From the IMG/VR virus record IMGVR_UViG_3300015241_000003: a stretch of 60,936 nucleotides of DNA. The stretch is one strand, 5' to 3'. This DNA comes from a virus. Below are positions 1 to 60,936 of this stretch, piece by piece. The number at the start of each line of letters is the position of its first letter. Position 1 is the stretch's first letter. Made by a program: the position numbers and the translations under genes. The notes beneath the pieces are model-generated. The model was not told the origin of the DNA and made no database searches. It worked only from the letters and a program-made list of their open reading frames with translations.

Positions 1-77
1 AGCAACACAGCAATAGCGCCGCTTGGGATACCGCCAACGCCTGTACATGTCAAGGTGGTCGTGTTGCCATTGTTGAC
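1..77. repeat. terminal overlap identical to 60860-60936 (circular closure / assembly overlap)
   Basis: The first and last 77 nt are identical when compared directly. An ORF reads in frame through the junction. Confidence 0.95.
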
Positions 78-299
78 GGTCGGGTTGGTGGTCAAATGGT
101 ACGGCGTGATGATGCCCAGGTGGTTAAGTCGGCCTGCTGGTGTGATGATGTTGCCGCTTGAATCTGTCTGTATGAGACCCCCATCATTGTTAATTCCCGA
201 AGATTTGAGGCTATTCAAGCTTGCCATAACATCAGGCGCATTTATGAGAGTTCCGTTGGTCAATGCGGTAATCGTCGCTCCAAAGATACCAGATGGCAT
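1..299 (-). CDS. small tail fibre-like protein, N-terminal part (gene spans the circular junction)
   Basis: ATG at 299 (MPSGIFGATITALTNG..) runs off the window start. Through the 77-bp overlap it continues in frame into 60634-60912 (..TLTCTGVGGIPSGAIAVLL..), giving a 174-aa product. It lies directly downstream of the tail genes. Confidence 0.6.
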   Translation of the reverse strand, partial: MPSGIFGATITALTNGTLINAPDVMASLNSLKSSGINNDGGLIQTDSSGNIITPAGRLNHLGIITPYHLTTNPTVNNGNTTTLTCTGVGGIPSGAIAVL

Positions 300-310
300 T
301 TTATATCTCC

Positions 311-2209
311 TTACACTAAAGTCGCGTCTTGCATGCGGAGCTCTATATCGAACAGGGCACGGGATAGAGAAGGGGCTCTTGCACCTAATTCCAGCGTTAC
401 GCTATAATAGTCATATTGCACGGAAACTATGGTCACCACCTGATTAAAAATGCTCCCTAGGCTTGCTGACCAGATAGCTTGTCCCCAGATGGATACTCCC
501 CAGATAGCTTGTGTTGTCGGCGCTCCCCATTTGTCAGTTCCCCAAACGCCTGTTCCCCATTTTGCTCCCGTACCAACGATGGATGACGCAGGTGCTCTGG
601 CATCGACAATCTTGAGTGTCTGGCCCACTTTGAAAGTCTCGATATCGTAGCCTCTACCTGTTTGAGGCGAGCCCCGGTAGTCAGGCACCTTGATCTTGGC
701 CCGGACTGTTTCGCGGTCTAGGATAGAGAGGATGCCAGCCGCCATAAGGTCGCATGTATGCTGGTCAGTGATCCGGTTATCGCTCTTGTAGTAGACGCGA
801 GGCCCTAGCTGGCTAGGATCAGCGGATGCACCCGTCGCAGTCGATTTAATGCTTCCTGCACCTTCTACCACGATGACATTCTTGCGAGGCACATTCGACA
901 TGCTATATTCGATAGATGATAGGTGTTGTCCGAGCAAAAGCGTATGAGTAGGATCTGAGGGAACGGCACCTAACAAGACGGTCTTGTCCTGGTTCATGCG
1001 CAAGAAATACGTAGCAGTAGATAGGGCTAATAAGACATTAGACACTGAAATAAGCTTTTGATTTTGGAAGGGAAACGCTATCATCTGCCCAGTGGATACC
1101 AAGCTAGCCGGGTCCATTGTGTACGGGTCACCATAGGGCCTGCTGGTGACTGGATCAAGCACAGATACCGTTGCTCCTGTGCTATCTACGTAGCTCCCAG
1201 TGAATAATGATCTGAGGATTGCGCCCGTATCGACATAAGTTGAGCTGCTACCAGCCGTGCCAAAGGTTACGGCTGTTGTGCCTATGCCGTGATCACCTAG
1301 GACCTGGCTGAATGGTGTAACAGTGACACCGACTGATTCGGCCTCGCTCTCATCAAGCGTGGGGTTGATTTCATCGATCTTGCCCTGGAATTTCAAGAGT
1401 CCTGTTGAGGGTAGCCCTGCTCCATAGAGCCACCACTGGACAACGTTCCCTGAAACGATTGTGTTCAGACTTCCAGGCTGGCCAGCACCATCAAAAGCAT
1501 CGATTCTCCGAGGCAGCGTGATCGTTACCGTGTCCGCCGCTGCATTGATGTTTTCTTTGCAGGAAAGGAGAGGAGCATCGCGTATCACATCAATAAAGTT
1601 TCCAGACGGGTCATAGACTTTTACGACTTGGAACTTATATATACGAGCATTTTGACTAGAACTTGAAGAACCGATGCCTATATTGTATTTCAGTATAGGT
1701 AGATAATTCGGGAACTTATAATTATAGACTGCAACCTCATCAAGATACCCACCGACCATCAAACTACCAGCAAAATCCAGGATAGAGTCGATGAGCACCG
1801 ACGCGCCGCTACCACTGAATGCTATATTCCCGTCTAAAAAGAGATTAGTGCTCGTTGCATCGACAGCCACAACAACATAATGCGTGCCAGAGCCAAGATT
1901 GATCCAGAATTCTAGTGTGAGTGCTGTCCATGTGGGTATATTGAGCGCAGGAGGGAAGGTGAGCCCGCCACTTGCTGTAAAGAGCATGCAGGTATCAGTA
2001 TCGCCCGCGAGCAAGCTGGGTTGTCCTAGCGTAGCACCGCTGACCGTGGCATTGTAGCCATTGCCAGACGAATCATACGCTATCGTGCCACCTGGCTCAT
2101 CTAGACGGTAGTAGGCCCGTGGGTTTGTGGCTACGGTCACCGATGAGTAGTACGAAAGCGGGGGGTATACACCTACTCCGTATGGCCCTACTCCGTATGG
2201 TCCTGGCAT
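311..2209 (-). CDS. tail tip/baseplate protein with N-terminal LamG (concanavalin-like lectin) domain
   Basis: 632 aa. The N-terminal YYRLDEPGGTIAYDSSGNGYNATVSG pattern is typical of Laminin_G_3 domains. The gene is last in the Dit/tailspike block. Confidence 0.6.
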   Translation of the reverse strand: MPGPYGVGPYGVGVYPPLSYYSSVTVATNPRAYYRLDEPGGTIAYDSSGNGYNATVSGATLGQPSLLAGDTDTCMLFTASGGLTFPPALNIPTWTALTLEFWINLGSGTHYVVVAVDATSTNLFLDGNIAFSGSGASVLIDSILDFAGSLMVGGYLDEVAVYNYKFPNYLPILKYNIGIGSSSSSQNARIYKFQVVKVYDPSGNFIDVIRDAPLLSCKENINAAADTVTITLPRRIDAFDGAGQPGSLNTIVSGNVVQWWLYGAGLPSTGLLKFQGKIDEINPTLDESEAESVGVTVTPFSQVLGDHGIGTTAVTFGTAGSSSTYVDTGAILRSLFTGSYVDSTGATVSVLDPVTSRPYGDPYTMDPASLVSTGQMIAFPFQNQKLISVSNVLLALSTATYFLRMNQDKTVLLGAVPSDPTHTLLLGQHLSSIEYSMSNVPRKNVIVVEGAGSIKSTATGASADPSQLGPRVYYKSDNRITDQHTCDLMAAGILSILDRETVRAKIKVPDYRGSPQTGRGYDIETFKVGQTLKIVDARAPASSIVGTGAKWGTGVWGTDKWGAPTTQAIWGVSIWGQAIWSASLGSIFNQVVTIVSVQYDYYSVTLELGARAPSLSRALFDIELRMQDATLV

Positions 2210-2218
2210 TGTTCTCCT

Positions 2219-3742
2219 CTATATAAAGACATGGTAGTTAAAGCCATACACTGTGTTCGCTTGGCTTGCAGCGGGCGCATTCACACACGAAACAGTAAAA
2301 GTTGTCGTTGTGCTCGTCACGTAAAAGTTGAGAGCCGCACTTGCTGAGTTAGTAGGCGTGATGACCACCTTGGGCGCGTTGACATACGCCGTGTTGAACG
2401 TGGCAACGACTTGAGCCCCTGCTGCCGGGCCTGTTCCTGTACCGAAGGTGATCTGACCAGCCAGATCAGAGCATCTCGTCTTCACAGGTGCAGGTGGTGA
2501 TGTCCCTGCATTAGCCCCGGCAGCCGCTGAGGGACCAACTGGACTGACAGAACCAATATGGCCCAATACTGTGAAATCCCCGCCTACAACATCGACATCT
2601 CCACTATAGGTTATCTCCGTAACAACACCTTTTGCGTCATTATCATGATAATATGCTTTCCACAGGGAAGAATTATTTGTTTGGAGTAGATACCCGATTG
2701 ACCCGCTTTGACTGCCTCCGATGACGGTATTGCTATTAATAATTGCAACCGCATTTCCTGAGCCTTGTCCGTTGATATTGATGCCATAATACGGACCTGT
2801 AGCAGCGCCTCCCTCAAAGCCGATATGATTGCCTATGCAACTCGATCCTCTTCCATCAAGAATATTCATCAGAATGCCAGCGATAGAAGTGGACGATCCT
2901 GAGCCGAAGCCATCAATGTAGTTGCCGATGACACGCGTCGCGTAACACTGATCGACCTTCATCGCTTCCTTGACTGTGCCGTAGATATGATTGCCTTGGA
3001 TTAGCCATCCAGGCCCCATCTCGAAATTGATACCTCTTGCACCAGCACCAGCAACAATACAATCCTCAAGAAATCCATCCGTACAACTATTGAGAGGAGA
3101 GCCGCTATCCTGGATATAAATGCCATGCCCACCACACGTGCGCACCTGTAGCCTTTTGATCTTTGCCTCTACACATGTATTCGAGATATGCGTTCCATTG
3201 CGTGACTGAGCTGTAGAAAGGAATCCCGCCCCTGCAACATTATTAATTGAAATGCGGTCAAAGCTGCTCCAATAGTTCATGGCAGCAAAGCCATGAGCCC
3301 CTGAGCCGCTCGTTGCACTATTGCCGTCAATTTGAATGTCGCTAATCTCGACCGGATTGCCGCTCGTAGCCGCGTTGTTGTACCAAGCCGCTGAGCACAA
3401 TACAGGCGTCGTGAGTGCCGTCCCTGTCTTCACACGGATGATTGTCCCACCGCTTGCATCACCGGACCCAAGGATCTTGATATTGCCAGGATAGAGGAGA
3501 GAAGCTGAGACAAGAAAAATACCGGGTGGCATGATATAGAGGCCATTAGCAGCGGCATTCAGCGATGCTTGCAAGGCCGCTGTATCATCCGTGATGCCAT
3601 CGCCAGCTGCGCCCCACTTCGAGTCCCTGGGATTGACATAGCTCTTCAGCGTGCCATCGCTATTGTGGGCGACTGCAAGGAAGTCATCGAGAATCGCTCC
3701 CCAATTGTTGATGTCCGCTCCTACTATTGGCAATCGTGACAT
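2219..3742 (-). CDS. tailspike/depolymerase, right-handed beta-helix (pectate-lyase superfamily)
   Basis: Start placed at ATG 3742 (AAGGAG RBS, just after the upstream stop at 3753). It has an MSRLPIVGADINNWGAILDDFL fibre N-terminal motif. GDGITDDTAALQ and repetitive G/N/I-rich coils follow. Confidence 0.7.
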   Translation of the reverse strand: MSRLPIVGADINNWGAILDDFLAVAHNSDGTLKSYVNPRDSKWGAAGDGITDDTAALQASLNAAANGLYIMPPGIFLVSASLLYPGNIKILGSGDASGGTIIRVKTGTALTTPVLCSAAWYNNAATSGNPVEISDIQIDGNSATSGSGAHGFAAMNYWSSFDRISINNVAGAGFLSTAQSRNGTHISNTCVEAKIKRLQVRTCGGHGIYIQDSGSPLNSCTDGFLEDCIVAGAGARGINFEMGPGWLIQGNHIYGTVKEAMKVDQCYATRVIGNYIDGFGSGSSTSIAGILMNILDGRGSSCIGNHIGFEGGAATGPYYGININGQGSGNAVAIINSNTVIGGSQSGSIGYLLQTNNSSLWKAYYHDNDAKGVVTEITYSGDVDVVGGDFTVLGHIGSVSPVGPSAAAGANAGTSPPAPVKTRCSDLAGQITFGTGTGPAAGAQVVATFNTAYVNAPKVVITPTNSASAALNFYVTSTTTTFTVSCVNAPAASQANTVYGFNYHVFI

Positions 3743-3752
3743 ATCATGCTCC

Positions 3753-5402
3753 TTAAGCCGCTCTATACCATAAGCTGTTAGATGAATTCCATTTAAACAA
3801 ACGCCCGCCATTTGCTGGTATTGCTGGATCTGTTGCGCTACCTGCAATATTACTTGTAGCTGGCGTCGTGTTAAATGTTATTGTAAATGCACTTTGGTTT
3901 GTTACAAAGACTGTTTGTCCTGGTATCGTTCCTGCTTGCAAAATAATTCCCGTCACATTCCCTGTTGGCGCTACCCGTGCCTCTCCTATATTCGCCGTGA
4001 TGATTGTGCCAGCATTGGCTATAGCCGCTGCTGAAGCACTTTGTCCGTCAGCAATGTTGCCGCTTATTGCAATATCCCCCGTTGCAGTTTTAAGAGAATA
4101 TGTTTGTGTTGATCCATTATCAGAATATCCATTAAATACATATCCGTTTGCTAAGACGAAAATCCCATCAAACGTGTCAAGTGTGACCATGGTCAATCCA
4201 TTGATATCAAGCGTGTTGAGCATATCCTGGCTGATTAATCGTCCGGCTTGAAAGATACCGCCCTTACCGTCGCTGCCATCAGGGGTAAGGCCGCTTACAA
4301 CGAGCCATATGGCGGTATTGCTTGATGCAAATCCTCCATTGCTTGCAATAGCAGAGCCACTTGATTGAGATACACGCCCGATTATCATGTTATGTCCGAT
4401 ATTGACCTCGTTAATGGCTCCTGTTCTACACTCTGTGAAGGTTGTTTCGATCATGCTAACATCACATGTGATAGCAGTAGTGACACCTGCTGATTGATTA
4501 ATCTGTCCACTGAATGGCGCATTCCCTGCATTTTGACCAAGCTGAACGCCAACCACATTCCCGGCAGGATTTGCATAAATACTTCCACCAATCCAAGAAA
4601 GCTTACTTGCAATCCATGCGACTTGACAGGTATCAGACCCACTTCCTTCGCAATTCGAGAAAGTACAGCTATCCGCCTCAATAAGCCATGAGACGGCACT
4701 GACACCAGTTGATGGAGTATAGGCACGGCAATTAGAGAATTTTAACGAACGTGCATTGGGAGCAATATGCACATTATGTGATCCATTTGCATAAGATATA
4801 ACATTTGACCATTGCGTATCATGAGGACCGCCTATTTGGATACCGACGCCGCTATTATCATGTACTTTGACATTAGCCCATTGTACCTCTGCCTGATCTT
4901 GTCCTGGCGTGGTGTTTCCCCCATTCCAGTCTGAGAGGATGCCGCCCGTGCGACCGTTACGAACGCGGACATTTTGGAGAATGTAGCCATAGCCGTAGAT
5001 ACGCAGACCCCAGCACGTTCCACTGGATTGATTGGCCTTGTTCCCATCGAGCGTCAAATTCTGGATTGACCAGTTCGCTATGCCGCCTGCACTTCCTGAT
5101 CCAAACGAGGCAGAGAGATTAATTGATCCCGTGCTAGCACTCAGTAGATCGGCATTCGTGCTATTTTTAAGCTTGATAATCGTAGCTTCAATACCAGCTC
5201 CGAGTAGATGCACATTGCTATAGAGTGTCTGGTTGCCTGTAATAAGCGTGCCAGCAGGGACAAATACCGTACCACCGCCTGCACTATTTGCAGCACTCAT
5301 AGCCGCTGCAAGACCCGCTGTGTCGTCAGTAACGCCATCAATTACACAACCGTATTGCTTGACATTATAGTAGATTGGCGGCACAAGCGCAAGAAACGTC
5401 AT
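3753..5402 (-). CDS. tailspike/depolymerase, right-handed beta-helix (pectate-lyase superfamily)
   Basis: ATG 5402 overlaps the Dit stop by 1 nt. YNVKQYGCVIDGVTDDTAGLAAAM..GGGTVFVPAGT is the Pectate_lyase_3-type N-terminal signature. Confidence 0.7.
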   Translation of the reverse strand: MTFLALVPPIYYNVKQYGCVIDGVTDDTAGLAAAMSAANSAGGGTVFVPAGTLITGNQTLYSNVHLLGAGIEATIIKLKNSTNADLLSASTGSINLSASFGSGSAGGIANWSIQNLTLDGNKANQSSGTCWGLRIYGYGYILQNVRVRNGRTGGILSDWNGGNTTPGQDQAEVQWANVKVHDNSGVGIQIGGPHDTQWSNVISYANGSHNVHIAPNARSLKFSNCRAYTPSTGVSAVSWLIEADSCTFSNCEGSGSDTCQVAWIASKLSWIGGSIYANPAGNVVGVQLGQNAGNAPFSGQINQSAGVTTAITCDVSMIETTFTECRTGAINEVNIGHNMIIGRVSQSSGSAIASNGGFASSNTAIWLVVSGLTPDGSDGKGGIFQAGRLISQDMLNTLDINGLTMVTLDTFDGIFVLANGYVFNGYSDNGSTQTYSLKTATGDIAISGNIADGQSASAAAIANAGTIITANIGEARVAPTGNVTGIILQAGTIPGQTVFVTNQSAFTITFNTTPATSNIAGSATDPAIPANGGRLFKWNSSNSLWYRAA

Positions 5403-6235
5403 TAGAGATACCTCGCAGACCATGAGAAAATTGCTTCAGCACTAACAGCAGATGGACTTGTGATAGCAATGTTGAATATCGTGGTATCAGGCTCAATTAC
5501 AGGAAAAACCCCAACAGGATCGCTTTTCTCGCCGCTCCCGTTCGTGATGATTGACATACCTGCTATGGGGTCACATTGGATGTCCACATAATCACCGTTA
5601 ATAGCTGGTAGTGGCACACCAGCCGTTGAGTATGTCGTGAGTGTCTGCGAGTCCTGGACCTGGCTCACTGAGATAGCAGACCACTGGTGTGTGCCTGATG
5701 TTTTGTTCGTGATCCTGATGAGTGGGTAGCTCTCGATTGTGCCACCGCCTACAATGCTGATAGCCGGAAAGTTGTAGACACCAGAAGCTAAGGTCAGAGC
5801 GACCACGCCCGTGTCGTATAAGCTAGAAGAGGCTGCATATGCCATCGTATCATACGAGCGAAACGAGCACTGCACGATACAAGAGGCTATGTTCGCGGCC
5901 CCGGCGAGTGTTGCTACAGCCGAGAGGCAGTCAGTATTAGAAAAGTACCGACCATCTTCGAATATTGTTAGCGCCTGCCCTCTAAGCCTCAAAGCCTTCT
6001 TGAGAGCGTCTAGTCGTGCATTCAAGTCATTCCTGTCCGTTGCAACGATCTTGATAGTGAGTGGAATGTCACGCGGCCCTACAAGCTCTCCATTCTTCAC
6101 AGCTCCATAACCACGTGCGATATTTGATGTAATTGGAGTGACGACAGGAGCACTCACATCTTTTGACCGTAGAATACTGCCAACACCACTTGAGAAGGCA
6201 TCCATAGAATATGAGCCGAATAACACATAAGCCAT
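5402..6235 (-). CDS. distal tail protein (Dit-like)
   Basis: A 277-aa ORF immediately after the tape measure, which is the canonical Dit position and size. Confidence 0.6.
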   Translation of the reverse strand: MAYVLFGSYSMDAFSSGVGSILRSKDVSAPVVTPITSNIARGYGAVKNGELVGPRDIPLTIKIVATDRNDLNARLDALKKALRLRGQALTIFEDGRYFSNTDCLSAVATLAGAANIASCIVQCSFRSYDTMAYAASSSLYDTGVVALTLASGVYNFPAISIVGGGTIESYPLIRITNKTSGTHQWSAISVSQVQDSQTLTTYSTAGVPLPAINGDYVDIQCDPIAGMSIITNGSGEKSDPVGVFPVIEPDTTIFNIAITSPSAVSAEAIFSWSARYL

Positions 6236-8833
6236 CTACCAAGCCCCCCTTGCGACACTCTCATATTTTTGCCCTAATACGTCTCCAATCGCTTTTGCAA
6301 GCTTGTCAGCGTTGACATCGCTTCCCTGTACTGAGGCGTTCATGGTGACGTTACCAGTGCCTTTCCCTTGCTGTGCAATCTGAGAAAGCAACCCCACAGC
6401 TTGGGTAAGGAGACCTACGAGCTGGTCACTGCCTTGCGTCTGAGAAGGTGCTGAGCTTGGTGACTGCACAAAAGAAGGTGAGGGCATTGTGATGTTTTGC
6501 ATGAATTGTGCTGTTTTCGCCTCATTCCATACACTGGACCCCTTGGGCAAATTGACCAGCATCTCATTGGCGTGGACGTAAGCTAGACCACCTCCAAAGT
6601 TCTCTATGCCAGAAGCGAAATTTCCTACAGCACCGCCACCACCTCCGGCAGGGGACGGTGTTTTTGTGCCGAGCACACCGCCTGTAGCATCCCTGATAGC
6701 ATTAGATAACGAGTGATACCAGTCGATAGCGGTGGATATCCAATCTATGACATCTGCTAAGCCGTTCACGACATGTGTCATAAAATCAAGAAAACCGTTA
6801 ATAGCAGGCCCAACGACATAATCCAGGACTATTTGCAGCCCCCTAAATGCTCCAGATACAGGCCCTAATACTGAGGCTGCAAGTACTCCCAAGTCACCGA
6901 GCAGGTTGGGCGATATTGAATTCCAGAGATGACCGAGCGCCTGTGTTAGATGATCTGAACTTCCTTTCACGCCGTCCATATGCGGCATAACATCAGTGCT
7001 TAGAATATTGCTTAGAGATTGGAATACAGGAATTATATTAGCCTGTATCCAATTCCACAAAATAATAAGTGGTGGCATCACCTTTGTCTCTATAAAGGTT
7101 TTAAGGTTATCCATTTTTATTCGCACATCTCCCATCTCATCGCCCCACGTCGTGAATATAGGCACTATTTGTGTCTGGATAAATGCCCAAAGCTGCTGTA
7201 ACTTTGGCATGACCTGTGTCTCTATAAATATCTTGAGATCGTTAAACTTGTCTATCACATATATCTTGATATTATTGCCCCATTGCTGCAAAATAGGAAT
7301 GATCTGTGTCTGTATGTAATTCCAGAATCTGATAAGCTTAGGCATCACCTGAGTTTCAATAAACGTTTTTAGAGCATTAAATTTATCTATGACCCATACC
7401 TGTATATTATGCCCCCAAGCCTGCAAAGTAGGCACAACTTGCGTTATGATGTAGTTCCAAAACGTCCTAAGTACAGGAATCACCCTTTGATCTAGGACAT
7501 TGCCGATAAATCCAAGGACATTGCCGATTGCCGCGCCTGCTCCAGAGACGAAATCTTGGAATGCCTTGCTCGATACAGCAGTTGCCAGCCCCTGGAATAG
7601 CCCTTTTACACGATCAACAACAGATCCGGTCTGCACCATGCCGTCTTTTATGCCAAGGAATGAGTCTAGTCCCTCTTTGAGGTAGCCTGACAGCGTTGAC
7701 AAAACACCTGACAAAGAAGCAGACTGCTTAGCCATGCCGCCTTTATAGAGCGGATTCATCTCTATCCCCTTGGTCAAAGCATCGATTGCGACCTTGGCTG
7801 GCAAGGTGCCGTTGCTTGCCATGGCTCGAAGTGCTTCTTTTGTCTTGCCTGTGGCCCTACTCATTGCATCTAGAACATCGATACCATGTGTCTGCATTTG
7901 GCTGATATCACCCCAGGTCATCACGCCTGCCACTTTGATCTTGCCAAGGATATCGACAACAGACTTCATCTCAGCTTCAGAGCCATGTCCTATGCCAAAG
8001 AGCGCATCACCTATGCTGGTCAAATCAGGAATAACATCTTTTGCAGCTATACCCATGCCGATCAACTGAGCTGCATACTGCTGTACAGGCTCAGGCTCGA
8101 ATGGGGTCACGTCTGCAAAGTGATTCAGCTCTTTGATCTCCGCAGCTGCTTGCTTAGCACCACCCATCAGAGTCGTGAAGCTTATTCCTAGTTGCTCAGC
8201 AGAGGCAATAGGGCCAAGCAGGGCACCACCTAGCTGTATAGCGCCCTGGATTAGCCCTTGAACGCCAAGTATAGCCATGCCAGCTTTAGAGGCAAAGTCA
8301 AGAAATCCTCCTCCACTTGATTCAGTCTTTGAGGAGAGTTCACTCATGTGGCTTGTTGTGCTGCTCATCCCTGACGTAAGGCCGCTAAGAGCCCCTTTCG
8401 CCATCTCTATTGCACGTGTGAATATGCTCGTCTTCTCGGAGTCTTCAGTCATTGCAGCAGCGAGGCGCTGGCCTTCTGCCTGTACCTTGTTCATAGCTGT
8501 ACTGAGATTATTTTGAGCTGTCTGGACTTTTTCAGCAGCGAGACCAGCCTTAGCCTGCGCTAGTGCTACCTGCTCAGCAGATGCTTTACCACCAAGCGCG
8601 GCATCCTGAGCTTTCTTGAGAGCGACGGCTGCACTGGCTTGCGCTACTTCAAGTTTCTTGCCAGCTTCAGCAGCCTTTGTCTGAAATGCAGAGAGCTTGT
8701 CAAAGTTCTCGCCAGCTTTTGTGACTTGACCAATCTGGTTTTTGACAGCGTTGAGGCTATTCTCGAAAGCCTTGAGTGTGGCTTGAGAATTGCCAGGGGT
8801 GATATCTAGTTTCCAGATCGTGTCGTCTACCAT
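6236..8833 (-). CDS. tail tape measure protein
   Basis: 865 aa with an Ala/Lys/Gln-rich coiled-coil N-terminus. The TP901-type core reads FADVTPFEPEPVQQYAAQLIGMGI..GDISQMQTHGIDVLDAM. It also has internal W/F-periodic repeats and follows the chaperones. Confidence 0.9.
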   Translation of the reverse strand: MVDDTIWKLDITPGNSQATLKAFENSLNAVKNQIGQVTKAGENFDKLSAFQTKAAEAGKKLEVAQASAAVALKKAQDAALGGKASAEQVALAQAKAGLAAEKVQTAQNNLSTAMNKVQAEGQRLAAAMTEDSEKTSIFTRAIEMAKGALSGLTSGMSSTTSHMSELSSKTESSGGGFLDFASKAGMAILGVQGLIQGAIQLGGALLGPIASAEQLGISFTTLMGGAKQAAAEIKELNHFADVTPFEPEPVQQYAAQLIGMGIAAKDVIPDLTSIGDALFGIGHGSEAEMKSVVDILGKIKVAGVMTWGDISQMQTHGIDVLDAMSRATGKTKEALRAMASNGTLPAKVAIDALTKGIEMNPLYKGGMAKQSASLSGVLSTLSGYLKEGLDSFLGIKDGMVQTGSVVDRVKGLFQGLATAVSSKAFQDFVSGAGAAIGNVLGFIGNVLDQRVIPVLRTFWNYIITQVVPTLQAWGHNIQVWVIDKFNALKTFIETQVMPKLIRFWNYIQTQIIPILQQWGNNIKIYVIDKFNDLKIFIETQVMPKLQQLWAFIQTQIVPIFTTWGDEMGDVRIKMDNLKTFIETKVMPPLIILWNWIQANIIPVFQSLSNILSTDVMPHMDGVKGSSDHLTQALGHLWNSISPNLLGDLGVLAASVLGPVSGAFRGLQIVLDYVVGPAINGFLDFMTHVVNGLADVIDWISTAIDWYHSLSNAIRDATGGVLGTKTPSPAGGGGGAVGNFASGIENFGGGLAYVHANEMLVNLPKGSSVWNEAKTAQFMQNITMPSPSFVQSPSSAPSQTQGSDQLVGLLTQAVGLLSQIAQQGKGTGNVTMNASVQGSDVNADKLAKAIGDVLGQKYESVARGAW
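7013..7483 (-). repeat. in-frame tandem repeat (about 45 aa / 135 nt, about 3.4 copies) inside the tape measure gene
   Basis: Successive protein units are FWNYIITQVVPTLQAWGHNIQVWVIDKFNALKTFIETQVMPKLIR, FWNYIQTQIIPILQQWGNNIKIYVIDKFNDLKIFIETQVMPKLQQ and LWAFIQTQIVPIF... Confidence 0.85.
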
Positions 8834-8841
8834 GTTACCTC

Positions 8842-9072
8842 TTATGCTATGGAATGATCCTCATCTATCCAAACAACTTTGGCGTTATCGTTATAGCAAT
8901 GAATCGCCTGGACACTCAAAATATCTGGATATTGTCTCGTTGTTTTCGTTCCAAGCCAGTAGAGACCGGCTTGACCGCCTTCTTCCCACTCAACACCATG
9001 CGCTATGACTCCTGTACCTGATATACCTGTTATATCTGTATCACGATCTAGAATAAATCTTCTCATATTCAT
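8842..9072 (-). CDS. hypothetical protein (between chaperones and tape measure)
   Basis: 76-aa ORF, co-oriented and tightly packed with its neighbours. Confidence 0.5.
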   Translation of the reverse strand: MNMRRFILDRDTDITGISGTGVIAHGVEWEEGGQAGLYWLGTKTTRQYPDILSVQAIHCYNDNAKVVWIDEDHSIA

Positions 9073-9075
9073 CTC

Positions 9076-9534
9076 CTAAATCAGTTGAATGGTCTCACCT
9101 GTGTACTGCTCCGGTTGTGGGAACTGGTTAAGTACTGCCTGTACTTCACCTTGGTTCTGCTTTTTCTGACTTTCTGTCCCTCCCTCAGCTCTTGCCTTCT
9201 CTTGCAAGATATAGTCGAGCTCACGAACATACCCAAAGAAGCGTCTATAATCTATGCGAGCAAAATCTGCATCAGTAATTGCGCCTCTGTAGTGGTATAA
9301 GACTCGCGCGTACAACTTCATCGGGTCATAAGGCTGTACTTGAGCCTTTGCTCCCTGGCTACCATTAAGCTTTGCTTGTGCGGCCTGTGCTTGTGCTCTA
9401 AGCAGATTTGCAGCGTCTAGATCGCCCTCCTCTTCGCATTCGTGAGCTTGGGCGAGTGCTTTCTTGATCTCTTGCGGTCCCCAATCGCAATTTGGATCTA
9501 CAGGAACAGAATCGACTATGACAGGAGAGCTCAT
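9076..9534 (-). CDS. tail assembly chaperone, frameshift-extension ORF (gpT-like)
   Basis: It lies in the -1 frame relative to 9531-10028. That frame is open from the T8 slippery run at 9597-9604 into this ORF. Confidence 0.7.
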   Translation of the reverse strand: MSSPVIVDSVPVDPNCDWGPQEIKKALAQAHECEEEGDLDAANLLRAQAQAAQAKLNGSQGAKAQVQPYDPMKLYARVLYHYRGAITDADFARIDYRRFFGYVRELDYILQEKARAEGGTESQKKQNQGEVQAVLNQFPQPEQYTGETIQLI

Positions 9535-10028
9535 CCCACGCTTTGCGTTGTACTGGCGTCTGGCGAGGGACTGCTGCTCGATGGGGGGCTCATCCGAAAA
9601 AAAATCTGAGTGAAAATTTCGATAAGATGCAAACCGTCAATTCCCTCCCTGAGCATCTCTTTTGTCATGAAAGGCTCGCTAATCTTCCAGCACTCGAGCA
9701 ACATGTCAGTCATGCTGTCGAGCTGCTCTTTAGTAAGCTTGTTTATCGAAAACCCTGCCTCAACTCCATCAAACATAGCTACAGCCCGAGTGTAAAGGTC
9801 AATCGGCGCAATATTCTTGATCTTGGCAGTTCTGGTACCTGCTACCACACGACCTATGTACTGATTGCCTTTCTCGTCCAGAAAAGGTGTACCGTCATCA
9901 AGAGTGAGAGGCTCATCTTTGTAGATAGAGAGAGGGATATGCATCATCTCTCTCGTGACCTCATCACGATTAACCACCTTTGGCGCTTTCGCCTGCTCAA
10001 ATGATGCTTCTACCGTTCCATTGTTCAT
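9531..10028 (-). CDS. tail assembly chaperone (gpG-like)
   Basis: 165-aa ORF between the major tail and tape measure genes, with a slippery run 60 nt before its stop. Confidence 0.7.
   Translation of the reverse strand: MNNGTVEASFEQAKAPKVVNRDEVTREMMHIPLSIYKDEPLTLDDGTPFLDEKGNQYIGRVVAGTRTAKIKNIAPIDLYTRAVAMFDGVEAGFSINKLTKEQLDSMTDMLLECWKISEPFMTKEMLREGIDGLHLIEIFTQIFFRMSPPSSSSPSPDASTTQSVG
9597..9604 (-). promoter_or_regulatory. programmed -1 ribosomal frameshift slippery site (T8 on the coding strand)
   Basis: The coding strand reads CAG ATT TTT TTT CGG. A -1 slip gives FFSDEPPIEQQSLARRQYNAKRG and then MSSPVIVD of the downstream ORF, with no stop codon. Confidence 0.7.
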
Positions 10029-10036
10029 AAATGCTC

Positions 10037-11302
10037 CTAATATTGCGAGAATTGGGTATTTGTGAGTGTTGTCTGTAGCTTGTATGGGTTATTCGGCCCA
10101 GCTCCAGAGAGCGGTACTACTACGCTCGTTCCCTCATAGTCGATCTCCCAATGCTTCCCGTCTTCTTGCGGATCTGGCCAGGGACTGTTGGTATACCCGA
10201 CTGTGAGCACCTTGTACTGAAGTGAGTTCAAAGTGTCAGGCTGCGTAAAGAGTGCGTTAAAACTCCCTAAGCCGACTTGAGTTGAGTCGGTTGTCCCTGT
10301 TTTCGAGCCATAGAAGGTCTGATAGATCGGTGAGAAGTCAGTCAGAATAAGCGACCATTTGAGCTTCACGTCACGCTTTGTGAAGAGTAGGCAGGTAGGA
10401 TTCAGACCCTCGCCTTGTGTGTCTGAATCGATGTTATTAGAGCGTTCAATGGTGGCTTTGCGGAGAGCCTGTGCTGTGCTATTCCCGTCAACGGTGTATG
10501 CGCCTTGCGTGAACATGAACGGCGCGTGCTGCTCAAGTGTGACAGTTGCAGCCGAGCCTTGGACCGTGCTCACGATACCAAACATTTCTATGGTATCGAT
10601 AACGATCTTGCCGTGATCCAAAACTGTGGTGAATTTGTTGACTTTACACGCCTTGACGCGAATGGCTGTACCACCACCTGAGTAGAGAATTCCCCATCCT
10701 GCCTCTACAGTGACGTATGGCGGATCGGTAGCCTGGTCAGGAATGACGTGGGTAGCTTTGCTCTTGACCGTACCAGTATTGGCATGAGCAAGCCTGAGAG
10801 CACCGCCATTATAGGTTGAGGCAACTGTCAGCGTGTATGGCCCGACTCCGGTCGCAGGGATATTGAACACGGCTATTTCCTCAGTAGCCGTCCCTGCCTC
10901 AAGAACAAGTGCTATTGTGCCACTGCCAGTTAAGCCGGTCTGAGCTGCAACTGTAATGCTTGTCGCACCGACCGCCGTCAAAGCAGAGAGCGTGGTAGCA
11001 ACGGCAGGGGCTGTGTAGGTGTCCGAAGAAGCACCTTGGTCCCACTTTTCAAAATAGCCCCGTTCATTCGGCCTGAGTGAGCTGACGACCATGATTTTGA
11101 CCATTTGGCCGTTTTTGATGAGCAGCGTAGTCCTCCTGCTCGAGTCGCCCTCCTCAACCTCTTCAAAGGCAGGCTCGATCACAACCTTTGTGCCATTCTT
11201 CCATCTAGGGAAGATCGTAGGCGCAGCGGGCGTATCTGGGCTAGATTGCTCTCCAAAGCCCAGATAAAAATTGGACCCGCGAAAGGCGTTCAGGATAGCC
11301 AT
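10037..11302 (-). CDS. putative major tail (tube) protein
   Basis: 421-aa ORF directly upstream of the G/GT chaperone pair. The call rests on position only. Confidence 0.5.
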   Translation of the reverse strand: MAILNAFRGSNFYLGFGEQSSPDTPAAPTIFPRWKNGTKVVIEPAFEEVEEGDSSRRTTLLIKNGQMVKIMVVSSLRPNERGYFEKWDQGASSDTYTAPAVATTLSALTAVGATSITVAAQTGLTGSGTIALVLEAGTATEEIAVFNIPATGVGPYTLTVASTYNGGALRLAHANTGTVKSKATHVIPDQATDPPYVTVEAGWGILYSGGGTAIRVKACKVNKFTTVLDHGKIVIDTIEMFGIVSTVQGSAATVTLEQHAPFMFTQGAYTVDGNSTAQALRKATIERSNNIDSDTQGEGLNPTCLLFTKRDVKLKWSLILTDFSPIYQTFYGSKTGTTDSTQVGLGSFNALFTQPDTLNSLQYKVLTVGYTNSPWPDPQEDGKHWEIDYEGTSVVVPLSGAGPNNPYKLQTTLTNTQFSQY

Positions 11303-11745
11303 TAGTTCTGCTCACTTTCCTCTTGCTCTTGCTCAGCAGGAACGTCAATGGGCTGCTCGATCACAACGGTTTGTGTGATCTCTTTCTCAGCAGGCTTTTT
11401 CTGCCGTGCCAAGAACGCTTCAAGCGGCTCTAGAGGCTCAAGATCGGATCTTGGATCGTGAAACTCAAAACCAATGTTTATCAATTCCTGCTCACTTTTG
11501 CCAGCGTGCTCAGGCGTGACGACCTTGCCCAGTCCAATGTACTTGGAGCGTAGATTTTGGTTAGGATCATGCCATAGCGTCTTCCCATACACATCCTCAT
11601 CCCGCCATAGCATCTCGTCTCCAGGCTCAAGGGTCAAGCTTTCCTTGACAGTTCCATCTGCATTGCGATGCTTCACGCCCTCTTGCAGCCCTGTGCCGAG
11701 CCCTTTGTACCGAGCCCCTGCAAGTCCTTCTGGTATTTCTGGCAT
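11302..11745 (-). CDS. hypothetical protein with acidic C-terminus
   Basis: 147-aa ORF in the tail module. Its stop overlaps the next start. Confidence 0.5.
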   Translation of the reverse strand: MPEIPEGLAGARYKGLGTGLQEGVKHRNADGTVKESLTLEPGDEMLWRDEDVYGKTLWHDPNQNLRSKYIGLGKVVTPEHAGKSEQELINIGFEFHDPRSDLEPLEPLEAFLARQKKPAEKEITQTVVIEQPIDVPAEQEQEESEQN

Positions 11746-11758
11746 CTATTCACCTCTT

Positions 11759-12277
11759 TCAAGATCCATATGGAAGTACTGTATAAGTAAGCGTCATCAC
11801 ACGCTTTACTAACGTTAACCCTACAAATGTCTCATCTTTTTGATCTTCATAGGAAGATAGAGAAATCTTGTCTAAGCTTATCGTGTGATTTGTTCCCTGA
11901 TATTCTGTGTCATCATTGCTTTCTACATTTGCACACATTCTCTCTATGTCAGTGTCAAGATCATCCCATATTGCATCAATCGTTTCATTCCTATCATCCC
12001 ACCTGGAATAGTATCCAACCGCTATAGGAACTATTGCACCATAAGCTGATTGCGCCTCTGGTACTCTCTCCTGGACATCTGAGAATATATTCACGGCTAT
12101 TGGTATGGCATCATTCATATTAAGAGCCATTTTGTATTTGGCTTGAACGTATATGAGCTCAGCCCCCGTACCTGACTGACTAATAGCAGCCAGTTGCGTA
12201 CCAACTGGTAAAATGCCTTTAAGGACATTCATTATAACTTTACTGGTGTTAGGGTTGTTTGGCTGTCTGAGCGGCAT
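11759..12277 (-). CDS. putative tail terminator / tail completion protein
   Basis: 172-aa ORF in the slot between the connector proteins and the tube gene. Position-based call. Confidence 0.35.
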   Translation of the reverse strand: MPLRQPNNPNTSKVIMNVLKGILPVGTQLAAISQSGTGAELIYVQAKYKMALNMNDAIPIAVNIFSDVQERVPEAQSAYGAIVPIAVGYYSRWDDRNETIDAIWDDLDTDIERMCANVESNDDTEYQGTNHTISLDKISLSSYEDQKDETFVGLTLVKRVMTLTYTVLPYGS

Positions 12278-12280
12278 GGA

Positions 12281-12493
12281 TTAACCTCTCTCTGGATAAT
12301 GCCACGTACCGGGCTCTTTGTCTTCAGAGTAGAGGCAAGATTTATAATCCATTGTCTGAAACTCACGCACATTGATATTGCCTGTATTCTTATCAAGGAC
12401 ATCCATAACTATGGCTGGCACATGCTTGTAAGGCTGTCCAAAACCTAGGTTATAGACATAATGCACAAGTATACCTATAGTCAAGTCTTCCAT
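12281..12493 (-). CDS. hypothetical protein
   Basis: 70-aa ORF tightly packed in the connector module. Confidence 0.45.
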   Translation of the reverse strand: MEDLTIGILVHYVYNLGFGQPYKHVPAIVMDVLDKNTGNINVREFQTMDYKSCLYSEDKEPGTWHYPERG

Positions 12494-12494
12494 A

Positions 12495-12974
12495 TCATCC
12501 CCCTAAAATAGACCGTATCTCTTGTATGGCCTTTTGCATCTCAGCTTTTACCGCGTTGGCTCTTCGATTCATGACAGGAGTTACGAAGTCATTTGCTTTT
12601 ACGGGACCTGAGCGCATAACAGGATGAGGTAACCCCTTCCACATGAGAGCTTTCTTAGTTACTGGGACAACTGCCTTTCGCCCTCCTGTGACCAATTTGA
12701 GCTTAAATGGCTGGCTTGTCTTCAACTCCATATGCGCACCAATACCCCTCTGCTCTGCTTTCGCTGAGAAAGAGCCTGATAGCGGCCCTGGGCTATCACC
12801 AGGTGGTGGCATACCCCCAGACTGGCCCTTTGGAGCTGCACTCGCTAGCTGTCCTTTCACGGTGTCACCCGCTCGCTGAGCAGCGTTCACGGTCACACGT
12901 GGCAGCTCAGTTTGTGCCTTGCGGACACGAGCCAAGAGCTTGTCTATGCCTGATGTGTCACTTCTGAAAATCAT
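12495..12974 (-). CDS. HK97 gp10-like head-tail connector / tail completion protein
   Basis: 159 aa. The N-terminal IDKLLARVRKAQTELPRVTVNAAQRAGDTVKGQLASAAP resembles the gp10 family, and the position fits. Confidence 0.5.
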   Translation of the reverse strand: MIFRSDTSGIDKLLARVRKAQTELPRVTVNAAQRAGDTVKGQLASAAPKGQSGGMPPPGDSPGPLSGSFSAKAEQRGIGAHMELKTSQPFKLKLVTGGRKAVVPVTKKALMWKGLPHPVMRSGPVKANDFVTPVMNRRANAVKAEMQKAIQEIRSILGG

Positions 12975-12976
12975 GT

Positions 12977-13288
12977 CTACCTCGTTATAGATGCTCTATC
13001 AGCATCGATACATTGAAACTCCATATGATTGTCTGGAAAGTTTTCGGGGATATTAGTGATTTGATACGCCTTTGGCATAGTTGTTACTGGATTATTCACA
13101 TTTAAGTCAGTTATATAGTCATTCTGCCTTAGATCAAGCTTGCCCAAGCAATATCCATCGAAGCTATAATGCGGTGGTAAGCTGTATGTCATTGCCTCTA
13201 TCTGACTCATCCTATCTATCTGGAAGAGGACTTTTGCATAGACTTGTACATTATTCCTCGTTACTTTGCCGTATACATCGTCACTCAT
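12977..13288 (-). CDS. putative head-closure / head-tail joining protein
   Basis: 103-aa ORF in the connector module. Position-based call. Confidence 0.4.
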   Translation of the reverse strand: MSDDVYGKVTRNNVQVYAKVLFQIDRMSQIEAMTYSLPPHYSFDGYCLGKLDLRQNDYITDLNVNNPVTTMPKAYQITNIPENFPDNHMEFQCIDADRASITR

Positions 13289-13296
13289 ACTATCCT

Positions 13297-13479
13297 CTAA
13301 TGCACTAATCTCAGAACTATATATACAATGTCAGCTACTACTGCAATAACCGCAAGGATGAGCACGATAATATCTAGCACATTGCGACGAGGACCAGCAT
13401 ATGCGCCAAGGACAGGCCAGAGGATGAGAACAAATAGATTAAGGATAGCTAGAAAGCTGAAGTCTAAGAAAATGCTCAT
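13297..13479 (-). CDS. small membrane protein (two predicted TM helices)
   Basis: 60 aa with two hydrophobic segments, FSFLAILNLFVLILWPVLGAY and IIVLILAVIAVVADIVYIVL. Confidence 0.45.
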   Translation of the reverse strand: MSIFLDFSFLAILNLFVLILWPVLGAYAGPRRNVLDIIVLILAVIAVVADIVYIVLRLVH

Positions 13480-13488
13480 AAATCCTCC

Positions 13489-14412
13489 TTAAACGCTTCT
13501 CTTGTACTTCTTGAGTATGCTGCATGCCTGCACTACCAGCGGATCTTTATCGCCTCCACTTGTAGCCCATCGCTGTTTACGCTTACCCATCAGTTGCTCA
13601 ATGGCCCCATAAGGATTGGCTTGTAGCCTCATCTGGACTGCAAAGAAGAGAGACGTTGCCTCTTTGATGTCGTCAGGGATACTCTGAAAGCCTCCCGTAT
13701 ACGTTGTCCTCATCAGGCCCTCTCGCATGATGACACTTGCTGGTTGGAACCTATACCAGCCATCATGCGGTACAGGGACCTCTATAGATGTGTCAACTGA
13801 GCTAAACTGACTTGAAAAGGAAAATGCATGTTCTATCGCTGATATATTGATGATTGGATAATTCCTGAGAAAGATGACACGCGTAAACCCGCCTTGCATC
13901 ACTGGGGGCATATGCGCATAGGCTATCTCAGCTTCTTGTGTGAGCAGAGCGGCTGCAAACGGATCACTGGAAGACATTCCCCCTGCTTCTGTTGTCTCTT
14001 TGAAGAGGAATGCCACGGGATCGCCCGAGTTGTGCGAGAACTGTGTAGCACTTGCGAGATTGATAGTGCCTGGATAAGGGCTCGCCCAATTGGTGACAGT
14101 GACACCGCCTGGCTTGACTAAGATCGTCTCTTGAAGGGCTCCGGTGCCGATCTGGACAGCCTGTTCGTCCAATTCATCAAGTGTAAGCGTAGACGCTAGC
14201 GAGATTTGTGTTGCTCCGGGACTAGCATTCTGTGAGAGCGTGCTAGAGCCCGGGGCTTGCAACCGTCTTCTACACTCGCTATCACAGCGTTGGCTGGCAC
14301 GTGCTAGGAGCTTATCGATGACATTTGCACTAAGAGCTGAGATAGAGGAGGACAAGGCAATGCCTAGGGGTGTCTCATTTAACTCACTAGGAGTGAGATA
14401 TAGTCTAGGCAT
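13489..14412 (-). CDS. putative head-tail adaptor
   Basis: Start placed at ATG 14412 (AAGAGGA RBS), which avoids overlap with the upstream gene. MPRLYLTPSELNE is an adaptor-like N-terminus, and the position fits. Confidence 0.4.
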   Translation of the reverse strand: MPRLYLTPSELNETPLGIALSSSISALSANVIDKLLARASQRCDSECRRRLQAPGSSTLSQNASPGATQISLASTLTLDELDEQAVQIGTGALQETILVKPGGVTVTNWASPYPGTINLASATQFSHNSGDPVAFLFKETTEAGGMSSSDPFAAALLTQEAEIAYAHMPPVMQGGFTRVIFLRNYPIINISAIEHAFSFSSQFSSVDTSIEVPVPHDGWYRFQPASVIMREGLMRTTYTGGFQSIPDDIKEATSLFFAVQMRLQANPYGAIEQLMGKRKQRWATSGGDKDPLVVQACSILKKYKRSV

Positions 14413-14434
14413 GTATAATCCTCTTATGCTTCTT

Positions 14435-15010
14435 TTACTCTTCACTCCACTCGATCATAAGGTTAAGAGATGCGGTCGCAGTAGGGGTTACTCCGTTCAA
14501 ATTGACCGCAAGGACCTCGCCAGTCCTCACGACAAGCGACTGTGCTGGTCGGTTGCCAAATTCCCAATTCACTCTGTCCATAGGCGGGAAGTCTGTAGCC
14601 GTGTAGGTTGCCAGTGCCAGCATGAGCTTCTGGTTTCGAATGGCAGTACCCACAATGGCACCCAGCGCCGATGGATTAGCAGTATATGAGAGCACTGAAG
14701 CGCTGGGTGCTAGATTTTGGCTGTCATGTGCTACAGGCGTTGGGCTCCCTGTTGAGGTGCCGCCTGTGTTTGCTACCGATCTCTTGAGCAAGAGCACATC
14801 AAGAGCAGCAGCCGTCGCAGCCGTGCTTGTGCCTACAATTTCAATGCGAGTAACTCTGACAAGCAACCCGCCTGCTGTGATCGTGAAGATATCGGTTGCA
14901 CTGTTCGCTGGTACCAATCCAACCTTTGCAGCGGAGTACGTTGCTTTCTGTCCATCGGTCGGGCCGCCTATAGTTTTATAATTGGTATCAAGCGCCTGTT
15001 GAAATGGCAT
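14435..15010 (-). CDS. hypothetical structural protein (possible capsid accessory/decoration)
   Basis: 191-aa Thr/Ala/Gly-rich, beta-rich ORF shortly after the capsid gene. Confidence 0.4.
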   Translation of the reverse strand: MPFQQALDTNYKTIGGPTDGQKATYSAAKVGLVPANSATDIFTITAGGLLVRVTRIEIVGTSTAATAAALDVLLLKRSVANTGGTSTGSPTPVAHDSQNLAPSASVLSYTANPSALGAIVGTAIRNQKLMLALATYTATDFPPMDRVNWEFGNRPAQSLVVRTGEVLAVNLNGVTPTATASLNLMIEWSEE

Positions 15011-15013
15011 TTT

Positions 15014-15265
15014 TTATTCCTCCAATCGCCCTGCACGCTTTTGCTGTTTCGCATACGTGTTTTGCTCCTCAGCAGTTGCCAAACGATATCCAAGCTGATT
15101 AAGCTGTTCAATATCATGCTCTTTGGCATTAGCAGGCGGATCAACCTTCAAGAAATGTCCGTCATGATAGTAGCGCCTCTCGGGTGTGCGTTGGCCTGCT
15201 ATGATCTCCTCAGAGAGAGCTACCATGCCGTGATCTTTTGTTTCGTGATAGAGCAGAATCCCCAT
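15014..15265 (-). CDS. hypothetical protein
   Basis: 83-aa ORF directly after the capsid gene. Confidence 0.45.
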   Translation of the reverse strand: MGILLYHETKDHGMVALSEEIIAGQRTPERRYYHDGHFLKVDPPANAKEHDIEQLNQLGYRLATAEEQNTYAKQQKRAGRLEE

Positions 15266-16711
15266 TTATGCAGCCCTCACTCTACCGATTTTGGCCGCGA
15301 ATGCAGGAGCCCTAAGAGCCAAAGACTTATCAGAAGTAAGTGCAAATTGGCGGGTCCTGGCATTGACGACAGCTAGAAGCGTGGTCTGAATCGGGTTGAC
15401 CTCTGGGCAGACCAAGATGTCGGGGTCACGCGGGATGAGGTAGATGTCCTCGGTCACCTGGGTACCTGTCTGCACACGTGGGAAGGTCACGCCATCGCTT
15501 ATAGCATTAGCACCTGAGCTGGCAACAGTCGCCCAATAGAGAGTATTGGTGGTAGCAGGGTTTTGGATCAAGCCAGTGTCTGTGAAGCTTACTACAGCCG
15601 CGTCATTGGTGATGTCATAGGCTGCACATACGGCATACAAGCTCTCAGTGCCACTAGAAGTGCTTCTGAAAATGCGATAGCCGATGATATCAATCACATT
15701 GCCATCCGCGTCTGTGGGAGCTGGTGTCGTCCAGGTCAGGACGACGTTTTTGGCATCAGCGGATGGGGTTTGTGAAGCTTCAGCACTAGCCGCTGTTAGG
15801 CCATATCTCGTTACTGCTTCCATCCTGTAGTAGTAGGTATTTGCAGCTAAGAGGGAGGAGCCAGAGCCAGTGTTACCAGTTGTGCTAATGGTTCCCATAG
15901 TGCCTTGGTTGCCCATGAAGCTAGAAATGATGATAGGGATGTTTCTGTATGACTCGACTTCTACACCTGCATCAATAGCATTGTCAGCTACAGGTGCATT
16001 AGGGTCTCCAAAGTCATCGCGCAAGAACATGCGCTTCATCACTTGATTGTATCGTGCATTCTGGACGTGAAGACCGTTGAGGTATGATTGCATCTTGGGA
16101 GACATCATCCAAAAGTAGTCCATACCAAGCTCTTGAGCATATCGGCCTCTGACAGCATCAATAGCATTGTCCATCATCAGAAATGCGAGCAGCTGGCTAT
16201 TGGCATCAATCTTGTTGGCATTGGCTACCATCAGATCTACGCCGTCCCATTGCGGCCGCTTTGTGTTGAGGGTGGCAGACGCTGAGCCATACATGTGAGT
16301 CGTCTCTTCCAACCATGCCATCGCCTTCGCATGAGCCCCCAGTTCCAAGTCGAACAGGTTCCCATTTGCCCTTGCAACCTGTACTGTGAAGTTACTCAGG
16401 TCACCAACGGATTCAGTATGCTTGATAGGGAATTGTCCCTGAGTGTATGTGCTATTAGAAGCAGCCACCGATCCCGTACCACTGTTAGGAGGTGCTTCTG
16501 TGGTGTGCTGAGGCTGTGGTAAAGCCGTTCGCTTATTGAAGTAAAAGATGTCTGTTTCCCACGTCTGGTGCGGAATGGCTCTCTCAAGTGGTGCCCAGGC
16601 ACGTCGTAGCTCAGTGAGCAGACGATCAATGACTTTTGGCACAAGATTGATTGCGCCGCCTGTTGAGGCCAGTGAGTATGCCTCTCTAATTTCTCTAAGA
16701 GTCGCTGGCAT
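15266..16711 (-). CDS. major capsid protein (HK97-fold) with Fn3-like insertion
   Basis: 481-aa ORF right after the protease/scaffold gene with a GGGAGG RBS. Size and position fit a major capsid protein. Residues about 286-385 look like a fibronectin-III-type insert. Confidence 0.75.
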   Translation of the reverse strand: MPATLREIREAYSLASTGGAINLVPKVIDRLLTELRRAWAPLERAIPHQTWETDIFYFNKRTALPQPQHTTEAPPNSGTGSVAASNSTYTQGQFPIKHTESVGDLSNFTVQVARANGNLFDLELGAHAKAMAWLEETTHMYGSASATLNTKRPQWDGVDLMVANANKIDANSQLLAFLMMDNAIDAVRGRYAQELGMDYFWMMSPKMQSYLNGLHVQNARYNQVMKRMFLRDDFGDPNAPVADNAIDAGVEVESYRNIPIIISSFMGNQGTMGTISTTGNTGSGSSLLAANTYYYRMEAVTRYGLTAASAEASQTPSADAKNVVLTWTTPAPTDADGNVIDIIGYRIFRSTSSGTESLYAVCAAYDITNDAAVVSFTDTGLIQNPATTNTLYWATVASSGANAISDGVTFPRVQTGTQVTEDIYLIPRDPDILVCPEVNPIQTTLLAVVNARTRQFALTSDKSLALRAPAFAAKIGRVRAA

Positions 16712-18052
16712 TTAAACCTCCCCTAAAAATTGCAAGTTGCCATCCAGGCTCTGCTGAGCGTCCATAATCCCCATCAGCTCAACTTCAAATTCTTTGAGTA
16801 TCCATTCGCCATTCATACCCTCAGGAAGTGGCTTTGAGCGGTCAAGAAGATCAAAGCGGGTATTCACATCTCGCAACTGCTCACGCATGTAGTCACCCTT
16901 GCGATAGTATGGCTTCTTGGGCTTCTCTTGCTCATTGGAGCCTTCAACCATGCTCTTTCGCTGGGGAACATAGCGCGGATTCATCTTCTGTTGCATCTCA
17001 GTGAGCTTTGTCTCAAATGAGGTTTGCATCTCAGTGAGCTTGGCATCAAGCTTTTCCTGCATGATCTCATCTTGTGTCTTAGGTGCTGCGACTGTGTAGC
17101 CAGCCTCTTGCAAGAGCTTCAATGCATCCTCAGCAGTCGGCTTTGATGCCTCTTGCTTCTGCTTCTCAGCTTCCTTTTGCTGAGCTTGCTGTTGTTGGGC
17201 GAAAGCCTCTTGCAACTCCTTGAGGAGCTGAGCTTTCTCTTCAGGTGTCATAGGTTGCTCCTTTGTTTCTGGAGGTGCAGACTTATCGCCCGTACTCTCC
17301 TTGCATTCTTTACCAAGAAAAGCGGCTAATCCGCTATGTGCTTTTGTGAGGTATTCTGAAGTCTGAGAACTAAACTTTGCTCCTACCTCAGTAATACCAA
17401 GAAACGTTAGTGCAGTGGAACGCTCCATATCATCAGGAGCACAATCTAAATCCATTGCTTTTGCAAGATAATCATGAGTAGTACTGAGTGATTGTGGGTA
17501 GAGAGCTTCTACTGTTTTTACTTCTTCTATAAGTGCAGTATCTTTAAAAGTGAATATCTCAGTAAGGTCTTGAGGTTCTCTCGATTCGGAGACGTACTCG
17601 ACGCGTGCGTTAGGAATGCCAGGTGAGGAGGTAAAGTCGATGCCAGTCAGGCGAATGTTCTCGCCTCCTACCATTGGGTATGGCTCGTCATTGTCGATGT
17701 ACATCTCAGCATTGACGGCTCGCAAGCTCTGGGATTTGATGTAGCCACCCTTGACCAGTTCCACAACCTCGTGGCCTGCTTGTGTGTCCGGTACATCGAT
17801 GAGAGCAAAAGCTTGCGTGCCTTCCTTGCCGATGGCTGCAATCTTGCCGACAATCTCATTAGTGGCATCCATATATGCAGAGTCGTGTGAGAGGTAGACA
17901 GTGAGAGGTAGCGCGTTAGGGTCGCTGAGCTGTACTTGAGCAGCTTGCACGAGACGATTGACGGTCAGGGCAGGGTACTTCCTGCCATTCAGAGATGTGG
18001 CGTCATCCTCTAGGAAGATAGATTTTACACGAGCTATGCGGTTTTCTACCAT
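16712..18052 (-). CDS. prohead protease (HK97/S78-like) fused to coiled-coil scaffolding region
   Basis: His56 (YLSHD) and Ser107/109 (IKSQSL) are spaced about 50 aa apart, as in HK97 gp4. The C-terminal half is Glu/Lys/Gln-rich coiled coil (EEKAQLLKELQEAFAQQQQAQQKEAEKQKQEA). Confidence 0.5.
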   Translation of the reverse strand: MVENRIARVKSIFLEDDATSLNGRKYPALTVNRLVQAAQVQLSDPNALPLTVYLSHDSAYMDATNEIVGKIAAIGKEGTQAFALIDVPDTQAGHEVVELVKGGYIKSQSLRAVNAEMYIDNDEPYPMVGGENIRLTGIDFTSSPGIPNARVEYVSESREPQDLTEIFTFKDTALIEEVKTVEALYPQSLSTTHDYLAKAMDLDCAPDDMERSTALTFLGITEVGAKFSSQTSEYLTKAHSGLAAFLGKECKESTGDKSAPPETKEQPMTPEEKAQLLKELQEAFAQQQQAQQKEAEKQKQEASKPTAEDALKLLQEAGYTVAAPKTQDEIMQEKLDAKLTEMQTSFETKLTEMQQKMNPRYVPQRKSMVEGSNEQEKPKKPYYRKGDYMREQLRDVNTRFDLLDRSKPLPEGMNGEWILKEFEVELMGIMDAQQSLDGNLQFLGEV

Positions 18053-18063
18053 GGTTACCTCGA

Positions 18064-18101
18064 CAATAAAAAAAGAGCCCTAACCTCGAAAGGTTGGGCT
18101 C
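18064..18101 (-). terminator. intrinsic terminator
   Basis: The minus strand reads GAGCCCAACC-TTTCGA-GGTTAGGGCTC followed by TTTTTTTATTG. Confidence 0.8.
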
Positions 18102-18141
18102 AGGCTCTAAGGGCTCAGGCTCTTGGTTACTTATTCAGTTA

Positions 18142-18257
18142 GGTGAGAGGCTAGGATTTGCACCTAGCATGTGGGATAACCTCGAAGACTCTATCTGCTT
18201 TCGCTTAATCCCTGACGATAGCCCGCTTCTAGCGTCTACCTATTCCGCCACTCTCAC
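18142..18257 (-). ncRNA. aberrant tRNA-Leu-like element (116 nt; possible pseudo-tRNA or tRNA-like ncRNA)
   Basis: GTGAGAG-TG-GCGGAATAGGTAGACGC is a class-II acceptor plus D-arm, and CTAGG-TGCAAAT-CCTAG is a T-arm. CTCTCAC pairs with the 5-prime end. The anticodon arm is replaced by a 46-nt hairpin. Confidence 0.4.
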
Positions 18258-18424
18258 ATAATACGCGCTAGTCGAATCGAACGTCGTCGCCCGCGGATTG
18301 AAGTCCGCCATGCACCTTACACCGAACGCGCTTGCAGCAAAAGGCGTCTGTAGACTTGACACTTTCCTTGCAGGTGCCTGGTGTTCCTGCGTCCTCTTGC
18401 TGAAACTAGTATAGCACGGTATTA

Positions 18425-18607
18425 TCATTTTACGCTAGCCTCTTGCTTGGCTTGCTGCTCATCAAGTAGAGCCCACATCCTACCAATCTCCTCACGTGAA
18501 ATAACATGCTCAGCATTGCATCTACTACACCATAAATGGATACCATCGTGGCTGATGATAGCCAGTCTTCTATGAGTCGTATCGCAATTGATCGCACGTT
18601 TATTCAT
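18425..18607 (-). CDS. hypothetical small Cys/His protein (possible zinc ribbon)
   Basis: 60 aa with NCDTTH and WCSRCN motifs. Confidence 0.5.
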   Translation of the reverse strand: MNKRAINCDTTHRRLAIISHDGIHLWCSRCNAEHVISREEIGRMWALLDEQQAKQEASVK

Positions 18608-18898
18608 TCAAATAGCCCCTCTAAAATCACGATTCATCAATGCCTGCTTCAACACATCCTCGATACTATGAGTACCTGCAAACTTGATTGGAGGCTGGTA
18701 AGGCTTTGCAAGTACGGTCACGCAAGCGCCTCCCGAGATAGGCATGAGACACACACTCACCAGTTCCACAGGACCGCCTACCTCCTCAAGAAGATTATTG
18801 CATCCTTGTGCTATGGCAGTGTTGATGCCTTCTGCTTCTTGGCCTGCTACGAGGCCTACGGTTACAGTGGTGTAGAGCATCACGCCCTGCCTCTCCAT
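18608..18898 (-). CDS. hypothetical protein
   Basis: 96-aa ORF. An alternative ATG at 18880 would abut the upstream stop. Confidence 0.45.
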   Translation of the reverse strand: MERQGVMLYTTVTVGLVAGQEAEGINTAIAQGCNNLLEEVGGPVELVSVCLMPISGGACVTVLAKPYQPPIKFAGTHSIEDVLKQALMNRDFRGAI

Positions 18899-19080
18899 TC
18901 CTTGCTCATCCTTGCCTGACTTTTTTGCTTGCGAGGCTTAGGATATCGATATTGCTTAGCATAGGTATTCAGTCCGCCCTCTGTAATATTGACTTTAATG
19001 TGCTCAGATCCCACGTTTATTGATGTCCACTGAATAGGCGTTGTGTGATCAATAATGATAAATTGCGACATTTCATTCAT
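18880..19080 (-). CDS. hypothetical protein
   Basis: 66-aa ORF overlapping the portal stop by a few nt. Confidence 0.45.
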   Translation of the reverse strand: MNEMSQFIIIDHTTPIQWTSINVGSEHIKVNITEGGLNTYAKQYRYPKPRKQKSQARMSKEWRGRA

Positions 19081-21238
19081 CCTCCACTAGCGAATATGCA
19101 TACCGCTCGTCTCCAATCGCCAGCCATAGCAGGTCAAAGTCGAGATCAATAGCAGGAACGCTATTGATCGGCATAGGATCAGTAGCAGGGATGTATGAGA
19201 GCGTGATATGGGCCGTATAGCCATGTGTTGCATCAGGAGAGAAGCCAGCCACTTGCAAGGTTTGCACCAGATCTTGACGCCACTCAGGAAGCCCAGGCGC
19301 ATCTACAGAAGCATAGACAGGTGTAGGCTCACCATCGGGTACAGAAGTGAAACGGCCTATTCCTGATACTCTCGCCTTCAGAGCAAAAGCATTCTCGGCA
19401 TAGGTTTGCACTGCTTTCTTGAGTGCATCTATGTTCCCTAGTTGGCTCTTGTCTCCCAGGAATGCCAGTGTGCAATGCAGCTCGTCAATCGGCTCACCAG
19501 TGTCTAAGACTAACGCTTGGGACTCGCTAGGTTTCAGAAAGAATGCAACCATAACGCCAGTGTTGTTAGCCTCGGCCAGATCCTCTTTGAGCCATTGAAG
19601 AAGCTCTATTCCCATTGGTGGCGTACTGAGGATAGATAGAGCCTCTTTCTGCTTATTGTTCTGGGCCAAAAGTATCTTGGGATCATACTCTTCTGGCATA
19701 AAACGAAAACGCATATTATCCTCTTTCTTAGGAGGTTGCTTGTCCTCCGGTGGTTGGTTCCCATCTTTGCCCTGGTTATCAGGATTGCCTTGCCCTTGCT
19801 GCATAGCCTGCTGAGCTCCTTGCAATGAGAGCTGAGCTTGCTGATTTTGCTCGTCCTCTAGGGTCTGCATCCGTGCTACTGGAGTGATGACGTTGCCAGT
19901 GGTGATAGTAGGGACATCGCCGCCGGGTACATCGCCTTTCCCGCGTTCCTGCCGTGCTTCATTTCTGGTCAGCGTGCCATTGCCAATAGAGGTATTTTCG
20001 ATTGAGGCAATGTCCTTGTCATCCCTATAATCTGCATGACGCGTTTGTACTCTCCAATCAGGCACATTCAAACCCGTCTTTACTGCTCTATAATTCAGCT
20101 TCTCAAGTATCCTGTTCTCTAGTGGGATAACCTTATTGTAGATAAATGATTTATTCTGGCTCTCACCCGTTCCACCACCTATATTGCCACTTTCGATAAT
20201 GCCGAGCATAGCAGGTGGTACGCCGTACACAACAAGGGCTCTATCACGCTGCTTATCCTGACTCTTATCGAAGTCCATCTCGATAGAGCCCTTGCCGAAC
20301 TCTTTCAGCTCACCACCACCATACATCACAGGAGGCTTGTGAGCGTTCTGTATGCCTGTGTAGTTCTCTTCATACCATTTGAGGTAACGCGTTCCATCCT
20401 CCTCTTCAGATTCAGGCCCCATTGATACCCAATAACTAGGCTTGCCACCTTGCCTGAAGAACTTCTCTCCCCACGTGACCATGCTCCGATCTAAGAACAC
20501 CGGGTCCTTGAGCTTCTCGATAGGCGAGAGGGCTTTCTTCTTGGCACGCGGGTCTGGTAGCCACCATCTGATAATCTCGCGAGGTTCAAAGTCAACCGTC
20601 TCTGTATTCTTCTCTAAACGCTGAGTATAGCCTGTGATGACACCGTGCCTATCAAATCGTGTATTCATGGTGAGAGAGTCGATAGTGTAGAGGTTGCGTA
20701 CAAGCCCATCGGGACCATACACCATCTCGCAAAAGGCTTCACCAAAGATAAGCATGTCTGTAGCAATGGAGTTGAAAAACTGCAAGAAGTCTTCTTCTAC
20801 ATCCTCAAATGCGAATAACGCTTTGACCTTCGCCTCGTTGGTAGCATTCCCCTTGCCCTGCTCTATCTCAACCGTCTCCCATCCTCCTGAGATCATGCGC
20901 TCAGCAGTCGTATCTACACACCCTGATACCCATTGGTTTCCGCAGTAGACCTGATAATAGGTATCCTTCTTCTGCCGCTCGTCCAGGAAGCCTTCTTTCG
21001 TCTGCACACTGCCTAGACCTAGCGATGTATCATCCCATGCCATGCTGAGGTTCTTAGGACCTTTTGCTGGTAGAGCTTTCATTGGGCGCTTTGATGCTTC
21101 TTCCAAGCTAATAATGTTGCGCTCATACATCTCTGAAGTGTGAGAATTGCTATCAAATTTGGGGATATCGTAGGGACGTTCCATCACACGGGAGCGCCGT
21201 TTGCGCGTGCGTATCCAGTTGGGAAAGCTTATCGCCAT
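19073..21238 (-). CDS. portal protein with C-terminal 2H phosphoesterase (LigT/2',5'-phosphodiesterase-like) domain
   Basis: 721-aa ORF downstream of the large terminase with a GAGGTGA RBS. A Q/P-rich linker precedes a C-terminal domain. That domain carries two H-x-T-L motifs, HCTL (codon 19475-19477) and HITL (19208-19210). Confidence 0.7.
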   Translation of the reverse strand: MAISFPNWIRTRKRRSRVMERPYDIPKFDSNSHTSEMYERNIISLEEASKRPMKALPAKGPKNLSMAWDDTSLGLGSVQTKEGFLDERQKKDTYYQVYCGNQWVSGCVDTTAERMISGGWETVEIEQGKGNATNEAKVKALFAFEDVEEDFLQFFNSIATDMLIFGEAFCEMVYGPDGLVRNLYTIDSLTMNTRFDRHGVITGYTQRLEKNTETVDFEPREIIRWWLPDPRAKKKALSPIEKLKDPVFLDRSMVTWGEKFFRQGGKPSYWVSMGPESEEEDGTRYLKWYEENYTGIQNAHKPPVMYGGGELKEFGKGSIEMDFDKSQDKQRDRALVVYGVPPAMLGIIESGNIGGGTGESQNKSFIYNKVIPLENRILEKLNYRAVKTGLNVPDWRVQTRHADYRDDKDIASIENTSIGNGTLTRNEARQERGKGDVPGGDVPTITTGNVITPVARMQTLEDEQNQQAQLSLQGAQQAMQQGQGNPDNQGKDGNQPPEDKQPPKKEDNMRFRFMPEEYDPKILLAQNNKQKEALSILSTPPMGIELLQWLKEDLAEANNTGVMVAFFLKPSESQALVLDTGEPIDELHCTLAFLGDKSQLGNIDALKKAVQTYAENAFALKARVSGIGRFTSVPDGEPTPVYASVDAPGLPEWRQDLVQTLQVAGFSPDATHGYTAHITLSYIPATDPMPINSVPAIDLDFDLLWLAIGDERYAYSLVEDE

Positions 21239-21246
21239 GTATCACC

Positions 21247-21690
21247 TCATTCCGTACTAGATAGCAGGTCTCTAGCCTGATGATATGCCTTATCAATAAC
21301 CTTTTGCATTTCTTTCTCTCTATCAGACATTGGCGTATCTGATGTTGGCAAAAACTTCTGATTGCACATACAGTTCAATAAGTGCTCAAAGAGTCCCCTG
21401 TCTATAGTGATATCTTTACTTGCGCCGCTTTTATACGCCTCAATGATAGGCAAGATATGAGCAACCTCGTCCCTGTCAGATTGTTTTTCCTGCTCTGATA
21501 GCTCTTTATAGGGAGTCCGTATCTGTCTCTCCCATCGGTCTAGTGACTCTTTAGGAATACAGAGATGGCTATGACCATCAGTGCCTTCTACCGCCTCACA
21601 CTCTCCAATGAGGTGGGCCATCCATCCTGACCATCCATCATGTTCTTTGTCGGCTAATTGCTCTATAAGCTCTTTTTCGCTCATCTCCAT
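21247..21690 (-). CDS. hypothetical protein with RyR-like domain
   Basis: LADKEHDGWSGWM ... TPYKELSEQEKQSDRDEV matches the RyR-domain pattern (HE.W..GW...PY.eLsE.EK..dRd). Confidence 0.45.
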   Translation of the reverse strand: MEMSEKELIEQLADKEHDGWSGWMAHLIGECEAVEGTDGHSHLCIPKESLDRWERQIRTPYKELSEQEKQSDRDEVAHILPIIEAYKSGASKDITIDRGLFEHLLNCMCNQKFLPTSDTPMSDREKEMQKVIDKAYHQARDLLSSTE

Positions 21691-23111
21691 GCTAGTTCAT
21701 CCTCCTCTTCATACAATTGTCTCTCTTGCTCCTCTTCAGTTGGCTTGTGGACGACCATACCGCCTACTGCATTGTTACCTGTCATCAGCTCAGTAAATGC
21801 CCACACATTCGCGTCTAGACGATCTGGAGACCTTTCACCAGGACACCAATTGCACTGCTGGTCTTCGGTATCTGGAAACACGCCCACGTGATGGATAAGG
21901 GCACGCTGGTAGAGATCTGAGATAGGCTCAGCTCGTAACTGTTTCCCGCGTGTCGCTCTCACTGCCTTAAACTTGATATTCCCTAGCTTCTTTTCCTTGG
22001 CAATATTGCGAACTATTGTACCTACCATCTCACCTCCATTATTGACCTCACCAACGATACAATCAGCTTGAAATATATCGTATGCCTTCACCGCTGCGCT
22101 TGCCCATTCGTTCGGAGTGCCTATCATCGAATAGTCTGCAAGCATGTAACCCTGATTGTCGACCCCCAGACCTGCTACGATGATACCAGCCTCCGCAGGA
22201 TCTTCGCTCGTTTCCAAGCTCGCAGCAGGCGGGTCCACTGCTACCACAATGCGCTTTAGCTCAGGGCATTCCCGTACCCTGTTATCATCTATCCAATCCC
22301 GCTTCCAGAGAGCCCCATCAATATCATCTACAACCTCCCCATCTATCTCTTGCTTGCCTAAACGTGTCCCTTTATATTTTCTATCTATTTCATGAATAAA
22401 ACGCTTTGAGAGATTATCACTATTATCATATGTTGAGCCTTTTGTTACAATGGTGTTAGGCTCTTTCAGCAAGGCTTTCATGGCCTTCGTGTTGCGCGGG
22501 GTGGTCGTCACCACACATTGCGGTTGCACGCCTGGAGCTGGGTCAATACGAAGCCCAAACATGAGTTGATCCCAAGAATCATCGTACTGCCAAGCTGCTC
22601 GCTCATCTGCCCATGCAAAGGAGTGCTGTGGCCCTCTTAGCTGGTCTGGCTGGTCTGCGCTATAGGTTGTGGCATAAGAGCCGTTGGGCCATGTGATCCG
22701 TCGCTGCGATGGGACATATTCCGGTTGAAACCATATCGGCGAGATAGGCATAATACCGGATCTGCCATTCACCATCACATTGCGGACATCGGCAACGGTA
22801 CGGCCCACGAGTGCTATGTGGCACCCTGGATATTCGAGTGCCTTTTCGATGACCCACTCGGCACCCGTCCTGGTCTTTCCCCAACCTCTACCAGCTCTCA
22901 CAACCCAAGTAGACCAGTTACCCGGCGGCGTTAATTGATTGTCCCTTGCCCACGCTTTCCAGGTGTATTTAAGTGTTAAAGCCCGTTCAGGTGGTGATTT
23001 TTTAATGTACTCATACTTTCGCTTCCTTGACCATTGGGCAAATTCACGAAAGAGCCTGAACTCTTGCTCAGGTGTGATGTCAGCTTTGGTTAGTTTTTTC
23101 TTGACCTTCAT
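21681..23111 (-). CDS. terL: terminase large subunit
   Basis: 476 aa with Walker A AGRGWGKTRTGAEW, a nuclease-type C-terminal half, and a position after the small terminase. Confidence 0.9.
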   Translation of the reverse strand: MKVKKKLTKADITPEQEFRLFREFAQWSRKRKYEYIKKSPPERALTLKYTWKAWARDNQLTPPGNWSTWVVRAGRGWGKTRTGAEWVIEKALEYPGCHIALVGRTVADVRNVMVNGRSGIMPISPIWFQPEYVPSQRRITWPNGSYATTYSADQPDQLRGPQHSFAWADERAAWQYDDSWDQLMFGLRIDPAPGVQPQCVVTTTPRNTKAMKALLKEPNTIVTKGSTYDNSDNLSKRFIHEIDRKYKGTRLGKQEIDGEVVDDIDGALWKRDWIDDNRVRECPELKRIVVAVDPPAASLETSEDPAEAGIIVAGLGVDNQGYMLADYSMIGTPNEWASAAVKAYDIFQADCIVGEVNNGGEMVGTIVRNIAKEKKLGNIKFKAVRATRGKQLRAEPISDLYQRALIHHVGVFPDTEDQQCNWCPGERSPDRLDANVWAFTELMTGNNAVGGMVVHKPTEEEQERQLYEEEDELAWR

Positions 23112-23685
23112 CCTTCGCTGACTCTTCTTCTGCTGACGATACTAGATCATTTAATAGCTCGTTCTTAGCATTCGTTGCCATTGCATTGATTTCATTGAAG
23201 ATATTGATTTCAGGCTGTTTATCTTTGTATTCTGGAAGATTAGCTTTTGCCCATCCGAGCTGTAGAGATGTATCCCACTTGTGAATGTAGACCACATCAC
23301 CACGTTGCATGATCTGACGGCCCTGATCGTCAAGCTTCTGATCGCCATTTTCGTCAAGCACCGGAGTGTACTCATAGACGACTCGGTTCATGCTCAAGGC
23401 TATCTCTTTCCATCCATAGGCAGCTCGTTGGAAGATAGCGCTACGGATGATATCCTTGGCACGCTCTATCGATGCATCCCAATCTTTCGCGAATTGCTCG
23501 TCTGCCTCACGCCACTCATACGCAGTTTTGCGAGATATGTTAGCCACATCACAGGCCAAAGACACATTTGGATCCTTGCAGAGAGAAGCAATAAACAATG
23601 CTTTCGCCTCTTTACGCTCTTGGGCGTTCATAGGACCCTTGCGCGTAATAGGTGTCACCTTGTTAACTTTGTGCTCATTGTCCAT
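23080..23685 (-). CDS. terS: terminase small subunit (HTH-containing)
   Basis: 201 aa immediately upstream of and overlapping terL. The N-terminal HTH reads NVSLACDVANISRKTAYEWREADEQF. Confidence 0.6.
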   Translation of the reverse strand: MDNEHKVNKVTPITRKGPMNAQERKEAKALFIASLCKDPNVSLACDVANISRKTAYEWREADEQFAKDWDASIERAKDIIRSAIFQRAAYGWKEIALSMNRVVYEYTPVLDENGDQKLDDQGRQIMQRGDVVYIHKWDTSLQLGWAKANLPEYKDKQPEINIFNEINAMATNAKNELLNDLVSSAEEESAKDEGQEKTNQS

Positions 23686-23700
23686 CGCCCACTCTCTTAG

Positions 23701-23799
23701 CTACCACGGCGGATTCCTTATCAGTTCGATGTAGAAGATCAGAACAATACCTGCAATCGTCGCCACTATCCCTACACCGAGCCCTATCAAAAACTGCAT
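23701..23799 (-). CDS. possible 32-aa single-TM peptide
   Basis: ATG..TAG ORF encoding MQFLIGLGVGIVATIAGIVLIFYIELIRNPPW. It is below the ORF-track size cutoff. Confidence 0.3.
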   Translation of the reverse strand: MQFLIGLGVGIVATIAGIVLIFYIELIRNPPW

Positions 23800-23800
23800 G

Positions 23801-24166
23801 CTACTCCTCATAATCGTCCTCAGCGTAGATCGCAGCCTCATCATAATTCCCCACGACGAGCGGTTTCACTTCCATATGCTCACTAATCGGCTCCCACTCT
23901 GCTACTGGATAATCGCCATATTCATCAGGCTTCGTCCAGATACGCCACGATTTACCGCAATTGACGCACATGCGGATAGCACAGTATGCACCGCCATAGG
24001 CGCGATAGTGGCCCTTGTGGTTACACTCTTCTTCATCCATATGTGTAATTGTACCATAACATACAGGAATAGATATAGTGCTACCTATACCTATGAAGAA
24101 TAGATTGAACTGAGAGCGATCTGAGGGCATATTGGAGGGTAGGTACTCTGTATCAAAGAGGCTCAT
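23801..24166 (-). CDS. hypothetical Cys-rich protein
   Basis: 121-aa ORF with an AAAGGG RBS and CNHKGH...CVNCG motifs. Confidence 0.5.
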   Translation of the reverse strand: MSLFDTEYLPSNMPSDRSQFNLFFIGIGSTISIPVCYGTITHMDEEECNHKGHYRAYGGAYCAIRMCVNCGKSWRIWTKPDEYGDYPVAEWEPISEHMEVKPLVVGNYDEAAIYAEDDYEE

Positions 24167-24298
24167 GCATGCCCTTTGTGAGTCATCCTGTGAGCATGAA
24201 AATGGACTCCTCGGGGTTGCAATAGATGCAAAAGTGTGAGAGGAGTCCTTCCGTTAAGGTTTGTGTATTGGATCGTGTTTACAGATCTGACGCCAGTA

Positions 24299-24371
24299 TA
24301 GCACATACCAGATTTGAACTGGTGACTTTCTGCCTGAGAAGCAGACGGCCTAACCACTAGCCTAATGTGCC
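24299..24371 (-). tRNA. tRNA-Glu (anticodon CUC)
   Basis: 73-nt cloverleaf folded by hand. Acceptor is GGCACAT/ATGTGCT with G1-U72. The D-arm is GGCT/GGCC and the anticodon arm is TCTGC-TTCTCAG-GCAGA. The T-arm is ACCAG-TTCAAAT-CTGGT, position 73 is A, and no CCA is encoded. Confidence 0.85.
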
Positions 24372-24376
24372 ATGAA

Positions 24377-24449
24377 TAGCGCATAGCAGACTCGAACTGC
24401 TAATCTCTACATTGAAAGTGTAGTGGCTTAACCATTCGCCCAATGCGCC
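24377..24449 (-). tRNA. tRNA-Glu (anticodon UUC)
   Basis: 73-nt cloverleaf. Acceptor is GGCGCAT/ATGCGCT with G1-U72. The anticodon arm is CTACA-CTTTCAA-TGTAG and the T-arm is AGCAG-TTCGAGT-CTGCT. Position 73 is A and no CCA is encoded. Confidence 0.85.
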
Positions 24450-24673
24450 CAATGAGAGGCTATGAGCGCCTGTGTGCGGGCTACTTTACACAGACTCACC
24501 GCAACATACTCGAGTTCATTGCAGCTACTGATACCACTACACCAGCACGCCCGATTGTTGGCTGTTTTGGTATTCTTGCAGTACCCTCCAACGGGTCAAT
24601 CCTCTGGCAACAGCCATTCCACATACTAGCCCTGCGCCTCTCAAGAATGGCTGCTCTCATCTTAGCAGAGGCG

Positions 24674-24898
24674 TCAATCGGCTCTTGCTCTATTTCTCAT
24701 CACAGCAGACTCAACATCTGCTCGATTGTAGAGCAGATGCACACCGTCACTCGTCTGAAATCGAATTGGTTGATGCTTCCTTCTTGCCAATTGTCGGATG
24801 TATCGCGCAGGGATCGGACGCCCCATTTTGAGAGAAAGAATACGAGCAGCATCAGATGCACAGATATAGTCAGTAAGAGCGGCAATCTTTTTCGCCAT
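24674..24898 (-). CDS. HTH DNA-binding protein (MerR/excisionase-like), paralogue of 42721-42984
   Basis: Start placed at ATG 24898 (GGAGG RBS). SDAARILSLKMGRPIPARYIRQL...DGVHLLYNRADVE aligns with the 42721 product. Confidence 0.6.
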   Translation of the reverse strand: MAKKIAALTDYICASDAARILSLKMGRPIPARYIRQLARRKHQPIRFQTSDGVHLLYNRADVESAVMRNRARAD

Positions 24899-24953
24899 AG
24901 CATGCACCTCCAGAGCTTATTGTACCTTCTCATGGCAAATAATAGAGAATAAG

Positions 24954-25003
24954 AGCCATATGGCCGAAAAGTAGTCAAAATATAGAAGCCATATGGCCGA
25001 AAA
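24954..25003. repeat. two 17-bp direct repeats AGCCATATGGCCGAAAA, 33 bp apart (putative operators)
   Basis: Exact copies at 24954-24970 and 24987-25003. Each contains the palindrome GCCATATGGC. They lie upstream of the 24898 HTH gene. Confidence 0.7.
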
Positions 25004-25010
25004 ACAGAGA

Positions 25011-25046
25011 AATAGCTTCTGTAAATTAGGGTTTACAGAAGCTATT
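25011..25046 (-). terminator. intrinsic terminator (perfect 15-bp stem)
   Basis: AATAGCTTCTGTAAA / TTTACAGAAGCTATT, followed on the minus strand by TCTCTGTTTTTCGG. Confidence 0.7.
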
Positions 25047-25091
25047 CGAAGCTATCAGAGCGGTGCCCATTTCACAGCTTTTCATCACCAT

Positions 25092-25250
25092 TCACTCATA
25101 CTTTCCCTCTTGCTCATCCCATTCTCTTAGTAGCATTTCTCGCAACCAATGAGCCAAGTAAGCAAAGTAGATAGTGCTACCCATGAAGAGAAGTATAAGC
25201 AGAGATGCGCCTATAGCCAGAACTATGAAATCATGACCACAATCACTCAT
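25092..25250 (-). CDS. possible 52-aa membrane protein
   Basis: ATG overlaps the upstream stop (ATGAGTGA). The product is MSDCGHDFIVLAIGASLLILLFMGSTIYFAYLAHWL.. and ends EGKYE, like its upstream neighbour. Confidence 0.4.
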   Translation of the reverse strand: MSDCGHDFIVLAIGASLLILLFMGSTIYFAYLAHWLREMLLREWDEQEGKYE

Positions 25251-25590
25251 ACTTTCCTTCTCTCTCTTCTTCTATCACTTTACATTCACTCTTAGGTATC
25301 CACTTGGGAATACTGTCGCTTTGCTGAAATCTGTCATTCTTCCATCTCACGTTGTACAGATTTGCTGTCTCCTCTATTATCCATACTTCATGATATCCAC
25401 TGCTATAGTCTCTTACCCGACCTGTAAAGATATTCGTGGCCTCTATATCAGCCTGAACAAGCCCTCTTCTACATGTAGAATATTCTTTCTCCTCTATCCG
25501 TACAATTATCCACGATGCTAGTGTAGCTCCTCCAAAGATAAGAAGTGTCATCCCGACTATACACAAGATTGGTATAAGATTATCCATCAT
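25243..25590 (-). CDS. membrane-anchored hypothetical protein
   Basis: 115 aa with an N-terminal TM segment, LIPILCIVGMTLLIFGGATLASWIIV. Confidence 0.5.
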   Translation of the reverse strand: MMDNLIPILCIVGMTLLIFGGATLASWIIVRIEEKEYSTCRRGLVQADIEATNIFTGRVRDYSSGYHEVWIIEETANLYNVRWKNDRFQQSDSIPKWIPKSECKVIEEEREGKYE

Positions 25591-25945
25591 TCTTTCCTTC
25601 TTTCTTTCCCCAGAAAGCTTCTATTCTCTCATCTAGCTTAATGAAATGATAAGCACTTATACCATCAATAGGCACAACCTTACAGGCTAGCTTCTTCCAT
25701 TCCCTTAATAGCTCCTCAGCCTCTCTCATACGTGCATCCTCAGTACCTAGAATATCAAGCATACTCACATCAAGTGCTTTTGCTAGTGCTCTCAGCTTCT
25801 CTTCAGTTGGTATACTCCCTCCGCTCTCAATCAGATAGAGGTAGCTTCGTGACACTCCTGAGCGTCTTGCAAGCTCACTGAGCGAATAACCCCGTATCTT
25901 GCGATATGAGCTGATACGCTGTCCTGAGCCCTCTTCTTCTTTCAC
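25580..25945 (-). CDS. XRE-family HTH transcriptional regulator
   Basis: The HTH reads YSLSELARRSGVSRSYLYLIESG. Start is probably GTG 25945, overlapping the upstream stop; the ORF track extends to 25984. Confidence 0.7.
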   Translation of the reverse strand: MKEEEGSGQRISSYRKIRGYSLSELARRSGVSRSYLYLIESGGSIPTEEKLRALAKALDVSMLDILGTEDARMREAEELLREWKKLACKVVPIDGISAYHFIKLDERIEAFWGKKEGKNDG

Positions 25946-26406
25946 TCTATCTCTACTCCTACTACTTTCAATGCAGCTAAGCAAATAGCTTCTGACGCAC
26001 TTGTTTTTGAGTAGCCATATCCTACTTTGATGGATGTATTCACCTCTCTTTTATATGCCGTGATGCCATACTTATACGGATAACCAGCATCCATAAATAT
26101 GCACATATCAAACTGTTCATACAGCTTCTCTACAATCTTCCATGCTGCATTCATGTCAGTGCTGTACTTTGGTACATCTACCTTTGGCGGGTGCTCTTTG
26201 GGGATATTATCCTCACTATCGCTATACCCTACCAGCTCACACGTGTCACAAGCTATTTGCCAGTAGCTGTACGCCGTTCCACCTGCACGTGAGGGAACTT
26301 TCACGTGACTAGCTATGAGCTTGCCCGGACACACAGCAGCATGACCCATCACCTTTTCATGCACGAGTCTATCACGCTGCTCAGCACTCAATTCATCCCA
26401 TTTCAT
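25942..26406 (-). CDS. hypothetical protein (possible phage ABA-sandwich-type domain)
   Basis: 154 aa. The PKYSTDMNAAWKIVEKL motif recalls that domain family. Confidence 0.4.
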   Translation of the reverse strand: MKWDELSAEQRDRLVHEKVMGHAAVCPGKLIASHVKVPSRAGGTAYSYWQIACDTCELVGYSDSEDNIPKEHPPKVDVPKYSTDMNAAWKIVEKLYEQFDMCIFMDAGYPYKYGITAYKREVNTSIKVGYGYSKTSASEAICLAALKVVGVEIE

Positions 26407-27029
26407 ATCATCAAATCCCTCTCTACATCATGCCAATCATGCCAGCCGTATCGCGCAGCATTCTCACCCAGGTTCGCAATCGCCCTGATGAGAATAGCGG
26501 TCGCCTGTGCATCCCACAACGCCCTGTGCTGCTGTGGGCCAAGCAAAATATCTTGCTGAGCTAAAGCCTCTTCTAGTTTCTGCCAAGCTGGCTCGAAATA
26601 GCCGTATCTGTTCGGCTCGCCATAGAACGCGGCGTACTCGAGCATAGCACAATGCCACGTCAGCTCAGGCAATGTGACGTTGTGAGCATTGGCTGTATGA
26701 GCCAGCCTACCCGAGTCGAACTTAGCATTGTAGGCTATGATCGACTTGCCTCTGATTAGCTCTAGGATTGAAATCCAGGCCTCTGCAAAACAAGGGCTAT
26801 CAATTATCATGGATGCATCGATATGATGCACACGTGTGGCCTGAGCCTCAATAGGGCATGCTGGAGAGAGGAGACTATCGTAGAGGACATTTCCCTGGAT
26901 ATCGACAATAGCCAGGTCGATGATTTCACCTTTTAATCCTGTGGTTTCTGTATCGAGAACAACATATTTATCGCTCTCGACGACTTCTCTACACCAATCT
27001 ATAAAGCTTCCTTCTATTCTCTTAATCAT
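26403..27029 (-). CDS. DEDDh 3'-5' exonuclease (DnaQ/epsilon-like)
   Basis: ExoI VVLDTETTGL, ExoII IIAYNAKFDSGRL and ExoIII HRALWDAQAT motifs are present. Confidence 0.85.
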   Translation of the reverse strand: MIKRIEGSFIDWCREVVESDKYVVLDTETTGLKGEIIDLAIVDIQGNVLYDSLLSPACPIEAQATRVHHIDASMIIDSPCFAEAWISILELIRGKSIIAYNAKFDSGRLAHTANAHNVTLPELTWHCAMLEYAAFYGEPNRYGYFEPAWQKLEEALAQQDILLGPQQHRALWDAQATAILIRAIANLGENAARYGWHDWHDVERDLMI

Positions 27030-27610
27030 CCCTGTATACCTTTCAATCCTAATATCTCGACTATCTGTTCCAGCACACCTTTCGATGGTCGGGCGTGTGC
27101 CGTCTCGTAGCCCTGGATAGATGTCTTGGCAATGCGTCTGCCATCCTTCCGATAGATCTTATGCGCAAGTTCCTCCTGTGTCCATCCCAACCCTTCACGT
27201 GCTTCTCTCATCTTGCGCCCTAACTCCTCATCACCTACTTTCAGTGTTCCTTGGCCTGTCAGCACTCGCGGCTTAGGCTGTGCTTGGTTGGCTTCCCACT
27301 CCTGTCTGCATTCCTCAAGCGATGGGTAGCTTTGCAAGATTTGAAACACGCACCGCTTCATCTCCTTTGACCACAGAAGCGATAGCTGGCATCGCAGGCA
27401 GTAGATCCTACCATCCATGCTGTGGTAGAGGATACGTGCCTTACAGCCTGCACAGGCATACTGAGCGGACACCACGTACGGTATGCCGCTCTTGAGCTCT
27501 CTCTTCAGCTCAATGACGAGAGCTTCGAGCTTTCGCTGGTAGTACTCGTCAAAGCTCTCACGCTGCATCATTTGGTTCCCTGACCAGTGCTTCTTCTCAG
27601 CTTCAATCAT
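27026..27610 (-). CDS. zinc-ribbon plus XRE-type HTH protein
   Basis: CAGC...CLRC in the N-terminal half. The C-terminal HTH reads LGWTQEELAHKIYRKDGRRIAKTSIQGYE. Confidence 0.6.
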   Translation of the reverse strand: MIEAEKKHWSGNQMMQRESFDEYYQRKLEALVIELKRELKSGIPYVVSAQYACAGCKARILYHSMDGRIYCLRCQLSLLWSKEMKRCVFQILQSYPSLEECRQEWEANQAQPKPRVLTGQGTLKVGDEELGRKMREAREGLGWTQEELAHKIYRKDGRRIAKTSIQGYETAHARPSKGVLEQIVEILGLKGIQG

Positions 27611-27909
27611 TCAACCCTTCCTTTCATGTGTGCTGGTAGATACCGTTGCATAGCTTCTGCTCTCCTGATGCCTTCATCCGTACCACGAACATCTAGCATA
27701 TTCCCTACCTTCTTCTGCTCATCATACGATAAGCGCCTTCTGATGTGATAGTACTGTCCTGTCCACTCATGCCACTCTCCAAGCGCCTTGTTCCCAACTC
27801 CCTGTAGAGCGTCAAGAGCTGCACGCTGTAAGAACTGTTCATTAGGCACATATCCGGGTGCCATAGCCGCTGAGGAGTGCCAAACTGGTCCTCCGTAACC
27901 TTCTTCCAT
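27607..27909 (-). CDS. hypothetical protein
   Basis: 100-aa ORF with an ATGA overlap onto the next gene. Confidence 0.5.
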   Translation of the reverse strand: MEEGYGGPVWHSSAAMAPGYVPNEQFLQRAALDALQGVGNKALGEWHEWTGQYYHIRRRLSYDEQKKVGNMLDVRGTDEGIRRAEAMQRYLPAHMKGRVE

Positions 27910-28056
27910 TCACTCATATCCTGAGTTTATTGTCAGAACTATACTGTATGTGCCTTTCTTGTATCCAAACCTTGGATGAGCTGTTTCGATTGCTAGACGG
28001 CAATGATGCTTGATAGCTCTTGATTGCTGTTCATTCACTAGCCATCTCCTTTCTTG

Positions 28057-28377
28057 CTAATGCGCCGGATAGTTGATAGCCGCTTCAGCAGCCTTTTCCT
28101 TCGTTGCCACCTTCACCACAGTCCCGCCGTCAATCTTCCCTTGTTTCGTCCTAGCAGCCCTTTCTAGCCGAGCCTTGACTTCTGCAATAGCTTTTGCTAC
28201 CTCCTCTTCAGAAGCAGCCTCTAGCGCCTGCTGAGAGGCGAACTCGATCTTGCCGGTCTGGACGCGGTACCCGTAGGTGGTCGGTACATAGAGCGATATC
28301 AGGAAGCGCGGCGAGTACTTGCTGAGCAGGTTGAGCCCTGCGCCAGTGACCAGCCTCTCGAATTGATCCTTATCCAT
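28057..28377 (-). CDS. hypothetical protein
   Basis: 106-aa ORF with a purine-rich RBS. Confidence 0.5.
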   Translation of the reverse strand: MDKDQFERLVTGAGLNLLSKYSPRFLISLYVPTTYGYRVQTGKIEFASQQALEAASEEEVAKAIAEVKARLERAARTKQGKIDGGTVVKVATKEKAAEAAINYPAH

Positions 28378-28417
28378 CTCTCTCTTCTCCTATAGCCCTA
28401 TGGCTACATGAACTACT

Positions 28418-28615
28418 CTACTGCTCTTTACTCTCTTCTACATCTTCTGTGCGACCTAAAATGTAGCCCGTCACCATACAAAGGTCTATGCCATCCCGCT
28501 GTTGTTCAAGTGCTAGAAGACACCAGCCGCTTTTCAGGAGCTTGTTCACTTGATTGATGTTATAAATCTTCGTTATCTCTTTGATGTGCTCAAGTGAGCC
28601 GTTTTGACTGTTCAT
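28418..28615 (-). CDS. hypothetical protein
   Basis: 65-aa ORF with a GGAGGA RBS. Confidence 0.5.
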   Translation of the reverse strand: MNSQNGSLEHIKEITKIYNINQVNKLLKSGWCLLALEQQRDGIDLCMVTGYILGRTEDVEESKEQ

Positions 28616-28620
28616 CGCTT

Positions 28621-29955
28621 TTAATCCTCCATTCCTGGCATCATATCAGAAAACCGTGTCAACTGTGGCGTAAACCAAAGCGTGTCGACTCCTACAGGTC
28701 CGTTGCGGTGCTTTGCTACCATAATATCAAGAGCGTACCCATTATCCTTTATTTCTTGGTTTGGGTCCTGATGGATAAACATCACTACATCTGCGTCTTG
28801 CTCAATTGTACCGGATTCTCTCAAGTCTGATAACTGAGGCGTCTTGTCCTGTCTTGTCTCAACTGCTCTTGAGAGCTGAGCCAGTGCTACCACTGGCACA
28901 TTCAATTCTCTTGCCAGTTCCTTGAGCCCACGACTGAGCAGCGAAACTTCCTGTGTCCGGTTCTCTGGTGTCTTGCCCTTGTCGGTCATACCCCGCATAA
29001 GCTGCATGTAGTCCACAAGGATGAAGTCTAGCCCATGCTCAGCTTGATAGCGCAACGCTCGACTCCTCATGTCAGTCAAGCTGATAGCAGGCGTGTCGTC
29101 AATCCACATCCGATCTGTAGAAAGCGTGCTCGCAGCGTCCATAAGCCGTCCCCAGTGCTCTTCCTCAATATCGCCATTGCGCAATCTCGTCTGATCTACC
29201 GTCGCTTCCATCGACACCAGACGGCGTACAAGCTGTTCTTCACCCATCTCAAGAGAGAATATCATGATGCTTAGTCCCTGATGAGTAGTGTCTTTGATGA
29301 TACGCGAAGCAACGTTCAAAGCCAGGCTGGTTTTGCCTACAGCAGGTCTCGCAGCCAGGACAATCAAGTCTGATGGCTGGAAGCCACCGAGTATCTGGTC
29401 CAGTACACGGAAGCCAGTCGGCACGCCTGTTAGACTGCCTCTGTTCTCATGAAGCTTATCAAGTTTGACCATAAAGCGAGAGATGGCATCCTTTAGCGAT
29501 GTACCACGCCCCATGCTCTTGCTCTGTCCAATCATGTGTATCATCTCCTCTGTCTTCAGCATGGCATCCTCATCTTCGTTATACGCCCATTGTGCCATCT
29601 GAGCAGATGCATTAATGAGTTGTCTGTACTGTGCTTTCTTCTGGACAATACGAGCATAGTATTCAACATTCACACTCGTTGGGGTCATGTCCGCAAGTGA
29701 GGTAATGTAGCTGGAGCCGCCCGCATCCTCTAGCTTATCAGCACGCTCTAGCTCCTCAATAAGTATGATATAGTCGGCTGGCTCGTGTCTGGCATACAGT
29801 GAGAGCACAGTGCTATAAATCACCTGGTGTCTTGTCCGGTAAAAGTCCTCTGGTCGGAGGATATCGGCAACCCGCGTGATAGCCTCTGGATCAATACGGA
29901 TACTTCCGAGTACGGCCTGCTCAGCTTCGATGTTATGCGGTAACTGCTTTTCCAT
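28621..29955 (-). CDS. dnaB: replicative DNA helicase DnaB
   Basis: N-terminal PHNIEAEQAVLGS, Walker A AARPAVGKTS, Walker B ILVDYMQLM, and SRGLKELARELNVPVVALAQLSR. Confidence 0.95.
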   Translation of the reverse strand: MEKQLPHNIEAEQAVLGSIRIDPEAITRVADILRPEDFYRTRHQVIYSTVLSLYARHEPADYIILIEELERADKLEDAGGSSYITSLADMTPTSVNVEYYARIVQKKAQYRQLINASAQMAQWAYNEDEDAMLKTEEMIHMIGQSKSMGRGTSLKDAISRFMVKLDKLHENRGSLTGVPTGFRVLDQILGGFQPSDLIVLAARPAVGKTSLALNVASRIIKDTTHQGLSIMIFSLEMGEEQLVRRLVSMEATVDQTRLRNGDIEEEHWGRLMDAASTLSTDRMWIDDTPAISLTDMRSRALRYQAEHGLDFILVDYMQLMRGMTDKGKTPENRTQEVSLLSRGLKELARELNVPVVALAQLSRAVETRQDKTPQLSDLRESGTIEQDADVVMFIHQDPNQEIKDNGYALDIMVAKHRNGPVGVDTLWFTPQLTRFSDMMPGMED

Positions 29956-29966
29956 GATTATTCTCC

Positions 29967-31109
29967 TTACTTAAATGTAAACTTCTGTGTAGCCTTATTG
30001 CCTAAAGTAACCTTCTGCGTTTCCTGTGTCTCCATTTGTGCTTGGTATTGAGCACTTTTCCATCTCGAATACTCACTTACCACGTGCCCTAGCTCCTTAG
30101 ACTTTCCCTCGTAAAAGCCGTTTCTGTCGTTTTTCTTGGCAAAGTTGAGCACCTTGAAGATAATGTCCTTGGAGATCTCAACCTTGGAGAGCGTCTCACA
30201 GTGCTGAGCAGCCGTCTCTGTGAGCTTGGGAGGTATGCCCTTATTCCATGGCATGTCGAGCCAGATATCCCAGACGCGTCGCCCGGCCTCTGAAAGCGCG
30301 GGCTCTTCCAATTTTGGCAGGGGTTTCTGTAAGGGCTCGGTGTTACGTGTCACACGAACGCTTTTCTTGGAAGAGGTCTTTCGTGTAGTTTTTGGCTCTA
30401 CGGGTGTTGTATCTGTTGTGGCTATAGGAGATGCATGTTGTTCTAACTGCTCCTGCTCAAGGCGAGTTGCTTCAGCTACGTGGTAAGCGATTTGTTCAGA
30501 AACAGAAAGTTCAGTCGGTGGGGCATCGACGTTAGTCGCTATACCGTTAGGTATATTATCTATGTTAGGTTTCTTAGTAGATTCTATGTTGCGTTTACTT
30601 TTAGACGGGTCATCGTCTACTAATAGACGGGTATCCCGTTTACTTTTAGACGCGTCCTCAGAATTATCCCGTCTATTAGTAGACGCGTCTACTTTTGGAC
30701 GCGTGTGTTTAGGCTCTCTTTCAGGCAGATCCTTTACTCTATGGTTAAGTTCCTGACAGTTAAGCCGATACTTATAAGTATCCTTTCCGTACATTCGGTG
30801 TTTTTCGCGGGATATGAGACCTTCACCTATCAGCTCTTCTAGGCTATCAATGATGACACATCTGCCAAACATGCTATACATAGCTTCTGTCCATTGGGGA
30901 TAGGTCATGTAGATGCTCAGGTCCTCGCCTTTACCGCGCTTATCGTTTGTCCAGCTTTCGAGAATAGCTAAGATGAAAGCTTTGCAATGAGGGGATGCCT
31001 TGCTCTTACTCTTCCTATAAGAGCAGCCCTGGCAGATGTGCAGATACTCTTCCCGAAGCTCTATAAAGTAGTAGTTTGCCCTGTGCTCAATGACGCTATT
31101 ATTACTCAT
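29967..31109 (-). CDS. replication initiator (lambda O-like; origin inside the gene)
   Basis: 380-aa ORF directly upstream of dnaB. It has a winged-helix-like N-terminal domain, and its low-complexity middle is encoded by five dyad repeats. Confidence 0.55.
   Translation of the reverse strand: MSNNSVIEHRANYYFIELREEYLHICQGCSYRKSKSKASPHCKAFILAILESWTNDKRGKGEDLSIYMTYPQWTEAMYSMFGRCVIIDSLEELIGEGLISREKHRMYGKDTYKYRLNCQELNHRVKDLPEREPKHTRPKVDASTNRRDNSEDASKSKRDTRLLVDDDPSKSKRNIESTKKPNIDNIPNGIATNVDAPPTELSVSEQIAYHVAEATRLEQEQLEQHASPIATTDTTPVEPKTTRKTSSKKSVRVTRNTEPLQKPLPKLEEPALSEAGRRVWDIWLDMPWNKGIPPKLTETAAQHCETLSKVEISKDIIFKVLNFAKKNDRNGFYEGKSKELGHVVSEYSRWKSAQYQAQMETQETQKVTLGNKATQKFTFK
30592..30701. repeat. 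putative origin: five 16-bp dyad sites CGT(C/T)TA-N4-T(A/G)GACG
   Basis: Sites at 30592-30607, 30614-30629, 30637-30652, 30670-30685 and 30686-30701. Examples are CGTCTACTAATAGACG and CGTCTATTAGTAGACG. Confidence 0.65.
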
Positions 31110-31159
31110 AGACGTACTCCGTTTCTATCTATCGCTACCCAGCACGTCTATGCATTGCC

Positions 31160-31188
31160 TTGACCTTTTTGATCGGCAAGGCTATACT
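31160..31188 (+). promoter_or_regulatory. sigma70-type promoter TTGACC-17-TATACT
   Basis: -35 at 31160-31165 and -10 at 31183-31188, in the gap between two minus-strand genes. Confidence 0.55.
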
Positions 31189-31194
31189 AAAAAC

Positions 31195-31307
31195 AGGTAG
31201 CGACTCGTAAGGGTCATCTCTTCCGGTCGGCAAAACTATCAGAGGTGACCTGAATGCTACTAAATCTTCAATTGTAGGGGGCCACCCAACGGTGGCTTTT
31301 ATTTTTT
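31195..31307 (+). ncRNA. candidate small RNA (about 110 nt), opposite-strand to flanking genes
   Basis: It lies between the promoter at 31160 and the terminator at 31281-31307, with no ORF. Its 3-prime end overlaps the stop region of the convergent HTH gene. Confidence 0.45.
31281..31307 (+). terminator. intrinsic terminator
   Basis: GCCACC-CAAC-GGTGGC followed by TTTTATTTTTT. Confidence 0.75.
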
Positions 31308-31523
31308 GTCTTCTGGCTCCTGAATGTTGCTTTGCTCTTCCAGGTATCTCTCTATCGCCGTCTCTGTGATCCTCCACTGACTCCCGACTTTGGAAGCCTT
31401 TAGCTGCTTGTTTTTGATCAGGTGCATAATCGTGTCCGGGGATACTCTCAGCGCTTCCGCCGCTTCTGCCAAGGTGAAGATTTGCTCTCTCATTGCTAGC
31501 ATCGCCATTTCCCTTTCTGTCAT
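31299..31523 (-). CDS. excisionase-family (HTH_17-like) DNA-binding protein
   Basis: FTLAEAAEALRVSPDTIMHLIKNKQLKASKVGSQWRI. The start may instead be a downstream ATG (M8). Confidence 0.65.
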   Translation of the reverse strand: MTEREMAMLAMREQIFTLAEAAEALRVSPDTIMHLIKNKQLKASKVGSQWRITETAIERYLEEQSNIQEPEDKK

Positions 31524-31624
31524 TGTATTTTCGATCCGTCCCTATAGTAGCATACATAGACAGGCAATCGCAAGGCTTTACGGCTGTTTGCACTATCATA
31601 CCCGTATATCCGTTACATTCGCTC

Positions 31625-31780
31625 TTATTCACTTTCGCTCTCCTCTCTCGGCGTCTCGCGATACTCTCTCACAACTCTCATAGCAAATATCGCCCATACA
31701 ATCCCTACCCACACATACCAGCTCTTGAATGCTACATCTAGCAGTGATAGCGCCCATGTGAGCCAATCGATATCATGCAT
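31625..31780 (-). CDS. possible 51-aa membrane protein
   Basis: ATG overlaps the upstream stop. The product is MHDIDWLTWALSLLDVAFKSWYVWVGIVWAIFAM... Confidence 0.4.
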   Translation of the reverse strand: MHDIDWLTWALSLLDVAFKSWYVWVGIVWAIFAMRVVREYRETPREESESE

Positions 31781-31967
31781 CTCTCTTGTCCTTTACAGCT
31801 ATCATGGGTATTCTAGCCTTTATTTGCTGCAATACGAGAAACTCAATACGTGACTGTGTTGTATTTATCTCTGATAATGCATCCATACTACGGTCTAGTA
31901 TCTGTAAGAGCACGCTTATCTCTTTGATACCGTGTAGCTCCAAAACTAAAATATCTTGCTTGTGCAT
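31773..31967 (-). CDS. hypothetical protein
   Basis: 64-aa ORF with an AAAGG RBS. Confidence 0.45.
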   Translation of the reverse strand: MHKQDILVLELHGIKEISVLLQILDRSMDALSEINTTQSRIEFLVLQQIKARIPMIAVKDKRDA

Positions 31968-32167
31968 AATTCTTGCCTTTCTTCCTCTGCTAGCAGTTCT
32001 GCTTCCTTCTTACGTGCCATAGCTATGATAAGCTCTTTTAGCAGGAACATCTCTTCTTGATGATCTGTGTGCATCCTGATCAGGAGTGTGTCTATGAACA
32101 TGTCATAGCCTCTAACTAAGTTCCATGCCGTGATAGTCCTCAGCTCGCTATCTAATCCATTGATCAT
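31946..32167 (-). CDS. hypothetical protein
   Basis: 73-aa ORF with an AAAGGA RBS. Confidence 0.45.
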   Translation of the reverse strand: MINGLDSELRTITAWNLVRGYDMFIDTLLIRMHTDHQEEMFLLKELIIAMARKKEAELLAEEERQELCTSKIF

Positions 32168-32213
32168 AGTCTATATCCTTTCTTGCCCTGTATTGTCCTA
32201 TGCATTGTTTACC

Positions 32214-32399
32214 TCACCATGCTTTCATCTGTAAATATTCGTCTGCATCCATATCTGATACTGATGCATCTATTCCTTTGCATGGCAACATACAAGTGAC
32301 ACATGCCATGATGATGCACATGATGAGTACAAGCAGCAAAGGTAGCGATATGAGCAGAAGATAGATGATAGCGAATATAGCGTTTATGACATACTTCAT
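32214..32399 (-). CDS. small membrane protein
   Basis: 61 aa: AIFAIIYLLLISLPLLLVLIMCIIMACVTCML. Confidence 0.5.
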   Translation of the reverse strand: MKYVINAIFAIIYLLLISLPLLLVLIMCIIMACVTCMLPCKGIDASVSDMDADEYLQMKAW

Positions 32400-32536
32400 A
32401 TGCGCCTCCAGTTGCCAAAGAGGGCTATGGCGAGCAGGAGTGCATCGAGTATCCAGTAGGCAAAGAAGGCGAGCACCTTGAGCCAGTGAGGCCAGGGTGA
32501 GAGCGTGAGGAGGATAGCATTGAAGAGTGGGATCAT
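32396..32536 (-). CDS. possible 46-aa membrane protein
   Basis: ATGA overlaps at both ends. The product is MIPLFNAILLTLSPWPHWLKVLAFFAYWILDALLLAIALFGNWRRI. Confidence 0.4.
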   Translation of the reverse strand: MIPLFNAILLTLSPWPHWLKVLAFFAYWILDALLLAIALFGNWRRI

Positions 32537-32763
32537 GGTCGCTTGTCCTTTATCATTTGTAGGTACTCTAAATACTGTTGTTTAAGGTCAGCGTAGATCT
32601 TACGCTTCTCCTCTTCATCAGTAATGCCTGCTATGTGCTTTCTTCCTTCAAGCCATACTTTCGCCCTTCCAGCAGCGTCAAGGTCTTCTAAGTTGTATCG
32701 CCTGTATTCTTCTTTATAATCTATGTGGCCCTTAATGAAGATGTTCTCTTGTTCGTTGGTCAT
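32533..32763 (-). CDS. hypothetical protein
   Basis: 76-aa charged ORF with translationally coupled overlaps. Confidence 0.5.
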   Translation of the reverse strand: MTNEQENIFIKGHIDYKEEYRRYNLEDLDAAGRAKVWLEGRKHIAGITDEEEKRKIYADLKQQYLEYLQMIKDKRP

Positions 32764-33650
32764 ATCAGTCTTCCTTCCTGTTTGCGTCGTGGGTCATTCT
32801 CTGGCTTCCAGCTTCTATAATAGACAATGCCACTAATACCGCCTTCGCTATAACCATACATTTTCCCAATCTCTCGAAGCGACATTTGCTTACTTGCATA
32901 AAGTCTTCGTATTTCATCGACTTGTTCCCATGTAATCCTTGCATTCGGATGATTTTCACCTCTAAGGTGTTTAATCTCTATTCCTTGCTCTGCTCTTATC
33001 TTGCATCTATGGGAACAATAATCTCTGCTTAAGGGGCTAAACTCAAGACGGTGAAAATCTGTACCACAAGCTTTGCAGGTATAACTTACTCGCTTTCCAT
33101 ACTCCCTTTTCTCTTGGGGCGCTATGATTGGCCTTTTCACTCTAAGGGAATACTCACGATCAATAGCAATAGCCAAGCGCTTAGCTGTCATTGGCATTTT
33201 TGCATCTTCCAACTCACACAATACTTTTCTTGTTTCTGGGGCATAATTCCCCCATCTCTCCAGATCATTGAGCCCATATCTAGGGGTATACCTGTAAGCG
33301 TTAAAGCACCTCTTGCTGCAAAAATATTTTGTACCAATCTTTGGTTGACTGATAGGCTTTCCGCACCTTTTACAATTCGATCTAGTTCTACTCTCTTGAT
33401 AAGATGTATCTACTTCCCCTACGCGGTAATATCTAGTCCAGCAGAGATTTTTATTATCACAAAAATCCCTTCTGCACCTATCGCCTTGAGCTAAGGGTTT
33501 GCCACAAGCTTTGCAAAAGCCCCTTCCAATTTTTCGACATTCAATGCTGCAAAAGTCCTTATATCTCCCGTACCTCTCTTTGATATCTGGCAAAGCCCCT
33601 CCGCATGCAGCGCACTCTGCTGGTAATTCGTAAGACTTGCTCGTGTTCAT
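32760..33650 (-). CDS. multi-zinc-ribbon (FCS/TRASH-like repeats) protein with C-terminal HTH
   Basis: Repeated C-x2-C ... (F/Y)CSxxC units (FCSIEC, FCSKRC, YCSHRC). The C-terminal NARITWEQVDEIRRLYASKQMSLREIGKMYGYSEGGISGIVYYRSW is HTH-like. Confidence 0.55.
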   Translation of the reverse strand: MNTSKSYELPAECAACGGALPDIKERYGRYKDFCSIECRKIGRGFCKACGKPLAQGDRCRRDFCDNKNLCWTRYYRVGEVDTSYQESRTRSNCKRCGKPISQPKIGTKYFCSKRCFNAYRYTPRYGLNDLERWGNYAPETRKVLCELEDAKMPMTAKRLAIAIDREYSLRVKRPIIAPQEKREYGKRVSYTCKACGTDFHRLEFSPLSRDYCSHRCKIRAEQGIEIKHLRGENHPNARITWEQVDEIRRLYASKQMSLREIGKMYGYSEGGISGIVYYRSWKPENDPRRKQEGRLI

Positions 33651-33665
33651 GCTGTCTTTCCTTCC

Positions 33666-34019
33666 CTATGGCTTCCAGTTCCTCATAGTCTCCGCTGCAC
33701 GCCTGTCATACTGCATGCCGATGTCCGTCGCTTTCATGCCTGGGAACAGTCTCTCATAGTTCTTATTCAGCATCTCAGCTTCTTCCATAAGCGCCCTCTG
33801 GTAGTCCTCTGTGGTGAATAGGCCATGCCTCACACAGAGGCCGATGAGGGTTGAAACTTCAGCTCGTAGCAGGATCGTGACCTCGCGATGGTCTTTCACG
33901 GCCTGACATTCCGGGTCATCTGCCAGCCGTGTGCCGAGCTGCCATGAGACTAGTACGACTCTCCATTTAGCAAGCCTGTTGAGGGTGTTCTGTAGTTTCT
34001 GAGCTAAATTCGTGTTCAT
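33666..34019 (-). CDS. hypothetical protein
   Basis: 117-aa ORF with an ATGA overlap onto the upstream gene. Confidence 0.5.
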   Translation of the reverse strand: MNTNLAQKLQNTLNRLAKWRVVLVSWQLGTRLADDPECQAVKDHREVTILLRAEVSTLIGLCVRHGLFTTEDYQRALMEEAEMLNKNYERLFPGMKATDIGMQYDRRAAETMRNWKP

Positions 34020-34237
34020 GCTGATGTTGCCTTCCTTCCGTAGTCGTGCTCAATGGCATGCTTGATAAGTAGTTCTTTCTTGTGAATACCAGTCTTGAGC
34101 ATAATGCTATAAACATGGTCATATACTGTTATTACGCTAATACCAAGATTTACGCTTATATCCTCGTAAGTTCTATGTTCTGCTAATAGCCCGAGGACTT
34201 GCTTTTCTCTTGGGCTTATTGGTCCTTCGCGTCTCAT
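34016..34237 (-). CDS. LuxR/GerE-type HTH regulator (stand-alone sigma70 region-4-like)
   Basis: ISPREKQVLGLLAEHRTYEDISVNLGISVITVYDHVYSIMLKTG, with a GGAGGGAG RBS. Confidence 0.7.
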   Translation of the reverse strand: MRREGPISPREKQVLGLLAEHRTYEDISVNLGISVITVYDHVYSIMLKTGIHKKELLIKHAIEHDYGRKATSA

Positions 34238-34279
34238 GTGGACTCCCTCCTATCTAGCCAAAAAAGACAAGGGTATTAT

Positions 34280-34328
34280 CCGTAATTATACGGTACTATC
34301 TCTAGTACTGTCATTCCGTAAAATTACG
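34280..34328 (-). promoter_or_regulatory. promoter ATGACA-18-TATAAT flanked by CCGTA..TACGG palindromes
   Basis: On the minus strand, -35 is at 34309-34314 and -10 at 34285-34290. Palindrome CCGTAATTATACGG (34280-34293) overlaps the -10. CCGTAAAATTACG (34315-34327) lies just upstream of the -35. Confidence 0.5.
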
Positions 34329-34804
34329 TATTTTGCAGCTATCAATATGCCGAGCTGTACCGGGAAGCCGATCTGCGCTAAAAATGGGTGTGTTAAATTC
34401 CTGTCAAGTAGGCCAAGTAGCTGAGCCCGTATAGGCATGATGATTCCACATATACTCGAATAGTATGTTGAGGCATGCGGATTGATGCATGTAAGGTGTA
34501 AGGCGGAGGCAGGTTGTAGTACGACATATGAGTTCACTTTCTTGATTTCTTGTGTAAAGAGTTTATGGCTGAGTTTACACTTTTAGTGTACATGTTAAAA
34601 TTACATTAAGGCGCGGACTTTGGATGCGCTTTGTGGTTGCAATGTCTTAACAAGTAGATACAAAGTGGTTGTGATTGTGTGTTGCTGGTTGAGGACATGA
34701 AGATATCCGTATACCGGGTGATTCCCCTATATACGGACGTGGTACGATATGTGGTTGAGGCGCGTATTCCATGTTATTGTAGACCCACTACAACTTCACG
34801 TGCC

Positions 34805-35032
34805 TCATATTTCTGGATGATCTGGGAATGTTACAAGCTCTCGAATGGGTACTCCTAAAGCTTGCGATAGTGCTTGCATTTCTCCGGGTCCTGGGAACCT
34901 TGTCCCGTTTTCCCATCGCCTGATCGTGCTAATGTGTACTCCCATGATGATAGCAAGTTTCTGCTGTGTCATCTTCTCTTTCTGGCTCTTGCGGATCTGC
35001 CTCAGTCGCAACGGGAACAGGTCTTCTAGCAC
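34805..35032 (-). CDS. XRE-family (Cro/CI-type) HTH regulator
   Basis: MTQQKLAIIMGVHISTIRRWENG. GTG start. It is divergent from the H-NOX-like gene. Confidence 0.75.
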   Translation of the reverse strand: MLEDLFPLRLRQIRKSQKEKMTQQKLAIIMGVHISTIRRWENGTRFPGPGEMQALSQALGVPIRELVTFPDHPEI

Positions 35033-35224
35033 AGCAGGCCTTATCTAGTTTCGCACTACTATAGCAGAGACTAGACGCCCAAAGGCTAGCCATAATGGCT
35101 ATCTTTTCAATCGCTTTATAGTACAATTGGTGCATTTCAATGGCATGATATACTGAACATTCCGCCTATTCAAAACAACAGTTCTTGTGTAATTTATTGG
35201 AACAAGTGTACTAGGAGGTTTACT

Positions 35225-36007
35225 ATGCACGGTCTGATTTTTGCGACCTGGGAGAAGTTCTTGTCAGAAAGGTACGGCACACCGATACTAGAGGAGTATA
35301 GAGCGTCTATAGCAGATACAGATGCAAAGTGGGCATTGACATCTCGCATGTATGACGACTCGATACTGATTAGGGGAGTAGAGACTACCAGTAGGAAGAC
35401 TGGTATCTTTGCCACGACGCTGCTCCGAGAGTACGGGCGTTACTTTCTGAACAACAATCTGACCAACCACCTATGCGCCTATTTGCTCAGCAGAGCGACA
35501 TCTGCCAAGGATTTGCTCATGCAGATACGCGGTCCACTCTTCACCTTCACGGCGTACTCAGACGGCTCTCAGCGACTCCTGTTGCAGTATGATAGCAATC
35601 GCTTCCTGTGCTCTCTGATGGTTGGATGCATTGAAGGTGCTGCTGATCGCTTCAAAGAGAGCGTGAGGGTCCAGGAGCTGTCCTGTATGCGGTTCGGTGC
35701 TCCGCTGTGTTTGATGGATGTGAGGTTTGAGAGGAATACGGAATCGCTTGAGGACTTGAGTGTGCTGAACAGGCAAAGCGAGTTGAGATGGATAGCTGAT
35801 GAGGTGCTGAAGCTGCTACCACCGGCTGGTGGTTACACGTTGCCTCAGATAGAAATGCTGCTGAGGGCGCATCCAGGGATACCGGTAGAGCAGGTGCGCA
35901 GGAGTGCGACCTACAATGCGGTGACACACTTGCAGCATGCGGGGCTTGTGGCGAGTAGTGCTGACATTGGGGACCTGCTACAGACGAGAAGGTATAGGCG
36001 GGTGTGA
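35225..36007 (+). CDS. H-NOX (HNOB)-like sensor domain fused to C-terminal winged-helix domain
   Basis: AGGAGG RBS. The N-terminus MHGLIFATWEKFLSERYG and a Y-x-S-x-R motif (YDSNR, 35588-35602) followed by LMVGCIEGAADRF fit H-NOX. The C-terminal YTLPQIEMLLRAH..ATYNAVTHLQHAGLV is wHTH-like. Confidence 0.65.
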   Translation: MHGLIFATWEKFLSERYGTPILEEYRASIADTDAKWALTSRMYDDSILIRGVETTSRKTGIFATTLLREYGRYFLNNNLTNHLCAYLLSRATSAKDLLMQIRGPLFTFTAYSDGSQRLLLQYDSNRFLCSLMVGCIEGAADRFKESVRVQELSCMRFGAPLCLMDVRFERNTESLEDLSVLNRQSELRWIADEVLKLLPPAGGYTLPQIEMLLRAHPGIPVEQVRRSATYNAVTHLQHAGLVASSADIGDLLQTRRYRRV

Positions 36008-36096
36008 GTAAGGGAGCTACTTTGCTCCCTATTTTTATGTCCAGAATGAATATCTATCAGTTTTGAAAATTGGTCATAAATCAATGCAAAAAGCCC

Positions 36097-36157
36097 TTGA
36101 CAACATAAAGGTTGTCATGCTATACTTCTAATAGTGAAGACAACATAAAGGTTGTCA
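36097..36157 (+). promoter_or_regulatory. promoter TTGACA-18-TATACT (extended -10) with two copies of a 20-bp palindromic operator
   Basis: TGACAACATAAAGGTTGTCA at 36098-36117 overlaps the -35. AGACAACATAAAGGTTGTCA at 36138-36157 lies downstream of the -10 (36121-36126). Confidence 0.7.
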
Positions 36158-36178
36158 ATAAAGATTAAGGAGCAAGCG

Positions 36179-36625
36179 ATGAAGACTCTTGATTTCGGAA
36201 AGCATGAAGGCGAAAAACTAGCGGAGTGTCCAGTATCTTATATCAAGTGGCTGGCTACTCACAAGGCAGTTTTAGCTGAAAGAAATCGTTGGGCTTCTAG
36301 ACTTGCCAAGAAGCTTCTACAGGAGAAAGAGATGAGCTATCAAGTTGGACAGGCTGTAAAAATCGTCGACGCAATTGGTGGTACGGTTTGCGCCACAGTA
36401 GTTAGTGTTAACGATGAGAAGATCTCAGCAACACTGCTACACACAGGTGGCACCTACGAGTATGACAATGAGAGCTTGGCACCTGCTACAGAACAAGACC
36501 TTGCAGATGCAAAGAGGTGGCACGAGCGGAATGTGTCAATCTTCGGTGGTGTTCGTCCTCTGAGTCACATGGATGTTCCTGCTGACTTCGGAATGTTTGA
36601 TGAAGACGGCGTACGCATAGCATAG
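36179..36625 (+). CDS. DUF3820-like protein
   Basis: ATG 36179 with an AAGGAG RBS. The N-terminal LDFGKHEGEKLAECPVSYIKWL matches the FGK.kG..l.e.P..Y..W motif. Confidence 0.55.
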   Translation: MKTLDFGKHEGEKLAECPVSYIKWLATHKAVLAERNRWASRLAKKLLQEKEMSYQVGQAVKIVDAIGGTVCATVVSVNDEKISATLLHTGGTYEYDNESLAPATEQDLADAKRWHERNVSIFGGVRPLSHMDVPADFGMFDEDGVRIA

Positions 36626-36632
36626 GAGTGAT

Positions 36633-36896
36633 GTGAAAGACATGGCAAACAGAAAAGTAGAAGGTCCGTACCAAGTCAAGAATATTGGTGCTAATGGAGA
36701 TGTGTACAAGGTAGTCTATATGTTAGATGAGCAGAAGAACACCTATCAAGAGTTAAATCCTGATAGGACTTATCTAAAGAGGCAGTCAGCTTTTAGACGT
36801 GCTCTTAATCTAAACAAAAAGTGGAATGAAGAGCGCGTGTTTGATGATGTTTATAGTGATCTAGAGATGCAAGAAGAGTTAGAATATCCTGGATAA
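36633..36896 (+). CDS. hypothetical protein
   Basis: 87-aa ORF starting at GTG 36633 or ATG 36642. Confidence 0.5.
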   Translation: MKDMANRKVEGPYQVKNIGANGDVYKVVYMLDEQKNTYQELNPDRTYLKRQSAFRRALNLNKKWNEERVFDDVYSDLEMQEELEYPG

Positions 36897-36911
36897 AGAA
36901 AGGGAAACACG

Positions 36912-37226
36912 ATGAGCAATTATGACGATTTATTCAAGCAGGCATTGCGCAAGTGCGATGATGCCTCAGTCGCAACAGAGATCAAGAGTATGTGGAATGA
37001 TTGTGATCCACGCGATTCCAATCGAGATCTGCCAACAGACAGGCCTGCTGATCGCAGGTACAAGCAGTATATCAGAGATGTGCAATCTCTCTCATCAGCA
37101 GATGAGATTATCGCCTATGCTGAAAAACGGATCGCACAGTTTCAGAAGTGGTATGAGACTACTTTTGTGGATGAGATCGCCGCCTATGACAAGAGGCAAG
37201 CAGAGCGTTTAGCTAATCCAGAGTAG
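36912..37226 (+). CDS. hypothetical protein
   Basis: 104-aa ORF with an AAAGGGAAA RBS. Confidence 0.5.
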   Translation: MSNYDDLFKQALRKCDDASVATEIKSMWNDCDPRDSNRDLPTDRPADRRYKQYIRDVQSLSSADEIIAYAEKRIAQFQKWYETTFVDEIAAYDKRQAERLANPE

Positions 37227-37231
37227 CACGA

Positions 37232-37264
37232 GGCTCCCGGGTAACATCTGGGAGCCTTTTCTTT
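37232..37264 (+). terminator. intrinsic terminator between convergent genes
   Basis: GGCTCCC-GGGTAACATCT-GGGAGCC followed by TTTTCTTT. Confidence 0.7.
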
Positions 37265-37268
37265 GTCC

Positions 37269-38027
37269 TTATCCAATCGTTCTAATTGTCCAGAAATCGC
37301 TCGCCAGCCCTTTATTCATGAGATACTCGTAAGGTATTTCAAAGTAGCCAGTGCCATTGATACCCCATCCTGTACCCCAACTATTGCGACAAATGAACCT
37401 CTGTACGTCATCCTTATAGCCACAACATAAAACCGCGTGGCCACCCAAAACCTGCTCGTCTGGCCCGGGCATAGGCACAATTCCCCTACCAGCCACGTCC
37501 TGACTTTCAAAGCTGCTATAGACAGTAAACCCATAGACAAAGGGATAACCGCTCGCCAGACACGCTTTCATCTGTGTAAGGTTGCGAGTCACTCGCTGGT
37601 AGCTCACAGCCTTGTCTAGCTGGGCTTGCTGGTAGCAAAGGGCAGACGGCCTGGTCGTGAATTGCGAGATGTCGTAGGGCCATTCTGGTTCGCTACAGGC
37701 CCCTTGCTTATTCACGCTCTTGATGCCATCACGGATCATCGCCCCGGAGTCGCTGCTAACTGTATGCTCCATGACGCGCTCATTGAAGTAGATAAATAAC
37801 CTGGAAGGTGTGAAGTCTGGCAGCCCCTGTTTCACCCGATCAAACTCAATAGCCCCTGCAATGGCATTGGCTGTGCAGCTCCCCAGATTGCCTTGGTCAT
37901 ACACAGGCGGACACCCGGGCCTCAGATCTGCACTCGGCGGTAAAGCTGCGATGTGCTCAAGTGGTGCTGAGTACATATGGTCGCGTGTATCCGGTAAGTC
38001 GGGTATCCATCCTAATTTATGAGTCAT
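37269..38027 (-). CDS. papain-like cysteine peptidase (family C1)
   Basis: Catalytic signatures YDQGNLGSCTANA (Gln/Cys), GGHAVLCCGY (His) and CRNSWGTGWGINGTGYF (Asn-Ser-Trp). No signal peptide or long propeptide is apparent. Confidence 0.9.
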   Translation of the reverse strand: MTHKLGWIPDLPDTRDHMYSAPLEHIAALPPSADLRPGCPPVYDQGNLGSCTANAIAGAIEFDRVKQGLPDFTPSRLFIYFNERVMEHTVSSDSGAMIRDGIKSVNKQGACSEPEWPYDISQFTTRPSALCYQQAQLDKAVSYQRVTRNLTQMKACLASGYPFVYGFTVYSSFESQDVAGRGIVPMPGPDEQVLGGHAVLCCGYKDDVQRFICRNSWGTGWGINGTGYFEIPYEYLMNKGLASDFWTIRTIG

Positions 38028-38257
38028 CCCTGTACCTCATTTCTGGCAATAGCTGAATTAGCGTGCATAATAGCCTCTTCTAGCTTCGTGAGGGCTAGCG
38101 ACTGCTCACGTGAGACAGGTGTCTCATTCACGATCTGTACAGCGAGCAGTCTACCAGCCTCACGTAAAGCGGCATAGCGGGCTACTTGATCACCGTGGGG
38201 ACTGTGATAGGTAAAGTCATTATTTACTCGTTTGATGAGGTCTTCTTTTGTAAGCAT
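38024..38257 (-). CDS. hypothetical protein
   Basis: Start placed at ATG 38257 (AAAGGA RBS). The 77-aa helical product has an ATGA overlap with the peptidase gene. Confidence 0.5.
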   Translation of the reverse strand: MLTKEDLIKRVNNDFTYHSPHGDQVARYAALREAGRLLAVQIVNETPVSREQSLALTKLEEAIMHANSAIARNEVQG

Positions 38258-38268
38258 GTTCAATCCTT

Positions 38269-38499
38269 TCAATGAGTAGATACTGGGTACTCTGTAGTTC
38301 CATCGGTAGGAGATTTCTCTTTTTCTAGCATTTCTATAATAGAGAGAAAATCTCTAAGAAATCCAGGATCTAGCCGTTCTACTAGTCCTTTGATGATTTT
38401 AAGCGTCTCATCAGTACTTGACGAGACAATGATTTCAAGCAGCTTTTGAGATATATCTGCTTGAATTTGCTTAATTTCTATCCCTGGGTATGCAGTCAT
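38269..38499 (-). CDS. hypothetical protein
   Basis: 76-aa ORF with a GGAGGGAG RBS. Confidence 0.5.
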   Translation of the reverse strand: MTAYPGIEIKQIQADISQKLLEIIVSSSTDETLKIIKGLVERLDPGFLRDFLSIIEMLEKEKSPTDGTTEYPVSTH

Positions 38500-38565
38500 G
38501 CTCCCTCCATGAATTTTCTGTCATCATACCATAGCTCAGTATGAATAGATTGTCATGTGACAGGC

Positions 38566-38597
38566 AACAAAAAAAGACCTGCCATTTCTAGCAGGTC
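38566..38597 (-). terminator. intrinsic terminator
   Basis: The minus strand reads GACCTGC-TAGAAATG-GCAGGTC followed by TTTTTTTGTTG. Confidence 0.8.
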
Positions 38598-38740
38598 AAT
38601 CGGGCTGGCTTTTGAGCCCTGACATGTTACAGTGCTGCTACACTTCGTACTTCCTCCAGAGTAGCTTCGATAGGTTCTATCTGGATATTTCACCTCTCAT
38701 TTTGCCAAGCCAAGCGCAAGAGGTTTAGCTACCATCAACT
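38566..38740 (-). ncRNA. candidate non-coding RNA (about 175 nt)
   Basis: It is bounded by a consensus promoter (38747-38774) and the terminator at 38566-38597. The longest internal ORFs are 7-12 codons. Confidence 0.5.
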
Positions 38741-38746
38741 GATATT

Positions 38747-38774
38747 ATTATACCACATTATGTGGTATTGTCAA
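38747..38774 (-). promoter_or_regulatory. consensus sigma70-type promoter TTGACA-16-TATAAT with a palindrome in the spacer
   Basis: -35 at 38769-38774 and -10 at 38747-38752. The spacer contains CCACATAATGTGG. Confidence 0.7.
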
Positions 38775-38804
38775 TAAAAAAGAGCCAGACTGCTAATCTG
38801 GCTC
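38775..38804 (-). terminator. intrinsic terminator
   Basis: The minus strand reads GAGCCAGA-TTAGCAG-TCTGGCTC followed by TTTTTTAT. Confidence 0.75.
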
Positions 38805-38889
38805 GAGTGCCCTTCTTAGGGGCTCCGCATGGTAGCACCTCACTTTCTACCTTAGGAGATACAGCATTTTACCATGGTCAATGGCTTAA

Positions 38890-39192
38890 TTAGGTTAGCT
38901 TGCGGTACACCTGACTTCTTATCCACTCGCCACATGGCTGTCCAGGGTGTACATGTTCACAGGAAGCCCCATAATCGATATCACCTTCTACGACAATAGG
39001 CTTTTCATCCTTGACGAGATCCAGGTTGATCCTATGGACTTCTTCCACTATTCCCTTTGAGGTTATCCAGTGATCAAAATTTTCGTGGCCTTCCTCAATC
39101 ACCGGATACCACAGTCCCTCTATCTGCACCTCTACAACGGTCTTACCATCCTCTTTGGTGAGATGGATTCCTTCAATTTCTATTGGTTCCAT
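38890..39192 (-). CDS. hypothetical protein
   Basis: 100-aa ORF with an AAAGGGA RBS. Confidence 0.5.
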   Translation of the reverse strand: MEPIEIEGIHLTKEDGKTVVEVQIEGLWYPVIEEGHENFDHWITSKGIVEEVHRINLDLVKDEKPIVVEGDIDYGASCEHVHPGQPCGEWIRSQVYRKLT

Positions 39193-39234
39193 ACATCCCT
39201 TTCTAGAGGCTCCCGCGAGAGAGCCCCGTTGCTG

Positions 39235-39954
39235 CTATGAAGCTTTCTTCTTTTGCTGCTCTATCGTTGCAAAGAGCTTTACTTTGTGCTCTGCATCCAA
39301 CTCAGGAACAACAGCCTGTAGAGCATAAACCTTGAACTTAGGCCAACGGCTATCTACCTCTTTCTCAGGAATGTTGTAGGTCCTAGCCCAGGATGCCTTT
39401 AGATCGTCCTCACTGATGGCGTCTGCATCCACTTGTGGAACCTTGCCATCTCCATAGAGCCCATTAGCGAACTGACTCCCTTTCGTCCGTAGGCACCGTT
39501 TTAGAGCGTCGGTAGCAGCTCCTTTCCTGGCTACTTCGTGGGCGTCTACGATCGTTCGCTGAGCGTTGACTTTTTCCCATTCCTGGATAGGTCCGTCTTT
39601 ATCATCCTTTTTGCGACGGGACATCACCACATCATGCACATTCCAGGTTGCTACGGGTTGCTGACCAACGTCACTCACTGGCATGCAGCCCTTGATCTGA
39701 AGCTCTACCTCTGCCTCGTAAGTGACTCCGATCGCCTCACCGTTGCATGGATCAAGTATCACATGCTGCGTGATAGAAAGAGTCTTGTAGCCCCAATTGC
39801 CATAGCCAAAGATCCGGTTAGCTTGGTCTATCGCATTGTGCCCTTCAATGTGCTTGAGGGTACTGTTACCGCCGCCTTTGCGCTCAGAAATGAGCAGAGG
39901 ATTAAGATCTTTGTCTAGTTCTGCAATTTGCTTTTCATCAAATGGAGTCTCCAT
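39235..39954 (-). CDS. Rad52/Sak-like single-strand annealing protein
   Basis: GNSTLKHIEGHNAIDQANRIFGYGNWGY and later KGAATDALKRCLR are Rad52-family hallmarks. ATG 39954 is preferred over GTG 39966. Confidence 0.7.
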   Translation of the reverse strand: METPFDEKQIAELDKDLNPLLISERKGGGNSTLKHIEGHNAIDQANRIFGYGNWGYKTLSITQHVILDPCNGEAIGVTYEAEVELQIKGCMPVSDVGQQPVATWNVHDVVMSRRKKDDKDGPIQEWEKVNAQRTIVDAHEVARKGAATDALKRCLRTKGSQFANGLYGDGKVPQVDADAISEDDLKASWARTYNIPEKEVDSRWPKFKVYALQAVVPELDAEHKVKLFATIEQQKKKAS

Positions 39955-40070
39955 GATCTCTCTCACTTTCTTTATTATTGTATAATTCCAGTTGAGGGAC
40001 TGACCTTCAATCAGTCCCTATTCCATCCCTGGGAAGGCTTGTTCTTGCCGTCTAAGCCTTCCCGCCCACG

Positions 40071-40493
40071 CTAGAACTCCTTCTTCCTTGGGTCAAGACT
40101 CCCTTTCTGGTACTCAGTCCAAGCCTGTTGACCTTCCGTTCCTAAGCCATCAGGGTCAATCGCCTGGTCTAGGACTTGCATGTCTTGCTCCTGCTGGTAG
40201 TGGTAAAGACGCTCAGATTGCAACTGAGCTATCTTCTCTTTCCATTCTTGCGTGAGGGTATCGTACCTATCCTCACCTGCCGTATCGAGATAGAATCCCA
40301 TGTCAGCAGCTTCATTCGGGCCAATATTCTCATGCTTAACATACAAGAAATCATAATCTTCGTATAATTGCCCAATAACACAATTACACTGACTGCCTAA
40401 GTTGAGATGATCAAGATCGATATCCTCAAACCATTGCTCTCCAATCACTTTATCTAGGAAATCGACACCTTTTACTATCTGTGCTTCAAACAT
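40071..40493 (-). CDS. hypothetical protein
   Basis: 140-aa ORF with a strong GGGAAGGGAG RBS. Confidence 0.5.
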   Translation of the reverse strand: MFEAQIVKGVDFLDKVIGEQWFEDIDLDHLNLGSQCNCVIGQLYEDYDFLYVKHENIGPNEAADMGFYLDTAGEDRYDTLTQEWKEKIAQLQSERLYHYQQEQDMQVLDQAIDPDGLGTEGQQAWTEYQKGSLDPRKKEF

Positions 40494-40518
40494 TGAAATT
40501 GCTCCCTTCCCTTTCGGG

Positions 40519-40710
40519 CTACCTATACGCTCTCTTTAAAGTCTCTCTACGCTTCTCAGCGTCTTGCATGACCTCTTCATCTGAGATATCTTCACCAAAG
40601 CATTGACGGTAAAGATCAAAGTACATCTCAGTCCATTCAGACTTGGGGATCTTATGAGCCCTCGGCCTGACCTCTTGATCAACACTTGCCGCTCGATTAG
40701 TTCCACTCAT
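40519..40710 (-). CDS. hypothetical protein
   Basis: 63-aa ORF with an AAAGGAA RBS. Confidence 0.5.
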   Translation of the reverse strand: MSGTNRAASVDQEVRPRAHKIPKSEWTEMYFDLYRQCFGEDISDEEVMQDAEKRRETLKRAYR

Positions 40711-40811
40711 TGATAATTCCTTTCAACTACTGAGAGGCCCTTACCTCTCACTCAACTATATAGATTATGCCACACAGAGCCATAGAAGTCAATAGGTTTT
40801 GCCATCCAATA

Positions 40812-40840
40812 TTGACATTTTAGAAATATTCGTCTACACT
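40812..40840 (+). promoter_or_regulatory. sigma70-type promoter TTGACA-17-TACACT
   Basis: -35 at 40812-40817 and -10 at 40835-40840, in a divergent intergenic region. Confidence 0.6.
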
Positions 40841-40872
40841 TGAATACAATAAGCCACTGAAAGGAGGTAGGT

Positions 40873-41133
40873 ATGCTAGAAGAAAAGGAAGTCTACAGTA
40901 TCCAGGACCTTTTCGACAACTTAGACATATCGATGAGAAGGCTTGCAGAAGAGAATAAGATGAGTGAGGTCACTTTAGCGCGTATTCGAGATGGTAAGCC
41001 GACATACAGGACAACGGCGAATAAGCTGCTGAAGATCTTTTCAGAGGTATACGAACGGCCTTTTTATCTGAATAAGGTAACAGGCATTAACGTTGCCATA
41101 AGTGGCAAGAAGAAAGAGAGAATGAAAGTATGA
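40873..41133 (+). CDS. HTH DNA-binding protein (Cro/XRE-like)
   Basis: AAGGAGG RBS. ISMRRLAEENKMSEVTLARIRDGK is HTH-like. Confidence 0.55.
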   Translation: MLEEKEVYSIQDLFDNLDISMRRLAEENKMSEVTLARIRDGKPTYRTTANKLLKIFSEVYERPFYLNKVTGINVAISGKKKERMKV

Positions 41134-41363
41134 AGCAGAGCAAAGAACAACTTGAGTCGCTTCTAGGACCTTCAGCACCTAGCGACCACCAGCCAGGGGA
41201 CAGTATCCAGTACACCAGTGGTGACGAGCTACGTGAGGGCAAAGTGATCTACACGCGAGCTGCTGGTCCTGTGGCGAGTGGGCGAATGTTGCGAGCTGGT
41301 CACTTTGTCGAATCGGGACGGGGCTGGCCGCGATATGTGCCACTTGGGAAGGTGGTAGAGTGA
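41130..41363 (+). CDS. hypothetical protein
   Basis: 77-aa ORF with an ATGA overlap. Confidence 0.45.
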   Translation: MKQSKEQLESLLGPSAPSDHQPGDSIQYTSGDELREGKVIYTRAAGPVASGRMLRAGHFVESGRGWPRYVPLGKVVE

Positions 41364-41545
41364 GTGAATACATACCAGACCTTGACGCCGTGCTGTTCGA
41401 CTACCTAGCCGATGAGCCACCACCAAGCTATGATAAGCTTTGTGAGTGGTGTAAGCGATATCCGCAGTATGCTAAGGAGTTGGCAGATTTGGAGGTTGGC
41501 AGGGCCATGATAGAGACATTAGGTCCTAAGCAGGTGGTAGAGTAG
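41360..41545 (+). CDS. hypothetical protein
   Basis: 61-aa ORF with an overlapping start. Confidence 0.45.
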   Translation: MSEYIPDLDAVLFDYLADEPPPSYDKLCEWCKRYPQYAKELADLEVGRAMIETLGPKQVVE

Positions 41546-41555
41546 ACACAAGATA

Positions 41556-41581
41556 GGGTAGCTTAGCGGCTACCCTTTTTG
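41556..41581 (+). terminator. intrinsic terminator between convergent genes
   Basis: GGGTAGC-TTAGCG-GCTACCC followed by TTTTTG. Confidence 0.75.
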
Positions 41582-41585
41582 ATTG

Positions 41586-41981
41586 CTAGTAGGTGAGTAT
41601 GTCGTCTATAGGCTCAGTCTGCTCAGGTTTTGGTAGCTCTATATTTTGTGAAGCTACCCACTTGGCATGATCACATGTTAGTCTCTGGCATGTCAAGCAC
41701 TTCCATTTATCGTCCCCTTGTTGAAACACACTCGAGCGATAACCTAGCTGGTCTTCAATGTCAACCGTATACAAGGTTTTGGCTATGACTTTGTATTCCC
41801 TCTTGAGTACCTGTGTGATCCTGGCATAGTTCCATCCGATCTTTTCCAGTTCAAACTTTTGTCCGTCTTTGCAGGTAGCCATGATGGTTGACTCACCATA
41901 AGCTTTGAGAGCCTCTTCTGGCGTGCCTATAGGGAAATGTACAAAGCATCTGCTGTTGCAAAAGTTACAATATGGTCCCAT
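41586..41981 (-). CDS. hypothetical Cys-rich (zinc-binding?) protein
   Basis: 131 aa with CNFCNSRC and CLTCQRLTCDH motifs. Confidence 0.5.
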   Translation of the reverse strand: MGPYCNFCNSRCFVHFPIGTPEEALKAYGESTIMATCKDGQKFELEKIGWNYARITQVLKREYKVIAKTLYTVDIEDQLGYRSSVFQQGDDKWKCLTCQRLTCDHAKWVASQNIELPKPEQTEPIDDILTY

Positions 41982-42026
41982 CTTAATTTTCCTTTCCTAG
42001 GGGAGCCTCTCGACTCCCCATCCTTT

Positions 42027-42500
42027 CTAGTACTCTCTCGGGCTCTTGTCCATCCCCTTTGATGGCCTCGCATTCAACATCCAAGCGGGAATGCTATCCT
42101 CAATTCTCCTGACCACTGGCATCTCTTGTGGATGCTGCAAGGTTCCCTCTGCTTTTGCAGTCTGCTCAGCTTCGATCATTTCCTGCATCGCCGCTTCCTC
42201 TTCCAGGAAGCAAGCGACGGCTGCTCTCAAATGCCAGCACACCCCGCTTGAATGCCTGACGTTGCTGAAGCCTGTTTGCCCACTCTTGCACGTACAGGTG
42301 AAACCGTGTTCGTGGCTGTACTGTGCTTTGTACTCAATGACGTCTCCATTGTCGTCAGTATCGCCCTTGCTGTTCTCAATGAGGTAGAAGTCCTCGCCCG
42401 AATTGAAAGCAATAATTTTATGAGCTTTGCCGATCTGCTCAGAGGTCACATCCTCTAGGTTGCTTTTGATCTGTTCTAGTGTTACCATTTGTGTATCCAC
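42027..42500 (-). CDS. SWIM zinc-finger protein
   Basis: FTCTCKSGQTGFSNVRHSSGVCWHLRAAV fits the C-x-C-x(n)-C-x-H pattern. Confidence 0.6.
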   Translation of the reverse strand: MDTQMVTLEQIKSNLEDVTSEQIGKAHKIIAFNSGEDFYLIENSKGDTDDNGDVIEYKAQYSHEHGFTCTCKSGQTGFSNVRHSSGVCWHLRAAVACFLEEEAAMQEMIEAEQTAKAEGTLQHPQEMPVVRRIEDSIPAWMLNARPSKGMDKSPREY

Positions 42501-42651
42501 ATTTTCTAGCCCTTCTGGGCTTTAGCTCTGTAAGTCTTGACCACTTACGGAGCAATTTTTTTGTACCTCGTTGGTACATTCATAGAATACCACACTTAGC
42601 GAACAGTGTCAATAGCTTTTCAAGGCAATTTGCATATATCTTTGAAATTGG

Positions 42652-42680
42652 TTGACTTTTGCCTCTTATCATGGTATCCT
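42652..42680 (+). promoter_or_regulatory. sigma70-type promoter TTGACT-17-TATCCT (extended -10 TG)
   Basis: -35 at 42652-42657 and -10 at 42675-42680. TAGCGAACAGT repeats flank it at about 42596 and 42687. Confidence 0.55.
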
Positions 42681-42720
42681 TCTTCTAGCGAACAGTAAAA
42701 CATAGATAGGAGGACTACCG

Positions 42721-42984
42721 ATGAACACAAAGAAGATAGAAAATCCGGCTGCTAGTCCAATCGGGTGGATTAACAGCAAACAAGCTGCTAAGATACTCAG
42801 CGATAAGCACGGCAGGAAGATATCAGACGCTTATGTCAGACGGCTCAGCAATATGGGTAAGATCACCAAGTATGAGCCAGACGGGCGTACCAAGCTTTAC
42901 TGGCAAGCTGATGTAGAGACGTGTGATATCAGGAAGCAAGGGGATGGCTCGGTGCGTCGGGCTGTACGTGGGAAGAAAGTATGA
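42721..42984 (+). CDS. HTH DNA-binding protein, paralogue of 24674-24898
   Basis: AGGAGG RBS. SKQAAKILSDKHGRKISDAYVRRL..DGRTKLYWQADVE aligns with the 24674 product. Confidence 0.6.
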   Translation: MNTKKIENPAASPIGWINSKQAAKILSDKHGRKISDAYVRRLSNMGKITKYEPDGRTKLYWQADVETCDIRKQGDGSVRRAVRGKKV

Positions 42985-43262
42985 GTGAAGATCAAGAGCG
43001 TACTCCTTTTGAGCAAGTGGCAGACCGTCTTGAGCAGTATAGAGAAGCATCTGATGAAGAAAAGCAATACCAGCTAGAGAGAGCTGTTCGAGACTGTTGT
43101 GCTCATATGGGGAAAGAGGAGAAAGAGAATACACTGATACTAGTTGATATTTTCTTCAGTGGATGGGCGAGAGAGACAATACATGCTGCTCTACGAGACG
43201 ATGCAATATATCCTGAGAATGTGGTAGGGAGTGAGTCCCCAATGCCTAAGCTGCTCCGTTGA
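42981..43262 (+). CDS. hypothetical protein
   Basis: 93-aa acidic ORF with an ATGA overlap. Confidence 0.5.
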   Translation: MSEDQERTPFEQVADRLEQYREASDEEKQYQLERAVRDCCAHMGKEEKENTLILVDIFFSGWARETIHAALRDDAIYPENVVGSESPMPKLLR

Positions 43263-43265
43263 GAG

Positions 43266-43307
43266 CAAACAAAAACCGACTTCCAGTAGCTACTCTGGTC
43301 GTCGGTT
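43266..43307 (-). terminator. intrinsic terminator (long composite hairpin)
   Basis: The minus strand reads AACCGAC..CCAGAGTAGCTACTGG..GTCGGTT followed by TTTTGTTTGC. Confidence 0.65.
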
Positions 43308-43436
43308 CCCGCTTATACCTTCATCCATCTCACATGGATAGGAAGCATCGGAAGGATGCATATCCATAAATGAAAGATATAGTCGTTATTCTTCCAATAC
43401 GCGCCTATCCATAGATCATTTACTTTGAACTCTAGG

Positions 43437-43736
43437 CTAATGCTCATTTTCTTCTCCTAACTCAGGAATAACTGTACTACGCGGTTTCAAACTCCAGCCA
43501 TCAAACCACCGCTTATCCTCAGACGCGATGAATTTCGCCATCAGAGGCGCATACACGGCTGTCCTGAGCTGTACCTTCTGTCCTGTACCTTCCATCTTTG
43601 TGTACCGCACCACGCCTGCTACATCGCCAGCCCACGGTATGCTAACGGTGACTTTATCGCCTACAGCCCAGGTCATTGTGCAGCCCTTGCCTTTGCCTGT
43701 GCGTCGGCATATGATCATACGTTCTTGATCTTCCAT
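43437..43736 (-). CDS. hypothetical protein
   Basis: 99-aa ORF with a TGATG overlap onto the upstream gene. Confidence 0.5.
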   Translation of the reverse strand: MEDQERMIICRRTGKGKGCTMTWAVGDKVTVSIPWAGDVAGVVRYTKMEGTGQKVQLRTAVYAPLMAKFIASEDKRWFDGWSLKPRSTVIPELGEENEH

Positions 43737-44131
43737 CAGACTGTCACCTCCATAGCGTTACAGGCCCACAATGCCAGCCAGCATTGGCGACATCGCTCTG
43801 TCTCAGGTACATCCTCAGTAGTCTTCCGCTCTATCTGGTCACCGTGATCATCCTCATAGTAAAAGCCCTGGATAATCTCGGTTACGGCGTCGGTTCCATG
43901 CTTCCATTTGGCACATCTGAGCCCTAGCAGAAGGCCATCAAATATGCCGATGACAGGAGCAGTAGGCGCATTCTCGTAGCGCTGAGGCCCTATGATCTGA
44001 GGAAGAGGCTCATGAGAACTGCTTAGCCTACTCTTTCTTATTTGTTTTATACAGTATTCGCATGAATTGCCAATAAGGCCGCTATACACAGTTGATTTAT
44101 CTGTGTCGCTTCCACATATGGCACATCTCAT
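43736..44131 (-). CDS. hypothetical Cys-rich protein
   Basis: Start placed at ATG 44131 (GGAGG 5 nt upstream). Motifs are MRCAICGSD..CEYC...CRQC. Confidence 0.5.
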   Translation of the reverse strand: MRCAICGSDTDKSTVYSGLIGNSCEYCIKQIRKSRLSSSHEPLPQIIGPQRYENAPTAPVIGIFDGLLLGLRCAKWKHGTDAVTEIIQGFYYEDDHGDQIERKTTEDVPETERCRQCWLALWACNAMEVTV

Positions 44132-44176
44132 CTTGTCCTCCAATGCGGAGCCCGTGAAGAGCCCCGCTTTGCTCAG

Positions 44177-44968
44177 CTACATCTCTACAGGGAACTGTAT
44201 CCATCTTTGACCGTCTAACTCTGGCGTGGGGACCTTTTTGCCATTTATCGCATTTTGCTTGTAAAAGAAGCTTCTGCCTCTCTCTATACACTGGTCTCTC
44301 AAGCCGCGTACCCAATCCTCATTCATCGGTCTAGCTCCATAGCCTGACTCTGCCCCGGTGATGATCCAGTCCAACCCTCGCACGTGTGGGTACGTCTCGC
44401 AGTATCCACAATTCTGGTATTCACCGTGTGGCCACTCACACTCAGGACAGTACTCGAGCCACTTGCGCAGATCAAGAGGCCCTAGAAGTGGCTCGGCACT
44501 AATAAAGCGTATCTTGGCAGGCACCTGGCATAGCTTCTCGGCACGCCACGCATAATCTTGGCTTTCTATGGACGTTCCAAGCCAGATGTTAGGGGTCCAA
44601 GTCAGCTCATGAGCTATAAGAGCAGCTCGGCTAGGGCGTTTTGTCAGGACCTGGAATATATGATGAGAAGCCTTATTCATCGTCTCGAAAACCTGAGCTA
44701 TGAAGCTGTCCGGTACATCCTTGTGGAAGAGGTCACTCATTGAGTTTACAAAGATGGTCGTGGGCTTCTTCCACTGCAACGGTATGGTCAGTCTGTCTGG
44801 CCAGAGCTTCAGATCAAAACCTTGCTCATACGGATGATTCGGTACTCCTCTGAAGCGCTCGGCAAAGGTACGGGCGTAACAGTGGTCACACCCCGGGCTA
44901 ACCTCAGTACAGCCTGTTACCGGATTCCATGTCTTCTCTGTCCACTCTATTTTTGAGTCTCCTGGCAT
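44177..44968 (-). CDS. phage Gp37/Gp68 family protein (DUF5131)
   Basis: KIEWTEKTWNPVTGCTEVSPGCDHCYARTFAERF is the family N-terminal signature. Confidence 0.8.
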   Translation of the reverse strand: MPGDSKIEWTEKTWNPVTGCTEVSPGCDHCYARTFAERFRGVPNHPYEQGFDLKLWPDRLTIPLQWKKPTTIFVNSMSDLFHKDVPDSFIAQVFETMNKASHHIFQVLTKRPSRAALIAHELTWTPNIWLGTSIESQDYAWRAEKLCQVPAKIRFISAEPLLGPLDLRKWLEYCPECEWPHGEYQNCGYCETYPHVRGLDWIITGAESGYGARPMNEDWVRGLRDQCIERGRSFFYKQNAINGKKVPTPELDGQRWIQFPVEM

Positions 44969-44990
44969 TGTCTATAATCCTTCCTTGAAA

Positions 44991-45203
44991 CTACTGAACA
45001 AATATTCCAAAGTCTCTATAAGCCTGAACTATCTCCTGTGTACTATATTCTTTTCGCTGATGGATATACGCATGCCACTGGTCAGAGCGGTGACACCAGC
45101 ATGTGACACCCGAGCAGTATGGAGCATGTGAGGAATGGCTACCAGATAGACAGATGATACTGTCTTGTGTAGGATTGGTCTGAGGAACGTTGGCGTTGAC
45201 CAT
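44991..45203 (-). CDS. hypothetical Cys/His-rich protein
   Basis: 70-aa ORF with an AAAGGAA RBS. Confidence 0.45.
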   Translation of the reverse strand: MVNANVPQTNPTQDSIICLSGSHSSHAPYCSGVTCWCHRSDQWHAYIHQRKEYSTQEIVQAYRDFGIFVQ

Positions 45204-45250
45204 GATGGGTTCCTTTCAGGGCCAGCTCTTGACCACTGGCCCACACTTTC

Positions 45251-45418
45251 CTAGAACACCTTGAACTGCACCAACATACAGGCTATGATGAACAAGCTGA
45301 GCAGAAAAGCGATAGCATCGATAATGATGCTCTTCTTGCTTCCCAGCCAGCAGGCTATTATGATGCCTGACAAGAGCATAGCGATAGCTAGCTGTAGCTT
45401 ATCCGTATGGAATTCCAT
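45251..45418 (-). CDS. possible 55-aa two-TM protein (holin-like topology)
   Basis: ATGA overlap with the upstream stop. The product is MEFHTDKLQLAIAMLLSGIIIACWLGSKKSIIIDAIAFLLSLFIIACMLVQFKVF. Confidence 0.4.
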   Translation of the reverse strand: MEFHTDKLQLAIAMLLSGIIIACWLGSKKSIIIDAIAFLLSLFIIACMLVQFKVF

Positions 45419-45669
45419 CACTCTTGCTCCTTTGGCTTCTGCTGGTCTGACTTGTTCATCTGCTCAGCTACCAGCTTCGCGGCCTCTTCCTCACCTACCA
45501 GTTCCGCCAGCTCCTCATGTGCCTTACCCATACCTTCCATCCGCTTGGTGATAAATTCATGCTTTGATACGCCTTGGGCGAGTCCTGAGAGACCTTGCTG
45601 AGCCGATGCATACTCAGCATCTATCTGGGCTAGTATCTTCGCTACGTCGCTCTCATTGCGTTCTGTCAT
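45418..45669 (-). CDS. hypothetical coiled-coil protein
   Basis: 83-aa ORF with overlaps on both sides. Confidence 0.5.
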   Translation of the reverse strand: MTERNESDVAKILAQIDAEYASAQQGLSGLAQGVSKHEFITKRMEGMGKAHEELAELVGEEEAAKLVAEQMNKSDQQKPKEQE

Positions 45670-46253
45670 GATGCCCTCCAGGTGCTCACGTCGCTCTCAA
45701 CAGCGGCGATGTAGCTACTTGGATCATTGTTGTCGCTCGAAGGGGCGTACTTGGGGACAATGGCCTCTACAGTTGATAGGCCTCCGCTGACATATGCGGG
45801 TCCGCTGATGAGACGATACCAATCGTCAATACCCGCTTGCCATGATGGATACGATCTGAACCTACCGATACAGCTATAGCCATCTGTACAGACGATGTTG
45901 CCTATCGAGTGTGTCTGTACCGCTGCTCCCGATGTACCATAGCCCGATTCGTGGTGGAAGAAGGCCATGGCCACTGAATCGTCAATGTCATACTGAGCCG
46001 AGTCAAGTACAAAAGTTGCGCCAGTTCCCTTAGCCGTGCTACCTGCATTTGAGAGGATAGCGTCAATCTTGGCTGCTGAAAGGCTAGGACCTCCGACCAC
46101 TGAGCTACCTGTAGCAGGCGCTTGACTACTGCTACCATTGGTAAGATACTGCCATCCTTGCCCAGTTCGTGAGCCCGGGCCTATGGCTGTTAGAAGTATG
46201 CCGAGTAGAATAGCGACGACGGCCGCCGCTCCGAGTAATTCTGTTTGTTTCAT
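45666..46253 (-). CDS. membrane-anchored peptidoglycan hydrolase (glucosaminidase-like)
   Basis: N-terminal anchor LLGAAAVVAILLGILLTAIG. AMAFFHHESGYGTSGAA resembles the glucosaminidase ESG.G motif. Confidence 0.55.
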   Translation of the reverse strand: MKQTELLGAAAVVAILLGILLTAIGPGSRTGQGWQYLTNGSSSQAPATGSSVVGGPSLSAAKIDAILSNAGSTAKGTGATFVLDSAQYDIDDSVAMAFFHHESGYGTSGAAVQTHSIGNIVCTDGYSCIGRFRSYPSWQAGIDDWYRLISGPAYVSGGLSTVEAIVPKYAPSSDNNDPSSYIAAVESDVSTWRAS

Positions 46254-46371
46254 GCGTGAATCTCCTGTATGAGAGGTCCACAGGCATGCTAGAATAGATC
46301 TAGCGATGCCTGGGACACACCTTGGGTTGAGCTAAACTACTAGAGGCAGAAGTTGTAGTGGGCCTATGCCT

Positions 46372-46596
46372 CTAGCGAACAACTTTCACGTTACGAGGAC
46401 GCGCTACATTTGCCCTCTTCGGTAGTGGCTTGGGCTTCTTCTGTGGCCTCTGCGACATGACTCCCAAAATGAATATCAGGATGATCGTCACCAGTAGCAG
46501 GACCCCTAATACTTCCCACTTGTCCTTGAATGTGAGGACTTGTAGGCTCCCTGCTACGAAGCCGATGTATAGCATGAGTAGATATGCTGCTTTCAT
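46372..46596 (-). CDS. two-TM membrane protein with basic tail
   Basis: ATG 46596 overlaps the J-domain gene stop (ATGA). The product is MKAAYLLMLYIGFVAGSLQVL...VLGVLLLVTIILIFILGV. Confidence 0.5.
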   Translation of the reverse strand: MKAAYLLMLYIGFVAGSLQVLTFKDKWEVLGVLLLVTIILIFILGVMSQRPQKKPKPLPKRANVARPRNVKVVR

Positions 46597-46937
46597 GAGC
46601 CTACTTTCCCTATCCACGCATTTACGGTATTGTATGCGCTATTAATCTCTTGCATCTTCTTAGCGTCGCCTCCACAATCGGGGTGATAGAGCTTTGCCAG
46701 CTTGCGATAAGCCTCTTTAAGCTCAGATGGCTGTGGAGCCTGGCTAACAGGCAAGCCCAAGCTCTTCAAAGCGGCTACCACGTGTGGTGGAACTTCAGTT
46801 TCTCTAGGCATTGAAGGCGACTCAGTAAGGCGCTTCAATGTCTCGCGCAGCTCGGGGCTGCTAAACATGCCTGCATCAGCATTCAATCTCTCTTGTAATA
46901 GATGTAGTCGATGGAGCACCTCCTCGGTCTTATCCAT
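46593..46937 (-). CDS. J-domain (DnaJ-like) protein
   Basis: Start placed at ATG 46937 (GGAG RBS). The C-terminal ELKEAYRKLAKLYHPDCGGDAKKMQEINSAYN carries the HPD motif. Confidence 0.75.
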   Translation of the reverse strand: MDKTEEVLHRLHLLQERLNADAGMFSSPELRETLKRLTESPSMPRETEVPPHVVAALKSLGLPVSQAPQPSELKEAYRKLAKLYHPDCGGDAKKMQEINSAYNTVNAWIGKVGS

Positions 46938-47103
46938 GGATCTCCTTTCTGCGCTTCGTACTAACCTTGCCCCCGATCTTACCAGCCTTGCGAGCCTCCT
47001 CCGATGACCACCTGTGGCCTTTGCCAGACTTGCCGCCCTTGCTAGCAACTGCACGTCGCTTGGCTGTATCCATGCTGGCAAAGCCCTTGGTTGCATTCGA
47101 CAA
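46930..47103 (-). CDS. KGG-repeat (general-stress-type) small basic protein
   Basis: TTG start 6 nt after AAGGAGG. SNATKGFASMDTAKRRAVASKGGKSGKGHRWSSEEARKAGKIGG matches the GFASMD / KGG motif. Confidence 0.5.
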   Translation of the reverse strand: MSNATKGFASMDTAKRRAVASKGGKSGKGHRWSSEEARKAGKIGGKVSTKRRKEIHG

Positions 47104-47121
47104 CCTTAACCTCCTTTCCTC

Positions 47122-47331
47122 CTACTTTGGACTGACTTCTGAATCATCATCCTGCCAAGCAGTACACTCATTGCACCAAGGGGCATTGCCCACAACGCGC
47201 CATCCGTAGAATTTGAGCCTCATGATCGCCCGTTGCGGTGACCCTTCTTCATACTCTACATGCCCACATTTCGCGCATTTTGCTCTGTGACACGGTATTG
47301 GTATCAATTGCCACTTCTCAACTTCTGACAA
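47122..47331 (-). CDS. zinc-ribbon protein
   Basis: 69 aa with CHRAKCAKC...CNEC. TTG start. Confidence 0.45.
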   Translation of the reverse strand: MSEVEKWQLIPIPCHRAKCAKCGHVEYEEGSPQRAIMRLKFYGWRVVGNAPWCNECTAWQDDDSEVSPK

Positions 47332-47332
47332 A

Positions 47333-47821
47333 CTATGCTCCTTTCTTCAGCTTCTCAGCCTCAGCTCTGTACTCTTGCGCCCAAGCCTTTTGACGTGCCT
47401 TGTCGCGTTTGTGGATCTCGCGCCACTCCTCAACGGTGAGAGGTCGGCTACCGTCGTACTGCTCAGGCGTGTGTACCTCCTCAACTTTGGGCTCCACAAC
47501 CTTCTCAGCTTTGGCCTGCACCACGTGCTCAACGACATACTGCTGAGCAACGGTGGTATGAGCATGAGCTTTGCAATTGGCCCCGCATGAGCACTGGTAC
47601 TGGTTACGCTCTGTATTGAACTTCACAGCATAGTAGCGTTGTGCTCTGCGCTCAGATGCTACCAGGAAGAACGTCTCGCCCTCTGCGATGTGGCTATTGC
47701 CAATCGTGAAGCTCTTGCGAGCTGTACACTTGACGACCTTCTTGGTGATGTTCTCGATGAGTACGGTTGCCTCGACCTGGGGCAGTGCTTTGGCTGTACG
47801 CTTCGATGTGCTGTGGTTCAT
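47333..47821 (-). CDS. hypothetical protein with SWIM-like CxC..CxH motif
   Basis: GGAGG RBS and a YQCSCGANCKAHAH motif. Confidence 0.5.
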   Translation of the reverse strand: MNHSTSKRTAKALPQVEATVLIENITKKVVKCTARKSFTIGNSHIAEGETFFLVASERRAQRYYAVKFNTERNQYQCSCGANCKAHAHTTVAQQYVVEHVVQAKAEKVVEPKVEEVHTPEQYDGSRPLTVEEWREIHKRDKARQKAWAQEYRAEAEKLKKGA

Positions 47822-47968
47822 GGTGATTGTCCTCCGCTTTACGTTTATTGTTCCGCTTGGTATGTAAGAAGGATAACACGAGAACGTGAGATTGTCAAGA
47901 GGTTTACACTGATATTTTTACGAATGTGCTTATGTGGTCGCAAATTGATTGCCATGTGGGTAACTACG

Positions 47969-47997
47969 TTGACAATAGTGTACTCTCATGATATTCT
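47969..47997 (+). promoter_or_regulatory. sigma70-type promoter TTGACA-17-TATTCT (extended -10 TG)
   Basis: -35 at 47969-47974 and -10 at 47992-47997, in a divergent intergenic region. Confidence 0.6.
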
Positions 47998-48043
47998 TAG
48001 AACAAGCCAAGGGCTTATGGCTCTTGAGAAATGGAGGATACAA

Positions 48044-48289
48044 ATGTCTAAACTAATTATTAAGGAAGTTGCAGTAAAAAAGGGGCTTAACCAGAGTCAG
48101 CTACAACTTAAAGCGGCGGTTACTCCTCAGCTCCTTTATCGTTACTGGCATAACTTCACAAAGAGCGTAGAGCTAGAACAGCTTGAGAAAATAGCAACCG
48201 CTTTAGAAGTAGATCCGGGTGAGTTACTCGTGTCTGAGAAGAAGTACAAGGCCATGACAGCACAATCTGAAGAGCCAAGTGTGGCATAG
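48044..48289 (+). CDS. XRE-family HTH regulator
   Basis: ATG 48044 after GGAGGA. LNQSQLQLKAAVTPQLLYRYWHN is HTH-like. Confidence 0.65.
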   Translation: MSKLIIKEVAVKKGLNQSQLQLKAAVTPQLLYRYWHNFTKSVELEQLEKIATALEVDPGELLVSEKKYKAMTAQSEEPSVA

Positions 48290-48389
48290 CCCAGGGCACA
48301 CGCCGCACGGCTGACAACTGAGGGCGTGTACCCCTAAACTACTCGGGGACAGTATAGCATGATACATTTACTTGTAGGGAGGCGGTAAG

Positions 48390-49496
48390 GTGACTACTCC
48401 AAGAGAAAGGCGGCCACGCCAACGCGTTGTGCCACAGCCAGCGCATAGCGTTCTTAACCACAAGAACGATCATGTCACCCGCCAAATAGAACGAGGTCTC
48501 ATGCAAGCAAGGGAGTACAAGGTGAACGAGAAAGCTAATCAACTCATGTATCACCATGAATTTGAAGCACCTAGAAGGAGTATTGGAGAGATACGGTTTC
48601 TTGTAAAGGGTCTGGCTGAGCAAGCACACGAAAAGATTACCGTAGCACTAGATTCGCTTGGGGATGCTTGCCGAGATACCTTCGTTGCGATTACTGCTCT
48701 CGGTATCCAGAAAAACGGTACTGACAACATGTGCGCCACATTCAAAGTCTCTGTAGATGAAATACTCGATGCCTGTGGCAAACAAAGAAGCAACGGATCT
48801 TTTAACCCCGAGGCTAGAGCAGAAGTCATTAAGCATGTCAAAACACTCTCTCAGACTCAGATCAAATTCACCATGCCAACAACAAGGCAGGTAAAACAAG
48901 GCAGGAAGTGGGTATGGGAAGACAGTGAAATTAAGGTTATTGGTCCTATCATCGTCTACAGTGGGACTATTGGTGAGTATATGCGGATCACTGGCAAGGA
49001 GTTATGGGAGGTACAGGTTGTCGCACTTGGCCCCTGGGCTGAATTCACTGGTGGTAAAGTAACGACAAAGGTTATGCCTCAACAAGTCCTGGCTTACTCT
49101 TCAAAATTAGAGCCCTATCATAAGAAATTAGGACACTATCTGTCCGAACTGTTCCGCAACAATGCCCGTGAGACTAAAGGTGTTATGCCACATGGGATTA
49201 CCATGAGAGCACTCTTTGAAGGCGCTCTCATTGAACCTCCACGCAATCGAGGCGAATTTAAGAGCGATATCGACAAGGCTTTAGACCACCTAAAGCAAGA
49301 TAGCGTGATTGGGAGCTACTGGTACATGTCAGAGAAGAATCAGCCAGCAGCATGTCAAATAGTTGAGAAGCGCATGGGTCGCTGGTTCGATGTGTACCTT
49401 GGCTTGTTCATCAATTTCTCACCGCCTAAGAGCACACTTGACCACTACAAGAACATAGCAAAGAGGGAGGGCACAGCAGAGGATGAAAACAGCTAA
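48390..49496 (+). CDS. putative iteron-binding replication/maintenance protein
   Basis: 368-aa ORF with a GTG start after GGGAGG. Three perfect 21-bp direct repeats follow it immediately. I recognised no motif-level family. Confidence 0.35.
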   Translation: MTTPRERRPRQRVVPQPAHSVLNHKNDHVTRQIERGLMQAREYKVNEKANQLMYHHEFEAPRRSIGEIRFLVKGLAEQAHEKITVALDSLGDACRDTFVAITALGIQKNGTDNMCATFKVSVDEILDACGKQRSNGSFNPEARAEVIKHVKTLSQTQIKFTMPTTRQVKQGRKWVWEDSEIKVIGPIIVYSGTIGEYMRITGKELWEVQVVALGPWAEFTGGKVTTKVMPQQVLAYSSKLEPYHKKLGHYLSELFRNNARETKGVMPHGITMRALFEGALIEPPRNRGEFKSDIDKALDHLKQDSVIGSYWYMSEKNQPAACQIVEKRMGRWFDVYLGLFINFSPPKSTLDHYKNIAKREGTAEDENS

Positions 49497-49512
49497 CTTG
49501 TATGGTACAAGT

Positions 49513-49575
49513 TCCACTGTTAGACGTACTGAATCCACCGCAAGACGTACTAACTCCACTGTTAGACGTACTAAC
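49513..49575. repeat. three tandem 21-bp iterons TCCAC(T/C)G(T/C)(T/A)AGACGTACT(G/A)A(A/C)
   Basis: Units at 49513-49533, 49534-49554 and 49555-49575, head to tail with no spacer. An AT-rich stretch follows. Confidence 0.85.
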
Positions 49576-49689
49576 TCAGCTCAAAAAGGCGTTTAATAAA
49601 CTTAATAAAATTAAGTGTGAGAGCGTGTCTTTAGCTAACGCCAGACACGACTCACATAGGGAACGAAGAGAGAGCTGAACATTCCTGCA

Positions 49690-49725
49690 TAAGCAAAAGG
49701 AGAGCAGAATTATCGCTGCTCTCCT
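49690..49725 (-). terminator. intrinsic terminator
   Basis: The minus strand reads AGGAGAGCAG-CGATAATT-CTGCTCTCCT followed by TTTTGCTT. Confidence 0.75.
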
Positions 49726-49747
49726 ACTTGGACACAATGTCTAGACG

Positions 49748-50278
49748 CTACTTTAGTTCCTGAATCGTGATAGTCCAGTCGATACCACTGAAGATCTTCA
49801 GATAAACACTGCCACCTTTGTGCTCAAAACTCTCTCCTCTTGTTGGAGTGCTCTTGCACGTGGTATTAACGGCGTCAAAATCTGCCATATCGCTAGTGTT
49901 GGCATCGTAGACTTGGACAATGAGAGCTGCACCATCGTACTGGCAAAACCATTGGATCTTCCAGTCATCCACAACCTTGATCGTCTCTGTCTGATTATCG
50001 CCATTGCCTGTATAGGTGTGTGTGGTCTTCCAGGCTTTGGGGATAGGAGTAGGCGTAGGCGTAGGGACTGGGTTGCCGCCAATATCCTCATGAGAGGTCG
50101 TCGGTTGACTGGTAGTTGAGCTATCCTTGTTGAGAGTGCTCCCATATGCCGCTAGAAGCACGAAAAAGCCGATGACGATACCAGCGACTAGCCAGCCATT
50201 AGGCTTCTTCTTTGGAGGTCCTACGGGCTGCTGTGGTGGATATTGCCCATACTGCGGAGGAGGAGGATAATTGTTCAT
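49748..50278 (-). CDS. membrane-anchored protein with Pro-rich N-terminus and extracytoplasmic domain
   Basis: Start placed at ATG 50278. The product has MNNYPPPPQYGQYPPQQP, a TM segment WLVAGIVIGFFVLLAAYG, a Thr/Pro linker, and then a beta-rich domain. Confidence 0.55.
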   Translation of the reverse strand: MNNYPPPPQYGQYPPQQPVGPPKKKPNGWLVAGIVIGFFVLLAAYGSTLNKDSSTTSQPTTSHEDIGGNPVPTPTPTPIPKAWKTTHTYTGNGDNQTETIKVVDDWKIQWFCQYDGAALIVQVYDANTSDMADFDAVNTTCKSTPTRGESFEHKGGSVYLKIFSGIDWTITIQELK

Positions 50279-50392
50279 GAACTCCCTTTCTAACATGTAA
50301 ATAACTAAATATGTGCACGCGAATCAAAACGAGTGGATAGACAGAGTTTAACAGCAGGAATTTACACAAGAGGAGAGGTAGGCAGGAGAGCG

Positions 50393-51556
50393 CTATATCT
50401 TGCCATGCCTCTTCAGCACTTCGATAGCTTTCTCTTGTTGCTCAGGTGTGAGGTACTTCATCGTATACCCCGCTCTCGAATGGTGGGGTATCTCAGTGAC
50501 CTCCAACGGGTCTCCATACACACCACGTTCTATAGCCCTTTTGAAGAAGTTCTGATAGTCGATGCTGTATAGCTTGCAGAAGTCGGTAGCCGAGAGAGTA
50601 CCTTCTGGTAAGTCAGCAGGGATAGGGATGCTTGCGGTTGTAGCGCGATTCTGGGGCTCTTGCTGAGTGATGGTAGCAGTAGTGGTCATGGTTGGTAGAG
50701 ACGTGCTAGAAGCCTCTGCAATGGGAGGATATTGCAAATCTAAGGGAAGCGGTGCTTTGTTGATCATCTCCTCTTTCAAGCGGCGGATAACCTTTGAAGC
50801 TGCTGGTCTGGCTAGATCAAGTTCGTATGCATTGAAAGCAAGGTCAGGACGCGGGGCCATAAAGAAATGTTGCACAAGCATATCGCCCTTTGCGGATACA
50901 GCTTGTGCGTAGATCTTGCGGATGTAGCGTTCTGGATACTGTTCAAGCCAAAACTGTGCATACCTGAAAAGCAGCTTATAGAGCAGATCCGGTCTATCAG
51001 GATGAGCAACAGCACTATTAGCCAGTAGAGTATAGCCACCCGGTCTATCGTAGCGTTCAATCTCCTCTGCTCTGATAGAGTATTCCTCTCGTTTCCCTCT
51101 CAGCACATCGAATATAACGCTCTCATCTGGTATGGGGAGCACACAGATATACGCTAGGCATTTCTCTCTATCTTCCTGGTCATAAGCCCCTATCGCAACG
51201 CGGGGATTCTTCTCTAGCCAGGGGCGATAGGTCGCAAAATCCGCAATCATTTGGCTATCATAGACAAGATAGTCAAGTCTGAGAATGCCGATTAGATCAC
51301 GCGGGTATGCCCAATCTATCACAACGGGGTCCCAGACCAGCCTCTTTTTATATTTGCGCTTTGTCTGCGTTTCTCTTTTCTCTTTGATGGCTATGATATC
51401 TGCAAGGCTATATCTTCCGTGCCTTGGCTTACTGCCAGACTCCACTCTCACTTGTCCTGACTCAACGAGATAGAAGAAAGAGCCCCTGCTTATTCCCAGC
51501 ATGTCAGCTCCCTCTTGCCAGGGGACGTATATTTCTTGACTAGGCTGTATATCCAT
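50393..51556 (-). CDS. HTH-domain protein with large C-terminal region (candidate repressor)
   Basis: GGAG RBS. The N-terminal GADMLGISRGSFFYLVESGQV is HTH-like. The gene is divergent from an operator-bearing early promoter. Confidence 0.5.
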   Translation of the reverse strand: MDIQPSQEIYVPWQEGADMLGISRGSFFYLVESGQVRVESGSKPRHGRYSLADIIAIKEKRETQTKRKYKKRLVWDPVVIDWAYPRDLIGILRLDYLVYDSQMIADFATYRPWLEKNPRVAIGAYDQEDREKCLAYICVLPIPDESVIFDVLRGKREEYSIRAEEIERYDRPGGYTLLANSAVAHPDRPDLLYKLLFRYAQFWLEQYPERYIRKIYAQAVSAKGDMLVQHFFMAPRPDLAFNAYELDLARPAASKVIRRLKEEMINKAPLPLDLQYPPIAEASSTSLPTMTTTATITQQEPQNRATTASIPIPADLPEGTLSATDFCKLYSIDYQNFFKRAIERGVYGDPLEVTEIPHHSRAGYTMKYLTPEQQEKAIEVLKRHGKI

Positions 51557-51627
51557 GATTTCTCCGTATTGATATCTTAACTCCTCTTTATTTTAACGGA
51601 TTTTTTAGTTAAAGTCAAAAGATTTCT

Positions 51628-51667
51628 TAGTCAAATACTTGACTAGGCTAATATAATCGGATATACT
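51628..51667 (+). promoter_or_regulatory. promoter TTGACT-17-TATACT overlapped by palindrome TAGTCAAATACTTGACTA
   Basis: -35 at 51639-51644 and -10 at 51662-51667. A perfect 7-bp-arm inverted repeat lies at 51628-51645. Confidence 0.6.
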
Positions 51668-51852
51668 ATGTTTGTTGTTTAAATTCTACGAGTAAGTAGT
51701 CCCCTGTAGTATGTCCCTGTAGCCCAAAACGTTGAAATGCTGGGTACCAGCCCACGAAGCAGTCACCCAGCATTTGTTCAACCAGTAGTTTACCCACGGG
51801 TCTAATTCAATTATAGAGCGACGTGGGTAGCGAGTCAAAAGGAGAATTATCC

Positions 51853-52152
51853 ATGGCAATGAACAATCCCCAACCCAGCAATTCAGTAGAAAAAGCTGAA
51901 ACCATCCTGGAAACCCTCAAAGCAGAAGCCAAGAGCGCATTCGAGGCGAAGGATGTTTTCTTGATGAGCGTCCTGACTCAGTTGATCAAAGTTGCATCGC
52001 CCATCGTGACCACGGCTATTGCAAGGCAACATCGTGAGCAGCGATCCAAGATTAATGCAGCCCACAAAGTCTTGCGCAAGGAAGCTGCCGACGAGAGGAA
52101 AGCTGCAAGGGAGAATCCTTCCACATCAGAGCCGGACCTATCGGACCTGTAG
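51853..52152 (+). CDS. hypothetical protein
   Basis: ATG 51853 after AAGGAG. The 99-aa product is helical. Confidence 0.5.
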   Translation: MAMNNPQPSNSVEKAETILETLKAEAKSAFEAKDVFLMSVLTQLIKVASPIVTTAIARQHREQRSKINAAHKVLRKEAADERKAARENPSTSEPDLSDL

Positions 52153-52168
52153 TGCTCTTAGTCAGCGC

Positions 52169-52207
52169 CATAGCCGCGACATAGTTTATGCGCGGCTATG
52201 ATTTTCC
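52169..52207 (+). terminator. intrinsic terminator
   Basis: CATAGCCGCG-..-CGCGGCTATG followed by ATTTTCC. Confidence 0.6.
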
Positions 52208-52326
52208 CCGCTTAGCAATGCAGATTTACGCTTTTTTATGTCGTATTGATCTCAGAATTAAAATTGTTTCTCAAAATACTTCTGGATTAATCGGCATTAA
52301 GAGAGTTGATAGAAAGTTGATTAATC

Positions 52327-53286
52327 ATGAGTCTCAAGACCAAGGCGCTCACCTACATCATGAATAAATTGGAGCCAGACAACCTTGTCGATCCAAATGC
52401 AAAGACATCAACTGCTATGGCCCCTGCCACAAACGAGCAAATAGCAACTATGCCAGAAACAGCAAAGGATGCAGAGGTTGTGTCTGGTACGTTTGTCCCT
52501 GATATCCAGATTAACACGGCAAAGGGTAGCGACGCCCTGGCTCATACAGAGCGAATACGTGAAACTGTTGAGTCATTCAACGAGGATAAGCAAACACTTC
52601 TCGAATGGCTGGTAGTCAAATTCTTTACGGTATTGGCATACCTTTTGCCTGTCCTGATAGCTTGGGTAGTTGGCAGTGCAATAGGGCAAGTATGGGCGGG
52701 TAAATTTGATTGGGGGAACGCTTGGAGTGTGTATAGCTACGCAATTAGCATCGGCTTAGAAATGATGATTCCAGTCATGGGCTACGCGGTAACAGTCGCC
52801 ACAAAGCGAGCGATGAAAGACCATTCTCAAATGGTATGGCCAATCGTTTTAGCCGTTCTTTTCTTCGCTCTTGCAGTAGGCAATAGCTTTGCTCAAATGT
52901 TCATGATTGACAGCCATATAAAGATTGCAAACAATGATTTTAAAGGGCAAGCATCGCTCTACTTTCGTAGCTTTGCACCGCTCGTTATCGACCTGATTGC
53001 GACCATTTTCCTCACCATTGTCACGGTGAAGAACCAGCGCAAATTCATCAAGGATATGCAGGAAAAAGAGGAGGCCATTAACTCTGTAGCGCGTTCTGAG
53101 ATTAAGGTTGAAGCAGCATTTGACCAAGCGGCTATTGATCGTGAAAACGCGCGGACTGAGCAGGAGCGCAAACGCATGGATAATGAACTACTTAGAGAGC
53201 TGACCAAACGTCGCAATAATGACACGTTGGGCGGTGATGACAATCCAAAAGACAACGGCAGGAGAGGCCGTCATGGTGGATGGTAG
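52327..53286 (+). CDS. multi-pass membrane protein with C-terminal coiled coil
   Basis: 319 aa with about four hydrophobic segments (e.g. FFTVLAYLLPVLIAWVVGSAIG, VWPIVLAVLFFALAVG). Confidence 0.55.
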   Translation: MSLKTKALTYIMNKLEPDNLVDPNAKTSTAMAPATNEQIATMPETAKDAEVVSGTFVPDIQINTAKGSDALAHTERIRETVESFNEDKQTLLEWLVVKFFTVLAYLLPVLIAWVVGSAIGQVWAGKFDWGNAWSVYSYAISIGLEMMIPVMGYAVTVATKRAMKDHSQMVWPIVLAVLFFALAVGNSFAQMFMIDSHIKIANNDFKGQASLYFRSFAPLVIDLIATIFLTIVTVKNQRKFIKDMQEKEEAINSVARSEIKVEAAFDQAAIDRENARTEQERKRMDNELLRELTKRRNNDTLGGDDNPKDNGRRGRHGGW

Positions 53287-53776
53287 CTTACATCTTTCAG
53301 AGCGTCAGAAGCGTGCCCTGGTGGCTCACCAATTCGAGCTTCAGATGCCCAAATATCCTCTCAAGATTTTGGAGCGTCTGAGCAACTATCGCTATCGTAT
53401 GTACGACGAGAAACTAGAAGTTGAGGAGCTGGCAACGACGCTAGCTCACTCCTTTGACTTCTACGAATACCGCATGAACCTACGAGGTGGTATAGACCTG
53501 ATTGTCTGCCAACGTCATAATGCAGCATTGCCAGTATGGTGCTTGGAACTTGAAACAGCGATGCTCTACAAGCCAGGGACCGGACCTGAGCTAGAGCGTC
53601 CAGACCGCAAGAGGCGGACGCAGGATGAGCAGAGGCTATTCATCTCGCAATTGATCCTAGGAGTAGATGTTGCTCGCGAGGAGTTGCTGGAGCTAGACCC
53701 GCGTACACAGCAACGATACCTTGTGCTGAGGCAGAGGTATCTCAAGACAAGACCCGGGAGACCTTGGGTTAGTTGA
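53273..53776 (+). CDS. hypothetical protein
   Basis: ATG 53273 after GGAGAGG. The 167-aa ORF overlaps the upstream gene end. Confidence 0.5.
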   Translation: MVDGSLHLSERQKRALVAHQFELQMPKYPLKILERLSNYRYRMYDEKLEVEELATTLAHSFDFYEYRMNLRGGIDLIVCQRHNAALPVWCLELETAMLYKPGTGPELERPDRKRRTQDEQRLFISQLILGVDVAREELLELDPRTQQRYLVLRQRYLKTRPGRPWVS

Positions 53777-53789
53777 AAGGATTTCATTC

Positions 53790-54146
53790 ATGTATCAGGA
53801 CCCATTTGATCTGATGTGTGAGCGTATTATGACTATTATCACATGTCTAGTGCTGATGATGGCATTAAGCGTGTATTATGTGTACACATCTGCAAAGTAT
53901 GCTATTATCTTTGCTTACCTTCGTTTGAAAGGCGTATATATTGATGTGTACTACTTTGCGCTCAGAAAGTGGAAGCATTTCTACTTGAGGCATATTGAGC
54001 TTTGGTTGGTTGTCTATGGCTTTAAACGATCAAAGACGTGGGTAGAGATAGAGCAGTATCGGCTAGAAGTGTCTGCCTATTGTGGCTATGAGATACCACG
54101 GACGCCTGATCTGGAGGAAGGCCTTAGGCAAGAGGGGTGCATCTAA
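53790..54146 (+). CDS. membrane protein
   Basis: 118 aa with the TM segment IITCLVLMMALSVYYVY. Confidence 0.45.
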   Translation: MYQDPFDLMCERIMTIITCLVLMMALSVYYVYTSAKYAIIFAYLRLKGVYIDVYYFALRKWKHFYLRHIELWLVVYGFKRSKTWVEIEQYRLEVSAYCGYEIPRTPDLEEGLRQEGCI

Positions 54147-54227
54147 TCCCATCCACAAAAGTAGCGCCTTTCCCACCAGGGTTAGGCGCTTTCTTTATGC
54201 TATATTTTGACAGAGGAGGAATAATCT

Positions 54228-54572
54228 ATGCTCAGCAAAGAACTCAAGCGCAAGCAGTACATTCTAAAAGTGCTCTCAGACATACATTCCGTTACTATCA
54301 TTCTAGAGCTCGTCAATGCTCGCGATGCTGGTAAGTATCCAATGCTACATAACGAGCTCTCGTATCTTGTGAACGTAGCGCAGCATGAAGCGATCAACTG
54401 GCAATGGGCTAAGAGAGAGCTTGTAGACAATCTGGGCATTGTAGAGCTGCTGGTAGAGGAGGGCAAGCCATACGGACCCGATAGCATATCGTATAGGCTC
54501 AATCCACAGATGGATAGCTTTTGTGCTGAGCTGATAGAAATGATGTTCAAAGCAGAAGTAGTCAAGCATTGA
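54228..54572 (+). CDS. hypothetical protein
   Basis: 114-aa ORF with a GGAGGA RBS. Confidence 0.5.
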   Translation: MLSKELKRKQYILKVLSDIHSVTIILELVNARDAGKYPMLHNELSYLVNVAQHEAINWQWAKRELVDNLGIVELLVEEGKPYGPDSISYRLNPQMDSFCAELIEMMFKAEVVKH

Positions 54573-54597
54573 CATCTGATGATACAATACCTGCATG

Positions 54598-54623
54598 AGA
54601 GGGCATCGAAAGGTGCTCTTTTT
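54598..54623 (+). terminator. intrinsic terminator (GAAA tetraloop)
   Basis: AGAGGGCATC-GAAA-GGTGCTCTTT followed by TTG. Confidence 0.65.
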
Positions 54624-54685
54624 GTGGGCTTTTTCAAGATGCAGAACAGGTATTTGCGAGATATCAAAACTGGTGCCAAAACCCC

Positions 54686-54714
54686 TTGACAGCAAGATAG
54701 CAATATACTATACT
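54686..54714 (+). promoter_or_regulatory. sigma70-type promoter TTGACA-17-TATACT
   Basis: -35 at 54686-54691 and -10 at 54709-54714. It shares the upstream CAAAACCCC string with the 56564 promoter. Confidence 0.65.
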
Positions 54715-54756
54715 TCTACTATACCAAGTGACACACAAACAAAGGAGATCAAAACA

Positions 54757-55122
54757 ATGGCAGCACTTTTACCAGAGGGATACACAGTTCGCAAGGTTGG
54801 CAATACTCTCAAGGTGGTCCCGATGAGGAAAAGAAGGGTTGCCATTGTGGAGGAGAAAGAAATGCTGAAAGCAGTGCGTGCAACCATCGGCAAGAAGCAA
54901 ATTTTTGAATGGCAGGAAAGTCTGCAAAAGACGATCCTTGCCAATAAGGATCAGTCTTTCACAGCAGACGAGATGTACGCGGCTCTTGAGAGCGTCTGTC
55001 GCGAGGGTGAAGACCTCGACAGCAAGCAATTTGTTACTGAGTATCTAAATGGATTTGTAAAGCATCCTTTCCCTCCTTTCCGCGTTCGCAAGGATGGGGA
55101 TCTCTACAAGCATGTCGGTTAG
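54757..55122 (+). CDS. hypothetical protein
   Basis: ATG 54757 after AAGGAG. 121 aa. Confidence 0.5.
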   Translation: MAALLPEGYTVRKVGNTLKVVPMRKRRVAIVEEKEMLKAVRATIGKKQIFEWQESLQKTILANKDQSFTADEMYAALESVCREGEDLDSKQFVTEYLNGFVKHPFPPFRVRKDGDLYKHVG

Positions 55123-55144
55123 TTCAGAAAGGAAAAATATCATT

Positions 55145-55372
55145 ATGGAAGCGTATTATGGTGTAGATCTCAGCAATTTGTCTGAAGAGGAAAAGACGGA
55201 TGCCTCTCAGCGGCTCCATGAGCTGCAAGAGACGTGCATGAGGCTTGAAGGTGAGGGCAAGATCGGAATTGTCTATGGTACGCCCAGTTGCGTCGAGTCC
55301 CTAAAAGAACAGGGATTTGATGTGGAACTCACCTATGAAGGTGTACACGGCAAAGTACACCAGGGAAGATAG
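55145..55372 (+). CDS. hypothetical protein
   Basis: ATG 55145. The 75-aa product is acidic. Confidence 0.45.
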   Translation: MEAYYGVDLSNLSEEEKTDASQRLHELQETCMRLEGEGKIGIVYGTPSCVESLKEQGFDVELTYEGVHGKVHQGR

Positions 55373-55374
55373 TT

Positions 55375-55734
55375 ATGGGCCAATTCAATATTAGGGAGAT
55401 GCCCGAAAGGGCTCTCCAACAATTAGAGGATTTGGTGGAATGGGCAGGATACACCAAGACGCAGCTCGTCTTGATAGCCATAGATCGACTATGGCTAGAG
55501 ACCAATGCAGATCGAAACAGACGGCTATCACCGCCCAAACAGAGCGGATACATTGAAATCCGCCTCACGCCTGAGCAGCTCGATCTTCAAGATGAGATCA
55601 ATGAGAAGTGCAAAGGTGTCAGCTTCCCAACGCCGCGAGACCCGTTCGACAAAACGTGTGTCATAGGTGTCTCAGTCGATACGGACACAGCATTCCTAGA
55701 TAATCTAGGAGTAGAGTACAAACAAGTAAAGTAG
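55375..55734 (+). CDS. ribbon-helix-helix (Arc/CopG-like) domain protein
   Basis: The N-terminal FNIREMPERALQQLEDLVEWAGYTKTQLVLIAIDRL fits a beta-alpha-alpha RHH pattern. Confidence 0.5.
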   Translation: MGQFNIREMPERALQQLEDLVEWAGYTKTQLVLIAIDRLWLETNADRNRRLSPPKQSGYIEIRLTPEQLDLQDEINEKCKGVSFPTPRDPFDKTCVIGVSVDTDTAFLDNLGVEYKQVK

Positions 55735-55788
55735 TCCCGCCAGTAGGTGGCAAGTCAGAAGCGTCGAGAGGCGCAAAAGGAGAAAGAA

Positions 55789-56013
55789 ATGTCTGGTCAG
55801 CGGAATGCCGAAAGGCATCAATACGAAATTTTTAGCACGCAAGAGGGTGTGTCCGACTGTGGGTATTGCAAGTGCAGTCCCTGCAAGTGCGATGGATTGG
55901 GAAATTATCCATGTGATCATGGGAGCTTTAAAGGATGTTCTATCTGCGAAAGCGCCGATAAGGCACTAGAATGGAAAACAAAAACAGGGAGATATTTTAA
56001 TCTTCCTAAATAG
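55789..56013 (+). CDS. Cys-rich small protein
   Basis: ATG 55789 after AAAGGAG. Motif CGYCKCSPCKCDGLGNYPCDHGSFKGCSIC. Confidence 0.5.
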   Translation: MSGQRNAERHQYEIFSTQEGVSDCGYCKCSPCKCDGLGNYPCDHGSFKGCSICESADKALEWKTKTGRYFNLPK

Positions 56014-56029
56014 CAAGCAGTCCCCTCAA

Positions 56030-56064
56030 AAGCCGTCGCACACACCAGCGACGGCTTCTTTTTG
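56030..56064. terminator. bidirectional intrinsic terminator
   Basis: AAGCCGTCGC-ACACACCA-GCGACGGCTT is flanked by an A-tract upstream and CTTTTTG downstream. It lies between convergent genes. Confidence 0.75.
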
Positions 56065-56070
56065 CCCTCT

Positions 56071-56385
56071 TCACCTCAGCGTGATCTTCAGCGCAAAAAC
56101 CGCCACCATCAGCTTGCCAAAGAATGCTGATAGCGTTATGAGCATGGCAATCCCCATAGCGACAAAGACTACACGGTAGCACGTCTTCTCAACGTCTATC
56201 CTCTGCTCTTTCAGGAGAGAGCGCCAGTATGGTGGCGGCGTCCACTCACGCTCAGGATAGGCAGATATACCGCTATAGCTACTCGGCTTGGGCATAGCTG
56301 GTATCTCTTGCTCTGTGTCAATGTACCGCTGATCGTCATTATGCATAGGCGGAATGCTGATGGGATAGGGCGTCTTGAACTGCAT
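56071..56385 (-). CDS. tail-anchored membrane protein
   Basis: 104 aa with a Pro-rich N-terminus and C-terminal TM segments VVFVAMGIAMLITLSAFFGKLMVAVFAL. Confidence 0.5.
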   Translation of the reverse strand: MQFKTPYPISIPPMHNDDQRYIDTEQEIPAMPKPSSYSGISAYPEREWTPPPYWRSLLKEQRIDVEKTCYRVVFVAMGIAMLITLSAFFGKLMVAVFALKITLR

Positions 56386-56563
56386 AGGGCGTGCCTCTTC
56401 ACAAAAGGGTGGTTGCCAATCCGCTAAATTACGCCGTCAGGGATGCACGGCCCTCATCGTGCAGGGTAGAGAAACGTGCAGCGGATCGGCATATCCAATT
56501 CTACTGGACAGTAGGCGGTGTGGTCAAGGTTGGCAGATATTTTGAAATTGGCCTCAAAACCCC

Positions 56564-56592
56564 TTGACACTTCGCATTATCTCGTATATACT
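56564..56592 (+). promoter_or_regulatory. sigma70-type promoter TTGACA-17-TATACT
   Basis: -35 at 56564-56569 and -10 at 56587-56592, preceded by CAAAACCCC. Confidence 0.65.
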
Positions 56593-56624
56593 ATATATAT
56601 GAAGTTACTTGAAAGGGTAAGGCA

Positions 56625-56903
56625 ATGACAAAGAAAATTACCAGCCAGAGAGAACTTGAGCAGTTCATGAGAGAGCTATTCCAGGAGAATGGTAAAGAGA
56701 TCTCTTGGATACTCAAAAAAGACTGCGGAAGATACTACCGCGTCTTTGTAGATAAGCAAATTGTTTCTGAAGTTCATGCCGATCAGTACAAGGCGTTCCA
56801 GGATGCTCTTGTTAAGAGCGGAATAAGCGGCAAATTGACATACAAGTGGAATACAAAAAAGGATGTTCCTGAATGGACGTATAAGGAGGCTGTCAATGCC
56901 TGA
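56625..56903 (+). CDS. hypothetical protein
   Basis: 92-aa ORF with an AAAGGGTAAGG RBS. Confidence 0.5.
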   Translation: MTKKITSQRELEQFMRELFQENGKEISWILKKDCGRYYRVFVDKQIVSEVHADQYKAFQDALVKSGISGKLTYKWNTKKDVPEWTYKEAVNA

Positions 56904-57258
56904 TATTCTTCTGAAAGAGGTCCCTGATGATATCGCTCAGGCTCTGAGTCAGATGGCTCAAGCTGCTGGCAAGGATCGGCATACATGGCTCAAAGAGCAA
57001 CTCACTATCCTTGCCTCCGGTCCAGTCATTCGCAAGCGCTATGCCATCAAGTTCTACAACGATGGCGAGAAGAGCGGTCTCATACGCCGCTTTGGTGATG
57101 AACTTACCTCAGTGGCTCACGATTTTGTTAGTCAGGAGACAGGGAAGGCTATTGAGAAAGCCACCGATCATGTTCGTCGCAATGAACAGGGAGACAAGGA
57201 AGAGGCCATGTGGCTCTTGAAGAATTGTTTCAATAATGTCTTTGAGGTTCCGGTGTGA
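56896..57258 (+). CDS. ribbon-helix-helix domain protein
   Basis: ATG 56896 after AAGGAGG. MPDILLKEVPDDIAQALSQMAQAAGKDRHTWLKEQL is RHH-like. Confidence 0.5.
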   Translation: MPDILLKEVPDDIAQALSQMAQAAGKDRHTWLKEQLTILASGPVIRKRYAIKFYNDGEKSGLIRRFGDELTSVAHDFVSQETGKAIEKATDHVRRNEQGDKEEAMWLLKNCFNNVFEVPV

Positions 57259-57452
57259 GCGAGCCCCAATTCTCTCCTGATGAGATAGCAGATTGCCGAT
57301 TCTACCTTATACGCCTCTGTGAGTTAGGCCCGCTCTATCCCGGTACGACAGCAGATGAAAAGATAGAGTATGTGCATCCTGAAGACAAAGAGCGGTTCTT
57401 GCGAGGCAGGGATGCCTATCTCAAAGGATGCGAGGTAGAAGAGGACGACTAA
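57255..57452 (+). CDS. hypothetical protein
   Basis: 65-aa ORF with a GTG start overlapping the upstream stop. Confidence 0.45.
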   Translation: MSEPQFSPDEIADCRFYLIRLCELGPLYPGTTADEKIEYVHPEDKERFLRGRDAYLKGCEVEEDD

Positions 57453-57457
57453 TCTTT

Positions 57458-57486
57458 GAAGCCCCGGGCGAGCAACCCGGGGCTTC
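57458..57486. terminator. hairpin terminator between convergent genes
   Basis: GAAGCCCCGGG-CGAGCAA-CCCGGGGCTTC (11-bp stem) followed by TTCAT. Confidence 0.65.
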
Positions 57487-57492
57487 TTCATG

Positions 57493-57879
57493 TCAAGCCT
57501 GCTGAGGCTTATTCACTTCTGCTATCTCAGGTACAGCAAGCGTTCCTTGCACCACTTTTGCCTGCTTGGTCTCCCACACGAACGATTCCAGAATGGTGTT
57601 CACGACCGTAGGGTCAAGGTTGTCGTACCCGAAGAATTTTGCCAGATTGTAGATAGCCATCTCGGCTTCCTTCCTCTTTTCCTCTGGTGTCATGTTCCCA
57701 AACTTCTGCTCTACCATCTGTACGGCGTGCTGCACGATGCTATCTAGCAAAGCTGCTCTATTGGCTGGCAAGGCTGCTTTGAGCTTGTGATAGAGCAAAG
57801 GCAGTAAGAGCAGCGCAAGAGGCCATAGAACATCTTGTACTAAGGGTTGAATGATCTGCATAATTTGTTGAATAGTCAT
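57493..57879 (-). CDS. holin candidate (LL-H-like: N-terminal TM plus helical tail)
   Basis: 128 aa with VLWPLALLLLPLLY as the TM segment. It is the last gene of the lysis cassette. Confidence 0.45.
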   Translation of the reverse strand: MTIQQIMQIIQPLVQDVLWPLALLLLPLLYHKLKAALPANRAALLDSIVQHAVQMVEQKFGNMTPEEKRKEAEMAIYNLAKFFGYDNLDPTVVNTILESFVWETKQAKVVQGTLAVPEIAEVNKPQQA

Positions 57880-57881
57880 GA

Positions 57882-58184
57882 TTATTCCCTTTCTTTCTTG
57901 TAAAAACCCACTCTCTCGAGTACTATCTTCCAGTACATAGAAGATTGGGCTGTACTAAACACGACGTGTGATATACCTATGAGAGAGAATAGGCGTGCGA
58001 ACATCATACTAAATGGCTGCTTGAATGCTGCAAGCATAATCCACGCACCGATGAATGACACGACAAAGAGGCATGCAACTATCACAGCCGCTTTATACTT
58101 AGTATTGCCGTAAAATTGCGGTATAACAAGACCTGCTAGGCAGAATATGAGAGGAATAATATCTACAGGGGAAAGAGTAAGCAC
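57882..58184 (-). CDS. holin candidate (three TM segments)
   Basis: Start placed at GTG 58184, 5 nt after GGAGG and right after the upstream stop. The product has three hydrophobic helices. Confidence 0.5.
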   Translation of the reverse strand: MLTLSPVDIIPLIFCLAGLVIPQFYGNTKYKAAVIVACLFVVSFIGAWIMLAAFKQPFSMMFARLFSLIGISHVVFSTAQSSMYWKIVLERVGFYKKERE

Positions 58185-58194
58185 GATCACCTCC

Positions 58195-58485
58195 TCACTT
58201 GGGTAGAAAATGCTCCACAACATTTAAAAGCAGCGTCCCGCCTATAATTGCCGCTGCCCACTGGACAATTTTCATGGATTGCCCAATCGTTGCGAGCGTT
58301 TTTGTTAGCTCGAGCTCTTTTGTAGTATCGGCATCGGTTTTCTTCCTGAGCGCCTCTTCTTGAGCATCAGCACGACGTATCTGCACTTTCAGCATTTCTT
58401 CTATCCGTATTTGTTGCTCTACAAGTTTGTCAAGCAATTGTTCATGTTTATCCACACGTGGGTCTCTTCCAAATTGATCAGGCAT
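58195..58485 (-). CDS. XhlA-like lysis-associated protein (coiled coil plus C-terminal TM)
   Basis: 96 aa with the coiled coil LLDKLVEQQIRIEEMLKVQIRR and then WAAAIIGGTLLLNVV. It lies directly after the lysin. Confidence 0.45.
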   Translation of the reverse strand: MPDQFGRDPRVDKHEQLLDKLVEQQIRIEEMLKVQIRRADAQEEALRKKTDADTTKELELTKTLATIGQSMKIVQWAAAIIGGTLLLNVVEHFLPK

Positions 58486-58494
58486 AGAGCCTCA

Positions 58495-59409
58495 CTATTG
58501 TATCTTCCCATTAGGGGTATACCAAGTTGATACGCCGTTGCTATACTCACATCTAGCATGAGCAAATTCCTGGCAAATGATATGCCCTCCAGACCAATTG
58601 TTACTGTCATACTCTTTCGTGATCGGTGGCCCGTAATGCCTGCCACGATTCACCCAGTCTGAGACCCACGCTTGATAAATGCCGGTGCCAGTAGCAGGAG
58701 CTGGCTGGCCCAATGTCCGTTCAAAGTAGCTCTTCCAGCAGTCGAGTGCCTCTTTGAGCTGATAAGCTGTAGGTTGTGCTGGTGTAGGCGGCATAGGTGG
58801 TTTTCCTCCTAGAAAGATGTTGGCATCAACAGTCGCGTTGATCCCAGGGATGTTTGTGGCACGGTCGGTATACTGGACAAACTCGTAGCTCGACCACGGC
58901 GCGGGAACCGGAGGCCGCTCGTCTGGTGTAAATTGCCAGTTTGCGAGCCACAATGGATAGCGTGCTAGTCGTACATCATACTGCAATCTGCTCTGAATGT
59001 AGTAGGTGCTGGCATAGAGCCCCGGAGCCTTGCCGTAGTTGGCTTCCTGCTGAGCAAGCCAAGTATATGCCCATGCACTCGTAGCCTCACCCACGTTCTC
59101 CTCAAAGTCAAGGATGAGTACATCCTGAGTGCGAAGATTGCCAACTACGCTCTTCTGCCAATTCGCCTCGTCAGCAGCATTGTTGAATTGGGGGTATGAG
59201 TAGTGATAGTAAATGATCATGTCGATTCCAGCAGCTAACGCACCTTCCCGATATGTTTGAAAGTGCGTATCCACATAGCCTAAGCCGTAGCTAGATCGCA
59301 TAGCAACACGGCTGATACCATCCCCCTGTGCTGACCATGCCTTGTACGCTTGCCAGTCAATTTGTTCCGGTTGGAATTGTGATAGGTCACAAAAAGTGGG
59401 TGTAGACAT
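58495..59409 (-). CDS. endolysin, GH25 muramidase domain plus C-terminal binding domain
   Basis: CDLSQFQPEQIDW..VAMRSSYGLGYVDTHFQTYREGALAAGIDMIIYYHYSYP follows the GH25 pattern (D.S.(W/F)Q..IDW, K...G..y.D..f, G.YH(Y/F)). Confidence 0.75.
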   Translation of the reverse strand: MSTPTFCDLSQFQPEQIDWQAYKAWSAQGDGISRVAMRSSYGLGYVDTHFQTYREGALAAGIDMIIYYHYSYPQFNNAADEANWQKSVVGNLRTQDVLILDFEENVGEATSAWAYTWLAQQEANYGKAPGLYASTYYIQSRLQYDVRLARYPLWLANWQFTPDERPPVPAPWSSYEFVQYTDRATNIPGINATVDANIFLGGKPPMPPTPAQPTAYQLKEALDCWKSYFERTLGQPAPATGTGIYQAWVSDWVNRGRHYGPPITKEYDSNNWSGGHIICQEFAHARCEYSNGVSTWYTPNGKIQ

Positions 59410-60308
59410 TAAATCTCTTTCTCCCTTCGTTTATTAGCCTCCCTGAGTAGGGCGGATTCACGTTGTTTGCGTTTTGTTTCCTCTGTATGGGTACGCCCTT
59501 TCTGGGCATTTCTCATTTTTTGCTTTGTCTCTTCAGTAGCGATACGCCCTTTTGGTCTTGGTATTCCCCTCTGTACTTCGCTCATTTTCTGACGTGACTC
59601 TTCGCTGTGAGACTTCCCTTTATTGGCTTCGCTTAGTTTTTTTCTCGTTTCCTCAGTGACTATATGCCCTTTAATAGCACCTTTCCCTTTGTGCGACCCA
59701 CTTATTTTTCGCTTGGTTTCTTCGCCAAGGCGCTTGCCCTTGTTGACCTCGCTTAATTTTGCTCGGGTCTTTTCACTGACAATGCGTCCCTTGTGCGCTT
59801 TACTGAGTTTTTGCCTAGTTTCTTCTGTCTTGACTACTCCCTTGCTTATATTGTTGCCTAGCATCATAACACGTCTCTTTTCACGTGTTTTTTTGGAAAC
59901 AACGAGCTTTTTATGGGATTCGCTCATTTTCCTTCGTATTTCCTCGCTAGGGTTAGATTGTCCCTCTCCGCCATTGTTGAGATTTGTAAGCCCATCCATA
60001 AAGAAGATGAGGGCAATTTCATATTCAAAGGCATCCTTTTCACTGGCAAAGTAGGCCAGGATTGTTTTAACAACCTCTTTACCTTCTGACAGTATCTTGC
60101 GGATAACATTACACTTATAAGGGTTTTCGTCCTTCCCTGATCGTGCCTCTACCTCATGCCACTTAATTCTTCTACCTGAACCTTTGCCGATATAAAAAAT
60201 TCTACCTCCCATTGAATCGGGATAAGCGAGGGCGTAAACGTAGTGCTTGCCTTGCGGGTTGTTCTGAGGTATAGTGTCACTCATGATAGAAACTTGCCTT
60301 TCTGTCAT
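59409..60308 (-). mobile_element. free-standing GIY-YIG homing endonuclease with about nine NUMOD3 repeats
   Basis: GIY-YIG elements are present: YVYALAY, IFYIGKGSGRR and EYEIALI. Repeated (T/S)EE(T/S)(R/K)xK(L/M/I)Sxx(H/N/Q)KG(K/R) units follow. The start is ATG 60308 or 60284, and the ORF track extends to 60401. Confidence 0.8.
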
Positions 60309-60633
60309 CACGCCTCGGATGCTACCCGTATCGATGGTTAGAACATCGGTACAGCATTGCGAGGCAAAACCATATTCAAATTTACCTCTACATTTTATCA
60401 TAAACCCGCCTGTAGAGCAAGTTTATCCACTATTAGGTACCTACAAATTGCGGTGTCATATGCCTCCCTCTTGTGCAAGTTACTTTCACCCTTCTCGCAC
60501 GTTCTAAGCGTAGAAAGGTAAAATCATATGTTTCAATATGTCAAAGTTGCTCTAAAAGCACTCTTCATCGCTGCTATGCTCCTTATCGCTGTATTAGTGC
60601 TCTATATCCTTTGCTTTGTTGTCTGGTATGGAC

Positions 60634-60936
60634 CTAGATGAAGTAGCCATAGATATACCAGTCCTGCAAGACGATATTTGCGCCACTTGCTTTGACCGTG
60701 ATTTGTCCGCCTGCGGAAAGAGGCGCGATCACAACCCCCATGCAATACGTGTTTGTAGGCCCCGCTGCCGTAAAATTGGCATACTGCCCTGGCGTTGCTC
60801 CCGTTGGATAAATTGAGACGGACCCTCCCTGCGCAGTGACAGAGAAGATCCCGACTTGGAGCAACACAGCAATAGCGCCGCTTGGGATACCGCCAACGCC
60901 TGTACATGTCAAGGTGGTCGTGTTGCCATTGTTGAC
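60634..60936 (-). CDS. small tail fibre-like protein, C-terminal part (continues from 299..1)
   Basis: Frame is continuous with 1-299 across the overlap. Stop is TAG at 60634-60636. The product is Gly/Thr/Ala-rich and beta-rich. Confidence 0.6.
   Translation of the reverse strand, partial: VNNGNTTTLTCTGVGGIPSGAIAVLLQVGIFSVTAQGGSVSIYPTGATPGQYANFTAAGPTNTYCMGVVIAPLSAGGQITVKASGANIVLQDWYIYGYFI
60860..60936. repeat. terminal overlap identical to 1-77
   Basis: Same 77-nt string as the window start. Confidence 0.95.

Follow-up and report, generated by a model that had tools for sequence, protein, structure and literature searches.

Organization of the locus

The locus lies on the minus strand of a 60,936-nt stretch of viral DNA (hereafter the window, meaning this whole stretch as analysed) and extends from a promoter-like element to the start of a prohead protease/scaffold gene, whose protein has relatives carrying the Peptidase_S77 domain (PF03420). 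Its features are the following, from 5' to 3':

18408-18416, minus strand: extended -10 promoter-like element TGCTATACT, predicted from the sequence to head the leader of the protease/capsid genes
18335-18402, minus strand: 5' hairpin, a 10-bp helix CAGCAAGAGG/CCUUUUGCUG around about 48 nt (sequence, fold z-score)
18263-18331, minus strand: degenerate tRNA(UCA)-like element 1 (Rfam tRNA-Sec, 15.9 bits, E=3.8)
18143-18257, minus strand: tRNA-like element, tRNA-Leu-derived and without anticodon arm (covariance models, family covariation, blastn)
18251-18257, minus strand: acceptor 5' strand GUGAGAG, pairing with CUCUCAC
18249-18250, minus strand: U8-G9 of the tRNA-like element
18232-18248, minus strand: D arm GCGGAAUAGGUAGACGC, tRNA-Leu type
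18169-18231, minus strand: variable central domain, 63 nt
18169-18172, minus strand: conserved ACAU
18150-18168, minus strand: 6-bp T arm with loop UGCAAAU (GCUAGG-UGCAAAU-CCUAGC)
18143-18149, minus strand: acceptor 3' strand CUCUCAC
18142, minus strand: discriminator C, no CCA
18096-18122, minus strand: direct half-repeats GAGCCUGAGCCC of the protease-gene leader (18111-18122 and 18096-18107)
18068-18101, minus strand: bipartite, terminator-like hairpin GAGCCC-AACC/GGUU-A-GGGCUC of 10 bp, followed by U7
18050-18061, minus strand: Shine-Dalgarno GAGG (18058-18061) and ATG (18050-18052) of the prohead protease/scaffold gene

The original prediction had proposed a dedicated non-coding RNA unit framed by an extended -10 and a strong terminator. 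The -10 is indeed present on the minus strand at 18408-18416; no -35 accompanies it, and a consensus scan did not pick it up. A similar -10 occupies the same place in related loci with or without the insert (L001, L003, L012, L002 and L004), and reads GCTATACT in L002 and L004, which are devoid of a tRNA-like insert. At the other end, the second GAGCCUGAGCCC copy forms the 5' strand of the leader hairpin, and the repeat is kept with concerted changes in L003, L012, L002, L004, L006 and L028-L031. As RNAalifold on a MAFFT alignment of this hairpin gave a meaningless structure, a manual structural alignment was used, in which 90 of 90 cells are paired across nine distinct relatives, with several pair types per column. 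Loci without the tRNA-like insert also display the hairpin and U-run, with the AUG coming directly after it. In more distant relatives, the hairpin is followed by U3-U4 only and then at once by the AUG, which implies that termination is not its conserved role. The GC-rich hairpin and U7 behind the predicted terminator are thus real, but they constitute an ancestral leader element shared by insert-free relatives. The framing of a separate RNA unit is lost for the same reason, since these relatives have a similar -10 and the same hairpin/U-run. On sequence comparison, both the promoter-like element and the putative terminator belong to the ancestral leader of the protease gene.

The upstream part of the locus is less informative. 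A 62-aa ORF (18240-18428, minus strand) exists there, where the previous statement saw no credible ORF, but it shrinks to 24 aa in L001 and is missing from L003; a conserved small ORF was rejected as its explanation. The 10-bp helix of the 5' hairpin forms as described, with CAGCAAGAGG (18393-18402) pairing with CCUUUUGCUG (18335-18344) through one G-U pair. On its own, this hairpin does not differ significantly from shuffled sequences (z=-1.6), of which 16 out of 200 fold equally well, and no homologue was found. In element 1, the acceptor has 7 bp and the D arm contains GG; the anticodon stem of 5 bp carries the 6-nt loop CUUCAA (UCA), and the T stem, which bears the T-loop UUCGAUU, has two mismatches. 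ARAGORN called it at a relaxed threshold only, with a 6-nt loop '(tc)', its fold z-score is 0.19 and no homologue was found. It is possibly a decaying tRNA relic. At the corresponding site of L001, an orphan T arm is found, and insert content differs or is absent among close relatives.

Fold of the tRNA-like element

The acceptor, D-arm and T-arm features previously recognized at 18142-18257 are all present: a 7-bp acceptor stem, a D arm GCG-GAAUAGGUAGA-CGC with G18G19, and a T arm. The element departs from tRNA by its 6-bp T stem and by a G at position 55. The C that had been considered as extra is found at 18150, but it pairs with G18168 as the sixth T-stem pair, yielding a T stem of 6 bp as across the whole family. 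This geometry exceeds chance. Indeed, a filter requiring a 7-bp acceptor, a D arm, a perfect 5-bp T stem and a T-loop motif recovered the element and two real tRNA-Glu genes of the window, compared with 0.17 matches per window in shuffled 61-kb windows.

The 46-nt composite anticodon hairpin initially proposed is not supported by homologues. The family comparison favours instead a long arm, GU(CA)GGGAU...AUCCCAC, in which 18208-18216 pairs with 18171-18177 and which stops just before the conserved AU and T arm. This arm has a GU...AC closure directly preceding AU and the T stem in 12 of 22 members, and the window element shares the closure, though with a 2-nt bulge. A pseudoknot in place of the anticodon arm, seen in the window, SPP1/L042 and L039, was rejected as its helix score over 22 members (4.48) equals that of shuffled sequences (4.51). 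No motif of the central domain is conserved family-wide. An antisense payload was similarly discarded, the longest complement to the central domain within the window being 12 nt, which is at chance level.

A family of tRNA-shaped RNAs in phages

The fold had been regarded as aberrant, yet homologues in many phages and covariance models place it in a large, conserved family. The D arm and T arm of the window element recur in Bacillus phage SPP1 (at about nt 6647-6755) and in phages of Brochothrix, Listeria (PSA, A511/P100; nt 28527-28667 in A511), Enterococcus and Leuconostoc, as well as in 22 contigs of IMG/VR and in a few genomes of Bacillota. At least 168 sequenced GenBank phage genomes contain a member. 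With the 117-nt element alone, blastn already matches SPP1, and blastn also returns a Brochothrix phage. The window element scores 85.8 bits with model R1, and 79.9 bits (E=2.9e-18, full-length match 1-122) with model R2, which was built without the window from 21 other sequences. It displays the complete family signature, i.e. a 7-bp closing stem ending with G7-C66, UG, the D arm GCGGAAUAGGUAGACGC, ACAU and the 6-bp T arm with UGCAAAU.

Structural covariation is found among homologous phages. In two 21-sequence alignments (A6 and A7), 99% of cells are paired and the covariation score reaches 0.60-0.62, compared with 0.13-0.14 for shuffled alignments (0 of 500 reach it) and 0.02-0.16 for slid controls. 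Six of the seven closing-stem pairs show three to six pair types, and compensatory changes also affect one D-stem pair and either one (A6) or two (A7) T-stem pairs. As the alignment was partly seeded with a T-arm pattern, part of the invariance seen at most T-arm positions stems from the search itself; model-found members (Ln-9, L053b and A511) do vary in the T arm. Besides the central domain, which ranges from 0 nt (the 51-nt version of phiFL2A) to about 130 nt for an RNA length of 51-185 nt, discriminator bases differ among members and none encodes CCA. Two observations point to selection. Across 40 A511/P100-like phages, the element is at least 98.7% identical. The elbow sequences are common to Bacillota phages and to the window phage, which probably infects Ktedonobacteria (Chloroflexota); its DnaB is 57-59% identical to Chloroflexota/Ktedonobacteraceae DnaB.

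An origin from tRNA-Leu is indicated by the D arm and by genuine tRNA-Leu genes, which score 22-24 bits with the family model; the earlier description of the region as non-coding and tRNA-Leu-derived is borne out. No Rfam 15 family covers the element, none of the GenBank records checked annotates it, and the motif was not found in print in the searchable literature. In the 2018 re-annotation of SPP1, the intergenic region is treated as non-coding and a terminator is listed just downstream of the element. Spurious ORFs sometimes overlie family members, as SPP1 gene 10 and B025 gp64.

The tRNA-like inserts of the window's closest relatives, L001 (5820-5912) and L003 (4742-4836), were considered as belonging to the same family ("type A"). 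They share a UGCAAYU T-loop and a 6-bp T stem with the window element, but neither R1 nor R2 gives a match, and they are therefore treated as a separate tRNA-like RNA. A first pattern for viral contigs, based on the presumed homology of these inserts to the window element, returned chance matches such as ORFs downstream of a glutamine-II riboswitch. Searches against GenBank phages with the whole 800-nt region (blastn) or the protease (tblastn) returned nothing, nor did a protease-profile prophage search in 185,579 species genomes.

Discussion

Our analysis suggests that 18143-18257 (minus strand) specifies a non-decoding, tRNA-shaped small RNA of a tRNA-Leu-derived phage family, which would be processed like a tRNA and act in trans through its elbow; we put the probability of this reading at roughly 0.55. 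Among the options originally listed, the evidence favours a tRNA mimic or a new phage non-coding RNA, given the conservation of the family and the failure of readings as a tRNA, an intron-bearing tRNA or a decaying one.

The competitor that survives best, although we consider it rather unlikely, is a cis-acting leader module, in which processing by RNase P and RNase Z and a stabilizing signal at the 5' end (tRNA punctuation) would suffice without any role in trans. Genomic contexts speak in its favour. The window element directly follows a putative late-type promoter and precedes the protease/capsid genes, and the SPP1 element is upstream of scaffold gene 11. In PSA, phiFL2A and the Brochothrix phage, the element is flanked by an ArpU-type activator on one side and HNH/terS on the other. 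This interval is also where the tRNA genes of small phages are located, a setting in which the element behaves like a tRNA gene, in agreement with the favoured reading. In small temperate phages, SPP1 and the window, the element is thus always within the 5' leader of late structural genes, a position that fits a cis role equally well. In addition, the 51-nt phiFL2A version comes down to little more than an acceptor/T-arm minihelix plus the strand of a D-loop, and a processing signal needs no more. However, an ordinary tRNA or minihelix would do the same, and the near-invariant D-loop, UGCAAAU and 6-bp T stem across distant phages would be left unexplained. Moreover, A511-type and SPO1-type phages have the element in the middle of a tRNA array, whose tRNAs already provide processing sites. 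Like a tRNA gene, the element is co-oriented with the array in A511, where it adjoins tRNA-Asn, and in L042, L050 and L055. Finally, the hairpin/U7 stands between the window element and the mRNA that should be stabilized.

Far less probable is a Y-RNA-like role in which the RNA would partner a Ro60/Rsr protein of the phage or the host, a role that has been proposed for the abundant RNAs of the P100-like phage CKA15. Bacterial Y RNAs (YrlA) do mimic tRNA, and CKA15 is reported to make very abundant unexplained RNAs beside its tRNA genes and to encode a Ro60-like virion protein close to them (PMC12282133). Nevertheless, no member matches the Rfam models YrlA (RF02553) or Y_RNA (RF00019), PSA, phiFL2A and SPP1 have no annotated Ro60 gene near the element, and no TROVE domain was detected among the 20 larger non-structural window proteins scanned. 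The order of the arms is also different. The D arm precedes the T arm in the family, as in tRNA, whereas it is permuted in YrlA, in which the T arm reportedly precedes the D arm and both ends of the RNA lie within the Ro-binding stem (Chen et al. 2014, cited in PMC12282133).

It is highly improbable that the element is a functional Leu or Ser tRNA used in decoding, with a short intron or insertion in its anticodon arm that would be removed or tolerated. That the element is not a normal tRNA was already suspected: RF00005 gave no match at E<=10 in an 801-nt Rfam search, ARAGORN with default settings made no call at the site, and the 63 nt between the D arm and the T arm offer no 7-nt loop (U33, purine 37) closed by an anticodon stem of 5 bp. 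The relaxed ARAGORN mode allowing introns does return a tRNA-Ser(AGA) for the window, with a 31-nt intron after position 32 and a canonical loop CU-AGA-GU. Yet the same parse (-i -ps80) of 20 members yields Ser, Pro, Lys, Val, Ala, Pro, Gly, Tyr, Gly, Pyl and Gly, one two-base loop without identity, and no call for eight members. In-silico splicing thus results in eight inconsistent identities or none. Splicing signals are likewise missing, as the element matches no Rfam intron or ribozyme and lacks a bulge-helix-bulge motif (the predicted splice sites are not in 3-nt bulges 4 bp apart), while a group I core could not fit into the putative inserts of 31-46 nt. The absence of a conserved discriminator or CCA further argues against decoding, as does the phiFL2A member without any central domain. 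Neither G55 nor a 13-bp acceptor/T stack is known from elongator tRNAs. A tmRNA is similarly not recognized at the element, either by ARAGORN (-m) or by Rfam; an Rfam tmRNA match of 13.8 bits falls on a neighbouring SPP1 mini-helix.

As for a decaying tRNA-Leu pseudogene, one of several relics at a tRNA-insertion hot spot behind a late promoter, it would agree with element 1, the orphan T arm of L001 and the variable or absent inserts of relatives, but it is strongly disfavoured for 18143-18257 by a closing stem that is 99% paired, by stems perfectly kept through abundant compensatory changes across dozens of lineages, and by high-scoring homology to elements of unrelated phages.

Returning to the non-decoding tRNA-shaped RNA, its family membership, structural conservation, lack of an anticodon loop and genomic contexts are shown here, while we infer its transcription, processing, action in trans and type of partner, and the following model can be proposed. 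The RNA keeps the upper body of a tRNA (the 7-bp closing stem, U8-G9, the tRNA-Leu D arm and the 6-bp T arm with UGCAAAU), with a short linker replacing the anticodon arm. A long arm, variable in length and sequence and closed by G-U...A-C before AU and the T stem, occupies the position of the tRNA-Leu variable arm. In the window, the late-type promoter at 18408-18416 may drive the element together with the 5' hairpin and the degenerate tRNA(UCA)-like element, and the transcript would either stop at the leader hairpin/U7 ahead of the protease gene or pass through it. Host tRNA-maturation enzymes could then cut out the RNA, RNase P acting 5' of the closing stem and RNase Z or exonucleases at the 3' side, and the product would accumulate as a stable RNA. 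As the substrates of RNase P or the CCA enzyme do not usually have G55 or an acceptor/T stack of 13 bp (7+6), this tRNA-type maturation is an assumption. The excised RNA would work in trans through the nearly invariant D-loop/T-loop elbow, imitating the body of tRNA(-Leu) so as to engage a partner that recognizes the elbow and not the anticodon. Candidates for this partner are a tRNA-binding factor conserved in hosts and a defence enzyme that targets tRNAs.

That only the elbow and the acceptor/T stack are kept while the anticodon is discarded points to a host process reading the tRNA body, with processing enzymes, a synthetase, the ribosome and anti-phage tRNA nucleases or transferases as candidates. 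More broadly, the family could represent an undescribed and widespread class of phage tRNA mimics acting in trans on a universal elbow reader or as a decoy for tRNA-targeting immunity, a proposal that we hold tentatively, at somewhat less than even odds. Such a class would include model phages (SPP1, A511/P100, PSA and phiFL) and phages of at least two bacterial phyla, and would constitute a DNA-phage counterpart to the tRNA-like structures of plant viruses and to Y RNAs. It may also account for the abundant unexplained small RNAs near the tRNA genes of P100-like Listeria phages. As the same structured RNA stands unannotated in at least 168 phage genomes, including those of the well-studied SPP1, A511 and PSA and of the biocontrol phage P100, its function is directly testable in tractable systems. 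For genome annotation, it shows that tRNA finders and Rfam currently overlook RNA elements of this kind.

Compared with known systems, the closest relative is class-II tRNA-Leu (RF00005), with which the family shares an acceptor-like stem of 7 bp, the U8 that follows, the D arm (UGGCGGAAUAGGUAGACGC, essentially the one of tRNA-Leu), a T arm with a 7-nt loop of T-loop type, a long arm with GU...AC closure at the variable-arm position, and a frequent location in tRNA arrays. It differs by the loss of the anticodon stem-loop, a T stem of 6 bp instead of 5 bp, the UGCAAAU loop with G55, an unconserved discriminator without CCA, and its failure with the Rfam tRNA model and default ARAGORN. YrlA (RF02553) is similarly a non-decoding imitation of the acceptor/T/D body that occurs in phages, but the family retains the tRNA order, has no Ro-binding helix and, in most carriers, shows no apparent linkage to a Ro60 gene. 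The tRNA-like domain of tmRNA also consists of the upper half of a tRNA in which other RNA replaces the anticodon arm, whereas the family has an intact D arm, no tag reading frame, conserved alanine identity or CCA, and a length of only 51-185 nt. Plant-virus tRNA-like structures of the TYMV type are viral tRNA mimics as well, and the TYMV T-loop, UGCAAnU, may be a further parallel. However, they lie at the 3' end of RNA genomes, their acceptor is pseudoknotted and they carry a CCA end and are aminoacylated, while the members of the family are genes internal to dsDNA phage genomes and their closing stem is an ordinary one. Finally, in the stable species 1/2 RNAs of T4 and in engineered tRNA scaffolds, foreign hairpins replace the anticodon arm. 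As proposed for the family, these place a non-tRNA RNA in tRNA-like termini or clusters, to be matured by tRNA enzymes, but they have no sequence relation to it, the T4 RNAs being confined to T4-like phages and the scaffolds being artificial.

Sequence features of the locus

The minus strand of window 17700-18800 was read directly to check the original prediction, and all the sequence features that it had listed are present.

Features of the locus, all on the minus strand
18408-18416: extended -10, TGCTATACT
18393-18402 pairing with 18335-18344: 5' helix, CAGCAAGAGG/CCUUUUGCUG
18143-18257: tRNA-like element, with discriminator C at 18142
18068-18101: bipartite hairpin, followed by U7
3' of the hairpin and U7: GAGG, then the ATG of the 446-aa prohead protease/scaffold gene

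A geometric filter (7-bp acceptor, D arm, perfect 5-bp T stem and T-loop motif) retrieves the element together with both real tRNAs, and shuffled windows yield just 0.17 hits each, so the tRNA-like shape is not due to chance. ARAGORN in default mode reports two tRNA-Glu genes at 24298-24449 and no other tRNA in the window, and an 801-nt search gave no Rfam match to the element even at E<=10. The overlapping 62-aa ORF shows no conservation among relatives. The sole weak Rfam match at the locus (tRNA-Sec, 15.9 bits, E=3.8) lies beside the element, at 18263-18331 (minus strand), where another tRNA-like element, this one degenerate, had initially been missed. Its 7-bp acceptor, D arm, 5-bp anticodon stem with a 6-nt loop CUUCAA (UCA) and mismatched T stem could be those of a relic or of a tRNA of unusual form. 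Searches returned no homologue of this tRNA(UCA)-like element or of the 5' hairpin of the window.

Elsewhere in the window, the C-terminus of the 721-aa portal protein (19073-19500, minus strand) carries two HxT motifs, HCTLAF and HITLSY, which suggest a fused 2H-phosphoesterase/LigT-like domain; in the related locus L029, the gene 5' of the protease carries PF13563 (2_5_RNA_ligase2). The window also encodes an H-NOX (haem-NO-binding, PF07700) protein (35225-36004, plus strand), a papain-family protease (37272-38027, minus strand) and a GIY-YIG/NUMOD3 homing endonuclease (59412-60401, minus strand).

The element belongs to a widespread RNA family

When the 117-nt element alone was compared with GenBank phages by blastn, two phages matched it in two pieces, one at the D arm and one at the T arm. 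In Bacillus phage SPP1, the match falls between gene 9/10 and scaffold gene 11; in Brochothrix phage BtpYZU01, it lies 5' of terS and adjoins a tRNA-Asn. The T-arm pattern ACATGCNAGGTGCAAATCCNNGC occurs in 22 IMG/VR loci and seven species genomes (two Paenibacillus, Leuconostoc, Lachnospiraceae, Catabacter, Faecousia and a weak 'Prevotella' MAG match at 24.8 bits). With a 30-nt T-arm query, 168 GenBank phage records were found, with Bacillota hosts throughout: Listeria (70), Bacillus (41), Enterococcus (36), Leuconostoc (12) and Brochothrix (4) phages, the thermophilic phage D6E, and one phage each of Paenibacillus, Geobacillus and Liquorilactobacillus. None of the 60 records listed among these 168 has an RNA gene annotated over the match, which bears no annotation or is overlaid by a hypothetical ORF. 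A covariance model built without the window recovers the element end to end (79.9 bits, E=2.9e-18), which establishes its family membership.

The consensus consists of a 7-bp closing stem ending in the pair G7-C66, UG followed by GCGGAAUAGGUAGACGC, a variable central domain, ACAU, and GCAAGG-UGCAAAU-CCUUGC followed by the 3' strand of the closing stem. In two alignments of 21 sequences each, 99% of cells pair, and in the closing stem all but one of the seven pairs occur as three to six pair types. Covariation scores 0.60-0.62, a value that none of 500 shuffled alignments attains (0.13-0.14); slid partners score 0.02-0.16. Since most sequences were retrieved by the T-arm pattern, part of the T-arm invariance is a product of the search. 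Members found by the model do carry compensatory or loop substitutions in this arm: Ln-9 has GUAAGG/CCUUAC, L053b a T-loop UUCGAAU, and A511 a T-loop UGAAAAU and a D loop without GG. Across 40 genomes of the A511/P100 group, the family member is at least 98.7% identical.

Small temperate phages (PSA, phiFL2A and the Brochothrix phage) carry the element in a long intergenic region between an ArpU-type late activator and HNH/terS. In Listeria phage PSA (L056 1253-1698), three structured RNAs follow one another there: Rfam rli62 (100 bits), the family member (1439-1527) and an mcrA RNA motif (73 bits). Enterococcus phage phiFL2A carries a minimal 51-nt version (L058 1479-1529, 30.9 bits), reduced to the closing stem, the D-loop-like strand and the T arm, with a tRNA about 120 nt 3' of it. 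In large myoviruses, the element sits within tRNA arrays (abutting tRNA-Asn in A511; also in loci L042, L050 and L055). Locus L049 has a tRNA with anticodon UCA (7678-7749; tRNA-SeC for ARAGORN) about 600 nt 5' of its family member, which recalls the UCA-like element beside that of the window. The window DnaB shares 57-59% identity with DnaB proteins that carry the names Ktedonobacteraceae or Chloroflexota, and the protease of one relative is labelled as from a Ktedonobacteraceae MAG. The host is thus probably a member of the Ktedonobacteria, and the family extends beyond Bacillota.

A proposed tRNA-Leu body with an enlarged variable arm

The family model gives genuine tRNA-Leu genes 22-24 bits, and the family D arm is that of tRNA-Leu; the family thus descends from tRNA-Leu. 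Readings as pseudogene, intron-containing tRNA, tmRNA or Y RNA each fail tests; relaxed 'intron' parses of 20 members gave eight different identities or none. A decoding tRNA is ruled out as well, because the family has no anticodon stem-loop, these parses are inconsistent, the base 3' of the closing stem may be A, C, G or U, no member encodes CCA, and the central domain ranges from 0 (phiFL2A) to about 130 nt.

In constrained folds, a short and often A-rich linker 3' of the D arm leads into a long arm, the last pairs of which (G-C, U-A) use the conserved 'AC', followed by 'AU' and the T stem (12/22 members). Since this is where tRNA-Leu has its variable arm, the RNA is read here as the upper body of a tRNA-Leu that has lost its anticodon arm and enlarged its variable arm. 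In the window, the long arm is GU(CA)GGGAU...AUCCCAC (18208-18216 with 18171-18177), not the hairpin GAAG..CUAUC/GAUAG..CUUC previously proposed as an anticodon arm. Both arms could coexist only in a pseudoknot, for which a family-wide test was negative (4.48 observed versus 4.51 shuffled). The C described as extra before the 3' acceptor strand does exist but is not supernumerary: it forms a sixth T-stem pair, giving a 13-bp acceptor/T stack.

An insertion hot spot in the protease-gene leader

Relatives were retrieved via the protease gene. The leader motif (window 18064-18125, minus strand) also occurs just 5' of the protease ATG in L001-L004, L006, L012, L014 and L028-L031; all relatives share this leader, and the closest have a -10 similar to that of the window. 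It comprises two half-repeats (AGAGCYnnAGYCC / AGAGnCnnRGGCC) that change in concert, the second being the 5' strand of the bipartite hairpin, followed by a U-run and the start codon. The hairpin is kept by covariation (90/90 cells paired, nine distinct sequences), with or without an upstream insert. The U-run (U3-U8) is followed at once by AUG without a Shine-Dalgarno, or by about 20 nt containing GAGG; in distant relatives it is just U3-U4, abutting AUG. Since the leader is independent of the insert and its U-run can be so short, the "promoter" and "terminator" proposed to bound a non-coding RNA unit are parts of the protease-gene leader. The motif resembles an operator or attenuator under the control of a protein or of the ribosome.

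The content between promoter and leader varies among close relatives: the leader is conserved, and this site within it is a hot spot for insertions.

Content between promoter and leader
Window: hairpin and two tRNA-like elements
L002, L004, L006: no insert
L003: a single tRNA-like element, unlike that of the window in sequence
L001: the same kind of element as L003, and an orphan T arm
L012: a tRNA whose anticodon loop has 16 nt

L027, a second contig with the window's protease, is uninformative, since no position differs in the stretch that aligns (window 18040-18438). Neither family model (R1 or R2) matches the inserts of L001/L003 and L012, which are tRNA-like RNAs distinct from the family. 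In the RNA of the closest relatives (L001 5820-5912, L003 4742-4836), the acceptor has 7 bp and the D arm is small; a 9-bp arm bearing a 19-nt loop takes the place of the anticodon arm, and the T-loop UGCAAYU sits on a 6-bp stem in which one pair is mismatched. No other stretch is as conserved between both phages (95-98% versus <=88% in genes). A second kind of anticodon-disrupted phage tRNA is found at L012 2825-2907, L001 28-111 and L049 8914-9007, with canonical acceptor, D and T arms and an anticodon loop that measures 16-18 nt or more (GAYAUGCUU...CAGAG); those of L012 and L001 score 46-56 bits against RF00005 and differ by compensatory changes in three stems. Finally, a mini tRNA-like helix lies directly 3' of the SPP1 member (L032 2614-2665; SPP1 nt ~6766-6817), with acceptor ACGGAC/GUCCGU and T arm CGGGUUCAAUUCCCG, then a U-run; the orphan T arm of L001 (5788-5806) is comparable.

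Possible function and relation to known RNAs

We infer that the RNA would be matured as a tRNA is and act in trans through its nearly invariant elbow, mimicking a tRNA body. This reading is proposed because its genomic behaviour is that of a tRNA gene, the retained parts are exactly those contacted by elbow-reading factors, and the conservation is far stricter than a processing signal requires. The main rival is a cis-acting processing or stability module of late transcripts, which fits the recurrence of the element in late leaders.

At E<=1, none of the members is covered by an Rfam 15 family, and the motif is unprinted in the literature searched, although PMC10690425, with its 10,006 unnamed candidates, or literature beyond that searched may include the family. 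In the SPP1 re-annotation, the intergenic region counts as non-coding, and a terminator is listed just 3' of the element, at the site of the mini helix (PMC6316719). The interest of the family rests on its breadth and its occurrence in model phages. A 2025 multi-omics study of the P100-like phage CKA15 reported enormously abundant, unexplained non-coding transcripts beside tRNA genes and suggested Y RNAs (PMC12282133), a possible lead for the present family. We rate the element described here as a kind of viral or phage tRNA mimic.

Follow-up and report, generated by a model that had tools for sequence, protein, structure and literature searches.

Why a phage would build a phosphoesterase into its portal, and whether it really does so, are the questions raised by a gene on the minus strand of the 60,936-nt viral DNA analysed here (IMG/VR record IMGVR_UViG_3300015241_000003; 'the window' denotes this whole stretch, and all features given with coordinates below lie on the minus strand). 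The gene (19073..21238) is complete, with an ATG start, a TGA stop, and an SD-like GAGGTGA located 5 nt before the start codon. Its ORF runs uninterrupted over 721 aa, encoding three parts: a portal core, a tether, and a 2H domain. An identical 721-aa protein (P0257) is catalogued for the 60,936-base contig. A first-pass annotation, made from the sequence alone, had described a single gene for a portal whose C-terminal 2H domain follows a low-complexity linker, and Pfam, PHROG, NCBIfam, AlphaFold2 (AF2), and Foldseek concur with this description. The strings that it quoted (VMVAFFLKP, ELHCTLAFLGD, FALKARVSGIGRF, YTAHITLSY, and a Q/P-rich linker) are all present in the ORF, and H588 and H677 lie at the positions that it gave.

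The N-terminal part of the protein is an HK97-type portal by family model, fold, and gene position. Pfam Phage_portal (PF04860) matches residues 104-432 with an E-value of 3.6e-37 (128.7 bits against a cutoff of 39.1), and the portal PHROGs phrog_2662 and phrog_12 match the core at ~1e-46. The whole core (residues ~85-480, with a long terminal helix at 454-480; 19799..20986), which was delimited by Pfam, PHROG, AF2, and Foldseek, is modelled confidently in the full-length AF2 prediction. Its Foldseek matches are the portals of phage 812, HK97 (8fql, 8cez), GTA, and T5, with TMt values of 0.68-0.69 for the HK97 structures. Because the score of the window protein against TIGR01537 (portal_HK97 equivalog) is 82 bits, under the cutoff of 112, this portal is regarded as a divergent HK97-type member. 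At the DNA level, the whole gene has no match among 50,697 phage records. In a tblastn search with the full-length protein, no record reached a coverage of at least 80%, and a cultured twin of the portal-2H protein was not found.

The gene order at this locus is small terminase, large terminase, a 147-aa ORF, portal-2H, small ORFs, protease/scaffold, and major capsid protein. The large terminase (21681..23111) was identified by Pfam Terminase_6N (6.4e-21) and Terminase_6C (9.5e-8), and its best identity to cultured phages is 48.5%. The 147-aa ORF between terminase and portal (21247..21690) has a weak Pfam RyR match (E = 1.2e-4, 22.7 bits, cutoff 27.4); an RyR domain is also fused in one protein of the 2H clade to which the window domain belongs. 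Three small putative ORFs (66, 96, and 60 aa; 18425..19080), none with a Pfam or PHROG match, lie between the portal-2H gene and a 446-aa ORF (16712..18052) that matches phrog_207 (head maturation protease) at 1.8e-6. Pfam Peptidase_S77 was recorded on the latter ORF at E = 1.6e-3 (18.4 bits, cutoff 27), and a search against solved structures (PDB) returned coiled-coil noise (NAP1) alone. The ORF is tentatively assigned as the prohead protease/scaffold and thus as a candidate for processing of the tether. The major head protein (15266..16711; phrog_752 at 1.1e-13) is 84% identical to its homologue in a related genome, L002. No MuF Pfam match was found in the portal-2H protein, and when all six frames of the window were searched with an HMM of the MuF-like tail, constructed from relatives, there was no match at E<=10.

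The C-terminal domain (residues 560-721; 19076..19561) is confirmed as a 2H phosphoesterase by the agreement of Pfam, PHROGs, AlphaFold, and Foldseek, with a match well beyond chance. The interval proposed in the first-pass annotation, 19076-19651, corresponds exactly to residues 530-721, but the fold begins only at about residue 560 (TGVMVAFF), residues 530-559 being tether. The domain check that had been suggested for residues 530-721 yielded 2H-family matches above the Pfam thresholds: as an isolated 192-aa segment, the region scored 29.1 bits against 2_5_RNA_ligase2 (PF13563; threshold 27) and 27.6 bits against LigT_PEase (PF02834; threshold 23.3), although in the full-length context both scores (25.6 and 22.5 bits, respectively) are slightly under these thresholds. 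The same segment matched phrog_14859 at 1.6e-25. The AF2 model of the domain (pLDDT 90.2, pTM 0.81) shows a repeated strand-helix-strand pattern, and of the 57 PDB matches that Foldseek returned at E<=0.001, the 50 listed are without exception 2H enzymes with a probability of 1.00, the best being 5h7e, 1iuh, 5ldm, and 1vdx. A profile search against the PDB gave PH0099, the protein of 1vdx, at 1.5e-7. The two catalytic motifs, H588-C-T590-L (19466..19477) and H677-I-T679-L (19199..19210), were verified at the codon level, lie 89 residues apart, and align with the first and second HxT of the Deinococcus radiodurans CPDase (5h7e), respectively; the entire protein has just three occurrences of H-x-[TS]. 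Across 28 aligned homologues, down to 31% identity, no substitution occurs at H588, T590, or H677, and at least 90% of the sequences retain T679, a pattern that points to an active site under selection. A second 2H domain was looked for elsewhere in the window and was not found.

Within the 2H superfamily, the window domain belongs to a LigT/ThpR-like branch and lies outside the Acb1 family. TIGR02258 (RNA 2',3'-cyclic phosphodiesterase) gave 37.1 bits with the isolated segment and 33.8 bits at full length, below its equivalog cutoff of 65.7; LigT/ThpR is therefore the nearest branch, yet the window domain is not an equivalog. The first-pass annotation had correctly listed Acb1 (PMC9117128) and the viral 2',5'-PDEs (PMC11410667) as members of the superfamily. 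Membership of the Acb1 family was considered and rejected: the window protein has no PF23474 match at E<=1, and Acb1 chains are absent from the PDB profile search of the domain at E<=10. In the Foldseek search, Acb1 appears at rank 38 (E = 1.9e-4, TMq 0.43). Weak PF23474 matches occur in 3 of 71 examined members of the 2H clade, the best at 1.3e-4.

The portal core and the 2H domain are joined by a Q/N/P/K/E-rich tether of ~80 residues (481-559; 19562..19798), which was delimited by AF2, the identity profile, and a break in DNA homology. In the full-length model, residues 481-515 are predicted to be disordered (pLDDT 35-41) and are followed by two low-confidence helices; because of this low-confidence tether and the overall pTM of 0.49, no fixed docking of the 2H domain is predicted. 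Identity of the tether to that of most fused relatives is only 12-49%, with many gaps, whereas the portal core and the 2H domain are both conserved, the latter to the same degree as the former. A conserved prohead-protease site was sought at the portal-2H junction, but no defined motif emerged, acidic residues being only diffusely enriched from -3 to -6; [LIVMF]-x-E is present in 45 of 117 portal-2H junctions versus 21 of 106 control windows. A 2H domain still covalently attached to the portal cannot exit the capsid.

The first-pass annotation had called for a survey of how often such fusions occur, and the portal-2H fusion was found in 30 of 106 portal homologues. These fused homologues are independent, come from different samples, share 40-100% identity, and each have a continuous ORF. 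From the side of the enzyme, a word-indexed search with the C-terminal domain alone added just three proteins, and an exhaustive profile search was used instead; it placed 1,360 cluster representatives in the window's 2H clade at E<=1e-30. The window's portal clade accounts for 26 of the best 150 profile matches, and a portal domain is present in 22 of 71 others. Portal fusions make up about half of the best-scoring clade members examined. The number of phage records matched depends on the query, i.e. 196 with the 192-aa segment and 75 with the 162-aa folded core. In some members, the domain is fused to Peptidase_S78_2, Mu-like_Pro, S77, ADP-ribosyltransferase, or ParB domains; the same clade occurs inside MuF-type and protease giants of cultured actinophages, among them phages of Gordonia, Arthrobacter, and Microbacterium, and many relatives are portal-MuF or portal-2H-MuF fusions, with longer forms as well.

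Comparison of close relatives indicates that the C-terminal slot of the portal is exchangeable, being empty or occupied by a 2H, ADP-ribosyltransferase, or MuF-like module. The portal core of L002 is 84% identical to that of the window but lacks the 2H domain; DNA homology between the two ends at position 19832, right after the portal core, and the segment 18044-19832 (tether, 2H domain, and three small ORFs) has no DNA homology in L002. The 371-aa 'gene' called after the L002 portal encodes a hydrophobic sequence without a 2H domain and appears spurious. Another close portal relative, P0016, carries ADPrib_exo_Tox (1.5e-24) in the slot where the window has 2H. At a related locus, L003, a separate 369-aa 2H-MuF-like gene lies nearby, and its 2H domain is 57% identical to that of the window.

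In solved portals, the C-terminal crown points into the capsid lumen, and a 2H enzyme attached there would therefore be present in every head, in up to 12 copies, beside the DNA exit channel. The architecture would thus comprise a dodecamer-forming HK97-type portal, a flexible tether of ~80 residues, and a 2H domain of the LigT/ThpR type that is predicted to be catalytically competent, so that the virion would carry a ready-made effector. The domain would be released from its tether, probably by proteolysis, and the freed enzyme would enter the host together with the DNA. Inside the cell, its substrates would be 2',3'-cyclic, 2'-5', or 3'-5' phosphodiesters, hydrolysed by metal-independent His/Thr acid-base catalysis, with defence signals made of cyclic or linear oligonucleotides (CBASS, type III CRISPR) as the lead candidates. 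We infer the lumenal position, copy number, cleavage, ejection, and substrate of the 2H domain from this arrangement. The ties of the clade to carriers inside the head (portal, MuF, and prohead protease), together with the swappable slot, are the grounds for reading the domain as a virion-carried effector, and we regard a tether-released, injected 2H enzyme acting on phosphodiester defence signals as the best explanation, with a probability that we put slightly above even. Several points weigh against it: 12 molecules per cell would be a small dose, the nearest relatives in sequence and structure are generic 2',3'-cyclic phosphodiesterases and not Acb1, the protease assignment is weak, and the junction lacks a crisp cleavage motif. 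The suggestion in the first-pass annotation of about 12 lumenal copies, co-delivered with the DNA and with cyclic or 2',5'-linked signals, or tRNA ends, as their targets, is reasonable and fits published predictions. In the literature, we found no experimental report on packaging, cleavage, ejection, or substrate of a portal- or MuF-fused 2H domain.

The enzymatic kinship of the domain could also be taken at face value: it may act as a 2',3'-cyclic phosphodiesterase on RNAs (e.g. tRNAs) cut by metal-independent host nucleases, with the ends either prepared for repair or withheld from host RtcB-type religation. We consider this possible but, in either variant, unlikely. Its best matches are indeed LigT/ThpR RNA 2',3'-cyclic phosphodiesterases (5h7e, 1iuh, Escherichia coli LigT, PH0099; TIGR02258), and a P-loop kinase-like gene (AAA_33/zeta toxin) adjoins the portal in L003, while in the clade one protein also carries a fused zeta-toxin-type P-loop domain and another a histidine phosphatase. 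Such P-loop/2H pairings resemble the healing module of fungal and plant tRNA ligases, which consists of a kinase and a CPDase. Participation of 2H enzymes in phage RNA repair has also been described (PMC9503650). However, neither RNA ligase nor polynucleotide kinase (Pnk) nor Tpt1/KptA was detected among 30 scanned window ORFs (7 of the 10 ORFs rescanned against Pfam in this search for repair partners gave no match), and, according to Iyer et al. (PMC5512222), polyvalent or portal/MuF versions of 2H were never seen with RNA ligases.

The late expression of the carriers suggests another role, in which the 2H domain would not be injected but, in the producer cell during head assembly, would destroy the nucleotide signals raised when host sensors detect procapsid components, its presence in the virion being incidental. 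The fusion partners of the clade (portal, prohead protease/scaffold, and MuF) are late assembly proteins, and a clear cleavage site for release was not found at the junctions. Phages escape CBASS through mutations in the prohead protease/scaffold, the major capsid, and the tail fibre, and expression of a protease scaffold domain causes CBASS-dependent toxicity (bioRxiv 10.1101/2023.05.21.541620); a similar alternative has been raised for head-linked ADP-ribosyltransferases (Iyer et al. 2022, PMC9503650). Against this, a freely diffusing enzyme like Acb1 would suffice without a 12-copy structural tie, and delivery is favoured by the resemblance to T4 Alt and MuF effectors, as well as by the ADP-ribosyltransferase in the same slot of P0016. 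We rate this role as rather improbable. The two roles might also be combined, with the portal-tethered domain quenching cyclic-oligonucleotide messengers at the assembling procapsid, beside the CBASS-linked protease/scaffold and capsid proteins, late in one infection and the same 12 copies blunting signalling in the next, which we find doubtful to a similar degree. If it were true, the portal C-terminus would be a general swappable docking site for anti-immunity modules (2H, ADP-ribosyltransferase, and MuF-linked modules), and the protein would be the first anti-CBASS/anti-cOA nuclease anchored on a structural protein.

A delivered 2H domain might instead serve as a Usb1-like exo- or endoribonuclease that shuts off the host by attacking its RNAs. 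An RNase is one of the two options put forward for such 2H domains, the model being PBECR RNases, which are likewise fused to MuF and portal (PMC5512222), and Usb1 structures (6pfq, 5v1m, and 4h7w) are among the Foldseek matches, but they rank under LigT and the viral PDEs with 7-13% identity, and no Usb1 signal was found at the sequence level (Pfam and PDB profile search); we judge this role very unlikely. Finally, the idea that two genes were joined by a sequencing or assembly frameshift, which the first-pass annotation had itself raised, or that the 2H domain is a decaying remnant, is effectively refuted, for although 2H is a separate gene in some relatives (the 369-aa gene of L003; Arthrobacter phages), the ORF is continuous here and in 30 independent homologues of 106 from different samples, the catalytic tetrad shows little or no variation, and conservation of the 2H domain matches that of the portal core.

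Phage-encoded enzymes that degrade immune nucleotide signals, e.g. Acb1 and Apyc1, are being actively studied, and those characterised are, to our knowledge, all free cytoplasmic proteins made after the onset of infection. If preloaded in the capsid, a signal-degrading or RNA-end-processing enzyme would act ahead of any phage gene expression. The census given above shows that the portal-2H design is widespread in uncultured phages. The idea is not new, since Iyer et al. 2017 (PMC5512222) and 2022 (PMC9503650) gave the same architecture and the same mechanism; what is added here, by sequence and model, is another example of a design whose concept was published in 2017, and the novelty of the finding is limited accordingly.

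The two surveys of Iyer et al. (PMC5512222 and PMC9503650), which are computational, describe 2H domains fused to portal and MuF domains and propose that they are packaged in the head, injected, and degrade 2'-5' oligoadenylate or cyclic (oligo)nucleotide signals, or act as RNases. The window shares with these systems a 2H domain on a portal inside a terminase-portal head module without an associated RNA ligase, i.e. an effector domain fused to a head-internal portal protein in a terminase-portal phage. To the surveyed cases it adds a complete ~60.9-kb uncultured phage genome with the minimal type of fusion, consisting of portal, tether, and 2H alone. 'Polyvalent' proteins were defined as having 2-15 domains (PMC5512222), and the window protein stands at the simplest edge of this definition because it has just one effector domain.

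Among the 2H enzymes, bacterial and archaeal LigT/ThpR proteins (5h7e from D. radiodurans, 1iuh from T. thermophilus, 5ldm from E. coli, and 1vdx from P. horikoshii) match best in structure and sequence. Both HxT motifs align and the domains are of similar size (~165-185 aa), but identity is only 14-20% and TM-scores are ~0.55-0.6; furthermore, the cellular enzymes are free-standing, whereas the window 2H is tethered to a virion protein. Acb1 of phages T4 and FBB1 (Hobbs et al. 2022, PMC9117128) is likewise a phage-encoded enzyme of the 2H fold with an HxT/HxT tetrad and metal-independent chemistry, the last being predicted for the window domain, and the viral 2',5'-PDEs (LigT-like) also have the 2H fold (PMC11410667). 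However, Acb1 is a free 152-aa protein that is not linked to the virion, whereas the window domain is on the portal and belongs to a different family. A literature search for the phosphodiesterase of Burkholderia phage BCSR5 (PDB 9q2y) returned no paper.

The combination of a head-internal carrier with a swappable C-terminal enzyme is shared with T4 Alt, the MuF ADP-ribosyltransferases, and the MuF polymorphic toxins. The last of these have an N-terminal MuF that carries a variable toxin at the C-terminus (Jamet et al. 2017, PMC5576092, in which 2H and LigT domains are not mentioned), whereas MuF is lacking from the window protein and genome; no immunity-gene partner of the window portal-2H was identified. 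Cultured counterparts are head genes of actinobacteriophages (phrog_14859 and phrog_18402), which encode the same 2H clade with ~29-35% identity to the window domain, e.g. Arthrobacter phage Shrooms gp18, Gordonia phage Dexdert gp18, and Streptomyces phage Geonosis gene 11. Their annotations are inconsistent, including 'RNA ligase', 'aldolase class I', 'capsid maturation protease', and 'portal protein'. In these phages, the 2H domain is not part of the portal itself but is encoded either directly behind the genes for portal and protease or within MuF/protease giants, and the cultured actinophages that have it in such giants offer tractable test systems.

The portal-2H gene lies on the minus strand at 19073..21238 as one unbroken 721-aa ORF with an ATG start, a TGA stop, and a Shine-Dalgarno-like sequence (GAGGTGA) 5 nt upstream of the ATG, and its product is identical to P0257, a protein on record for the 60,936-base JGI metagenome contig that the window represents in full. 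The N-terminal two thirds of the ORF are a portal protein: Pfam Phage_portal covers residues 104-432 (E=3.6e-37), portal PHROGs match at about 1e-46, and the full-length AlphaFold2 model matches the solved portals of phage 812, HK97, the gene transfer agent, and T5. The first-pass annotation had placed a 2H phosphoesterase domain at the C-terminus of this portal, a reading with which Pfam, PHROG, TIGR02258, the AlphaFold2 model, and Foldseek agree. Residues 530-721 correspond exactly to coordinates 19076-19651, all peptide strings quoted in that annotation were found in the ORF, and H588 and H677 are located at the positions it assigned to them. Its observation is confirmed, and its interpretation, in which the function is predicted only, is supported.

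A 2H phosphoesterase makes up the final 160 or so residues. The isolated C-terminal segment cleared the Pfam thresholds for 2_5_RNA_ligase2 and LigT_PEase and matched phrog_14859 (E=1.6e-25) and TIGR02258 (E=2.8e-9), and it aligns with the D. radiodurans 2',3'-cyclic phosphodiesterase at both HxT motifs. A model of the domain built from 28 homologues (pLDDT 90.2, pTM 0.81) retrieved only 2H enzymes from the PDB among the Foldseek matches listed. LigT/ThpR-type cyclic phosphodiesterases top this ranking, the lower matches include rotavirus VP3 PDE, avian poxvirus cGAMP PDE, Usb1, AKAP18, and a Burkholderia phage PDE, and Acb1 is at rank 38. When searched against the PDB, the 28-sequence profile matched archaeal and bacterial LigT proteins, and Acb1 was absent from its matches; the Pfam Acb1 family also had no match in the portal-2H protein. 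Acb1-family membership was ruled out on these grounds, as was a ThpR equivalog, the TIGR02258 score being 37 bits against a cutoff of 65.7 bits. The domain therefore belongs to the LigT-like branch of the 2H superfamily.

In the 28-sequence alignment, where identities extend down to 31%, no sequence departs from H588, T590, or H677, and at least 90% of them retain T679. Compared with fused relatives, the 2H domain is conserved as strongly as the portal core: the identity to the window protein is 80% (2H) versus 88% (core) in portal homologue P0002 and 52% versus 45% in portal homologue P0021. The tether that joins the two parts (residues 481-559) shares only 12-49% identity in most fused relatives, with many gaps. 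A survey of fusion frequency, as suggested in the first-pass annotation, found a continuous portal-2H reading frame in 30 of 106 portal homologues, drawn from metagenomes independent of one another, which excludes the frameshift or assembly artefact that the annotation had considered as a way in which it could be wrong.

In the full-length AlphaFold2 model, the portal core is confident at about 85-480 and ends in a long helix (454-480). The low-complexity linker noted earlier was recovered as a disordered, Q/N/P/K/E-rich stretch at residues 481-515 (pLDDT 35-41), which is followed by two low-confidence helices and then by the 2H domain, folded at 560-716 with a pLDDT of about 93-96. The overall pTM is low (0.49), and thus no fixed docking of the 2H domain onto the portal is predicted. 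Since the C-terminal crown of solved portals faces the capsid interior, the capsid lumen should contain the 2H extension, in as many as 12 copies.

Among close relatives, the C-terminal end of the portal is a slot whose content is exchanged. The portal stops shortly past the core in 51 of the 106 homologues, ends directly after the 2H domain in 11 (the window's type), continues beyond 2H in 19, and carries other C-terminal extensions in 25. Nearly all of the extra segments (43/49) are homologous to one another and fall into a single cluster, whose H-x-x-C-x-C motif is typical of the MuF end, resulting in portal-MuF, portal-2H-MuF, and portal-MuF-2H forms. In P0016, an ADP-ribosyltransferase (ART) exoenzyme domain occupies the same position (E=1.5e-24). 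The head module of its contig, L003 (1182-6250), holds a series of candidate effectors: a P-loop kinase-like gene (AAA_33/zeta toxin), the portal-ART fusion, another ART gene, and a 2H gene of its own with a MuF-like Cys/His tail, in which the 2H domain shares 57% identity with that of the window. In L002, the closest relative lacking 2H, the portal core and major capsid protein are each about 84% identical to those of the window; DNA homology breaks off where the portal core ends (19832) and restarts in the protease gene (18044), so that a variable island is made up of the three small ORFs together with the tether and the 2H domain. The corresponding region of L002 (7416-9904) is about 2.5 kb and includes an Endonuclease VII gene.

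The portal-2H gene is placed in a standard head module, in the order small terminase (23080-23685), large terminase (21681-23111), a 147-aa ORF (21247-21690, minus), portal-2H, three small ORFs without matches, a 446-aa ORF weakly similar to prohead proteases (phrog_207, 1.8e-6; S77 below threshold), and the major head protein. The 147-aa ORF has a weak, below-threshold RyR match (E=1.2e-4), and an RyR domain is also fused in one protein of the same 2H clade; the interval varies among relatives, with a 98-aa ORF in L002 and 64-, 136-, and 180-aa ORFs in L003. Elsewhere in the window, neither a MuF-like module nor another 2H domain was found. The large terminase shares at most 48.5% identity with those of the nearest cultured phages. 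Bases 1-77 are identical to 60860-60936, and this direct terminal repeat points to an assembly that closes into a circle, so that the phage genome is probably complete at about 60.9 kb (about 60,859 bp). The genome also encodes a 260-aa protein (35225-36007, plus) with a clear H-NOX domain (haem-NO/oxygen-binding, Pfam HNOB; E=3.1e-17), a weak V4R match, and no PHROG family; such a gas-sensor domain is unusual for a phage genome. Other features are a 252-aa papain-family cysteine protease (37269-38027, minus; Peptidase_C1, E=2.9e-13; phrog_16701 'peptidase'), two adjacent tRNA-Glu genes (24298-24449, minus; anticodons CTC and TTC), a DUF5131 protein (44177-44968, minus; E=1.6e-86), a homing endonuclease (59409-60401, minus; phrog_314), an HNH endonuclease (32760-33650, minus), and three ORFs of 319-387 aa without Pfam or PHROGs matches (48390-49496, 50393-51556, and 52327-53286).

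On balance, we favour a phosphodiesterase that is made beforehand, carried in the virion, and acts on the host after delivery. The 2H domain would be freed from its tether, enter the host along with the DNA, and use His/Thr acid-base chemistry to hydrolyse linkages of the 2',3'-cyclic, 2'-5', or 3'-5' type, with defence second messengers as the leading putative substrates. Its release from the portal is a presumed step: the portal-2H junction contains no crisp protease site, and the protease assignment is weak. Among the alternatives, ranked here in descending order, RNA-end healing, although unlikely, fits the LigT-like affinity of the domain and the kinase-like neighbour genes in relatives, but the 30 window ORFs scanned yielded no RNA ligase, polynucleotide kinase, or Tpt1. 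Somewhat less probable still is late action at the procapsid while it assembles in the producer cell, which is consistent with CBASS activation and escape mapping to the capsid and the prohead protease/scaffold (bioRxiv 10.1101/2023.05.21.541620). A Usb1-like RNase is improbable, and an artefact or dead domain is effectively excluded.

Portal-2H is not a new kind of protein, since phage 2H domains fused to MuF or portal proteins, and never associated with RNA ligases, were described computationally by Iyer et al. 2017 (PMC5512222), who proposed that they are RNases or degrade 2'-5' oligoadenylate or other defence nucleotides. Iyer et al. 2022 (PMC9503650) again took such fusions to suggest that the domains are packaged in the head and injected against host signalling of the SMODS (CBASS), cyclic-mononucleotide, and CRISPR kinds. 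Acb1, a phage 2H enzyme, has been shown to defeat CBASS (PMC9117128), and LigT-like PDEs are in use across viruses (PMC11410667); our literature search turned up no experiments on 2H domains fused to portal or MuF proteins. As a design it has biological appeal and can be tested, yet it is common and had already been predicted. The present analysis contributes a quantitative census, shows that close relatives exchange what the slot contains, places the domain with LigT and not Acb1, and puts forward the late-acting alternative.

An exhaustive search of 1.84 billion cluster representatives with the 2H profile matched 6,331 proteins at E<=1e-3 (4,100 at <=1e-10 and 1,360 at <=1e-30). The best 150 of these range from 176 to 1,457 aa, with 2H at nearly any position, and 26 contain the window's portal clade. 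Pfam scanning of 71 of the remaining proteins identified Phage_portal in 20, Portal_Mu in 2, prohead protease in 7 (S78_2, Mu-like_Pro, or S77), ADP-ribosyltransferase in 2, and ParB, histidine phosphatase, zeta toxin, and RyR in single cases. GenBank/RefSeq labels for the head-module 2H gene of actinophages (L001 5857-6975 and others) are inconsistent, i.e. 'RNA ligase', 'aldolase class I', 'capsid maturation protease', 'head maturation protease', 'portal protein', and 'hypothetical protein', of which 'RNA ligase' and 'aldolase' are probably misleading. Because portal, protease, and MuF proteins recur as fusion partners or neighbours, the 2H clade is systematically tied to procapsid-internal proteins. 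In cultured actinophages, the same clade is encoded just after the portal and protease genes of Arthrobacter phage Shrooms, and it resides inside giants of the MuF or 'head maturation protease' type, namely gene 11 of Streptomyces phage Geonosis and gp18 of Gordonia phage Dexdert.

Follow-up and report, generated by a model that had tools for sequence, protein, structure and literature searches.

We report here that a tailed phage encodes an H-NOX-type sensor domain fused to a winged helix, from which the segment carrying the haem-ligating proximal His has been deleted and in which a site composed of three Cys residues and one Glu is kept. The window, namely the whole stretch of 60,936 nucleotides analysed in this study (IMG/VR record IMGVR_UViG_3300015241_000003), is a complete tailed-phage genome with matches to terminase, portal, major head, tape measure, Dit, endolysin, and DnaB proteins; the features discussed below are collected in Table 1. 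With about as much belief as doubt, we regard the protein as a host-derived one-component regulator that has lost the classical Fe–His switch and is either constitutive or responsive to thiol/redox conditions.

Table 1. Features in and around the H-NOX–winged-helix gene (positions in the window)
Feature	Position	Strand	Basis or remark
Cro-like XRE (HTH_3) gene	34805..35032	-	HTH_3 E 3.2e-13; divergent from H-NOX gene
Putative extended -10 (TGcTATAGT), leftward early promoter	35058..35066	-	Invariant TATAGCAGA in 5/5 phages
Dyad TAGCCATaATGGCTA between divergent promoters	35087..35101	.	Arms co-vary among phages
Putative -10 (TACAAT), H-NOX gene promoter	35122..35127	+	Conserved block in five-phage alignment
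H-NOX–winged-helix gene	35225..36007	+	260 aa, stop codon included
H-NOX-fold domain, aa 1-170	35225..35734	+	Pfam HNOB; Foldseek top 45 matches all H-NOX
Deletion junction G103/P104	35531..35536	+	Alignments; family's 14-15 residues with proximal His (…A-HAQMRRxPDGLTP…) absent
YDSNR, Y-x-S-x-R haem-propionate motif	35588..35602	+	Y122/S124/R126; aligns with Tt Y131/S133/R135
Cys129 (35609-11), Glu151 (35675-7), Cys154 (35684-6), Cys162 (35708-10)	35609..35710	+	Align with So Zn ligands
Linker helix (aa 176-197) and winged helix (aa ~198-260)	35750..36004	+	AF2 secondary structure; Foldseek
Intrinsic terminator 3' of H-NOX gene	36011..36037	+	GC stem and T-run; RNA fold z = -3.2
Sigma-70-type promoter TTGACA-18-TATACT (36097-36126) and two operators	36097..36157	+	Strong; drives small operon 36179-37226

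H-NOX domain of the phage protein

The 260-residue protein matched the Pfam profile HNOB (PF07700) with an E-value of 3.1e-17 and a score of 63.4 bits (cutoff, 25.5), where residues 2-150 covered positions 1-162 of the 163 in the profile, and phmmer directly hit the solved H-NOX proteins 4u9b (1.2e-6) and 1u4h (1.9e-5). When the AF2 model of the protein (pLDDT 83.4) was compared with the PDB by Foldseek, the top 45 matches were all H-NOX or sGC beta1 with TM scores of up to 0.79; for example, 2o09 was hit with an E-value of 4.6e-10 and a TM score (target) of 0.78. The first-pass annotation, which was made from the sequence alone, had recognised H-NOX/HNOB hallmarks and an N-terminus similar to that of Thermoanaerobacter (Tt) H-NOX; the former are borne out by the above-threshold profile match together with the fold match to H-NOX/sGC, and the latter holds in the alignment. 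The structural comparison suggested there likewise returned the H-NOX fold, and V4R (PF02830), named there beside HNOB, scored only 24.1 bits (cutoff, 31) at residues 127-167, nested in the HNOB match, and was rejected. HMM, sequence, and fold evidence thus supports the phage-encoded architecture of a sensor and a wHTH proposed for this early regulatory region: the protein is an H-NOX-type sensor domain fused to a winged helix. No match to this protein was found in PHROGs and NCBIfam or by megablast and tblastn against GenBank phages; likewise, an H-NOX turned up in none of 50,697 GenBank phage records and in no BFVD structure, and a single one is present in IMG/VR.

Winged-helix domain

In the AF2 model, a winged helix is formed by the C-terminal 60-90 residues; its topology comprises a helix (residues 176-197), a strand at residue 204, two helices (206-215 and 226-238), and two strands (242-244 and 257-259); the recognition helix corresponds to residues 226-238 and the wing to RRYRR. 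Nearly all of the top 50 Foldseek matches of this domain were wHTH regulators, whose scores were weak (TMq 0.5-0.7). Its structural neighbours are Fur, PerR, MarR, ArsR, PadR, and H1, with PerR, Fur, and Nur at the top, and the likeness to Fur/PerR is that of a generic winged-helix fold only (E-values of 8.6e-3, the best, or weaker). The wHTH placed at residues about 185-250 by the first-pass annotation accordingly stands on both the topology and the neighbours. The domain had no Pfam match and retrieved nothing in a profile search against the PDB; among 1.84e9 representatives, its profile matched only the H-NOX–winged-helix family described below. Phage and host copies share the C-terminal half of the recognition helix together with the wing (HLQHAGLV…RRYWR), whereas the N-terminal part of the helix reads SATYNAV, SAAYNSI, or RTAYTAI in phages and PSxLLEAL in hosts.

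Deletion of the proximal His

Among 598 H-NOX sequences, the proximal His was reported to be conserved without exception (PMC7108781). In the window protein, the column of this residue (Tt H102, Shewanella oneidensis (So) H103, and sGC beta1 H105) is a gap. A shortening of this segment by 10-12 residues had been noticed earlier and is real, its size being more precisely 14-15 residues relative to the protein's own family; about two turns at the end of helix alphaF are also removed. The deletion is in-frame, and the AF2 model has pLDDT values of 78-88 across the junction.

YDSNR, which had been proposed as the haem-propionate motif, aligns with that of Tt H-NOX, and the Tyr and Arg of this motif are kept in 120/120 and 119/120 homologues, respectively. 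P104 aligns with the proximal Pro (Tt P115), the Gly hinge is retained, and the distal pocket resembles that of NO-selective H-NOX in being apolar, with Leu aligned to Tt Y140. Two substitutions were also noticed: Met is replaced with Ile at the column of Tt M98, which is an invariant pocket position in the cellular members, and L99M is a novelty that the window protein shares with another His-less copy, P0017.

His82, the sole candidate for the haem ligand in the first-pass annotation, does not hold up in this role; it aligns with Tt W81, not with the proximal His, occurs also in His-containing cellular members, and is not maintained across the other His-less copies (Gln in P0013 and P0017). 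Cys84 is invariant, in the His-containing members too. Neither His82 nor Cys84 therefore looks like a compensating ligand. With both the proximal His and the turns of alphaF gone, the classical switch, which depends on rupture of the Fe–His bond by NO and movement of alphaF, cannot operate, and classical gas sensing has probably been lost in the phage copy. Haem could still bind without the His, given that Y122 and R126 are invariant and that haem is retained by So H-NOX with the H103G substitution (PDB 2kil, which is among the matches of the window protein).

Cys3/Glu site

The Zn ligands of So H-NOX are C139/H161/C164/C172 (PMC7108781), with which C129/E151/C154/C162 of the window protein align in that order. 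This site is invariant in all of the 120 family members including the His-less copies, and its fourth position is always Glu, not His/Gln as in the Zn subgroup of So and Vibrio cholerae (Vc) H-NOX. Glu is able to ligate Zn and would represent a variant of the His/Gln ligand; from the alignment, binding of Zn at C129/C154/C162/E151 is predicted. Haem-free Vc H-NOX is known to sense oxidation via the Zn/Cys site, thereby adopting a state that resembles the NO-bound one (PMC7108781).

Relatives in Ktedonobacteria and recurrent loss of the His

The protein belongs to an uncharacterised H-NOX–winged-helix family of ~280 residues that we found, besides the phage copies, only in Ktedonobacteria chromosomes; all of the 106 genome relatives were from Ktedonobacteria. 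The homologues are collinear over the full length with 38-58% identity (41-58% in the search with 100% query coverage). The cellular members keep the proximal His, the Pro, YxSxR, the apolar distal pocket, and the Cys3/Glu site, and they are encoded by stand-alone chromosomal genes in neighbourhoods that are not conserved; the hosts often carry two paralogues. Also, the terminase of the window phage, which has thousands of relatives, some of them on contigs of 90-110 kb, has its nearest named relatives in Ktedonobacteraceae bins. Judging from the sequences, the phage gene is clearly host-derived and would have been captured from a Ktedonobacteria host, and the phage probably infects soil Ktedonobacteria.

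The proximal His is kept in 115 of the 120 homologues, and the five proteins lacking it are all in the phage clade; namely, 5/8 proteins are His-less in the phage clade versus 0/112 outside it (cellular where checked). These five differ in their deletion boundaries, and the four that could be placed, the window protein included, are in syntenic phage contexts. In a bootstrap tree built with the indel columns excluded, the groups {P0002-6} and {P0005, P0006} were supported at 100% and 94%, respectively, and the lineage P0002-4 retains the His. The proximal His was thus lost through at least two independent deletions within the phage clade. Given that P0002-4 keep the His, the function in phages does not depend on losing haem ligation.

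Further decay of the haem pocket was evident in the His-less phage copies: the Ser of YxSxR is lost in 4/5 of them versus 7/115 of the others (p = 2e-4). The phage clade shows accelerated divergence. Five phage contigs have an intact reading frame, although the mutual identity is only 47-61% between sub-lineages (78-88% within one), and ~30 family-invariant residues are kept in the phage copies along with the Cys site and the wing.

Expression signals and the regulatory region

The gene starts with ATG, upstream of which is an AGGAGG Shine–Dalgarno sequence at 35213-35218, and its position is syntenic across related phages, where the putative -10 element reads TGnTATAAT. A conserved GTTCTTG…GAACAA block was considered as a stem-loop in the 5'-UTR and dropped, since its stability was not above that of shuffled sequences (z = +0.9 and +0.7); an Rfam scan of 34200-36400 gave no credible match. 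As noted by the first-pass annotation, the gene is divergent from an XRE repressor-type gene, the identity of which is supported by the HTH_3 match on the minus strand. The putative leftward promoter would drive this XRE gene together with a long minus-strand operon. The divergent arrangement of a regulator and a Cro-like gene, with a dyad between the promoters, might recall a lambda-type CI/Cro lysis–lysogeny switch with shared operators. The types of the dyad, however, track those of the XRE recognition helix at least as well as they track the H-NOX protein, and the dyad may belong to either protein.

Downstream of the gene, two identical palindromic operators are located at 36098-36117 and 36139-36157, with two exact 19-bp copies of GACAACATAAAGGTTGTCA at 36099 and 36139. 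Two or more matches to this sequence were found in 0/100 shuffles, and no further copies of the 18-bp operator were present in the window even with three mismatches allowed. The promoter with duplicated operators described in the first-pass annotation is therefore present, but not its consistent link to the gene: in related phages, an operator-bearing promoter near the H-NOX gene was found in L003 only, in an inverted orientation, and was absent in L001, L006, and L007. A functional link between the gene and the operators is thus unsupported by synteny. Upstream of 75 cellular family genes, there was neither a conserved palindrome nor enrichment of the phage operator half-site.

Among ~45 ORFs scanned in the complete genome, three large ones had no match at all, and no integrase, recombinase, or lysogeny module was found; a role in the lysis–lysogeny decision is therefore not established. 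A sigma-factor gene like that of L003 and L007 was absent from the window by tblastn.

Possible functions

The protein is proposed to be a one-component transcription regulator in which the H-NOX-fold sensor is connected through the long linker helix to a family-specific winged-helix DNA-binding domain. Its cellular ancestors have every hallmark of NO-type haem H-NOX, and the in-frame deletion in the phage copy most likely produced a regulator independent of the haem–His bond. Such a regulator might be locked in one signalling conformation or, alternatively, might be switched by oxidation of Cys129/Cys154/Cys162 (and Glu151) as in haem-free Vibrio H-NOX. Its expression would rely on a promoter and a terminator of its own at the head of the early region, and its probable targets are early promoters of the phage and/or host genes. 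We infer the redox-responsive or constitutive behaviour as well as the DNA binding and the targets. The earlier proposal of haem-based NO/O2 sensing feeding a phage decision is weakened by the deletion, the pocket decay in His-less copies, the inconsistent link of the operators to the gene, and the negative search for an integrase or lysogeny module; its redox part survives through the Cys3/Glu site. A bolder version, which we would rate as rather unlikely, is that a lineage of Ktedonobacteria phages took over the NO-responsive H-NOX transcription factor of the host and then repeatedly deleted the Fe–His switch. The product would imitate the NO-bound state in a locked-on manner or sense thiols or porphyrin without haem, thereby imposing or overriding the host NO programme or timing the early genes.

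Alternatively, the phage copy may be a signal-blind decoy that heterodimerises with the H-NOX–winged-helix regulators of the host or occupies their operators in a dominant-negative manner, by which the NO-responsive programme of the host would be uncoupled from the signal during infection. The host origin of the gene, the two paralogues frequent in hosts, the repeated emergence of signal-blind variants only in phages, and the shared wing and C-terminal half of the recognition helix are all consistent with this idea, but the base-contacting N-terminal part of that helix differs systematically, suggesting another DNA specificity. Given also that a conserved host operator was not found and that one phage lineage keeps the His, we consider such a decoy rather unlikely.

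A classical haem gas sensor, which is the reading of the first-pass annotation, is improbable. It would hold haem through YxSxR with Met99, His82, or Cys84 as an axial ligand, or in a five-coordinate state, and NO, O2, or CO would control the DNA binding. The HNOB score above the threshold, the retention of Y122/S124/R126, P104, and the Gly hinge, the apolar distal pocket, and the new Met99 are in favour of it; nonetheless, this reading is weakened by the deletion of an otherwise absolutely conserved His with the end of alphaF, for which His82 and Cys84 do not appear to compensate, and by the additional pocket residues decayed in the His-less copies.

The sGC activators cinaciguat and BAY 60-2770 bind in the pocket when haem is absent, and structures of H-NOX with compounds of this kind (4iae and 5mnw) are among the fold matches. 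By analogy, the pocket of the phage protein might now accommodate something other than haem, for example metal-free porphyrin or another dicarboxylate, bound by Tyr122/Arg126, which are invariant even in the His-less copies. This purely analogical idea is very doubtful; the motif Ser is lost in 4/5 of those copies, and the Tyr and Arg may be retained for structural reasons.

Finally, the loss of a key catalytic-type residue and the faster divergence of the phage clade would fit a functionless, decaying passenger gene, which is highly improbable given the frame kept intact despite the divergence between sub-lineages, the retained invariant residues, Cys site, and wing, the syntenic position with its own Shine–Dalgarno sequence, promoter-like elements, and terminator, and the confident AF2 model across the junction.

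Comparison with known systems and significance

H-NOX domains are archetypal NO sensors, functioning as part of soluble guanylate cyclase in animals and, in bacteria, in pathways for quorum sensing and biofilms; those known so far are stand-alone proteins acting on kinases or cyclases, or are fused to chemoreceptors. NO-sensing H-NOX of S. oneidensis and V. cholerae (4u9b and 2kii) has the same fold as the window protein and a sequence similarity of E 1e-6, with YxSxR, the proximal Pro, the Gly hinge, and the apolar distal pocket in common and with the three Zn-binding Cys residues (C139/C164/C172) aligned exactly to C129/C154/C162. So/Vc H-NOX is, however, a single-domain protein inhibiting the partner histidine kinase HnoK and always keeps the proximal His with His/Gln as the fourth Zn ligand, whereas the phage protein is fused to a winged helix, lacks the His segment, and has Glu. 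The Ktedonobacteria proteins annotated as "heme NO-binding domain-containing protein" (e.g., of Ktedonobacter racemifer, Dictyobacter, and Thermogemmatispora) share the two-domain architecture, the invariant residues, and the C-terminal domain, but their proximal His is retained and their alphaF-beta1 segment is complete.

A precedent for the loss of haem ligation is the H-NOX-like domain of the sGC alpha subunit, a haem-free pseudo-H-NOX kept as a structural/regulatory module. This domain, with 6jt0_A and 8hbe_A among the fold matches, was only weakly matched (E about 2e-3) and differs from the phage protein in that it is eukaryotic and works in a heterodimeric cyclase with no DNA-binding output. 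VqmA-Phi of vibriophage VP882 is a phage homologue of a host one-component sensor/DNA-binding regulator, also encoded in the regulatory region; it is of the PAS/LuxR type and binds DPO, and lysis induction is linked to it. The phage H-NOX regulator follows the same concept, but the sensor fold and the signal are unrelated, and the sensing site is intact in VqmA-Phi versus degenerate in the phage H-NOX regulator. CooA, NsrR, and PerR/Fur follow the same logic, in which a sensor relying on a cofactor or on thiols governs a (winged) helix-turn-helix, but their sensor domains are not homologous to that of the H-NOX protein.

This study documents a direct, one-component architecture of H-NOX and a DNA-binding domain in a whole uncharacterised family of Ktedonobacteria, its capture by phages, and the recurrent, phage-specific loss of the haem-ligating His with the Zn-type Cys site and the DNA-binding domain kept. 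Were the locked-on or haem-free reading true, the phage protein would be the first H-NOX from a virus, and a locked-on protein would be a natural instance of mimicking a signal state, something otherwise observed with engineered H103G mutants. If confirmed, these phage proteins would provide a natural experiment on the conformational signalling of H-NOX without haem and a new example of phages borrowing the sensory regulators of their hosts.

H-NOX Fold and Winged-Helix Domain

The reading frame proposed in the first-pass annotation was found at exactly the coordinates given (see the table), with an ATG preceded by AGGAGG, and the H-NOX identity recognised there was upheld by profile, sequence and structure searches. 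Residues 2-150 of the window protein matched positions 1-162 of the 163 in Pfam HNOB (PF07700; E 3.1e-17) at 63.4 bits, above the curated cutoff of 25.5 bits, whereas V4R, nested in this match at residues 127-167, scored 24.1 bits, below its cutoff of 31 bits, and was rejected. Solved H-NOX proteins were hit by phmmer, namely those of Shewanella (4u9b; E 1.2e-6), Thermoanaerobacter/Caldanaerobacter (1u4h; E 1.9e-5) and Nostoc (2o09; E 0.01), and when an AF2 model (54 homologues; mean pLDDT 83.4) was submitted to Foldseek, the best 45 PDB matches were all H-NOX or sGC beta1 (top E 4.6e-10; target TM 0.78-0.79). The H-NOX assignment is therefore solid.

The wHTH placed by the earlier reading at about residues 185-250 was also recovered. 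In the model, a long helix (176-197) is followed by a strand, two helices (206-215 and 226-238) and then a wing with a strand on either side, and when residues 171-260 were modelled alone (pLDDT 82.9), Foldseek returned nearly exclusively winged-helix DNA-binding proteins (Nur/Fur/PerR, MarR, ArsR, PadR and histone H1), at modest scores (best E 8.6e-3; TMq up to 0.70). We read the pattern …RPSxLLEALxHLQHAGLVxS…GDxLxxRRYWR as similar to a MarR-type recognition helix and wing; in the alignment, phage and cellular copies show a consistent difference in the N-terminal half of the recognition helix. The sequence of this domain had no match in Pfam, NCBIfam or the PDB, and its profile, searched exhaustively against 1.84 billion cluster representatives, found 64 proteins, all of the same family or fragments of it; the winged-helix module is thus family-specific and absent from other sensors among those representatives.

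A Degenerate Haem Site

The haem site was aligned among the window protein, family members and the H-NOX sequences of Shewanella oneidensis (So; from phmmer alignments) and Thermoanaerobacter (Tt). Y122/S124/R126 (35588-35602), already read as a Y-x-S-x-R motif, correspond to Tt Y131/S133/R135, P104 corresponds to Tt P115, and the hinge glycines are G71 and G134. Leu131 is in the column of the distal Tyr140 of O2-binding Tt, where Val, Leu or Ile is found in 120/120 relatives; such an apolar pocket characterises NO-selective H-NOX.

The column of the proximal, haem-ligating His (Tt H102, So H103) is, however, a gap in the window protein. Where cellular relatives have LLLxMRxA-HAQMRRxPDGLTPPLF, the window protein has LLMQIRG/PLF, a deletion of 14-15 residues that takes out the His together with the final turns of alphaF and the loop leading to the conserved Pro. 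The shortening suspected earlier, at about 10-12 residues, is hence real; His82, then named as the candidate ligand, falls on Tt W81 and not in the proximal-His column, and since His-containing relatives have it too and two other His-less copies carry Gln there, it was rejected as a replacement. The proximal His is absolutely conserved across 598 H-NOX sequences (PMC7108781). The HMM, the fold, the YxSxR motif and the Pro agree with H-NOX, but the proximal His is missing. We class the window protein not as a canonical haem H-NOX but as a domain of H-NOX fold whose haem site is degenerate, and as a member of an uncharacterised Ktedonobacteria H-NOX-winged-helix family.

Furthermore, C129, C154, C162 and E151, invariant in 120/120 relatives, align respectively with So C139, C164, C172 and H161, which are Zn ligands (PMC7108781); the three Cys are common to both proteins, whereas Glu151 takes the place of So H161. 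In haem-free Vibrio H-NOX, oxidation is sensed via the Zn site, and the protein then changes conformation much as it does on binding NO (PMC7108781).

Recurrent Loss of the Proximal His in a Phage Clade

A large-database search gave 427 relatives, most of about 280 aa with 100% query coverage and 41-58% identity; the named ones are called 'heme NO-binding domain-containing protein [Ktedonobacteraceae]', and the contigs that carry the relatives reach 827 kb. When one genome per species was scanned, 106/106 relatives were in Ktedonobacteria (Ktedonobacter, Dictyobacter, Thermogemmatispora, Thermosporothrix, Tengunoibacter, Ktedonosporobacter and MAGs). The cellular neighbourhoods read were ordinary and non-conserved (glycosyltransferases in one case, Suf/LytB/Rrf2 in others). 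A palindrome, AGGTTGTGTACTCAACCT, is common to three Ktedonobacter loci (L017, L024 and L025) about 190-200 bp upstream of the cellular gene; as it is limited to three closely related genomes, shared ancestry alone could account for it, or it could be a genus-specific operator.

The eight proteins nearest the window protein form a single clade, and the readable contexts (the window and contigs L001/L002, L003, L006 and L007) are all phage regions of shared synteny: XRE, GerE and in some cases sigma genes are on the left, and C1 peptidase, Bro-N or DnaB is close by. L003 is a viral genome in IMG/VR. Its homologue (L003 7981-8777) was called 20 bases short; starting from the in-frame ATG farther upstream restores the family N-terminus MHGLILAMWEK. 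While 115/120 best relatives keep the proximal His, the five His-less proteins (the window protein and homologues P0005, P0006, P0013 and P0017) are all in this phage clade and differ in deletion boundaries, P0017 having a His-to-Arg change plus a 9-aa gap. With indel columns excluded, bootstrap values were 100% for {P0002-P0006}, 94% for {P0005, P0006} and 98% for the His-retaining {P0002-4}, so that the P0005/6 deletion arose independently of that in the window protein. His-less copies also deviate at cell-invariant positions lining the haem pocket in Tt H-NOX: in the Tt M98 column, the window protein has Ile for the Met of cellular copies, and the Phe that cellular copies have in the Tt L117 column is altered. 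The YxSxR Ser is missing in 4/5 of them versus 7/115 other copies (Fisher p = 1.9e-4), and their Cys3/Glu site and winged-helix core are unaltered.

Regulatory Surroundings

Features of the H-NOX gene and its divergent region
Feature	Position	Strand	Remarks
H-NOX-winged-helix gene	35225-36007	+	260 aa; ATG six bases past AGGAGG
Deletion junction	35533/35534	+	alignment with cellular relatives
Terminator of H-NOX gene	36011-36037	+	z = -3.2
XRE gene	34805-35032	-	first of about 35-kb leftward block of regulatory, replication and structural genes
Putative extended -10, TGcTATAGT	35060-35068	-	minus-strand reading of invariant TATAGCAGA; promoter inferred
Putative rightward -10	35122-35127	+	TACAAT here, TGnTATAAT in other phages; promoter inferred

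The H-NOX gene, among the few on the plus strand, lies back-to-back with the XRE gene, as first described. In the intergenic alignment of five phages, TATAGCAGA is invariant, and between both putative -10s is a dyad with co-varying arms (TAGCCATaATGGCTA in the window, 35087-35101; GGTATCCAAcTTGGATACC in L003). Since three dyad types match three XRE recognition-helix types (VHIST/VHVSS, VDVRT and VVVNS), the dyad would most simply be the XRE operator, a match that five genomes cannot separate from shared ancestry. Two copies of AGCCATATGGCCGAAAA, 33 bp apart at 24949-25012, each contain a palindrome, GCCATATGGC, with a half-site resembling this dyad; GCCAT-N0-2-ATGGC occurs 4 times versus 0.28 expected, and the region may be a second candidate binding region of the same regulator. 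The 567 bp between the GerE-type and XRE genes (34238-34804) lack a convincing ORF; in L003 and L007 this position is occupied by a sigma-70-family gene, no remnant of which was found in the window by tblastn.

The duplicated operators were confirmed as a real element, namely a promoter at 36097-36126 with two identical palindromes that drives a small operon (36179-37226), but their supposed link to the H-NOX gene is not consistently kept in related phages. Because a near-identical element (TGACAACAAAATGATGTCA twice) is inverted in L003, where the operon converges on the H-NOX gene, and none is found near the gene in L001, L006 and L007, adjacency in the window is no evidence for binding of the H-NOX protein. 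Two more proteins with C-terminal XRE-type HTH, from 27026-27610 (-; 194 aa) and 47639-48289 (+; 216 aa), could be further candidate repressors for the 36098-36157 operators.

Phage Genome and Host

An exact 77-bp terminal direct repeat (1-77 and 60860-60936) closes the contig, which is thus a complete tailed-phage genome of about 60.86 kb (GC content, 47.9%). It encodes terminase, portal, major head, protease, tape measure, Dit, tail proteins and endolysin, together with DnaB, a DnaD-like loader, Rad52 and exonuclease. The nearest named relatives of the terminase are from Ktedonobacteraceae bins (82% and 76% identity), which agrees with the host suggested by the H-NOX family.

Several other features were noticed. 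The portal protein (19073-21238, -) has an unusual C-terminal extension (aa 551-721) whose PHROGs matches carry RNA ligase or head-maturation protease annotations. Three 22-23-bp direct repeats (CGTTTACTTTTAGACGGGTC-like; 30592-30659) within the DnaD-like loader gene (29967-31109) are iteron-like and may mark a replication origin, and three tandem 21-bp repeats (GTACTAACTCCACTGTTAGAC-like; 49505-49577) directly follow an ORF with no family match (48390-49496). A papain-family C1 cysteine peptidase gene (37269-38027, -; Pfam E 2.9e-13), unusual cargo in a phage early region, is a few genes from the H-NOX gene also in L003, L006 and L007. Just upstream of it, an 81-aa ORF (38024-38272, -), with a homologue at the same position in L007, matches Acb2_Tad1_hairpin above the Pfam cutoff (56.1 bits; cutoff, 27), and its product is hence likely an anti-CBASS/anti-Thoeris cyclic-nucleotide sponge.

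Possible Function and Significance

In H-NOX, the NO signal is transmitted by Fe-His bond rupture, alphaF movement and Gly-hinge rotation (PMC7108781). Cellular members have the appearance of a classical NO-type haem H-NOX coupled directly to a winged helix. In the phage copy, the NO-transmitting element is excised; removal of the His and the alphaF end would abolish the Fe-His rupture route. Since the Gly hinge, Pro, Tyr/Arg of the propionate motif, Cys3/Glu, linker and DNA-binding domain are nonetheless preserved, we favour, at about an even chance, a haem-His-independent regulator, made early from its own promoter, that would either be locked in a single signalling state or respond to thiol oxidation at the Zn-type Cys site.

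The main rival, in which the protein would act on the host paralogues (frequently two per genome) as a decoy or dominant-negative, seems unlikely. The H-NOX domain behind the NO/O2 sensing proposed in the first-pass annotation is upheld, but with the proximal His deleted a classical gas sensor is improbable, and a pocket repurposed for a non-haem ligand is slightly more doubtful still. A dead passenger gene is very improbable beside preserved elements that are obviously under constraint. As for the phage decision then suggested, a lysis-lysogeny role has no support from gene content: the complete genome, in which three large ORFs match nothing, yielded neither an integrase nor any other lysogeny gene.

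We found nothing in the searchable literature on phage H-NOX, H-NOX fused to DNA-binding domains or H-NOX in Ktedonobacteria; tblastn of the protein against 50,697 GenBank phage records had no match, BFVD had no credible H-NOX fold, and IMG/VR had one contig only with H-NOX. The family is of interest to H-NOX biochemists for its direct DNA output and natural His-less variants, and to phage biologists as a host sensor-regulator that was captured and then blinded.
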